A DNA stretch of 64,000 nucleotides from Stegostoma tigrinum (lineage: Eukaryota): NCBI RefSeq assembly GCF_030684315.1, contig NC_081355.1, positions 12,638,761 through 12,702,760 on the forward strand, written 5' to 3'. The notes beneath the pieces were generated by a model that saw only the letters and a program-made list of their open reading frames with translations, did no database searches and was not told the DNA's origin. Shown piece after piece: positions 1 through 64,000 of the stretch. Each line of letters begins with the position of its first letter. The first letter of the stretch is position 1. Position numbers and translations under genes: made by a program.

Positions 1-11639: not shown

Positions 11640-12905
11640 CTTCAGCTCACCATCAACAACCTTCCCTCCATCATAAGGTCAGAAGTGGAGTTGTTCGCTG
11701 ATGATTGCACAAATGTTCTGCACCATTTCAGCCCTCCCCAGATACTGAAGCAGTTCGATGTCCAATTGCAGCAAGACCTGGACGATATCCAGGCATGATC
11801 TGAAAAGTGGCAAGTAATATTTGCACCACACAAATGCCAAGCAATGACCTTCCCGAATGAGGGAGAATCTGACCATTCCCCCTTGATGTTCAATGGCATT
11901 AAAACCACTGAGGACACCCACGATCAATATCCTCGGGCTATCAGTGACCAGAAACTGAAGTGGACTCACCGTATCGTAGACTCCCTTCATTGTGGAAAGA
12001 GGCTATTTGGCCCATTGAGTCTGCACTGACTTTCCAAAGAGCGTCCCACCCAGACCTCAACCCTATGCTCATAATCCCATGTTTACCATGGCTAATTAAC
12101 CTAGCCACCACATCCCTTAGACACTGAGGGCAATTTAGCATGGCCAATTCTCCTAACCTGCACATCTTTGGACTGTGGGAGGAAACCCATGCAGACACAG
12201 GGAGAACATGCAAACTCCACACAGACAGTCACCCAAGGCTGGAATCGAATCCAGGTCCCTGGTGCAGTAAAGCAGCAGCACTAATCACTGAGCCACCGTG
12301 CCACCCAATAAGCATACAAAGATATTAAAAAAAGTATAAAATATAAATATAGTAGTTACGGGAGCAGGTCAGAGGCTTGGAATATTGCAGCACCTGATTC
12401 ACCAAACCTGTTCACCATCTAAAAGGATCAAGTCAGGAGCATGATAGCATATCTCTACTTGCCTGGATCGGTGCAACTCCAACAACACTCCAGGACAAAG
12501 TGGCCCACTTGATACATCCACAAACATCCACTCCCCCCACCACCAATACTCAGTAGCAACAGTGTGAACCATCTAGAAAAATTCTAAGTAAAGGTACAGC
12601 TCCTTCCAAACCCAGGACCTCTTCCATCTAGAAGCACAAGGATAGCAGGTACGTGGGAACATTACCACCTGCAAATTCCCCTCCAAATCATTCACTGCCC
12701 TAGCTTGGAAATAAATCACCATTCCTCCACTGTCACTGAGTTGCAATATTGGAACTCCCTACCTAATGGAAATTGTTGGTCTAACCACAACACGTGGACT
12801 ATGGCAGTTCGAGAAGGCAACTCACCACCACCTTCTCAAGAGCAACGAGGGTAGGGCAATAAATACTAATCAAGCTAGTGATGCCCATGCCCCATGAGTG
12901 AATTG
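11640..12905 (+). mobile_element. Decayed non-LTR retrotransposon 3' portion (CR1/L2-group), interrupted by an HE1 SINE (~11975-12305, -)
   Basis: RT motif LFADDC at 11691-11708. The 3' end GGGCAATAAAT...AGTGATGCCC...ATGAGTGAAT resembles the tail of the 8312/29640/50185 SINE family. Confidence 0.65.
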
Positions 12906-13239
12906 TTAAAATTAAGACATTTAGCATGCTCGCCTTCATTGCTCAGTCCTTTTTATGTAAGAGTTGGGACATCATGTTGAGGATGTGTAGGATAACAGTG
13001 AGGCTTCTGGAATATTGTGTGCAGTTCTGATCGCCCTGCTATAGGAAGGATATTATTATACTAAAAGGAGTTCAGAAAAGACTTCCTAGGATGTTGCCAT
13101 GATTGAGAAGTTTGAGTCATATGGATAGACTGGGACTTTTTTCACTGCAGTGTGGGAGGTTGAGGGGTGACCTTTGGAGGTTTATAAAATCATGAGGGGT
13201 GTAGATAAGGTGAATAGCCAAGGTCTTTGTAGGGGCATC

Positions 13240-14520
13240 AATGGAGTATAATGTCAACAAAGATCCTGAAAATCTTTCAGATTTCCAAAGATTAACTGAA
13301 AGTTCAGACCAATTTCAGGATATGCGGGCTTAACTTCATGTTATATCATCAACAGTTAGGTGAAACCATCGACCAATCTGTAGACAGATATTACTGACAG
13401 ATCTAAATGTACAGAATATGACCTCACTGAAGCTGGTTATTGCCTCTACACCAATCAAATCATTCAGTAAAGCACTTCTGTACAAGCTAAAGATCATATC
13501 ATTGATGCTGTGCTAGAAAAAGGAAGCAAGTTTGAAGAAACTGTAACAGTGCAACAACATTTGCTAGCATTTGGCTCAGGAAAAGTTATTGCAACTAAAA
13601 TAGGTTCATTGAAGCATCCAAATGTTATTAGAGGTGTGGCTTGTCTCACCTGCCCAAGACCATCTGTAGAATTTAATGACATATGCAGGCTATATTTCAC
13701 AAGAGGACATTGAATTAAAATCTAAAGGAAATCCAGTCAGCCCAGAGAAACCGAAAGTGGCGATGTCACAGGATTATTAATCTGGCAATTCTGGTCAATT
13801 TCCTGGGGACACAGGGTCAAGTCCCACTCCAGCAGCTGGAGGAAATTAAAAGTCAACATTTTTATTCAAAGCTGAGGTAGACAGTTTTCATCAGGAAGGG
13901 AATCAAGGGTTATAGGAAAAGGCAGAAAAATGAAGTTAAGGATTATCAGATCAGCCATAATCTCATCAAATGGTGGAGTAGACATGATGGGCCAAACGGC
14001 CTGGTTCTGCTCCTGTGTCTTCTGATCTTTCTGTTTTATCCTTATACTTTCCAAACTATGTGACCAAATCATATCTTCTTTGAGATGTCCTCCACAAGGC
14101 AAACCATGTTTATGGCAGGAAGATCACCAGCATATTTTTCAATCTTCCAAAATCAACTAATCATCCAGCCTGTGCTTTGTTCAATGTTATGATCCCTTGA
14201 AACTCACCATATCGGAAGTAGATGCCTCTCAGAAAGTTCTTAAGAGTATGCCTCCTGCATGATGGAAAATTAATTGCAATTGGTTCTCAGGAAGGACCAC
14301 TACACCAAGATTGAAAGAGAGAGACCCTTGCTCTATTTCTTGCTTTGAGATACAGGGTTTCATATGTATCCAAACATGACACACTTAATTTTTCATACCG
14401 AAAGATAACCAAGAGGTTAGCATGTGAATCCATATATTGGCCTGGCTTTTATAAAGAAATCAGTCAATTGATCAGATTGTGTGATCAAATGAGCACAAAG
14501 CATTATTGGAAAGAAGGAAG
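13240..14520 (+). mobile_element. Decayed Gypsy/Ty3-type LTR retrotransposon internal fragments
   Basis: RNase H-like YDPLKLTISEVDASQK/VCLLHDGKLIAIGS...YTKIERE from 14188 (frameshifted). Integrase zinc-finger-like RLACESIYWPGFYKEISQLIRLCDQ in ORF 14345-14527. Confidence 0.7.
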
Positions 14521-16039
14521 AAAATGACACAAAAAAATGATCAATGAGTATGCCGACACTTTTCTTGAACAGAACCAGGTCAAAGCTTAAGAGTTCAAGA
14601 TTTTCATATGGACACACGGGTTCATGGAAATATACTGAGTCATTGTCTCTAGCCTAGTTCATATAACATTGTAATGAGCAATGGTCAAGTCCTGCACTGC
14701 ATCAGCCAGACATCAGATAGGATGACAAATCTATGACAAATGGTGCACATACACACACACATACATGGTGACAGATAACACATCTCAGAGTGAAGCTACG
14801 CTATCAAGTTGTGACAACTGTATAAGTACTAGACCTATGTCCACCTAGGTATTAACTGAAATATACAAACAAGATATCTAAATATATCCTTGTATATGTT
14901 AATCAGTAAAGGTTCCCATTCTTTAAAATGCAAGTGGAGTAATGTTATACAAGGATATAAATTCCAGACCAGACAGGCTTGCATCTTTAAAACAATGACA
15001 TTACAACATGTGACTTTCTGGTATAAAGGTACCCACAGCACCTTTAGTCACACTATGTCATGGAGTCAGCAATATATCTTCAGTCGGTCATGTGTGCATA
15101 TTCAGTAACATCAGTAAGTGCATAACCCAGGCTATGTATAAATTTGTTTATTATTGCTGTATAGGCATAGCAAATAAACTTTAAGACAATTGTCTCAGCA
15201 AGAAACCAGTCCTCCGTGGTGTATAGAGTTATGATCCTGGCTGATATTATGACTGGACAGGTCAGATCTGAAAGTCAAATCTGACTTGATGGAATTTTTT
15301 ATTGAACACGTTCATCTTTCACTGAATGCTGCACATCTGGTTTAAGCAATGAAACATAAGTTACTCAGAGAAAAGAAGACCGAATAAAATAAAACCAATT
15401 TGTAACATAAATTGAAACATTTTGAAATAAAAATATAATATTCCATCTATCACAAACAGTACCTCTGTACAGTATTCAAACATCGCTATCACATCTATAG
15501 ATTTGACTTAACTGTTGGTTTCAATTCTGTCTTGAAAATCTGATGGCCTCTTCCTTGAGCATTCACAAAATGGAGCTTAGCTTTTCTCTGCTTCGAATAA
15601 CCCTTCCGGGTTCTAATCAAACATTTTTGTGTGGAACCCTTACACTGATGTAACCTATATGCTAACTTTGCTAAACTAATTTCTTTCTCTACAAAAAGCT
15701 GTTTCATACTTCTGGACTTCTGTAAACCGATATCAAGAACTTTCTAAGTCCTTGGTATTTTCCTTAAGCAAAAAGAAAATCATGATCCTACTAATTTAAA
15801 GCAAACTAATGCCCTTCATATTGACACTATCCAATTGTTAAAGTTTCCCAGTGCAAACAAATACCAGTTGACATTTTAGGAACTAACTCTCTCATACTGG
15901 TTTCAAGATACTGTGGTTCCTGAAATATTGATAAGTTAATAATTAAACCCCCTCATAAACATAGACAAATGCTCTAGTTCAAAATGGCAAACTTAAAAAA
16001 AAGATTAAAACATATACAAATCACATTCACCACATCATA

Positions 16040-17330
16040 ACATAAGACCATAAGACATAGCTGTAGAAGTAGGCCATTAGGTCCATTAAGTCCACGCTGC
16101 CATTCAATTAGATCATAGCTAACCTGATAACCCTCAAAACCTTCTGAAGAAGGGTCCAGGCCCGAAATGTCAGCTTTCCTGCTCCTCTGATGCTGCTTGG
16201 TCTGTGTATCCATCCGGCTCTACACCTTGTTATCTCTGATAACCCTCAATTCCATTTTCCTGCCTCATCTCCTCAATTTTGATTCCATTACTGATTAGAT
16301 ATCTGTCTATTTCAGTCTTGAATATGTTTCATAACCAAGCCTTTGCAGTGCCCTGTGGTAAAGAATTCATAAATTCACTACACTTTGAGAGAAAAAAATC
16401 CTCATTGTCTTCAAATGTGTGATTGTTTACTCTGAGATTATGTCCTCTGATGCTAGACTCTCTCAATAGGGGAAACAACTTCCCCCTTCTATCCTATCAA
16501 CTCCAACAATTTTTTTAAATGTTTCTATAAGATCGTATCTCATTCTTCTAAACTCCAATGAGTTCAGGCCCAACCTACTCAACTTCTCATAAGAAAATTC
16601 CACCATAACCGCGATCAGCCAAATGAACCATTTCTTCAAAGCATTCATATTTTTCCTCAAATAAAGAGGCCAAAACTGTTCGTAGCATTCCAGGTTTGGT
16701 CGAACCGATATCTTGTATATTTTTAGCTAGACTTCCCTATTTAATGCCCTTTCCTTTTGAAGCTAGAGCCAACATTCCATTTGCCTTCCCAAGCACCTGC
16801 TCACTTTGGACGATAACTTTTGGTGATATATAGCCAAGGACTCCCACATTTCTGCTGCAATTTTCCACAGTGTTGCCTTAATTAAATAATATTCAGCTCT
16901 TCTACTCTTCCTGCAAAAGTGCATAGCCTCACATTTTCTCACATTATATTACATCTGCCAAGTTTTTGCTCACTTTCTTAATCTGTCTATATCCCTCTTG
17001 TTTTTTTGTGTCATCCTCACCATTCACCTTGCTACCTATTTTTGTGTCATCCAAAAGCTTGGCAACTTTCACTTTTGACATTCGTTCATTTTTATTGCAA
17101 ATAATTGTGGACCCAGCACTGAAACCCATGGTACTCTGGTAGTTACAGTTTGCCATCCTGAAAATATCCCCTTTACCCCAACACTCTGCACCCTAATTGT
17201 TAGCCAATTCTATAACCACGCTAATATACTCCCACCACCCCATGTGCTCTTGTCTTATTAAGTAGCCTTATGTGCGGTACCTTATTGAATGCTTTTTGTA
17301 AATTTGAATCTATTACATCGACAAATGTTC
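16040..17330 (-). mobile_element. Decayed CR1-like LINE
   Basis: ORF fragments LSRLGLNSLEFRRMRYDLIETFK and KLLDDTKIG (degenerate FADDTK) on the - strand. Confidence 0.7.
16138..16235 (+). mobile_element. Solo ~98-bp Penelope-like terminal-repeat insertion with hammerhead-like core
   Basis: CTGAAGAAGGGTCCAGGCCCGAAATGTCAG near its 5' end. Perfect 14-bp flanking repeat CTGATAACCCTCAA at 16124-16137 and 16236-16249. Confidence 0.75.
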
Positions 17331-17541
17331 ACTCTGGTTGTTTCCTCACATTTTATAAACTTAAAGCTCTTATTGCCTGTTTTTATGTTCCTTGTTAGTT
17401 TGCCTTCATACTTTAGTTTCTTTTGATCATCTTTGTTGGCTTTTAAAACTTTCCCAAATCCTCAACAAGTTCTCTTTCAACTCCTCTCATTTTCCTCAGG
17501 TAAGAGAGGTTGCCATGGGTACCTGCATAGGCCCTTGTTAT

Positions 17542-17671
17542 CAGAGATAATGGGAACTGCAGATGCTGGAGAATTCCAAGATAATAAAATGTGAGGCTGG
17601 ATGAACACAGCAGGCCAAGCAGCATCTCAGGAGCACAAAAGCTGACGTTTCGGGCCTAGACCCTTCATCAG
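17542..17671 (-). mobile_element. Solo 130-bp Penelope-like terminal-repeat insertion inside the older PLE RT
   Basis: Perfect 13-bp flanking repeat AGGCCCTTGTTAT at 17529-17541 and 17672-17684. Removing the insert rejoins the RT motif. Confidence 0.8.
17644..17671 (-). ncRNA. Minimal type I hammerhead ribozyme core (family A, intact)
   Basis: Minus strand reads CTGATGA-A-GGGTCTAGGCCC-GAAA-CGTC: conserved CUGANGA and GAAA boxes, stem II hairpin, GUC triplet and palindromic ACGT helix III. Confidence 0.65.
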
Positions 17672-19939
17672 AGGCCCTTGTTATGCCTGTCTCTTCATAG
17701 CATACGTGGAACATTCCTTGTACCAGTCCTATTCTGGCCCCCACCCACAACTCTTTCTCCAATATATCAATGATATCATCAATTCTGCTTCCCTCTCTTG
17801 TCTGAAATTGGAAAACTTCAACAATTTTGCCTACAATTTCCACCCTACCCTCACTTCCATCTTGTATATCTCTGACTCATCCCTTCCCTTCCTCAACATT
17901 TCTGTTTCCATTTCTGGGGATTGGCTGGCCACTAATATCCACTACAAACCCCTGACTCCAACAGTTACTCGGACTATACATCCTCACACCCCACTTCCTG
18001 TAAAGACTCCATTCCATTCTCTCAGTACCTCTGACTCCATTGCATATGTTCAGATGAGGCCAACTTTGACAAGGGAGCCTCCAAAATGTCTTTCCTCAAC
18101 CAAGGATTCCCCAGCTCTGTTGTCAACCGGGTCCAACCCATCTCCCGCACTTCTGCCCTCAACCCTTCTCTTCCCTCCCACAACAGTGATAGGGTTCTCC
18201 TTATCCTCACGTACAAACCCACCAGTATCCACATCCAGAAGAGCATCAGATGTCATTTCCACCACTTCCAGTGAGATGGCACTACCAGACACATATTCCT
18301 CTCCCCTCTCTTGTCCGCCTCCCACAGGGACCATTCCCTCCGGGACACCCTGATCCACACTTCCTTCACCCCCAACACCTCCTCACAGCCATATGGCACC
18401 TTCCCCTGCAACCAGCGAAGGTGCAACACCTGCGCATTTACCTCCTCCCTCCCCAGTATCTAAGGGGCCAAACATACCTTCCAGGCAAAGCAACATTTCA
18501 CCTGCATTTCTCAGAATCTAATCTACTGCACTTGCTGCTCACAATGTGGTCTTGTCTACATTGGGGAAACGAAGCATAGACTTGGCAACTGCTTCGTAAA
18601 ACATCTATGTTCTGCTCGCAAAAAAGACCCTGAACTACCAGTTGCCTGCCACTTCAACGGACTACCCTGCTTCCAGGCCAACATCTCTGCCTCTGGCTTG
18701 CTGCAGTTTTCCAATGAAACCCAATGCAAGCTGGAGGAACAACACCTTATTTTCTGCTTGGGGACCCTACAGCCTCCAGACTCAATATTGAGTTCAATAA
18801 TTTTAGGGCCTAAACTCTTCCATGACCCAGTCCCCCACCCTGCACACCAGGCCTTGTTACCACACAGCCTGCCACTAAACACCCTCTGTTGTTAGTCACT
18901 AACAGTCCCCATTAACAACTATTCACCCTCCCAGCCTGATCATTAGCAACTCCTTTGTTTGTCCAACTGGCTTTCTCTCTCTTTGGGCTCTATCCTATTG
19001 TTTACTCCCTACCCCACCCACCTCCCTATTTTCTGCATATAAACTGACATTTTCCCAGATACCATCAGTTCTAAGGAAGGATCACCAGACACGAAACATT
19101 AAATCTGTTTTTTCCTTCATAAATGCTGCCAGACCTGCTGAGCTTTTCCAGCAACTTCGTTTTTCTTCCCGATTTATAGCATCCATAATTTTTTTTCGGT
19201 TTTTCTGATTTATCACTAATCTTTTCCATATCGTATGTTTTGTTTTTCTTTCTGTTTGATGCTATTCTTAACTTCTCTAGTTAACCATGGTCAGTTTATC
19301 CCTTTTCTAGAACTCTTCTTTCTCACTGGGAATATCTTTACTATGAGCCATGAACAACTTTCTTAAATGTTTGCCATCAACTGTCTTTTCTGGTAAACTC
19401 CTTTCCCAGTCCACTCCAACCAACTCTTCCCTCATTCTTATGCAATATATGGACTACATTGTTGAAAACGACAAATGCATCCCTTTCCACATTTAACCAT
19501 TCGAATTGTGTGAAAACAGTGTCCCATTATACACAAATTGCCTTTGGATGAGATTGTATTCCATTAAATATAATTCCATGGAGAAAGAGTTAATAGTTTG
19601 AGTCCAAGGTGGTTTTTATGCTGGTGAAAAGCTGGAGGAGGCAACAGGAGTAAGAAGAGGAGCTCAGAAATAGGCTAGAGAGTGAGAGATTTGATCTCTA
19701 ATCTCCTTCACCCTCTAACATTTTACTGACTACTTCTTGCTCCAATTGCCCTCATCCCTATTTTTAACTGCATAAAACTCAACACTTTCCCACCTTTCTT
19801 TTCTGTTCCAAAGAAGAATCAGAATGGACTCAAAACGTCGACTTTGTTTCTTTCTCCACAGATCTTCCCTGATGTATTGTGTTTATTCCAGCACTTACTG
19901 TTTTTATTTCAGATCACCAATGTGTTGGTCAGTGCACTG

Positions 19940-20500
19940 AGAATAGGAGTTGGGATATCATGTTGCAGCTGTACAGGACATTGGTTAGGCCACTTTGCAT
20001 TCACTTCTGGTCTCCCTGCTATAGGAAGGCTGTTGTGAAACTTGAAAGGGTTCAGAAAAGATTTACAAGGATGGTGCTGGGTCTGGAGGGTTTGAGCTAT
20101 CAGGAGGGGCTTGAAGAGGCTGGGGCTATTTTCCCCGGAGTGTCGGAGTCTGTGGGGTGGCTTCTTGGGGTTCACAAAATCATGAGGGGTATGCATTAGG
20201 TGAATAGTAAAAGTTTTTTTTCCCCTGGTTAGGGGAATCCAAAACTAAAGGGCACAGGTTTAAGGTGAGAGGGGAAAGGCTTAAAAGAGACAAAAGGGGC
20301 AAAATTTTCGTGTAGAGGGTGGTGCATGTAATGGAATGAGCTGCCAGCGGAATACAATTACAACATTTAAAAGGCATCCGAGTAGGAACGGTTTAGACGG
20401 ATGTGGGTGCAATGCTGGCAAATGGGACCAGATTTCTGGTCAGCGTGGACGAGTTAGACCAAAGGGTCTGTTTCTGTGCTGTACATCTTATGACTCTGCC
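19940..20500 (+). mobile_element. CR1-like (HER1-type) LINE 3' fragment
   Basis: LQLYRTLVRP...FWSPCYRKAVVKLERVQKRFTRM, followed by the typical 3' end. Confidence 0.75.
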
Positions 20501-20819
20501 TTTATAATGCTTCGAACCCCATATTCAGGAGAGTCTGCAGATTCAGCATCATACTTCTCAGCTACCTCAGAACCCACTGAACTACAGAGAAAGTAAGTAG
20601 CCCTTAAATCGAACGAATCTGCTTAAAATGGACAGGAAAATTTTAAAGAGCACGGTGGGCTGAGTGGCCTCGTTCTGCGCTCTCATCCTATAAAGTAACA
20701 ACTGCTGGCTGGACTGGTATCTGGAATGAAATATCTGGGCGCTGGGAGCCCCAGTTTGTGTTGGGGAAGGCAGCACTGCGTTCAGACGGAGCTGCGGCAG
20801 ATCTCTGTCACATGGCGAG

Positions 20820-20866
20820 ATCAGACTCCGCCTTTAGCCCCGGCTCCTCCAATCCCGCCTTCCTGG
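20820..20866 (+). promoter_or_regulatory. Candidate beta-tubulin proximal promoter (GC boxes, CCAAT)
   Basis: CTCCGCC at 20826-20832, CCAAT at 20849-20853 and CCCGCC at 20854-20859, ~110-140 bp upstream of the ATG in a CpG-retaining segment. Confidence 0.4.
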
Positions 20867-20966
20867 GAATTTTGGGGGAGGGTAAGGAATTACAGCCTCT
20901 TTGTCGCTGACAGGAGAACGGGATCAGGGGAAAGCTGGAAGCCGCTGAACACAAGGAAGTGTCAAA

Positions 20967-21023
20967 ATGCGTGAGATTGTGCATATTCAGGCTGGACAGT
21001 GTGGAAACCAGATCGGAGCTAAG
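20967..21023 (+). CDS. TUBB2A: Beta-tubulin class II-like, exon 1 (MREIVHIQAGQCGNQIGAK)
   Basis: Canonical 57-nt first exon with the MREI autoregulation motif and donor AAG|GTAGAC. The symbol denotes a TUBB2A/2B-like gene inferred from synteny and C-terminus. Confidence 0.95.
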
Positions 21024-21680
21024 GTAGACGCTTCAATCAAGAAGAACCAATCTTGATTTCTTTTTCTTTTAAAAAAAACATATCTTTAGATCAATTTATC
21101 TATTGTATACCACTGCAGTACAAATTTATCGCAGGGGAATCTGAGGGAAAGTCAGCTCAGAAGGCAAAATTGTGCCTTTTGTAAAAAGACGTGATGATCG
21201 TATTGTGAAATTTAAATATAGTTTTTGTCTTTAGTGGCGCCGAAGAAATGACTCGATCACATGCTATTCAAATAAGCGATGCAATATTGGCTTAGTGGGA
21301 GAAATGCAAAATCTTTCACTGGAAGGAACCAGTCATTGCAGTGATGTTATTGTTCAGACTTCCTCCAGTAAATTGCATAGATTCCAGATTTGATGAAAGG
21401 GGAACCCTCCATATATATAGCATGGGGAATAATGCGATGGAGATAGACCTTCCTGGTGATTTGAGGTGGACGAGGGAATGTTTCAGAGGGAGGGAGGAAG
21501 GGGATGAGGGTAATGCAGAATAGTGACTAGCTGCCCGGGATTTTGATGTTAAAGTGAGGGACAGTTTGCACAATGGCTGTAACGAGTAGACAGTGACATG
21601 GCTTTAAAAGCAAGCGCTGCTAGTTCGGTAGCTGCCTGCTCCTGGCCCCAGCGCTAACCATTGCTTTTTTGTGTTTCAAG

Positions 21681-21789
21681 TTTTGGGAGGTGATTAGCGA
21701 CGAACATGGTATCGACCCCACCGGCACATACCAGGGAAATGGCGGCTTGCAGCTGGAGAGAATAAATGTCTACTACAATGAAGCGGCAG
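21681..21789 (+). CDS. TUBB2A: Beta-tubulin class II-like, exon 2 ([36 protein letters not shown])
   Basis: Canonical 109-nt exon, acceptor TTTCAAG|TTT, donor CAG|GTACCG. Confidence 0.95.
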
Positions 21790-23095
21790 GTACCGAAACC
21801 GCAGCCCATATCTACCACCTCTTGCCCTTTTTATTTTTAATCTGGTTTTTTTTGGTTGGGTGTTGAGGGGATAGGGGTTAGACGAGTTTCTGTCAGGCTG
21901 AGCTCTTCTACAGCTTCTATGCATTATTCATGATCTCCGGGAGCTGTGCCCCACATCGTTTCCCCCCCATCATGTGTTTTCTGCAAAGTGCGGGCGCATG
22001 GGGCTCTCCCAACACGCTTAAGGCACAGATAGAACAACGCAAAATCATCTCATTTGGTACCAAGACCACACCCCTCCCCCCCCCCCCCCCAACACACCAA
22101 AGGCATAAAAAATTGCACCATAAAGACACACCACTTTTATTGCTAAGCTTTTAACAACGTGGGACTGGGAGCAGTGATCGATTAAAGAACAGATTTTTCA
22201 AACTTAAACCCAAATGGAACTGAGGGATCCCAGTGGGATTGTCAGATTTCTGCCCATCTGTTATCTAGTGGAGATGTTCTAGTTTTATACTAATAAGATT
22301 TTCAGCCTTTTTTTGCGAAGGGCAGGGGTAGTTGATGTATTGTTTTGAGCTAGTGCAGGAGGCCATGGGAAAATACTTGAGTACTCACTGCAGAACAAAA
22401 ACAAAATTTCAAAATCGGAAATCCAGAAAGTGCAGTTGCTGTAACATCCCCATCATCAGATCAGAGACTTGACTGCCAATATATCTGTCGCATCACCTTA
22501 TGCAAATGTGTATATCCATGGTGTTACACTTTGATCATGAAAGTGTGGGTCCACCATCTGTATTTGCATTGTAACATCGCATCAGTTAATCCATCTATAT
22601 GTAGAATGCCTCAGAGATCTTGCTGCAATGCCACATTTAACATTGTAGACCTGCACAACTCAATTGTGCCATATAGTTGGCGCTAGTTCACATTTGTTAA
22701 TAGTTTTTCAAAAAAAATTCGTCAACTCAATGCTGACTTCAGGTGGCAGCCTCAAGTGTGAACCACTGATAATATAAGACCATTGGTGGTGGGTATTGGC
22801 AGGTTTCTTGATCTCCCTGAAGGAACATTACCCTTCTCTGGGCATTACAGATAATGGTAACATCTTGCCACCATGTTCTCTCTGGCTTGTTTAAGCAACC
22901 ATTCATTGGATGAAGGGAAAGACCATGCAGGAAGAGATGATTTGATATTGTGCCATCAGACTCTCAAAAAAAACAAGCCGCAATTAAAACAACAGGAGGA
23001 AAATAAAGCACCCAAAACAAAGATTTTCTGATTGGTACACACACACACATTATTGGAAAGAAAAGCAGGAGAGGTGAACCCTTATGAATAGTGAT

Positions 23096-23299
23096 AACAA
23101 AGTGTGAAGCTGGATGAACACAGCAGGCCAAGCAGCATCTCAGGAGCACAAAAGCTGACGTTTCGGGCCTATACCTCTCTGGTGAAGGGTCTCGGCCCAA
23201 AACGTCAGCTTTTGTGCTCCTGAGATGCTGCTTGGCCTGTGTTCATCCAGCTTCACACTTTGTTATCTTGGATTCTCCAGCATCTGCAGTTCCCATTAT
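23096..23299. mobile_element. Fold-back Penelope-like terminal-repeat element in tubulin intron 2
   Basis: Near-perfect inverted ~80-bp arms around a degenerate hammerhead (CTGGTGAAGGGTCTCGGCCCAAAACGTC). Perfect 17-bp flanking repeat CCCTTATGAATAGTGAT at 23079-23095 and 23300-23316. Confidence 0.8.
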
Positions 23300-26200
23300 C
23301 CCTTATGAATAGTGATTGTCTTTTGGAACTTGCCTGTTTGATGTTACTGCCTAAAAATGCTTTTTCTCAACAATGAAATGAACTGCCTGTATATTGAATA
23401 ACCACTGCACCATTATTGTAGAATGCTAACAATATTTTTATGCAGAAAACCTCTGCATTTTCTTTTTGCAAAGAAAAAGAAAGAAAGACTTGCGTCTATA
23501 CAGCGCTTTCACGACATCAGAACATCCGAAAGCGCTGTACAACCAATGAAGTAATGCTGATGGTTTGCGAGGGAAAAGCGAAGTAAAATGTTCCGGGACT
23601 GCCTGTACCCGGTAAATGAGATGATAATTCCAGTATTCTCCGGATATTATAAATGTTATTTCAATAGTATTTGATTTAACTGTTCTGTAATAATATTGCT
23701 ATTACATTTAATACATGTTCACAATTATATTCAAGTCTATGAGGCAACAGTGAAATCTTTTCACTGTTTAAGTATTATACCTCCATCTACAACCGATGCT
23801 CTATTAATATAAAAGCAAAATATACGGGTGCTGGGTATCTGAAATAAAAGCAGAGATTGGTGGAGAAACTCAGCAGGTTTGATTGCAAGTGTGGTGAGAA
23901 AAACAGAATTAATATTTTGGTCCATTATCAATCTACTTCCAAAGACAAGTCATATTGAACTCAAACCATAACTCGGTTCCTATCTCCACAGGAGCTGTCA
24001 GATCTACTGAGTTTCTCCACCCTTTTCTGTTTTTTTATTACCCGTGCTGTATTCTCTCAGTAACACTGCTGATAATGTGCTGTAGGAACAGGAGGTTTTC
24101 AGCTGCTCAGCCCTGTTCCACCATTCAATGAGCTTGTGATGATCTGTGACCTAACTCCACATAACTGCCTTTGGCCCGTATCTCTGGAATATCTTTGCTT
24201 AACAAAAATATATCCATCTCAGATTTAAAACTAACAACTGATCCTGCATCCTCTCCCCACTTATGAGAGAGAATTCTAACTGGGAGTTCAAAACTAGGGG
24301 GCATTTTTTTAAGGTGAGAGGAGAAAGATTTAAAAAGGATGCAGAGAATGGTTTGTGTGTTTAATGAACTGGTAGGTGCAGATACAGTTACAATATTTAA
24401 AAGACATTTGGATAAGATAATGAATGGGAAAGATTTGGAGGGATATGGGCCAAATACAGGCAGGTGGAACTAGTTTAGTTTGGAATTATGGTCAGTGTGG
24501 ACTGGTTGGACCGAAGGGTTTGGTCCCATGCTGTATAACTCTAGAAGTGCCCAACTAAAGGAAATACGTTATCTTTATCCAACCTGCCATTTCCTGTTTA
24601 TGCCTTGAAGACTTCACTCAGACCATCCATAATTCGAAATAAAACTTCCTAAATTCTAGAGAAGACAGCCTTAATTTAAACATTCTTTCCTCATAACTTA
24701 ACACCTGAAGTCCAAGCATCATTTTTGTAAACCTGCATTGTACTCCCTCCAAGGCTAAGATATCCTTCCCTAAGGTGTGGTGCCTAGATCTGCTCACAGA
24801 GCTCCATGTGGGATCTGACCAGGGTTTTGTATAACTGCAGCATAATGTTTGCATCCTTGTTCTCCAAACATCTCGATATAAAGCCCTGAGCTGATCAATT
24901 CTACCATGCAAGCAGCATATATGTTGGACTAGAAGTCATTTTTTGAAGTCTCAGAATATCTAACACTTCCTTTCCCTCCTGTGGGGAGTTGATTAATAAA
25001 CCCAGTATAAAAGTTAACCACCTGTGTGGGTGTAGGTGCTCACCATTTGGAAATGTCATGAACATTCACACCTCAAAACACAGCCTGTATCTCCTGCATA
25101 AACAGTTGTACCCAGGTGTGAGGTACCTGAAAGTAAAGCATGCATTTGTGGGGTGAAAATTTGGGGCTGTTTACTGATGCATGTTTTAGCATTATTGGAG
25201 TGGAGGGGTGAGATTTGAAACATGACTTTAAGGGTTGGAAAAATTGGGCCACTTTATATACAGTGTCACAAACTATGGTGTTTTTTTCAAAAAGAAAATT
25301 GTTACATAATACTCATCTGAAAATTTAAGAAGGCTTGTCCGTGAGGAGAGACTTCACCAGAGGTTTCTCCTTTGTGTTGTCAATCATTTTGGCACCTGAT
25401 TTTGGAAAAATAATTAAAGCTGATCTTAATTTTTGCTGCTGCTTTGTGACAATATCAACTTTTCAGGATGAACCTTACTTAATTCTGAAGGCTGCTCATT
25501 TCATAGAGGAACATGCACCCTCTTTTTGCTCAATAATCTGATTATAATGGTGGACATGAATATTAATAACAGCAGGAAGGAGCTCACTATCATGAGCTGT
25601 GTTGAGAGATGACAGTGTGGGTGGATTCTACGGGGTAATTAATTGTTGCTATGACAAAGTACAAGGTAAAAATAGCGGTGTTTTTGAATGGCATTGTTGA
25701 GTGGAATTGAGATGAATTGTCCTGTAAACCAGCAATAAATTTAATCTACTTGTCAGAAACTGTGCCCTTTTAACTGATAAATACTTGAAGATGTACAAAC
25801 TGAATTTTAGAGGTGGGGTTGAAGTAGTTTTCCAAGCATCTAGACTTGGGGTGCAGGGTTTAGAGATTTGGGAGTTACAGATGATCAAAGAAAGATGATG
25901 GAATACCCCTAATTAATTGTATATAGTTTAAGTTACTTAGTTAATAGTTTACATGGAATGTTCCAACCAAAATAGAAAAGAAACGCATACAACTCATGAC
26001 AGGTGAGTTACTGATTCCAGAGGACAGTCAGTTGGATGGTGCAGAGTGTTTTTGATCTCTGCACCTAGCAGAGGTAATGTTCTGCTCAGTGGCCTGTGTT
26101 GCTTGCATAAATAGTTATGTCCAGCTATTAAGTGTTAGGGAACTCCCCTTTTCTCCATCCTTGCCTGTCCTCCTCCATCTGAAGTTTGAGCAGCTGTCTG

Positions 26201-28333
26201 ATGAGGACTAACCCCTTAGTGTGCTTTATTCTAAAGCCTGGTTGTTTACCCTGCACCAATCACTTGTGGTGGGGGGGGGGCACTGTACCAATCAACAATT
26301 ACAGGATGCATACTCAAAATACTCAGGGTAGTCCTCTCACCACCTCTACCCACTGCCTGCATCACTTTGAGATGAGATTTGCCTTTTAGTTTAGCTTGCA
26401 CTGAGAGCTAAATGTTAGCCTTTACTAGACACTTGTACTAGGTCTTCTAATCCCTTATCAATTTAGGAATGTCAACATGGAATCCTCAGTCAGGAAACCT
26501 TGACATATCTAAGGGCTGTTTGACCAGGAGAGAAAGGAAACTATTTCTCTCCTGAGGCAGACTAATGCTCTGCTCACTAATTCCATAAGAATTCTACATT
26601 TATTCCACAAAGTATCATTTTTTTAAAGCTGTCATTTCTTACTGGGAGGACCAGCACAATGGCTAAAGTTCCTCTCAGGCTGGCTCTCTGATGTGTCCCT
26701 CTGGGTTCAGAATGCAGCCAGCAATCCACCCATCAGAAACAGGGGGCCACTTTGGATAATTACGGAAGCCATCAGTGGGATCCTTTTGCAGTATTTTGTG
26801 CTGCACACGACCTTCGCAGTGTCAGGAGGTGAGAAAGTACTCAGGGCACCATGTGATTCAAGTGTAGCAATCGTTTCGAAGAAGACGATTGGCAGTGCTC
26901 AGGATGTCAGTGGGCGGATTGTTGCAATAGTTTTTTACCTTCTGGGCGTGAGCGAATTGGTTTGCCAGTGCCAGTCAGCCATGCAGCACCTCCGTCATGT
27001 GCCTGCCTTCTCTTCCCACATTCATCTCAGCAGCACATGGCATTCTCAGTGGGTGTACCCACTGCTGTTCAACTTGAGCACTCAGCATGGCACCCCCACA
27101 TCCTCAGTCCTGCCACTGTCCCTAGCTGTTCAAAGCATCCAAAGACGACTCTTAATACCTGTCTTCTGGGAAGATAAAGCCCAGTGTCCCATTCTGCAAA
27201 CATCTGCTTAGCAGGTCATAAGTTCAGCCGTCACCCATTCTGCAGTCTGTCTGTCCTCCATTTTTTCAGCATTAATCCAAAGGGAAATCTGATCGGTTGT
27301 TTAGCAAGTGGCTGATCCAACTGCTTGGTTCCACATCAGCGCCATGATCCTCTGTATACTTTGATGCACTTTGTAAAAGTAGAGTGTTAAACAACCCATC
27401 ACCATGCATGATCGTTTTCTATATGGCCAGATAGAGATAAAGGATAAAGGACCAGATTTGAATCAAGAAAGCTTGAGGTTGATTTAATGTTTAGGAATCG
27501 AACGTGAATACCTGTAGGTACCTTTGAGTATTCATTTAGAACTTTGCTCTGGGAACTAAAAATTTGATAAAAGGACTGATGAGGCTAATTGATTCATCAT
27601 AGCAGTTCCATCTTAGCACAATGTGACTAATATGCACTGACAACTGCTTATAGGTCATGCAATCTGCCAGGAAAGGTAACTCCCTGCTGTGACCTTGAGA
27701 TTGAATAGATTCAGAAATCTTAATTAGGGACAACATGATACATGGACAGAAAGAAAATCACAGTGTGAGGCCATTCAGCCCATTATGTCTGCACTGGCTG
27801 TCCCAGCATTTAAACTTATTGTCAATCTCCCACCTTTTCCCTATAGCCCTGTAAATTGTTTCCATCACCCAGTCATCCCTCTTGAATGCTTCAACTGATC
27901 CAGCGACTACCACACTTACAGCCTGTCCAGTCCCTGCTCTATCTACATCTTGTGTGAGATGTTTGCTTCCCTTTTCACAAAACATTTAAAAACTTTGCCC
28001 TCTATTTCTCAATCCATTTACAAGTGGAAACAGTTTCTTCCTATCCGCTCTGTACAGATCTCTCATGTTTTTGGCGACTTCTTTCAAATCTACTTTTTTC
28101 CTTCTCCTCTCCAAGGAAAGCAATGCTGACTTCTCCAATCTACCATTGTAACCAAGGAAATTCGTTGCTGGAACTATTCTTGTAAACTTCTATTCTGCGC
28201 TCTCCAATGCATTCATGTCCTTCCAACGGTGTGGTACTGAAAACTGTACACAGTACTCCACAGTCATAGACCTGTACAGTATGGAAACACACCATTCAGT
28301 CCATCTCATCCATGCTGACCAGATATTCTAAAT

Positions 28334-28785
28334 CTCCCCTTCCCCAACTGCATCCCTAAACCAGCCCAGTTTGTCCCCTCCCCCCACTGCACCACACAAC
28401 CAGCCCAGCTCCTCCACTCCACCCACTGCATCCCAAAACCAGTCCAACCTGTCTCCGCCTCCCTAACCTGTTCTTCCTCCCACCCATCCCTTCCTCCCAC
28501 CCCAAGCCGCACCCCCATCTACCTACTAACCTCATCCCACCTCCTTGACCTGTCCGTCTTCCCTGGACTGACCTATCCCCTCCCTACCTCCCCACCTATA
28601 CTCTCTCCACCTATCTTCTTTTCTCTCCATCTTCGGTCCGCCTCCCCCTCTCTCCCTATTTATTCCAGAACCCTCACCCCATCCCCCTCTCTGATGAAGG
28701 GTCTAGGCCCGAAACGTCAGCTTTTGTGCTCCTGAGATGCTGCTTGGCCTGCTGTGTTCATCCAGCCTCACATTTTGTTGTCTTG
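28334..28785 (+). mobile_element. Penelope-like element 3' end with pyrimidine-rich tract, short tandem units and intact hammerhead core
   Basis: Same family as 7310-7680 and 30075-30560. Flanking TATTCTAAAT at 28324-28333 and 28786-28795. Confidence 0.75.
28691..28718 (+). ncRNA. Minimal type I hammerhead ribozyme core (family A, intact), sense to tubulin intron 2
   Basis: CTGATGA-A-GGGTCTAGGCCC-GAAA-CGTC. Confidence 0.65.
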
Positions 28786-30074
28786 TATTCTAAATTAATC
28801 TGGTTTCATTTGCCAGCATATCCCTCTAAATCCTTCGTGATAATATACCCATCCAGACTTCTTTTAAACGTTGTAACTATACCAGTCTCCACCACTTCCA
28901 GTGGCACCTCATTCCATACACGCCCCACTCTTTGTGTGAAAAAGTCGCCCCTCATCTCCCTTTTAAATCTTTCCCTTCTCACCTTAAACCTATGCTGTCT
29001 AGTTTTGGACTCTCCTACTTGGGAAAAAGACCTTGGCTATTCACCCTATCCATACCCCTCATGCTTTTCTAAACCTTCCAAGGGTCACCCATCAGCCTCC
29101 GATGCTCCATGGAAAATAGCCCCAGCCTATTCAGCTTCTCCCTATAGTTCAAATCCTCCAACCCTGGCAACATTCCTGTAAATCTTTTCTGTACCTTTTC
29201 AAGGTACATAACATCCTGCCCATAGAAGGGAGACCAGAACTGAACGGAGTATTCCAAAAGTGGCCTAACCAATGTCCTATACAGCCATAATGTGACCTCC
29301 CGACTCTAATATTCAAAGCACCGACCAATAAATTCAAGCATGCTAAATGCCTTTTTCACTATCCTGTCTATCTGGGACTCCACTTTCAAAGAGCTACAAA
29401 TCTGCACTCCAAGGTCTCTTTATTCAGCAGCACTCCCCAGGACCTAATCATAAACTGTATGAGTCCTGCCTGATTTGCCTTTCCAAAAAAACAGCACCTC
29501 ACATTTTTTCCAGCTGAGCTCTATTTAGAGCTTTGTATAAGTTTATTGTAACCCCCCTACTCTTGTACTCTATACTCCTATTCATGAAGCCTGGAATATG
29601 GTGTTCTTTATTAACAGCTTTCTCTATCTATCCTGCATTGAGGAGGTGATGAACTGATGATCGTATTGCTGGACTGTTAATCCAGGGACCCAAATATGTT
29701 CTGAGGATTTGAGTTTGAATCCCACCACGGCAGATGGTGGAATATGAATTTAATTTTAAAAATCTGGAATTAAGAGTCTAATGATGACCATGAAACCACT
29801 GTTGATTGTCAATAAATCCATCCCGTTCACTAATACCCTTTAGGGAAGGAAACCACCATCGTCACCTGGTCTGGCCTACATGTGACTCCAGACCCACAGC
29901 AATGTGATTGACTCTTAACTGCCCTCTGGGCATTTAGGGATGGACAATAAATGCTGGTGTAGCCAGCGATGCCCTTACCTCGTGAATGAATAATGAAAAC
30001 AAAACCTTTACTGACTTATATATACTCCTATATATTCTCAGGTGTCTCTGTTCACGCACACCTTTTAGAGTTAT

Positions 30075-30560
30075 GAGGTGTAGAGCTGGATGAACACAGC
30101 AGGCCATGCAGCATCTTAGGAGCAGGAAAGCTGATGTTTCGGGCCCAGACCCTTCAGCAGAAATGGGGTAGGGGCAGAGGGTTCTGAAATAAATACGGAG
30201 ACAGGGGAGGTGGATCGAAGATGGATAGAGGAGAAGATAGGTGGAGAGGAGACAGACAGGTCAAAGATGCAGGGATGGAGCTAGTAAAGGTGAGTGTAGG
30301 TGGGGAGGTAGGGAGGAGATAGGTCAGTCCAGGGAGGACGGACAGGTCAAGGGGGCAGGACGAGATTAGTAGGTAGGAAATGGGGGTGCGGCTTGAGGTG
30401 GGAGGAGGGGATAGGTGAAAGGAAGAACAGGTTAGGGAGGCGGGGACTAGTTGGGCTGGTTTTGGGATGCGGTGGGGGGAGGGGAGATTTTGAACCTTGT
30501 GAAGTCCACATTGATACCATTGGGCTGCAGGATTCCCAAGTGGAATATGAGTTGCTGTTC
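30075..30560 (-). mobile_element. Penelope-like element 3' fragment
   Basis: Reverse complement of the 7230-7680 and 28334-28785 sequence, including the terminal repeat. Confidence 0.75.
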
Positions 30561-33500
30561 CTAGCCACTCAAGTTTGATCGAGAATGGCATTTTAAAAAA
30601 AATTTAATGCTTAATCATTTTACTTATTGCAGTAGAGGTATGAGTTGTTTTTATATTGGGTAACATTGGTTTGTTGGGTTGAAACCTTGTATACTTTATG
30701 CTGGGGCTTTAAAATCCAGTTAATATTGGAGAAGATGTACATTAAAACAGTGAGATTACAGAATATATGTATAGTTTTTCAATCGCAGTGAAAAAATTAA
30801 ACATCTTTTCAAAATGAGCAAATTTTAATGGTGAGTCATCAATGCCTTTGTTACGTGGAGATGAGATTATTATGCTAAAATAACCTGAGAATATATGGAA
30901 CTATATAAAATATGTATATATTATTTATTTACACACACACACACACGTCATTAAAGATGACACCATAGGTAGAGAGAGCTGTTAATAAAGCATACAGTAC
31001 TCTAGGCTTCATGAATGGGACCATAGAGTACAAGAGCAGGGGGATCACAGCAAACTCATATAAAGCTCTGGTTAGATCTCAGCTGGTGTACTGCATACAG
31101 CTCTGGGTGCCACATCATTGAAAGAATTTGAATAACCATTCTGAAGAAGGGTCACTGGACCCAAAATGTTAAATCTGTTTTCTCTTCACAGAAGCTGCCA
31201 GACCTGCTTGCCTTTTAGAGCAATTTCTGCTTTTGTTTCTGACTTCCAGCATCTGCTGTACTTTTGTTTTTTTATTATTCCAGTGCTCTCCAGGCCACCG
31301 TCTAAAAGCTTAAACACATTCAGTCCTCTGCAGCGCTATTCCATCTCGCACTAAATCCTATTTGACCATCACGCCCATTCTTGCAGATTTACCTGGTCCA
31401 GTGACACTCAGATTTTATAAACTCTCCTCGTTGTTTTCAAATCTTCCATGGCCTCACATTTCCTTATCTCTGTAATCTCCTGCAGCCCTACAGTTCTCTG
31501 AGATCGCTGCTACTCCAAGTCTGGTCTGTTTGGTATCCACAATTTCTAGTGCATCCTCATTGGTGGCCCTGCCTTCAGCAACTCAGGCTCTATGCTCTGA
31601 TATTCTCTCCCTAAACCTCTCCTCCTTAAAGACACTCTTTGGAATCAGTGGCTCTAACCAAGTTGGTCACCTATCCAATTGCTACCATATTGCCTCACAA
31701 ATAGATTGGGAACGTTGTGGAGGGCTAGGGGCCAGGAGCAGCCAGGTGGGACTAGTTTAGTTTGGAATCCGTGCTGCATGACTCAATGACTGTAAATCTG
31801 AAGCAGATTTGGCTTATACCACCAATCAGTAAGATCACAGCTAATCTGATTTTAACCTCAACTCCAGATTCTGCCCTACCCTCAAAAATTTTTCACTCTT
31901 GCTTTTTCAAGAATCTATCTACCTGTACCTTAAATAATATTCAAGCATTCTACTTCCGTCACCCATTGAGGAATGAACTTCCAATACTGTCAACATTTTG
32001 ATACAGAAAGGTCTCTTTTTCTCTGTCTTCAATGGGCAGCTCGTCATTTACAAACTCTGACCCCCCAGTTCTAGAATCTCCCAGCAGAGGAAACATCCTT
32101 TCCACAACCGCCCTGTCAGTTTCAAACAAATCTCCTCTTACCCTTCTAAACTCCAGCAGATATGAGTCTACCATGTCCAACATTTCCTCATAAGTCAACT
32201 CCCAAATCCAGCTATTAGTTAAGTAGACTTTCTTTGAAGCACTCCAATACAGTTACATCCTTAAAAAGGCAGATTAATTTGTACAACACTATAAATATGA
32301 CCTCACCGGTGGTCTGGGTAAACTGAAGCAGGTGGCTAATTGTCAAACCTTGTTTGATGATGCTGTTGTAAATGGCTTTCTACAATTAGGTAACTGTGTA
32401 AATGCACATTGTTGTTGTGTGAAGATTTATCACAGTCTCCTTCGGTCAAAGAGTATTTTGTTTTCACTCCTTTTGTTGCCTGTCACTGGAACATTTCGAC
32501 CGGCAGGAAAAAGGTAGAACAAAATTCCTCTCTAATGGAGACATAAAGTAACCAGTGAGAAATCAATGATTTGTTTCACACCTCCTGCCTGATTTCCTCC
32601 CCATCTACATCAGTGCACTGGATTGTCAGGAAGGTAGATACCACAACTTTTAACTAGCAATTTGGTGCTCCTGCCAAAGTTGTATGTTTCCCTTCAAAAA
32701 CATGAGTGCTTTCAGTGCTGGAATACATGGTGGATCTTCATTGTATTTTGTTGGTAAATGTTGAATTAACTCTGTTAAGATGTGTTGTGACTAAAATTAT
32801 TATGTAATTTGTCTTTCTGGGGATGCCTTTTCAAGTAGAATTGCTTTACTTTCATTTTGCTTGGTTCTGATTTTCTGATGGGCACCAAACTCTTAGAAAC
32901 CAATTGCTTTGGAAAATGGCCTTGCCCAAGTTGGAATGAGCCTAGTTTATGTAAGTTTTTGTCAGATTCTCGCTGTAGACAAGTCTCCACTATGTTTTAA
33001 GACTGTATTCATTGCAGAATACTTCCAAACTAGATATAATCCTGAAATATCACACCTATACATAATTTTTTAGTCAACTTGCATGTGGGGCAATGAAATG
33101 GAGGAAGAAAACCATTAGATTCAGAGGTATGATACTGTACAGACATAATTACTGCATTTTGATATTGTATATCCGGTTTTAAAGAGATGATCGGTATTTT
33201 AAAGAGAATTTTAGTTCTTTTTTAAATAAAACACTTTTAACTTAATAAATTGCAGAAATAGTTTAAAATGGCATAGCATTCGTTTGCAACCTTCATTAAA
33301 GTTCTAAACCTTCACTATTTCCTGAGTATAAGAGGAATTTTACTAACAAATTACTAATGGGAGAGCAGGCATTGATTTTGATCAAAGGGAATAGGAGCAG
33401 GAGTAGGCCATTCAGCCCTTCAAGCCTGCTCCTCCATTATATATGATCATGGGCTGATCATCCAACTCCATTCGCTGTTTCTGTTTTCCCTCCATACCCA

Positions 33501-34946
33501 GTGACCTCTTCAGCCCAAAGAACAATATCTAACTCCTTTTGAAAACATTTAATGTTTTGGGACCAAAGACATTCTGTGGCAGAGGATTCCACAGGCTCAC
33601 CATTTTCTGGTTGATGAAATTTCTCCTAATCTCCAGTCAGGACTTACCTTAGATAGTGACCCATGGTTCTGGTTTCCCAGTCATCAGGAATGCCCTTCCT
33701 GCATTTACCATGTGTAGTCCTTTCGGAGTTCTGTAGGTTACTATGAAATCACCCCTCATTCTTCCAAACTCTAGTGAATAAATCATAACCGATCCAGTGT
33801 CTCTTTATACATCATTCCTGTCATCTTAGTAACCAGTCTGGTAAATCTTTGTTGAACTTCCTCCATAGCCAGAACAATCTACCTCCTTTGATGGGCAGAA
33901 TGGCCTAGATTATCTCTGATATTAGCACGAAGAGTTTTATCCCCTCACCATTACAAACATGGAGCTCTGAAGAAAAACAGAAAACAGTTTAAACTATTTT
34001 TCCTTTTGGGATGACCGCAGAATTAAAGTATTGCTTTCTGAAAATAGATATTTCCCGTTTGTTCAAATTGTGTGTGTAAGAAGTCTTTCGATTATTGCTG
34101 TGATGTCACTTGGAGGCGAAAACTTTCTAAATAATTCAGTTAAAGAGAGCTTATGTCATGGTTTCACTATTATGAATATGGTCATCTTTCTAAGGGCACG
34201 CAGACTTTCTTCATGAATTTGGAAGCCACTGCGCATGAATTGATTAGATGCCAAAGCAGTTTGAATTGACTGAAATCCCAATTGTTTCTGTATGAAAGCT
34301 ATGCAAATTATTTTTAAACCTTCGCAATTTTTCTGAGTTCTGATTTATTCCAGGCAGTTCTTATTGATCTATTTGTTCCTGTTACAGGGAAGTAGGGTCA
34401 TAGATTTTATTAGTCCAGCTCTACCTCAGGATTACTGCATTTGAGAGGGCTCTACTGAAATAATTGCTTGATAGTACAGAAATTAAACATTGATTAAAGG
34501 AGACATGAAGTTGAAGCTATTTCTCTTGCACTTGTTAGTACTGTCATGCAAGGAAACTGAAGAAACCAGTAAATTGTACAAATGAGAAGAGAGCGCTGAT
34601 TAATTTAACCACTGCCAAAACAATTAGCACTAACCAATCAGCGTACTCTTCTCATGATATATACACTGCTAATGTTTTCTAAAAGTTTAACTTTTTTGTG
34701 TTTCAGCTCTGATGAATACAAGGTGGAAAGCTTTAACCTCATGTCTCCTTGTTGAAACTAAAATTTTTAAAGAAAAGATTCCACAGTGTAAAGAGACTTA
34801 ACAACTGCTGCTCTTTATTTAATGAAAGCAACTTATTTTGTCCTGTTGCCCACCCACTATTCTTGCTCACTGTTGGACGGTTGAATAGAGTGCAATGACA
34901 TCATTTGCCGCAGATGGCTTGTGGCTTGGCCTGTGCTATGCTGTAA

Positions 34947-35135
<189 letters not shown>

Positions 35136-36533
35136 TAGCTAAAGTACTTTTAATAATTCTCTATCCCACAAGGTGGCAAATGCTTGGTCAGAGCGTGAAC
35201 AAGGCTGAAATTAATATTCTTTTGTATGCGAAAGGAAGCAAGGGATCAATTTTAACAAAGAGACCTTTGTTGCTTAAACCAGACTAAAAATGAGAAAAAA
35301 GTAAACTTTAAACAATGCTTTAGGTGACATGCCTCACACCCCAAATTTTGACTGAATCACTTTTGTTCTTTCTTCTCTTCTTCCTGCTGGACCTCCTGTT
35401 TTTTTTCTCATCCTCCTCATTCTCTTGCTTCCCCCGCTCCCAGCCCCATTTCCTCATTTTTATTTGGGCTGCCAAAATACTGGTTGCTGCATTCAAAGTG
35501 GAATTAAAATTCTTGTTGGAAAATATTACTCACTCAGCTGAGGGAGCAATTCATTTGGGTTAGTTTCACCATGTGAAATCTTTTTTCAGTCCAGACTGGG
35601 TAAAAATGTCCCTCTCCTCCCTCACTGGTGTCAAGGATTTATTTTGTTTAGGTCATCTTGACTTTTCTTGGTCAATTCAATGAAGTGTTATTGATGGCTG
35701 ATGTAGTAAATGGAAAGTCTAACACTCAGTGTGAGAATGAATTACCCTGATAAAACTTGGGTTAAGGCATGAACCTTCTCACTGGAAATTCAGTGATTTT
35801 AATGTCCACATTTTGGTCCTGGCACCAGGTACTTTCAGAAGTCTGCAGTACATGGGAAGAGTTTGACACTGTAAACTCGGTGTCTGCTATTTTGATGTAG
35901 ATGACAAAGAGGCTTCTGTGGCCCAGAAGATCACAGGAGATTGGAGCAGGGTTAGGTCATGACAGATTGTCACACTCTCTCTCCTGCACAATTCTCATAT
36001 CCCTTGCTTCCTTTCGAATACAATCTATTAATCTCAGCAATGCCCACGCTCTGATCAAGCATTTGCCACCTGCTGGGATACAGAATTCCCACGATTTCCA
36101 CTAAGTCACTCACCAACTCGAGTTGGAACTATATCACTGTTCATTCATCATTACTGGGCCAGAATCCTGGAGCTCTGTTCCTAACAGCACCATGGCAGTG
36201 GGCAGTGATGTCACCCACTGGAAGTATTTTCTGGGCCCTAGCTACCTTTAGTGATGTTAAAAATGGATATGGTTGGTTGGGGATTAGGTGATAGTCAGTA
36301 GTGGGTTTCCTTACTGAAGTTTGCCCTGATACAATGGGGCTTCATGTTGCTCCTAGGTCCTCACCGCACCTTCCCCTGGTAGATCTGCCTCGTCTGTGCA
36401 ACAGGACGTACGAAGCAATTGCTGTGTTGTGTGGAATATTGGCTAAAACCTACAGTTCTGTACTTATGACTAATCCATCAGCGTATTCTCTGCCAGATCC
36501 TTGAGTGGGGTGGGATCTTGGACCTTGATATAA

Positions 36534-37880
<1,347 letters not shown>

Positions 37881-38668
37881 CCTCCCTGACTGCCCTCCCC
37901 GCCATCCTCCTCCTTCAGAGCCGGCAGTGTTGTAGTTTTATTCTTCCTTTGACCTCCTTACAAAACAAATTTGTGGGTTTTAAACTCGTAAGTCTTGTCC
38001 CTGTCCAACGTAGCATTTTAAGTGTCAAGTGACGCTGTGGAAACCATGACTAAATAGCGACCCATGCACTCCGTTTCCGTTTTCCTAACCGCCGAAATGA
38101 TTTTGAAGGCGTCTTGTGTCGAGTAAAGTTCGCGTTTAATGTTCTCGTCACCTGAAGTGAGTGAAATTTCAAACTGCTGCCTGTTGGTTGAAGTATCTCA
38201 GCTGATAAAATTTACAACACTCAACACGGCTCAGAAATTTGAAACTGTGCGGATGCTCCGAAATCTGAAACAGAAACTGGAGCTGGATGAACACAGCAGG
38301 CCAAGCAGCACCTTAGGAGCACAAAGGCCGAGACTAAGATGCTGCTTGGCCTGCTGTGTTCATCCAGCTCCACACTTTGTTATCTCGGATTCTGCAGCAT
38401 CTGCAGTTCCCATTATCCAGCATCTGTGGAGAGAGAGAAAAGCAGAGTTAACATTCTGAGCCTATTGACCCTTCTTCAGGATTGAAGAGGCTAACCTCTG
38501 CTTTCTTTTCACAGGTGCTGCCAGGCCTGCTGCGTTTCTCCAGGAATTTTTGTTCTTGTTCCCATAATTTGAACTTTGTTCGTTTCAGTGTTGAACATTT
38601 GATTGTTTGTTTGTGACGGTGCCTCTTAAGGGGCTGACACTCCTTTTTAAATCTTTCTTCATTTGATT

Positions 38669-38698
38669 CTGAGGAAGGGTCACTGGACCCGAAACGTT
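38669..38698 (+). ncRNA. Minimal type I hammerhead ribozyme core (family B, intact)
   Basis: CTGAGGA-A-GGGTC-ACTG-GACCC-GAAA-CGTT: perfect 5-bp stem II with a 4-nt loop and palindromic AACGTT. Related copies at ~31141 (+), ~54960 (+), ~55398-55429 (-) and ~58965-58995 (-). Confidence 0.6.
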
Positions 38699-40487
38699 AA
38701 CTCTGTTTTTTCCTTCGCAGATGCTGCCAGACCTGCTGAGCTTTTCCAGCAATTTTTGTTCACATGATTTAACTGATTTTAAGTGGCTTAAAAGAGCTTT
38801 CCGTGAAAGGATGTAGCAAAATGGGTGTTGGACACACTTCTGCCCAATCATCCAGGGTTTTGTGCTGTGATCCCACAGACAGGTGTGAGCGTCTCTTGCT
38901 GGGACAATGTTTGCTGACCACCCATGATTGCCCTTGAGAAGGTGGTGAGCCACCACCTTGATCTACTGTTGTCTGTATGGTGTGGATCTACAGAGGACAC
39001 TCTGAGGAAGACAGTAAAGGCAGCAGAGGAATAACATTCTAAAAGGCCATGTCATGGATGTCCAACTGTTGGTTCAATCTGTCAATCAAAAAGGGTTGAG
39101 AAAAATGTAGGAGAATAGTTTAATACCTGTTAATATATTGTTTCTGCCTGAAACATATAAGTTGACTACAGTGTTGACTTACTTAGTGACCACACTTTTA
39201 AAATAGTCCATTGGTTGCAAAACACTTTGGGACTGCATGGAGAAATAATAAAGTTATTTAAATGAAAATTCTTAGTGATTTTTCTCGAGTGTTTACCACT
39301 AACCCTCGTTTCTAATGGATTTTTCTCTCTCATCCAATGGCTTCTTTTTCTGCTCCTGCACCCTTTGTACGGCCCAGGGATGGACTGTTAGCAATCTCCC
39401 GTTTTCAGCTACATTTGAGAGTGTCAGTTTCCATACACTGCCAGCTCTGTGTCACTACCACCTCTCTTGACATCTCCACCGTCTCTAAACTGCTCATCCA
39501 ACATCCAATACTGGATAAACAGAAACTTCTTTCAATTAAATACACAGCAAGACTGAAGCCATGTTTTCAGATCCCACTCCCTAGCCACTGAGTCTGTCAC
39601 TCGCCCTGGCAACATTTTGAGATTTAGCCAGTCTATGCCTTAACTTGATGCAAGTTCCCTTCCATTGTCACACCTGCTTTGCTGCCTTCCATTGGCTTCT
39701 GATCAAGTAACATATTTATATTAATATCTTCATTGCTGTTTGCAAATCTCTCAATGGTCTTCTTCACTGTCTCTCTAACTTCTTCCCAAGCTTCAGATAT
39801 TGCACCTTTCTAAAGGTGGCTTCTTATGCGTCCCATTAAAAACAAATTACTCAATTTAGTAGGTATGACTTCAGTGCCTCAGCTTTAATATCTGGAATAC
39901 ACTCCTTTAACCTGTCTGCCATCTGTCCATCAGGTGTCTTCCTTCCTGGTTCCCATGCAAATTCAGCTGCAGGTGCCACAGACCCCTAACAGAAACCCAA
40001 ACCTGCTTGACCATCATCTGTATTTAGATAGCACCTTTAGCATTGTAAAATGTCCCAAGGTGACGTGTGTGTGTGTGTTGGAGGGATTGATGATTGAGTC
40101 CGCCAGCCCAGAGCTGTGGTATTGATTAAGTGGACTTCATCTTAAAATCTTTCTAATTTTTCCCCCTTTATTATGTTATCATGGAAGGACTGTCATTCTG
40201 AACTTTTTATCTCTTTATTTTTCTACATTATTACTATGATTTTGTACTTTTGAAGGTCTGTAATGCTGGGCTTTTTATTTTCTAACTTTTTTCTGAAGAA
40301 TTTTTACTGAAGAATCTGTACTTGGGTACGTTTGTACTTAAGATGATGCCATAAGTGGTGATTTGTAAACTTTTCATGGTACTCCTGTGAGTACATGTGA
40401 CAATAAAGCTAATTCTATCAGACGATGTTTGCTGCCAACCCACGTGACATGATAGTGGGGCATGTGACCAAATGTTTGGTCAAAGAG

Positions 40488-40624
40488 AGAGAGAGGTCTG
40501 AAGGAGTATCCAGGGAGGAGGGGTTTTTAAAAGGGAAACCTCAAAAGCGTGGGGCCAGAGAGAGGTCTAAAGGAGTATCCAGGGAGGAGGGTTTTTAAAA
40601 GGGAAACCTCAAAAGCGTGGGGCC
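40488..40624 (+). repeat. Tandem duplication, 2 copies of ~68-69 bp
   Basis: AGAGAGAGGTCT(G/A)AAGGAGTATCCAGGGAGGAGGG(G)TTTTTAAAAGGGAAACCTCAAAAGCGTGGGGCC at 40488-40556 and 40557-40624. Confidence 0.9.
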
Positions 40625-40659
40625 TGAACAGCTGAAGACAGAATCACAAAGGTGTTATG

Positions 40660-41660
40660 GTGGTGGTGAGTGGGGTTCCACAGGGCTCTGTCCTTGGGCC
40701 TCTACTGTTTGTAATTTTTATTAATGACTTGGACGAGGGAATTGAAGGATGGGTCAGCAAGTTTGCAGACGACACAAAGGTCGGAGGTGTCGTTGACAGT
40801 GTAGAGGGCTGTTGTAGGCTGCAGCGGGACATTGACAGGATGCAGAGATGGGCTGAGAGGTGGCAGATGGAGTTCAACCTGGATAAATGCGAGGTGATGC
40901 ATTTTGGAAGGTCGAATTTGAAAGCTGAGTACAGGATTAAGGATAGGATTCTTGGCAGCGTGGAGGAACAGAGGGATCTTGGTGTGCAGATACATAGATC
41001 CCTTAAAATGGCCACCCAAGTGGACAGGGTTGTTAAGAAAGCATATGGTGTTTTGGCTTTCATTAACAGGGGGATTGAGTTTAAGAGTCGTGAGATCTTG
41101 TTGCAGCTCTATAAAACTTTGGTTAGACCGCACTTGGAATACTGCGTCCAGTTCTGGGCGCCCTATTATAGGAAAGATGTGGATGCTTTGGAGAGGGTTC
41201 AGAGGAGGTTTACCAGGATGCTGCCTGGACTGGAGGGCTTATCTTATGAAGAGAGGTTGACTGAGCTCGGTCTCTTTTCATTGGAGAAAAGGAGGAGGAG
41301 AGGGGACCTAATTGAGGTATACAAGATAATGAGAGGCATAGATAGAGTCGATAGCCAGAGACTATTTCCCAGGGCAGAAATGGCTAGCACGAGGGGTCAT
41401 AGTTTTAAGCTGGTTGGTGGAAAGTATAGAGGGGATGTCAGAGGCAGGTTCTTTACGCAGAGAGTTGTGAGAGCATGGAATGCGTTGCCAGCAGCAGTTG
41501 TGGAAGCAAGGTCATTGGGGTCATTTAAGAGACTGCTGGACATGCATATGGTCACAGAAATTTGAGGGTGCATCCATGAGGATCAATGGTCGGCACAACA
41601 TTGTGGGCTGAAGGGCCTGTTCTGTGCTGTACTGTTCTATGTTCTATGTTCTATGTTCTA
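40660..41660 (+). mobile_element. Young 5'-truncated CR1-like LINE with uninterrupted RT C-terminal ORF and (GTTCTAT)n tail
   Basis: ORF 40657-41565 (302 aa) has SGVPQGSVLGPLLF, KFADDTK and LERVQRRFTRM with no stops. It ends in GTTCTATGTTCTATGTTCTATGTTCTA. Confidence 0.92.
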
Positions 41661-42913
41661 AGAGTCCATTTGTCCCCTTATGACTGCACCATATCTCCAA
41701 ATGAGCATCACAGCTCAATGCCTTTTTCCCATAACCCTTGTACATTGAGAATACCTCAGGACTGGACTGCAAATAGTGGACCAAAGAAATTTGGGAAACA
41801 CGAGGATCTTGGAAGGTTGTGGATCTTCAGGCAGTTACAGGTCAATGGAGGGATGAAGCCATGGAGAGGATGAAAACTAGAATCAAGTTAGTGTCAACTC
41901 GGAATAGTGCTTACAGTGGAATTCAAATCCATGTCCCCTACACTGAACAATTAATCATTTTTATTCACAGTCAGGATGAATCTCATGAATAAAAATCACA
42001 TTTTGCTGTGTATTTTTTCCATTGCTTGTTAGAATTTGTCCATCTGAAGTAGTTGCAATGCAGTAACCAGAGAGACATCCCAGGGAAAGTGTGATATGTT
42101 GGAGTAATTGGAGATAGCGAGTGAGAGTTGGTCCTGAAGAACGCCCTGGAAGGGATCACAAGAGGAAGGGAAAGGCTGAGATGTTTGAAATTGGAAGAGC
42201 TGGGAACTTTTGCTACTATCATCAGATTCTGAAATGCACAGCACAGGTTGCACTGTATAACAGAGGTCTGTAATAGCTTGCATTTATACTGCCTCTTTTA
42301 CAACCACAGTGCATCACAAATTTCCATGCATGAATGAAATGTTTCTGTAAGTCTGATCACTTGCAGGAAACACAGCAAACTGTCTGTAGTCAGCAGTGAG
42401 CTAAGTGACCGAATGACATCAATTGTGTCAGTTTCACCTTGCTCAAACGATATGGATGACTGCAACATCAACTGACCAGGACAGTGGGGATTATCCCCTC
42501 CCAAGTGTGGCCTTTTATACCTACCCATACAACATGGGATATGGACCCATCACAGGCAAATGGGACTAGAATAATATTGGAAACCTGGTTGGCATGGATG
42601 AGTTGGACTGTTTTGTGCTGTACGTTTTGATGACTAATGATGTGGGGTCATGGGCTGGCATGTTGCAGTCACAACTGTGAGACAGCAATGGCTACTCCCC
42701 ATTGTTGGCAAAGATCTTCTATAGCACCCCTCACCCCGGTCCAATCCCACACTCCGTACTCTCACATCTGACTGAGGGATTGTGCATTGAGCCTGAAAGT
42801 GGGGTTACATTCAGGGGGATAATGTTCAAGAAGCACTCTTACAGAAGTTTCACGATTTACACTAAGGCAGTCAATAATTGACCATCTCGGAATACTGAAC
42901 AACAAAACTGATT

Positions 42914-42919
42914 TTTAAT
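42914..42919 (-). promoter_or_regulatory. Candidate BPHL polyadenylation signal ATTAAA
   Basis: ATTAAA on the - strand ~145 nt after the stop codon, followed by a T/G-rich stretch. Confidence 0.35.
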
Positions 42920-43064
42920 ATGTACTGATTTAAAGAGTGGTCTGTTCAATTACACAGATGATTAGCTCAAGAGTGCTCTGTGTGTTACACAGTGCACATT
43001 TGCTTTTCTTGGTAGTGTGTCAGTTTCAGAGCTATGACTGTCTGTTAACACACACTACAAACTG

Positions 43065-43155
43065 TCATGATATTAAAAACTCTTCCACAAGACTGTTAAA
43101 TTCCTCAGCAAACCGCAAATGCAAGTTGTGTTTGCCTTCTGCCATCAGGTGCAGT
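43065..43155 (-). CDS. BPHL: Biphenyl hydrolase-like/valacyclovir hydrolase, exon 7 (RLHLMAEGKHNLHLRFAEEFNSLVEEFLIS*)
   Basis: Acceptor CTACAG|A, catalytic His motif EGKHNLHL, stop TGA at 43067-43065. Confidence 0.93.
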
Positions 43156-44804
43156 CTGTAGACAAAGAAGAAAAGAAACACAAGTAAGATATGCTGGGTA
43201 TGAAAATAGGTCTTGTAAACTGCAGACTCTAAAAGACATTTATATAAAAGTCACACACCCAAATTCCTCATAAATAGCCCTTGTAGGTAGATCTCTACAG
43301 AATGTACAATAATTGGCATAAATGCTCCATATAACCTCTACTGAGTATAAAAGTCCTTTTCTCAATAACAGGACTGAGATTGTATTCATAAATAGTACAC
43401 TGTGTAAATGTATGTGACAACCAGTGGCTATGTTTCACTGTTCTACAAGTAATACTCAAAATCTCATATGTCAAGTTATTATTGAATCTGCAACCCCAGC
43501 TTCTCAGGCAATGTGTTCCATATCTTAGCAACTCAATTTAGAGAATAAAGTTGGAATATACCTGCTTTCTGTTGCTTATTAACCTCAATCTGTATCCATT
43601 AGTTAAGATCACATGACCAAAAGATAGAGGAGGAGAATTAGGCCATTTGTCCTGTTGAGTCTGCTCCACTATTCGATCATGGCTGATACATTTATCAAAC
43701 CTATTATCCTGTCTTCTCTTTATAACCTTTGATCCCCATACCAATCGGGAACCCATCTATCTTGATTGTTAAATATACTCAATGATTTAGCCTTTATAGC
43801 CTACTGTGGAAATGAGTTCCACAGTTTCACCATCCTCTGGCTGAAGAAATTCCTCCTTGTCTCAGTCCTAAAGGGTCATCCCCTTCACTCTGAGGCCTCA
43901 GGTCCTGGTCTCTCCTACTAGTGGAAATATCTCCTCCGTGCCCGCCCTATCCTCTCAGTATTCTGTAAGTTTCAATCAGATTCCCCCATCGTCCTTCTAA
44001 ACTCCATCGAGTACAGACCCAGAGTTGTTAAAATCGCACCTCATATGACTAGCCCTTCATCTCCAGGATCATTCTTGTAAACGTCCTGTGGATCTCCTCC
44101 AAGGCCAGCACATCCTTCCTTAGATACAAGGCCAAAAACCGCTCACAATGTTCCAAATGTGGTCTGACCAGACCCTTATACAGCCTCAGAAGTACATCTC
44201 TGCTCTTGTATTCTGGAGCTCTTCAAATGAATACCAACACTGTATTAACTTTCCTAACTGCCAACTGAACCCACACGTTAACTTTCAGGGAATCCTAAAC
44301 GACCCTCTTTTGTTGTATTTCCTCTATCAAAACCTCCACATGATCTTGCTTCTTATTGTTCATGGCAATACTGAATACCAAAAGTGGGAATTGCTGTAGG
44401 CTCGGCTTTTTACTTTTTAATCAATGTGATACAACTGGGAAGGGACAGGAATAGCAGTCAAAACCTTTGCCTGCCTTCAAACCATGGGACTAACAGTCAT
44501 TTTCTTGTGTGGATTATCATCTGTAATAGAACCATCAGATTTTCAATTCCTCTGCAAATAGAATGACTCCCATTTAAGTTTTAATGTCCGTGTGTGTGCT
44601 CTTGTTACAGAACAAACAGATGAACCCATTACTGGTTCCAAACGCAAAAAGAGCGAAAAGGTAAATATATCTGAACTCCATCCAACATTTGTCCCATGCA
44701 GAGTACAAACAGTGCATCTTTCCTGTTATTACACCACTCTGAGGATTTTCTATGAAGCATTCTTACTTCTAATTCGATTAACATTACACGAAACATTTCC
44801 TCAC

Positions 44805-44928
44805 CTGGAGCTCTTGATGTGCTTGTGCAGGTAGTCTGGGTGAGATCGTGGCACCATTGAGTCTTTCTCTCCATGAAGGATGAGTGTAGGGCTTTTGATT
44901 TGTGGAACAAGATCTTTACAAATGTTAC
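44805..44928 (-). CDS. BPHL: BPHL exon 6 (GNICKDLVPQIKSPTLILHGEKDSMVPRSHPDYLHKHIKSS)
   Basis: 124 nt, catalytic Asp motif HGEKD, acceptor CGTAG|GT, donor AG|GTGAGG. Confidence 0.93.
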
Positions 44929-47574
44929 CTACGGTTGGAACACATATGAACCAAGTGGACATGTGTTGGACGACAAGTCAAAATTTGTGAAAACAAAGTA
45001 CTCATGCTTTTTATGCTTACAGATTCCAGTATATTGAAAATGAATATCAAGTCTTTTTGTATTGTTTTACAGTGCCAGAATCTCAGGAAAGGACAGAGCA
45101 AGGCTATTTAGTGAAACTAACTCTCCATTGAGCAATTCACTTTGAACTTATTTTTCCCACATAGACCTACAAGTCTATTTTCTTAACTTCCCATTCAATT
45201 TCACTGCTTTAAATCAATCTCTTCCTCTATAAAAAAAAACTGAAAATGTTACAATGACTCATCAGGTCACTCAGGATCTGAACAAGAAAGATGTACTAGT
45301 CTGAATCTTATTCAAAATAACAACGAGCCAGTTATCGACATAGATGGAACCGTATGCTGTGAATTGTGAATCTTCACAACTCCTACGTTTGCTTCATGGA
45401 ATTGCAGAATTGCACAGATGAAGGCCACTCAGGCCATAGTGACTGCAAAAGGCTCTCCGAATCCATTTGCTCCATTCCCTTCCTCATGGAGCGGAAACAT
45501 ACTGATCAGGAAAGTCCTCTATTCGTCCTTCCCAAAAGGTTCCTGCCCTGTCCTTTGCCCTTTTGCTAACCCAGTCTATATGGGGATAACTGGAAAGCCC
45601 CATTATCACAATTTGAGTTCTTGCATCTTTTTATAACAACATCTGATCCTCAACCTCATATTTATTTTTAAGGTTAATTTGCAAATTAACTGACAATTAA
45701 ACTTGCCGCAATAATTATGATAATTATGCATATATTTTAATAACAATTATGAATGCATGGCCAATCAATTTTCCGGCCCAGAAAATGAGCAATTTAAAAC
45801 TGCAGGGTCTCATTCCTACAGGTGATAAACTGTTCTTAGCGATTTCAAAAATATCAAATATCAATTTATTACACTTTTCAAAAATCTACTTCAACTCTTG
45901 TCTGTCATTTTTCTCCCTTTTTCCCATATCTTTGCCTGGTTTGGCTTCAGGTCAAGGATTAATGTATTTGCGAGTGATTATACAGTTGTACTTAAAATCA
46001 GATTGGCTTATGTTGTAGAGCCTTTTCAATACATTTGCTCAAGTTCCTTCAGTTTATTCAGAGAACAGATAAGCTATAGAAAATAGGCAACGACATCTCC
46101 TGCTCCATACCTGGCCAGTGATGAATAGCACGGACAGATGATAGTTTGCTACAGTTAATGACAACATTCTGTTTACAAAGGGAGACCCTACCCTTTGGGG
46201 TTTCTCTCTTCAGGCTAATGATTAATCCTTGTGGAAAAGTGGGTGTCAATTGGAGAGAATTTGACTAACAGATTGTTCCCGTGTTGTAGTCACTCACTGT
46301 TAAGGCTTCCATTTTGACAAAGTAATGTCATCAAGCTGTAGCCCAGCAAGGATTTAACAGCATCCAGACCTGAGGATTATGGGACTTACATGGGGAAGAT
46401 AATAGGAACGGTGCCCCACAGAATGGCAGCCACTTCAGCACGGTGACTCTTGACCCTAGAACAGAATACTCGCCAAACAGACATTGGCAATGAGACAGAC
46501 ACAGTCAATTGACACCAATGTCATGGTGTGGCCTGAGACAAGGAATCAAATTGAAGCTAGGATCTAAGATTCTGCCACGACCAGGTAGAACGACAGATAG
46601 GTCATTTCATCGAATGCTTGCCCTTTGACACTATCAGAACATCACTTCACCAGTTGTCTCAGGATGAGATTTTGACCTGAAATATCTCCTTTCTGGAAAG
46701 CAATGAGAAAGATTGTTGGAAAAGAACATAATCATATGGGTTGGCATTGGGCAAGAACCCGCCACCACAGAAAATTTAAGGTCTGGCTGGCAAGGCCCTG
46801 ATTGATTTCTCCTGCTGTTGCTCCAATGAAGGACCTGAACCAGTCAATTATCGAACATTCAAGGGCCCCAACTACTTGAGTTCCAGGTGGGATAGGAAAG
46901 TGTAGGCCTCCCTGACTGGTTAGCCAGAGCGGGCAGGCAGTCCATGGTTTTTTGCAGGTTGGAAGCAGGAAGGAGGTCTCTCGCAATCTGTATTAATTTG
47001 TGCACCACCAAGGAACTGGACCTAGGGTAAAAATGTAGCTGCGGGGGGTTGATCACTGCCCTCCTATCCACCCACGACCCCCACCAATCCCAGAAACCCC
47101 ACCAGAATGACTGGTCCCTTTCCCAGCGCACATCCTTCAAATGGGAGGTCTCGGGGATAGTGGCCCTTGCCATGGCATGGATAAATTCCAGAAGCGCCAT
47201 CTTTGACGGACCAGCAACTTCAGGTAGGTGGGACTTCCTGCTTTAGATGCCCCATTCTGTCAGAAAGCCAGACGGCAGCCAATCAGCTACTGGATGGCAG
47301 GAAGATTCCTCGGGCTCTCTTCTGGAAACTCTCTGGCTTTCGGACTTAAATCCCTATATTTCCCACCATAGATACTGTCTGACCTGCTGAGCGTTTCCAG
47401 GGCTTTCTGTATTAATTTCAGGTTTCCAGCCACTGTAGTACTCTGTGTATTGTGGTTCAAAGTCTTTGTACTACCATAACTTTAATAGTAAAGTGTTGAG
47501 CTTTTACTTTGATATATCAATGGTTCCTGATCTTACGAATCCTACATTGGTTTCATTTCCCACACTGGTCTTAC

Positions 47575-47706
47575 CATTTGTTTCTTTCTCAATTTGAATG
47601 ATGCCATCTACCCAAGCAGCCCAGGTCTTTGCGAAATAGTCTGCCCCATACATCTCCACCATAGGCTTCCTCATGTTCTCACTCCACGTCGAGACATCTC
47701 GAACAG
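47575..47706 (-). CDS. BPHL: BPHL exon 5 (AVRDVSTWSENMRKPMVEMYGADYFAKTWAAWVDGIIQIEKETN)
   Basis: 132 nt, acceptor TTTCCAG|CT, donor G|GTAAGA. Matches human IRDVSKWSERTRKPLEALYGYDYFA. Confidence 0.93.
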
Positions 47707-48397
47707 CTGGAAACAAGCAGGACCACCGAAGATTAATGTGCTGGCTGCAGAGGTAACGACACAACCACAAAGTAAGAAATTCAAAGCAATTCTCCCAGTT
47801 TCCCCATTTGTAACCACATTGGAAAATCTGTGAAATCCCCAGAGAAATTTATAGTGGTAACAGCACCACAGGATCACGCGGCAACTGTGTCCTGCACCAG
47901 CTGTCCGAACGAACATCATGACTCAGTGGCAGTCTCCTGCCTTTACCCCACACTGTTGCATATTATTCAAATAGAAACAATTATCCATTTCTCTCTTGAA
48001 TGTATCAATTGAATCTGCCCCCTCCACACCTCCAGGCATTACATTCCAGACCTCCGCCACTCATTCTGAGAATTTGTTTTCTTCACATCACATTAAATTT
48101 ACGACCTCTCATTCTTGATCCTTTTACATGTGGGAACAGTTTCTCCCCATCTATTCTATCCAGCCTGATGAGTTTGAAACTTCTATCCAATCCCAGCTTA
48201 GCCATCTTCTCTCCAAAGAGTCAAGTCCCAATTTTTAAAAATAATGAAATACTAGTGTACTTATAAAGAGGTGCTGCTGGCACACTGCAGTTGATTAAGA
48301 GTGAGATTTGCTGTATTCTGTAAATAAATCACATTACTTTGGATGTAATTTGGATGCATATTTTAACATCTCCTCCAACTATCAAAAAGCTTAATAT

Positions 48398-48610
48398 CAT
48401 GAGATAACAAGGTGTAGAGCTAGATGAACAGAGCAGGTCAAGAGGCATCAGAGGAGCAGGAAAGCTGACGTTTCACGTCTGGAAGGGCCCGGACCCAAAA
48501 CGTAGGCTTTCCTGCTGCTCTGATGCAGCTTGGCCTGCTGTGTTCATCCAACTCTACGCCTTGTTATCTCAGATTCTCCAGCATCAGCAGTTCCTACTAG
48601 CTCTGAACTG
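48398..48610. mobile_element. Fold-back Penelope-like terminal-repeat element in BPHL intron 4
   Basis: Inverted arms around a degenerate hammerhead remnant. Flanking AGCTTAATAT at 48388-48397 and 48611-48620. Confidence 0.7.
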
Positions 48611-49304
48611 AGCTTAATATGGGTGGAGAATGTTTCTTGGAACTGAAATAAATCCTGCGGAAAATTAATGTTCAAACCTAATACTGAATATGTCCAGACA
48701 ATAAGGGACAAAAGTCAATACAATTACTGAGCTGAGGCAGTGGTATTTTATAAAAGTCTCACAATAGTAGCCCGAACATTATACGTTTATGATTGAGGGC
48801 TAAGTGTAGCTTTATGATGAAGAGCAGATGCGTGATACTATTGTGCACGACACTTACACAACATTTTTGAACTGACCTGGCTTCAACCTGGGAAGCTGTG
48901 TAAGTTTGGGGAACAGAGTGCTGAGGGAAAGCACGACTCTGATTTTATCCCTCAGTCCACTCAGTTCTCAGTCTGACCTGCATTGAGTACATGCTCAACA
49001 AAAAGGAAAAGGGTCAGACATAACAGGTCAGTTGAGGTTCAGTGGACAGCAGTCGCACCTCCGAGTCCCAATTCTCACGTCTGGGCTTGAACACAAAAGA
49101 AATCCAGGCTGACACTCCAGTACAACCCAGAGACAGAGCTGCATTGTCAGCGATACTAAACCAAAGCTTGGTCTGCCCTCTCACTTAGACCTTGTAAACT
49201 CTGTACCTCCCAAAGGTGTTATCCAGCTTGCTGAGTATTTCCAGCAATGTTTAGCTTTTATTTCAGTTATTCCAGAACCTCCACCAGTTTGCTGCTGCAC
49301 TTAC

Positions 49305-49459
49305 CATTGTAAATTTTTATGTCTCCCTGAGTTACAAAAGCATTCGCACCCCATACGACCAATTTGTGAATGAGGCCCGGATACTTTGAGGCAGCAATTA
49401 GCGCTGTTATTCCACCATCACTCCAACCCAGAAGGGAAAATTTCTTGGAAGTGCAATGC
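49305..49459 (-). CDS. BPHL: BPHL exon 4 with nucleophile motif GWSDGG; apparent +1 frameshift near its 5' end
   Basis: Acceptor TTGTCAG|GCA, donor G|GTAAGT. The exon is 155 nt where the flanking phases (0 and 1) require 154. It reads ALHF, then needs a 1-nt deletion to continue KKFSLLGWSDGGITALIAASKYPGLIHKLVVWGANA. Confidence 0.88.
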
Positions 49460-49669
49460 CTGACAAGAATGACAAAATTTATGAATCTTTGAGCCATTTT
49501 TCATGGCAATCTTGAAAATACAGTCATTTCAATATGGAATGAAGCCAGTCAGCCTGCTGAATCTCTGTCCTGCAATCCAGTCAGTCTCCTCCCTGCTGTC
49601 TACCCCAAGGCTTATGTAGGTTTATTCCCCATAAATGGCTCTCCAATTTCCTTTTGAAATCGTTGATCA

Positions 49670-50002
49670 TCTCATAGAATCACAGAAGCTCTACAGTGTG
49701 GGAGTAGGCCTTTTGGCCCATCGAGTCCACACTGACCTTCTGAAGTGCATCTCACCCAGATCCATCCCTTACCCTATCCCCTGCATTTGCCAACCTAGAC
49801 ACTATGGGCAATTTAGCATAGCCAATTCACCTAACCCACCCATCCTAGGGCTGTCTAAGGATACCAGAGCACCTGGAGGAAACCCACACAAACACGGGGA
49901 GAATGTGCAAACTCCACACAGACAGTACCCAAGAGTGGGACTGAACTCAGGTCCTAGGTGCTGCGAGGCACCTGTGCTAAACACTAAGCCACCATGCCAC
50001 CC
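49670..50002 (-). mobile_element. HE1/V-SINE-like SINE
   Basis: Reverse complement of the HE1 head, core and tail. Confidence 0.75.
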
Positions 50003-50579
50003 CTCCAACCTATGTTATCTCTTGCAACATAAGAAACTGGGTGTTGATATTGAAGAATCCAACAGACATTTATTGTAACTGACTATTATATACAAACATT
50101 TCATTCACAGGCACATCAGTGACTGGGATATCAACAAGTTAACAGGATACAACAGAGAAGCATGCTTATACTAGGTCCACTAGGCAAATGACATAGTCAT
50201 ATTATCACTGGACTGTTAATCCAGAGACCCATATAATGTCCTGTGGATCTTTGTTCGAATCCTGCCGATGCAGATGATGGAATTTGAATTTGATAAATGT
50301 CTGGAATTAAGAGTCTAATGATGACCATGAATCCATTGTTAATTGTCTGGAAAACCCATCTGGTTCACTAATGTCCTTTAGGGAAGAAAACTGCCATTGT
50401 TACCTGGTCTGGCCTACATATGACTCCAGACCCACAGCACTGTGTGTGACTGTAAACTGCCCTCTGGGCAATTAGGGATGGTCAATAAATACTGCCTAGC
50501 CAGTGACACCCTCATCCTGTGAATGAATAAAGAAGAAAAGAAATAAAGCTTCAAGTCATTAGAACTAAGATGGAGTACG

Positions 50580-51710
50580 GGATTCTTGTCTCCTAAAAAG
50601 GGAAATCATGCCTGACAAATCTACTGGAAGGTTTGAAAATGCACGAGTAGAGTTGATAAGGGTGAACCAATGGATGTGATTTACTTTGACTTTTACAAGG
50701 CTATCAATAGGGTCCCACTTAAGAGATCAACTATATGGCTAAAACACATGAGATTAGGTAGTGAATGGACATGGATAGAGAACTAGTTGGCAGAAAGGAA
50801 ACAAAGTTTGGAAATAAAAGGGTGTTTTTTCAGAGTGGCAGGTATTAGTGGGGTACCACAGGGATTGTTGCTTAGACCCTGGTTATTCACAATATATATT
50901 AATGATTTAGATGAGGGAACTAGATATAAAATTTCCAAGTTTGCAGATGACACAAAGCTGTGCAGGAGGGTGAACTATGAGGAAGATGCAGAGATGCTTC
51001 AGCGTGATTTGGACAAGTTGAGTGAGTGATCAAATGCATGAGAGATGAAATATAACATGGATAAATGTGAGGTTATCCACTTTGCTAGCAAAATCAATAA
51101 AGCAGATTATTCTCTAAATGGAGATAGATTAGGAGAGGAATGAGTGCAACGAGACCTGTGTGCCCTTGCACCAGTCACTGAGAATCAGCGTACAGGTGGA
51201 GCAAATAGTGAAAAAAGCAAATGATATGCCAGCCTTCACAGTGAGAGAATTTGAGTAGAGGGTCAAGGGTTGTCTTGCTGCAATCATTTAGGGCATTGTT
51301 GAGACCAAACCTGGAGTATTGTGTGGGGTTTTGGTCTCCTTATCTGAGGAAGAATGTTCTGGTTATAGAGGGAATGCAATAAAGGTTTACTATACTTATT
51401 CCAGGCATGGCAGGAGTCTGGTATGAAGAATGACTAAATTGGTTAGGACAATGTTCACTAGTTTAGAAGAATAGTCTCATACAAACCTATAAAATTCTAA
51501 CAGGTCTAGACTGGGTAAATCACAGGGAGGTGTTTCCAATGACCGGGAATTCCAGAATCAGGGGTCACAGTCTAATGATACGGGTTAGGTCATTTAAGAG
51601 CATGATAAGACACTATTTTTTTGCCCACAGAGCGATGAGCCTGTGGAATTCTCGACCGCCGAAAGCAGATGAGGCCAAAACATTGAATATTTTCAAGAAG
51701 GACTCAGATA
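50580..51710 (+). mobile_element. Decayed CR1-like LINE RT region
   Basis: [24 protein letters not shown]...SKFADDTKL with multiple stops. Confidence 0.8.
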
Positions 51711-52541
51711 TAGGGGGTTGCAGGATTCTGCAGCATGGTCCCCCATGTGGCTGCCAAGTGTGAGAGCTGCCAGTGTCTGATTGTTTGGGGGTGAAGTGAT
51801 GTCACATCTCAGGGTTCTCAGTCAAAGAGGAAGGCCTTTGGTGTCTATGTAAATGCCTGATCAGTGAACCTTCCTCCCAGGTAGAGCAGGTGTGTCTAGA
51901 CAGGATCCTCTACAAAGGTGTTTCCGCCCACAGAATTATGGAATGGTTACAACTCTGAAGGAGGCCCTTCAGACCAATGAATCCATGCCAGCTCTCTGCA
52001 AAGATTCAGCAGCTCTCTAGTTTCTCTTCCTCACCTTTTCCTTGAACCCTGCAATCTTTTTTTTGGTCTTTTCAACTAACTATTTCAAACTCTCATTTGA
52101 AGACTCGACCGAATCTGCCTCAACCACAGGAAACACTCAGGATACGTGTTCCAGATTGGACTCGCTGACTGCGAATGAGTGGTTTTACATCCTGCTGGAA
52201 AATGGAAGACTTTGTTCCTGAGAATACAAAACAATTTCTCGTTCATTTTTGAAATGAATCTCAATTCTATGAACAGTAATTTTCCACTTTTCTTTCACTT
52301 GATCTTATTGAACTTGCTCTGTTCTTTAAATTTTATGTCAACGCTTTTGACTAAACTAAGCGTAGGTAGACACAAGGCAAAAAATGCAAAGAAAATTTTT
52401 CAGTCTCATTGAACAAACATTAACAGGGTTATCAATTCCACTGAAAATTCAAAGTTCGCTCTTTTCTGTAGCGAGGCTAACGATGGTGTCACAGAACCGG
52501 AAGCAGTGAGAAATTTGGGATATCTTTTCCTACGTGCTCAC

Positions 52542-52708
52542 CTGCATTAAACCCACAGCATCTTTTGCATCTGTGTGAAAAAAATCCAAAGGAAACTCTC
52601 GTTGTGGAGGAATGGAATGTCCATAGCCCCTAGGGTCCCAGGCAACAACTGTGAAACGTTCTTTGTTCAGAGACTTGAGCTGAGGTCCAAAGTCAGTCTG
52701 ACCGCTTC
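52542..52708 (-). CDS. BPHL: BPHL exon 3 (GSGQTDFGPQLKSLNKERFTVVAWDPRGYGHSIPPQREFPLDFFHTDAKDAVGLMQ)
   Basis: 167 nt, alpha/beta-hydrolase motif AWDPRGYGHS, acceptor TTCGCAG|GA, phase-0 donor CAG|GTGAGC. Confidence 0.94.
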
Positions 52709-52799
52709 CTGCGAAAGACAGGGAGAGACAGAAACCTGCCTGTTCCTTACTAATTCCATGGAGAGTGGGCGGGTGATGGGGAGAAGGAAACCTAGTCAG

Positions 52800-53024
52800 A
52801 AAGCAACAAATGCTGGAGATCACAGCGGGTCAGGTAGCATCTGGGGAGAGAGAGAGAGCAAGCTAACATTTTGAGTCTGGATGACTCCAATGAAGAGTCA
52901 TCTAGACTTGAAATGTTAGCTTGCTCTCTCTCTCTGTGGATGCTGCCAGACCTGCTGTGATCTCCAGCATTTGTTGTTCTCAGCACAGATTCCAGCATCT
53001 GCAGTAATTTGCTCCTACACTACA
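52800..53024. mobile_element. Fold-back terminal-repeat element, hammerhead family C (degenerate)
   Basis: Inverted ~85-bp arms, central ATGAAGAGTCATCTAGACTTGAAATGTT, and flanking GAAACCTA(G/C)TCAG at 52787-52799 and 53025-53037. Confidence 0.7.
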
Positions 53025-53684
53025 GAAACCTACTCAGCCAGATTGTAGATACCCCATCATACGAAAGCTGACAATTACAATGGAAATGAGGAGGCTATTC
53101 CACCCATTGTGCTTGCACTAGCTCTTTGACAGAGCTATCGAATTGTACAAACAAAGTGCTAGACTAGGTCATTCAGACCCATAAGCCCAGTCCACCATTT
53201 AGCAATATCAAGGCCTCTCTGATTACACCTGCTAATCAACATTCCTACCTACCTCTGAAAATCTTTCACCCTCTTACTCAACAGAAATCCATTCACCTTT
53301 GCCTTAAATAAATTCAATGACTCTGTCTCCACCACCTGCCTCTTCAAAATGGAATTCCAAAGACCCATAACCCTCGAAAAGAAAATATATTGCCGCCTCT
53401 CTCTTTTTAATGGGTGATTTCCCCCAGTTTGAAATTCTTCCATGCATTTTCTCAACATCCACCCAGTCAATATCCCTCAGGATCTTGCATATTTCGAACA
53501 AGTCAACTTTTCCTCTTCTAAACTCCAGCCAGTCCAAGCCTGAACTGTGCAACCTTTTCTCATAAGACAAACTGTCTACTCCAGGTATTAGTCTGGTAAA
53601 TCTTCTCTGAACTGCTTTCAACACAATTACTTTGTTCCTCAATCAAGTGGGACCCCTCATGATAAATTCTAAATTTCTCATCAC

Positions 53685-54585
53685 CGAATCCCTACAGTTT
53701 GCAAGCAGACTACTTGGCCCATTGGGTCCACACTGACCCTCTGAACAGGATTCCACCCAGACCCATCCTCCTACCCTATCCCTGTATCTGTGCATTTCCC
53801 ATGGCTAACACACCTAGTTTGCACATTCCTGAACACTATGAGCAATTTAGCATGGCCAATCCACCTAACCTGCACATCTTTGGACTGTGGGAGGAAACCA
53901 GAGCACTTGCAGGAATCCCACAGGGAGAATAGACAGTAGACAATAGGTGCAGGAATAGGCCATTCAGCCCTTCGAACCAGCACCACTATTCATTATGTTC
54001 ATGGCTGATCATCCACAATCAATATCCTGTTCCTGCATCATCCCCATAACCCTTGATTCCACTATCTTTAAGAGCTCTATCCATCTCTTTCTTGGAAGTA
54101 TCCAGAGAGTTGGCCTCCACTGCCTTCTGGGGCAGAGCATTCTTATATCCACCACTCTCTGGGTGAAGAAGTTTTTCCTCAACTCTGTTCTAAATGGCCT
54201 ACCCCTTATTTTTAAACTGTGTCCTCTGGTTCTGGACTCACCTATCAGCGGAAACATGCTTCCTGCTTCCAGCATGTCGAATCCCTTAATAATCTTATAT
54301 GTCTCAATCAAATCCCCTCTCATTCTTCTAAACTCAAGTGTATACAAGCCCAGTCGCTCCAATCTTTCAACATATGATAGTCCGGCCATTCCGGGAATTG
54401 ACCTCGTTAAACCTACGCTGCACTCCCTCAATAGCAAGAATGTCCTTCCTCAAATTTGGAGACCAAAACTCCACACAATGTGTGCATGTTCAAACTCCAC
54501 ACAGACAGTCGCCTGAAGCCGGAATTGAACCTGGGTCACTGGTGCTGTGAGGCAGCAATGCCAACCACTGACGCACCATGCCACC
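53685..54585 (-). mobile_element. HE1 SINE split by a CR1-like LINE 3' fragment (~53931-54478)
   Basis: The SINE breaks at ...CAGGGAGAAT and resumes at ...CAAACTCCACACAGACAGTC. The insert encodes ERLERLGLYTLEFRRMRGDLIETYKII (ORF 54009-54437 -). Confidence 0.8.
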
Positions 54586-55524
54586 CTTCAATTGGCTTTC
54601 CCAATCCCACACAGCATCCCCTTTTTCATGACAGCCCACTGTTTTTTTTAACTTATTATCCAACTCTCTTTTGAATATTTCCACTGAATCTGCTTTCATC
54701 ACCTTTTCAAGAAGTGCCTTCCTGATCACATCAGTTCCCTGGTTAAAAACAAATGTTTTCTTAGGTCATTTCTGTGTCTTCTTTACTCAATCCTTTTAAA
54801 TCTGCATCCTTTGCTTCCCTACCCTTATGCTACTGGAAACTGTTTTTCCTGATTTACTCCACCAAAACCATTCAAGACTTTGAATGCCTCTAATAAATCT
54901 CCTCCTAACCTCCTCTGTTCTAAGATGAGCAATCCCAGTTTCTGAGCAAGTTTTCTGTTCAGAGAAAGGGTCACTGCACCCGAGACGTTAACTCTGTTTT
55001 TTCCTTCATAGATGCTGTCAGACCTACTGAGCTTTTCCAGCACCTTTGTTTTGGTTCACAGTTTCTCCATGCTTTCCTCATAACTAAAGCCCATTATGCC
55101 TGGCACCATTCTCATAAATATCTCATCATCTTCTCCAAATACCTTCACATCCTTCTTAAAGTATACTGCCAGAAATAAACACCATATTCCAGGTCAGGTC
55201 AAAACAGTGTTTTATCTTCCTTCCTTTTGTATTCTTGCATTAAGAGCAGGGTTAATATATGCTTTTTAACAGCCTATTGAAACCTGCCTGCCACTTTTGA
55301 CACCGAAAGAACTGTGGATGCTGTAAATCAGAAATAAATACAGAAATTGCTGAAAAGGCTCAGCAGGTCTGGCAATATCTGTAGACAGAAATCAGAGTTA
55401 ACGTTTCAGGTCCAGTGACCCTTCCTCAGAGGTAGGAAGACACATGTGCTGCCTGTCCAAACTGTCCCCAACTACTTTCCCAGCGGTTGTGTTATGTCTC
55501 AGTGTTGCAGAAGGAAATGGACAT

Positions 55525-56145
55525 AGAGTCATAGGGATGTTCAGCATGCAAACAGATCCTTCAGTCCAACATGTCCATACCAACCAGATATCCTAGATAA
55601 ATCTAGTCCCATTTGCCAACATTTGGCCCCTATCCCTCTAAATCTTTCCTATTCATGTACCCATCTAGATGCCTTCCAAATGTTGTAATTGTACCTACCT
55701 CCACCACTTCCTCTGGCAGCTCATTCCATACACGGATCACCCTCCGCATGAAAAAGTTGCCCCTTAGGTCCCTTTCAAATCTTACCCCCCTCACCTTAAA
55801 TCTATGCCCTCTAGTTTTGGACTCCCCCACCCTTTGACTTTGGCTATTCACCCTATCCATGCCCCTCATGATTTGATAAACCTCTATAAGGTCACCCCAC
55901 AGCCTCCAATGCTCCAGAGAAAAAAAAACACTAGTCTATTCAGCCTCTGCCTAAAGCTCAAACCCTGGCAACATTCTTGTAAATCTTTTCTGAACCCTTT
56001 CAATTTTCACAACAGCCTTCCTGTAGCAGGGAGACAAGATTTCAAAAGTGACCTAACCAGTGTCCCGTACGGCCGCAATGTGACCTCCCAACTCCTGTAA
56101 TCAGTGCACTGACCAATAAAGGCAAGCATACCAAATTCCTTCATG
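55525..56145 (-). mobile_element. CR1-like LINE 3' fragment
   Basis: ESKTRGHRFKVRGVRFERDLRGNFFMRRVIRVWNELP on the - strand. Confidence 0.75.
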
Positions 56146-56841
56146 ACAAGGTTACCATATGGAGCTAGGTTCTGTCTTTACTGATATCAATATACATTAC
56201 ACGCACATAACTAGCCACCTTAACTCAATTATACACAGACAGTGACCACCAGCAAGGGTATCTTTATATTGGAATGTCATGCTGCAATATCATGCATCTG
56301 TCTTAGAGGGATATGCCTGTGTAACCTGGAATCTGTGCCATAATACAACAGATAGCCAACTTTTAACTGAAACATTAAAAAGCAATGTTGAATTATAGAT
56401 AAGCTTTTTGAATTTTGGAGTTTATCCTCATCACTTTAATTTTAAGTGTTTCCAAGAATAGAGAAGTAAAACAGCAAACATCTCGATTTTACTTAAGATA
56501 GATCAGCTGTAATCAGTCTAAGAACAACTTACAATCATTAATATATGAACCGTATACTGTATCTGACCATGAAAAATCCCCAAAACATAACCTATTATGA
56601 ATACTAAAATTACATATATTATTCTAAAATAAGGCTCTTATGTTAATAATGCTACATAAATGCAAGTGAATGCTGTTGTTAAAGCATCATTATAGACTTT
56701 CCAATAGAGTGCCACAGATAGAAGAATCAAAAGATTTGAAGCTGTTTCAACTAACCTGACTGATTTAAGCAAGATTTTCATTAAATTTTGATCCTACTGA
56801 GTATAAAATCAAATCAATAGGTGAGCACCATGTAAACATAC

Positions 56842-56942
56842 CCAGAGCCCCAGGGAGCAGCAGGACAGCATGATCCCCTTTCCCTGTTTGTTGATAGTGG
56901 AGGTGGACCCCATTAATTTCCTTCTTTGCAGAGATTATTGTG
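56842..56942 (-). CDS. BPHL: BPHL exon 2 (STIISAKKEINGVHLHYQQTGKGDHAVLLLPGAL)
   Basis: 101 nt, acceptor TATTGCAG|C, donor G|GTATGT. Matches human VNGVQLHYQQTGEGDHAVLLLPG. Confidence 0.93.
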
Positions 56943-57547
56943 CTGCAATAAAAATAAATTAAAAATCAGTTTATTCCATTTCACACATATATAGAAACAC
57001 CTCATGCAGATTTTTTTATTCACTGGTGGGTCTCCTCTGAACTGCTTCCAATGCAACTACATCCTTCCTTAAGTGAGGGAATCAAAACTATTCGCAATAT
57101 TCCAGGTGTGGTCTCACTAATGCCTTTTACAGTGGCAAAGCTTCCCTAGTCTTATACTCTATTTCTTTAGCAATAACTGTCAAAATTCCATTTGCTTCTT
57201 TACTATCTGCTGTATCCACATACTACTTTTCTGTGATTCATGAATAAGGATACCTTTGAAGCCACTCACCATCCTAACTTGGAAATATATTGCTGTTCCT
57301 TGGAGCCATAAGCTGATTCTGCCATTCCAAGTGATCACAACCTGTTGTTGCCCCATTTTCCATAGTGCCTCTGGCTGAAGAAATGTACCAATCACCTTAT
57401 GAAAATAAACAATTGATCCCAGAACATTTCCCTGTCACAGAAGATAGTTCCAAACTTCTAATATCATCCAAGTGTACAGTCGATTTTCTAACTTCAGCCA
57501 TGAAATTCTACAACCAACATCACCAAGGAAAACACGTATTTTGCTTT

Positions 57548-57677
57548 CAGAGATAATGGGAACTGCAGATGCTGGAGAATCCGAGATAACAAAGTGTGGA
57601 GCTGGATGAACACAGCAGGCCAAGCAGCATCTTAGGAGCACAAAAGCTGATGTTTTGGGCCTAGACCCTTCATCAGA
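57548..57677 (-). mobile_element. Solo Penelope-like terminal repeat (family A) in BPHL intron 1
   Basis: Same 130-bp unit as 17542-17671. The hammerhead core carries CpG-type mutations (CTGATGAAGGGTCTAGGCCCAAAACATC). Confidence 0.75.
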
Positions 57678-60579
57678 AAAGGTTTTATTTAGGTTTGTTG
57701 CATGAAATGGGGTTCAGTTTGCTCAGTTGACTGGGTGGCTGAGTTGTAATGCAGAGTGACACCAACAGCATGGGTTCAATCCCACATCGGCTGGGATGGA
57801 AGACTCTCTTTCTCAACCTCTCCCCTTGCTGGGGTTGTGGTTACCCTCAGGTTAAACCATCACCAGTTGTGTGTGTATCTCTCTCTCACTCGTGAACTGT
57901 GATACTCTCTCTATGGCCTGGCAGGATTACAGTACTTTAGTGGTTCTGAAGGAGTTAATGTACATGTTACATTGTGTTCCAACCAATCTGATAAAGTTGC
58001 ACAGTCTTTGGGTGGAGACAGTTGAGTTCTTCAGAAGTGCCTAAATGGTGCAGAGCAATAACGTTAGGGCTAGGGTTTACAGCCCATGAGAATCCTTTGT
58101 AATAATAACCAGCAAACAAATGTAAACTTACCTCTTGCTATTAAGCAATAAACAACATTATTATTTAAGATAAACCTCTACTGTTTAGACTCTGTCCTCT
58201 ACCACAGATAATTAGATATACCCAAGATTCAGTGTAGAGAAATTGGATTTGTAACAGCAAATTACTCAAACCAGAATACAATATGACATCTGTGGTTATG
58301 CCTGGAAGTACTCAGTACCTGTACCATCTTGCTGCATACAAGTTGCTTGCTGTGTTTTCTGCATTCAAACGACAGTAGCAAGGGTATAAATCTGATTGAA
58401 GTGATTCAAACGTAGAGTCTTGACAGAGTGGATATGGAATAAATGTTGGCTCTTGCGGGAGAATTCAGAACTAAGAGCCACTGTTTCTGATAAAGGCTTG
58501 CCATTTAAGGCTAAAATGAAGATAAATTTTCTTCTCTCAGTGGCTGGTAAGTGTTTGGATCTCTCTCCCTCAAAGGCAATGGAAGCAGAGTCTCTGGATA
58601 TTTTTAAGGTAAAGGGGGATAGACTTTTGATGAACCACGGAGTGAAAGGTCATGGAGACAAATGGGTGTGGCCTCCTCCAGCCCCTATCCCAAATGTTCC
58701 AGGAAAGACTGGTGCTTTCAAGGATTTGCAGAAGAGACAGAGAGAGAAGTTAGAGGTGGGACAGTAGGTTGGAAGGACAAAACAGACTTGATTGTTGAGG
58801 AATGGACTTACTGGTTTCAATAAGAGAGGGTCAAAACAGGAAGAGGTGGACTATTCACAAAATCAGCCAATGTGGAAACCAGGAAGGGAAGCCTTGAGAC
58901 AGCAACAGCAAGTAGTGGAGAAACTCGGCAGCTTTGGCAGCATCTGAGGTGAGAAAGCAGAGCTTATGTTTTCAAGTCCAGTGACCCTTCTTCAGAACTG
59001 GTGCCATGGTCAAGGAGGAGATGGGCGGAGGTGTCCTGGAGCTAGCACTCAGCCTCTGCAATGTAAAGGTCAGTACGCTAGATAATAACAGCACCAATCT
59101 TGTCCGCAGGCATGATCACAAAGTCAGGATTGGATCACAGATGCTGACAGACCTGCCAAGTTTCTCCAACAATTTCTGATTTTGTTTCAGGTTTCCAGCA
59201 TTGACAGTTCTTTGTTTTGTTTTAAGAAGTCTTCTAGTCTGCAGCATCATGGAAGTAGGGTCAAAGAACTGGAGAAACCTCTCCACCAGACAGTGAGTTT
59301 GGAGGGGGCTGAGGGGGACTTAGTAAGAAACTAGATCAGGACAAGGATGAGAGTGGGAGGCCATCCTGAGTGGAAAGTCATACGAGATTGATTAGTAAAA
59401 TATTAAAAGTAATGTATCTAGCATGTTCTTTTTTGTTTGTCAACTTGCCTCCTCTCAACATTAAAATGTTGGCATTGTACTTTTGTCGGTTTAGGATGAA
59501 AAACAACAAATCAGAAAGTGAGGAAGAGAGATTGTGCAATTTACAAGACAGTTAGAAAAGTACCATTGATCCCAGAAGCATAAGCAAACACTACAGAATA
59601 TCACATCAATTCAAATTGTTCACCTCCTATAAATTGTTGACCCTGATAATTGTGCATTACACCATTTATTAAAATAAAACTGGTATCCTCAGACTCACAG
59701 TGGGCATCCCCACAGGGTATCTGCTGGTTTTGATAGAAAATTCTGGTTTTGGGTGAGTCTCATTTCAAAGTGCTCAGTTACTTCTGACCCCAAGAAATTT
59801 TGAAGACTAAAAATATTCTTTTGTATGAACAACATGTAGCTAACAACTTCATTCTCTTGTGGTTTTAACAGAAAGGTCATCACAGTCCTACTCTCCCATT
59901 AGACAGAGATGACTGGTTGTAGTTTAATCTGAGTGTCACTTTGACTCAGTCGAGACGTTCAATGATAACCTCAGGCATGCTGGAATTGAACCTATGTGGC
60001 TGGCATCACTTTAACCCCAACCAATTATCCAGCCAAGTAAAAACCGAAAAAAACTGCAGATGCTATAAATCGGGAACAAAAACGAAGTTGCTAGAAAAGC
60101 TCTGCAGGTCTGGCAGCATCTGTGAAACGTTAACTCTGTTTTTTTCCTTCACAGATACTGCCAGACCTGCTGAGTTTTTCCAGCAACTTTGTTTTTGTTA
60201 TCCAGCCAATTGAGCTAACTGATCGCAATTTAAAGCCCCTTCCAATTCATCAGCACATACTCCATGGCATAATAATCATTCCACGATATCAGTTGATCAG
60301 AAGTAGCCACAGCATTGACTTGACATTGATCATGCTCCAACCTGTCCTAAGCTTCCTTCTCCTTACTCCATTAGCTTAATTAACTAGCATCTGATCTTCC
60401 AGCACCACCTGTTCTGAACATGTCAGATAACTCAAATCTAACCATTGGTTTGTGCTATTATTCCATTATCTCCTGTCTAGGTAATATAACCCACTCTTCC
60501 TCTGCCTTTCCTCAGCTGATCCTGGGCAATTCCTCCTACTAGACCATTGCTGTTTCGTTATAACTCTCAGATATCATCA

Positions 60580-61200
60580 TGGGCATACATTTTTACATCT
60601 GTATACACCTCACTGATCACAGACATTCTCCTCAGTTTTCAACCCTCTATACATGCTCCTCACTCATCACTCCTGTACATACAACTCTTCTCACTTATCT
60701 CTATATGTATCTTCCTTTCTCATCATCCATATACTCTCCTCGCTTTTATTTATGTGTATATATACACCCTCACACTTATTTCCCCTGTATATGCCTTCTC
60801 CTCACTTACATTCATATATGTACTCTACTCATCATACACTTATACCCCTTCAGATATATCAGCCTGCACAGTGGCTCAGTGGTTAGCACTGCTAGCTTAC
60901 AGCATCAGGAACACAGGTTCAAATCCACCCTCAGATGATTGTGTGGTGATTGCACAGTTGCCCTGTGTTTGTGTTGTCTTCTTCGCAGAATTCAAAGATG
61001 TGCAGGTGGATTGGCCATGCTAAATTGTCTGGGGATGCACAGGTTTATAGGGTAGGATGCTCTCTGGAGGGCTGGTGTGAACTCAATGGGCCAAATGGCC
61101 CACTTCCATAGTGTAGGGATTCTATGATATACCTCATATTCAGCACCCCTATATATAAATATTCTCTCATTTATACAACATATACAATTCTCACATATAA
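60580..61200 (+). repeat. Degenerate G-poor (C/A/T) minisatellite-like tract interrupted by an HE1-like SINE (~60866-61125)
   Basis: Recurrent CTCCTCACTTAT/TATATAC-like units on both sides of the SINE. Confidence 0.55.
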
Positions 61201-61794
61201 CGCTATGCTTGGTGACCTACACCGGGTCAAACAAATGCCTTGAATTTAAAATTCTCCTTGTCTTCGCCCCTGCTTTAGGGGAAAAAAAAGTATGTTGTGA
61301 ATGACACTTCATGTATACCTCAATGCAGTGCTCCACGTACGACCAGTACATTCATTTCCAAGTGTCACTGTCATTCCACACCCTGACACCTCGCCCCCTG
61401 CCCTGCCCCGTCCCCGTAGGGTTGCCCGTCAGCTCCTCCAAACTCACCCTTTTCACCCCCGAGAAATCTGCACTTCTATCATTCCGGCCTTTTTGTGCAC
61501 CCCAGATTTGAATGACTCCACTTTTGATTCCGTGCCTGCCCCCAAGTCTCTGGAAACCTCTCCCTCCTCAAATAAAACTTCGATGTTTGGTTGCTTCTGA
61601 TCTAATACCGTTTTGCAACTACCCAGCGCTGTACTTGGTTTTGCAGTTACTCCTGTGCAGCACTTTGCACTGCGTTGAAGGTGCTACATAAACAAAGGTA
61701 GTTGTTGTTGTAGTAGAGGACCCCCGTTCCTGCATTAAGCCATCGTTCTTTTTGGGGCTGCGGATGGGGGTGAGGTGGGTGAGAAACTGTCTTT

Positions 61795-62150
61795 CTGAAG
61801 AAGGATCCCGACCCGAAACGTCAATTTTCCTGCTCTTCTGTCTGGCCTGCTGTGTTATTCCAGCTCCGCACTATGTTATTTCCAAAAAAAAAGGGCTGTC
61901 GCTGGATACGAGAGAGATAATGGGATAACAAAGTGTGGGGCTGGATGAACGCAGCAGGCCAAGCAGCACCAAAGCTGACGTTTCGGGCCTAGACCCTTCA
62001 TCAGAAAAGGGGGATGGGGAGGGGGTTTTGGAATAATTCGGGAGAGAGGGGGAGGCGGACCGAAGATGGATAGAGGAGAAGATAGGCGGAGAGGAGAGTA
62101 TAGGTGCGGAGGGTATAGGTCAGTCCGGGGAGGACGGACAGGTCAAGGAA
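61795..62150. mobile_element. Adjacent Penelope-like terminal repeats in opposite orientations; intact hammerhead core at 61977-62004 (-)
   Basis: + strand CTGAAGAAGGATCCCGACCCGAAACGTC at 61795. - strand CTGATGAAGGGTCTAGGCCCGAAACGTC, which is sense to BPHL. Confidence 0.7.
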
Positions 62151-62777
62151 ATGGAGGTGGGTACTGCTGGACAGCTTTAAAGTTGTTCATCTGATCTGGC
62201 AGAATTTCAGCCGATGATTCACTTCCTGGTCAAGGAACAGTAGGCGCACACTGGGAACTCGGGTAAGAATCTCACAATGATATCATTGGATATGTATTGT
62301 TAGGGCTTTTAAGGAAACAAGGAGGGTTTCCGCTGGGATAGTAAGAACTGCCGATGCTGCAGTCAGAGATAACAGTGTGGAACTGGAGGAGCACAGCAGG
62401 TCAGGACCCTTTTTCAGAAATGGGGGAGGGAAAAGGGAGCTCAGAAAGAAATAGAGAGGAGGGATGGGTCTGGGGAAGGTTGTTGGGATGGCGGTAGGGG
62501 GTGGGTCAGTGAGGTGGGCTGTCCGTCTTCTCTCCTACCTATCTCCTTCTCATCCCCACCTCCTTGACCTGATACAACTGTCCATCTTCTCTCCCGCCTC
62601 ACTGATCGAAAATGAGTAGCTCATGTTCCTAAAATATAAATACAGCCTGGCGCTAGATTAGCTCATGTAGTCCCCGAAAACACTAACTGCAGCTTGCCAA
62701 AGCTCGGCTGAGTTGACTTGGGGAGCGAAATGTCATCTCGCCAATTTCTGAAATTGCAGAGTCACTTTGATATTTAC

Positions 62778-62860
62778 CTGCACATGCGGGAGTCCCACTC
62801 CCTACACAGAGTGGCTGGGAGCAGCACTTTGTACAAAGGTCGGCGAGCAAACCTCAACAT
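62778..62860 (-). CDS. BPHL: BPHL exon 1, probable mitochondrial presequence (MLRFARRPLYKVLLPATLCREWDSRMC)
   Basis: ATG at 62860 in a CpG-retaining segment, Arg/Leu-rich N-terminus, and phase-2 donor AG|GTAAAT that joins exon 2 in frame (AG+C = Ser). Homology of this segment could not be verified by eye. Confidence 0.75.
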
Positions 62861-63664
62861 ATTCTACAGAAACAACCCACTCCCGCGCCCCACGTACCAG
62901 AGTTTGAAGGTTTTAAAAAAATACTGACCGGAAACTACAGCAAGCAGCCTGTGGAAAAACAGTTAAGAGGCGAGGGCATTTTAATAGAGAATTGAATCCT
63001 TTCAGAGCAGGTGATTAAAACAAAGAACCGCGGGTGCTGAAGATTTGAATCAAAAGCAGAAATTGCTGGAAAATGCCAGCAGATCTGGCAGCATCTGTGG
63101 ACAGAAAGCAAAATTAATGTTTCAGGTCCAGAAGAAGAACCGCTAGATTCGAAATGTTGACCGCCTCTGCAAGTGTTGCCAAGCTTGCTGAGTTCTTTCC
63201 CAGCAATTTCTGTCTTTGTATCTGGCTTCCAACATCTGCAGTTCTTTCTTTGCTACCAGTGCTGGATCCTTACAGCAAGCCAACTATTGCCACTCCCCAA
63301 CGCTTATCCTGTTTAACTTTAAAAATAAAGTGTTTCTTCCAACACTTTTGTTGTCATTGAAATGGGTGTTGAAAGAAATTGTTTGCCTGCAAACCAATTT
63401 GATTTGGTTTGATTGTACTAGGTACAGTGAAAAGTTTTGTTTTGTGTGCAGTACAGGCAGATCATACATACTAAAGACCACAGGGTGATAGAACAGAGTG
63501 AAGAATACAAAATTAATGCTGCAAAGAAGGTGCACAAAAAGTAAGATCGACATTATGTTAGAAATTTGAGAGGTTCATTCAGAAGACTAATAACAGTGAG
63601 GAAGAAACTATTCTTAAACCTGTTGATATGTGTATTCAAACTTTTCTATCTTCTGCCTGATGAA

Positions 63665-64000
63665 ACAGAACATAAGGCATAGGAGCAGAAATTAGGCCAT
63701 TCAGCCCATCAAGTCTGTTCTGCCATTCAATCATGGTCAATGAGTTTCTCAAACCCATTCTCTGGCTTTCTACCCCATAATCTTTGATCCCCTTGACAAT
63801 CAAGAACCTATCTATCTCAGTCTTAAATGTACTCAATGACCTGGCCTCCGCAACGTTCTGTGCCAGTGAATTCCATAGATTCACCATTTTCTGGCTGAAG
63901 AAGTTTCTCCTTATCTCCATTCTAAAAGGTCTTCCCTCTACTCCAAGGCTGTATCCTCAGGTCCTAGACTTTCCTGCCAATGGAAACATCTTCCCAACAT
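63665..64000 (-). mobile_element. CR1-like LINE 3' end (runs off window)
   Basis: EIRRNFFSQKMVNLWNSLAQNVAEARSLSTFKTEIDRFL on the - strand. Confidence 0.75.

Follow-up and report, generated by a model that had tools for sequence, protein, structure and literature searches.

Hammerhead ribozyme motifs occur in the terminal repeats of a Penelope-like retrotransposon in Stegostoma tigrinum, and junctions among the genomic copies of this element suggest, on sequence grounds, that the ribozyme is cut in vivo and that the cut RNA is copied repeatedly by a telomerase-related enzyme. The window, which is the whole stretch of DNA analysed here, is 64,000 nucleotides long. According to the explanation as a whole, the hammerheads belong to a Neptune-type Penelope-like element whose transcript starts with a cap, is cut after GUC and is copied with repeated restarts, and we give it a probability of about 0.78. 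The ribozyme motif has already been described for Penelope-like elements, and the junction evidence is the new part. Throughout, positions in the element are counted from C3 of the core, which is 0, so that the predicted cut lies between +27 and +28.

The first-pass annotation of the window listed four intact copies of the motif, all of which were confirmed. Three belong to family A, with the cut triplet GUC (17644-17671 on the minus strand, 28691-28718 on the plus strand and 61977-62004 on the minus strand), and one belongs to family B, with the cut triplet GUU (38669-38698, plus strand). The mutated copies that it listed were all located within a few bases, but two of them, 55402-55429 (minus) and 61795 (plus), retain all catalytic bases and deviate in helix II alone. 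A loose pattern of the motif matched the window nine times against an expectation of 1.28, a number reached by none of 100 shuffles. With a profile built from 15 window copies, the window gave 37 matches and 600 kb of genome sampled at even spacing gave 188, against none in the reversed control. In the whole genome (3.2 Gb in 835 contigs), the exact family A 31-mer occurs 89,060 times and the exact family B 33-mer 614 times. No hammerhead family was returned by an Rfam scan of the window up to an E value of 5; as the Rfam hammerhead models require helix III, this blank result is no test of the motif. The miRNA-like Rfam matches in the window are spurious and arise from fold-back pairs of element ends, namely an old pair with family B-like ends at 52809-52970. 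The motif in the window is real and of a known kind.

The copy at 28691-28718 (plus) is a minimal hammerhead of family A, composed of CUGAUGA, GAAA and the palindrome ACGU. The extra A after A9 lies at 28698, helix II is formed by 28699-28702 pairing with 28707-28710, and C17 is at 28718, which places the predicted cut between 28718 and 28719. The proposed reading as a hammerhead core is supported by the presence of CUGANGA and of GAAA with U16.1-H17, the cut triplet being GUC in families A, C and D and GUU in family B. Three oddities that had been flagged were also found: the extra A after A9 is kept across four related families; helix III has no loop, the palindromic ACGU of all four families permitting it between two copies; and helix I of family A is weak, with two pairs. 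Helix I has four pairs in family B and 2+1 in family C, and 75% of its cells are paired in a 10-copy alignment. Helix II, with four pairs including G-U or A-U in families A, C and D and five pairs in family B, is 95% paired over the 10 copies, and the G10.1-C11.1 pair is present. Across families A-D, the catalytic bases and helix II are conserved, and variation is seen at position 7, in loop II and in the flanks. A covariation test on 10 copies from these four families gave no significant result (two pairs with two-sided change, a score equalled or exceeded in 230 of 500 shuffles), the families being too alike. In the predicted fold of the family A monomer, an off-state hairpin that buries the core makes up 83% of the ensemble; a dimer through ACGU can be drawn, but the lowest-energy predicted dimer fold differs from the active one. 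Dimer cleavage is reportedly dealt with by Lunse et al. A U at position 17, which family B carries, makes a poor hammerhead cut site. Taken together, the presence of minimal type I hammerheads, without loop III and with an extra base after A9, in the pseudo-LTRs of the element is shown. The extra base, the missing loop III, the palindrome and the short helix I are all described by Cervera and De la Pena in 2014 (PMC4209133), and thus the flagged oddities are published traits of Penelope minimal hammerheads and are not new.

The proposed location in Penelope-like terminal repeats is borne out by two near-complete elements (L137 and L138), in which hammerheads about 3.6 kb apart occupy both repeats and the first ATG follows the 5' core at a distance of about 165 bases. 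Loci around exact motif copies hold reverse transcriptase (RT) and GIY-YIG frames, and in 10 of 16 loci chosen for long frames the core stands 225 bases past the stop, often with an inverted 3' piece in front. The frame P0001 (1019 open codons) is a single ORF with the RT followed by GIY-YIG, and it matched RVT_1 at E 8.5e-6 and GIY-YIG at E 0.0039, both below the Pfam cut-offs; a solved-structure search with P0001 and a Pfam search of the decayed window frames gave no match. The linker between RT and endonuclease reads C-x4-C-x2-C in four loci (L002, L005, L008 and L029), with one cysteine changed in P0001, and a CX2-5CxxC linker at this place is described for Neptune-type elements (PMC8557442). 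By these protein features, the carrier is an endonuclease-positive Penelope-like element of the Neptune type. Its copies end at two sites, at about +91 to +98 and at about +124 to +131, and partial tandems, inverted 5' copies and an optional tail of 30-40 bases are seen among them. The N-terminal third of the ORF (L123, L132 and L128) holds a variable tandem repeat rich in proline, threonine and aspartate before the RT.

The claim that the window copies sit in repeat ends near RT or GIY-YIG remnants held overall, but the adjoining RT remnant does not end in the copy at 17644. This copy is a later, short family A insertion (17542-17673, minus) that starts two bases before the core, has a tail, is flanked by a 13-base target duplication at 17529 and 17672, and is nested in the RT of an older element. 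The latter is a decayed family B Penelope-like element (17388-19190, plus) with RT and GIY-YIG remnants, a TATAAA and its own decayed hammerhead at 19071-19100.

A first RNA end is indicated at the foot of the core. In a survey of 664 kb of unselected DNA, which contained 162 copies of at least 85% identity, 31 copies have their 5' end at -6 to -1 (14 plain ends and 17 inverted joins), 9 have it in the 94 bases from -100 to -7, and 31 reach past -190. In 114 of 122 family A copies whose upstream DNA is intact, a TATA-like box stands at -34; it stands at -35 in 7/7 family C copies, and family B has TATAAA at -33 in 8/8 copies. As these copies were preselected for a box in a 16-base window, the result is the offset of the box and not its presence. 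The usual spacing from TATA to start is about 30 bases, and we take the sequence at -4 to be initiator-like in families B and C and TCT-like in A. In the copy at 28691, the TATA-like box at 28657-28663 (plus), whose function would be that of a promoter element, stands 34 bases before C3 and about 30 before the putative start. Restarts between 4 bases before the core and 2 bases into it, joined directly to the first 3' end, were matched 49 times in the genome, and an untemplated G stands just before the restart in 28 of them (11 at -4, 8 at -2, 5 at +2 and 4 elsewhere), with 8 ambiguous and 13 without it. At the junctions of full-length L1 insertions, such an extra G marks the cap (PMC11702581). 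We infer that transcripts start capped at about -4, -2 or +2, behind the TATA-like box; in the copy at 28691 these putative starts fall in 28687-28693 (plus), which is also the 5' strand of helix I. With such a start, helix I can have no more than about four pairs. A local count of G before 5' ends (26/59) is mixed with selected loci and was left unused as evidence.

Long copies do not begin at the capped end. Among 36 body-containing 5' repeats (one pair of which is a duplicate), none begins at -8 to +6, 19 run further upstream unbroken and 17 are cut at +7 to +121, which implies that long copies came from templates continuous across the start. Such templates may have been either read-through tandems or a ligated circle, the latter having been proposed in 2014 (PMC4209133). 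A splice site as the cause of either boundary was rejected, the nearest acceptor-like AG being at -22 and the nearest donor-like GT at +25. An acceptor-like sequence is found further on in family A, 2 bases before the first ATG (about +163; L114:7588-7617, L132 and L137), and no donor was identified for it; it is reminiscent of the 5' UTR intron of Drosophila Penelope (PMC2377424). In family B, the stretch past the cut (window 38693-38723 and others) holds a branch-point-like sequence, a pyrimidine tract and CAG followed by ATG, and thus resembles an intron acceptor overlapping the ribozyme, while families A and C have no AG there.

The second RNA end was sought with a genome-wide pattern made of the first 3' end, up to 14 bases, and then the element from +37 onward, which gave 154 matches. 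Among the 100 of these 154 matches that were listed, which were classified by eye, 83 restart at +28, 3 at +27 and 1 at +29, with 2 more at +24/+25 and 11 at +30 to +37; by locus, 47 of 63 among the matches listed restart at +28. A binomial test was applied to the +28 counts. None of the 83 restarts at +28 among the matches listed is preceded by an untemplated G. When the second 3' end was taken as donor, the pattern gave 63 matches; 5 of these belonged to the first end and were dropped. The remaining 58, also classified by eye, comprise 31 restarts at +28 (in 7 cases a 2-base overlap blurs the position), 3 at +27, 1 at +29 and 23 at +30 to +37, and none lies upstream of +26. The donor ends share at most 1-2 bases with the sequence at +28, so the position cannot be put down to overlap. 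Because gaps were limited to 14 bases, restarts before +26 are undersampled, the jump scan leaves +3 to +23 outside its range, and the counts do not extend to family B with its U17. Such jump junctions are rare, 154 and 58 among roughly 250,000 copies, or under 0.1%.

Several of these junctions occur in series. At 13 loci among the matches listed, they form head-to-tail arrays with a spacing of 68-69 bases and up to nine junctions, and 9 of these 13 arrays have junction letters that vary from unit to unit. Five junction types occur in an array with the second donor, which has six units of about 100 bases. The unit of the shorter arrays can be seen in the copy at 28691, where the portion of the terminal repeat between the cut site and the first reverse-transcription start (28719-28785, plus), which forms its 3' part, is the 68-base stretch that serves as the tandem-array unit elsewhere in the genome. 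Sixty sampled loci with boundaries at +24 to +36 included four direct joins with a restart at +28. All this is most simply read as an enzyme that reached an uncapped RNA end at +28, ran off it and then began anew. That junctions of this kind carry a cap-like G at the start site indicates that restart junctions record RNA ends, and that the rare junctions restart exactly at the predicted cut suggests that the RNA is cut in living cells. Two other candidates were dropped. A pile-up of 5' ends at +26 to +33 (21/162) was considered as a mark of cleavage, but a genome-wide count with 60 and 20 sampled loci showed mostly inverted joins at short overlaps, the plain rate being background; a structural stop at +28 is unsupported by predicted folding.

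The junctions at +28 might instead have been made on DNA: the GIY-YIG endonuclease would nick old copies at +28, and a new cDNA, begun at the 3' end, would pair with homologous upstream DNA and thereby duplicate the stretch, so that a ribozyme cut would be unnecessary. This route appears improbable to us. It is known that Penelope elements insert into or beside older copies (PMC6765202) and that the enzyme from Anolis can cleave its own repeat as DNA in vitro (PMC11167929), and a route of this type would also agree with the plain insertion junctions, which do not accumulate at +28 (rates per base of about 0.09% at +28 to +31 and about 0.10% inside the core, rough values from 60 and 20 sampled loci). 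However, the nick would have to coincide by chance with the ribozyme cut. Two or more junctions are held by 13 of the 47 loci with +28 restarts among the matches listed, though fewer than 0.1% of copies have any, and the differing junction letters of the units point to one continuous run. Start-site junctions of the same kind bear the cap-like G, and the sequence from +28 follows only 1 of 334 called 3' junctions, with crude end calling. At one locus (L235) a cycle was broken off at +65 and then restarted, leaving a unit that starts at +65, and two others (L192 and L210) show jumps between +28 and the element body. The DNA-level route is weakened by these observations.

An RNA end at +28 could also be produced in vivo by a protein nuclease, or the arrays could derive from small ligated circles, with the motif serving as a protein or folding signal. 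The very weak helix I and the off-state predicted fold are in line with this, as are the little activity of minimal hammerheads in vitro (PMC4209133), the Anolis RNA that was cut only with protein added (PMC11167929) and the identical junctions of some arrays among the matches listed. Against it stands the single-base agreement with the hammerhead site. The Anolis cut needed C3-G8 and not the endonuclease active site (PMC11167929), which speaks against a nuclease, and one circle would give identical junctions, whereas most arrays among the matches listed are mixed; we regard this explanation as slightly less probable still than the DNA-level route. Least credible, and in our judgement very improbable, is a core that is vestigial or kept for promoter or splicing functions and simply carried along at the transcript start. 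The core does sit at the putative start site, Naiad elements have spread without hammerheads (PMC8557442), and covariation is not significant. Yet families A-D keep the catalytic bases and helix II despite differing from one another in loop II, at position 7, in the upstream repeat and in the downstream tract, and the restarts at +28 would be left unexplained.

In the preferred explanation, with a capped start, a ribozyme cut and repeated restarts, the ribozyme would be the first 32 or so bases of a capped RNA that starts at about -4, -2 or +2, as the junctions indicate. The RNA alone would prefer an inactive hairpin. Base-pairing through ACGU would bring two copies together, probably with the aid of the protein that the element encodes, as in published relatives, and the RNA would be cut after GUC, removing the capped leader and leaving an uncapped end at +28. 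Judging from the junctions, the reverse transcriptase would start internally at about +91 to +98 or +124 to +131, run to whichever 5' end the RNA has, and occasionally restart, giving arrays of 68 or 100 bases. A likely, if speculative, role of the cut would be to decap the message and so turn it into an untranslated template, and, again speculatively, cuts in both repeats could yield a unit-length circle for full-length partial tandems. Most genomic copies, including that at 28691, are truncated leftovers. Several observations speak against this explanation: plain junctions are not enriched at +28, jump junctions are rare, helix I of family A is very short and the predicted monomer and dimer folds are not the active ones, covariation is not significant, family B carries U17, and in Anolis insertion in vitro proceeded without cleavage and no reads ended at the site (PMC11167929). 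We lean, by a narrow measure, towards reading the genome as a fossil record of the capped start, of a germ-line ribozyme cut at the predicted base and of telomerase-like copying in 68- and 100-base units. If this is true, the hammerhead would be a protein-triggered decapping switch that turns message into template.

The function of hammerheads in Penelope-like elements has been called unclear (PMC8557442), and the question addressed here is whether ribozymes as weak as these cleave in vivo, and for what purpose. From genomic sequence alone, the restart junctions show RNA 5' ends at single-base resolution; the approach can be applied to other genomes with many Penelope-like elements, and it names the exact RNA ends to look for. 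If the closest relatives of telomerase do copy a bounded template repeatedly, this would also matter for the origin of repeat addition. Our literature search found no paper on shark Penelope hammerheads, although Lunse et al., Arkhipova et al. (2017) or supplementary files may list shark motifs, and none that describes cap marks at the junctions of Penelope elements or arrays bounded by a cut.

The minimal hammerheads of Cervera and De la Pena share with those described here the type I core, the lack of loop III, the palindromic 15.2-16.2, the G10.1-C11.1 pair, the extra base between 9 and 10.1, the short helix I, the place in both pLTRs and the mostly solitary copies (PMC4209133). They were reported in Xena, Poseidon and Neptune elements of fish, and no shark is named in the searched parts of that paper. 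Their helix I typically has 4-5 pairs, and 2 in D. virilis, while helix II has 4-5 pairs here and helix I of family A has 2. The copy numbers also differ, with 89,060 exact copies of one 31-mer here versus about 4,000-9,000 motifs in coelacanth and Xenopus. According to that paper, activity was low also for dimers and there was no evidence in vivo (PMC4209133). In the Poseidon element PAc of Anolis, which has a hammerhead in its pLTR (Frangieh et al., 2024; PMC11167929), two internal reverse-transcription starts likewise lead to an optional tail of 30-40 bases, and the hammerhead was cut with the assistance of protein in vitro. PAc is of the Poseidon clade and its ORF starts inside the ribozyme, whereas here the first ATG comes about 165 bases after C3. 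The Anolis insertion in vitro did not need cleavage and no reads ended at the cut site; unlike here, no restart arrays or cap marks are reported in the part of that paper considered (PMC11167929).

Non-LTR retrozymes likewise consist of short tandem units that each carry a type I hammerhead (PMC7229834), and a preprint describes retrozymes or hammerhead-bearing tandem repeats in one cartilaginous fish (Li et al., 2026; 10.64898/2026.07.22.740005). Hammerhead-bearing tandem units were also found in the genome studied, with about 445 bases in three units (L114:7329-8434), 329 bases in six or more (L139) and 293 bases in four (L140); these arrays are made of internally deleted elements with inverted 5' pieces and are retrozyme-like, and further arrays are visible as regular spacings among 2,553 tail-to-body matches. 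In contrast to retrozymes, copies such as that at 28691 are solitary ends, and the 68- and 100-base arrays lack the core because they begin at the cut. With R2 (Eickbush et al., 2013; PMC3774820), the present element shares that genomic 5' junctions record the ribozyme cut site and that untemplated bases are added as the enzyme runs off. R2, however, has an HDV-like ribozyme and belongs to another retrotransposon class, and its cut sets the normal 5' end, whereas here the cut is visible at rare restart junctions alone.

The copy at 28691 belongs to the 5'-truncated 3' end of a young family A element (28326-28785, plus; 460 bases, 96% identical to L137), which begins with the last 43 codons of the ORF (28326-28454, plus) and is probably an inert insertion. 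The intact family B core lies in a short copy at 38667-38760 (plus) with a five-pair helix II and U17, and that at 61977-62004 lies in a family A copy with upstream repeat (61924-62149, minus) which faces another copy at 61792-61880 (plus). Another short family A copy (57547-57680, minus) starts four bases before the core and has a tail. Besides the old pair at 52809-52970, two fold-back pairs were found. The one at 23079-23316 combines an inverted piece with a forward copy that begins 5 bases before the core at 23179, and has a 17-base target duplication; the one at 4486-4701 has a forward copy that is preceded by a G and whose first base lies 4 bases ahead of the core at 4610. Family C is represented by an inverted pair of 3' ends (6220-7690) with GIY-YIG remnants and decayed cores at 6320 (minus) and 7599 (plus), by a short copy (16124-16249, plus) that starts 2 bases before its core (16144) and has a 14-base target duplication, and by a 3' end (30078-30614, minus) with an endonuclease remnant and a decayed core at 30160. 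Family B contributes a short decayed copy (31139-31229, plus) and two short copies in 54957-55431, of which that at 54960 (plus) is decayed and that at 55429 (minus) has its catalytic bases intact, and a decayed family B-like core at 58995 stands beside a remnant of the RT N-terminus (58912-59191, minus).

None of the listed records that carry the sequence is on record as RNA. Presumed-RNA contigs from four runs of related organisms cover the stretch, their ends, strand and splicing being unreadable from the contigs. In contigs of three runs of related organisms (X3, X4 and X5), the 5' body of the element is joined back to the core start, and many of them start 2 bases before the core with unrelated flanks, as in the genome studied. 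The long open frame at 36534-37880 (plus) is presumably an exon of a beta-tubulin gene, and 5435-5806 (minus) and 52530-52829 (minus) are taken to be exons resembling PSMG4 and BPHL; we assume that PSMG4, BPHL and beta-tubulin form a conserved vertebrate gene neighbourhood. The segment at 40636-41565 (plus) and many shorter pieces are presumably fragments of a CR1-like LINE reverse transcriptase.
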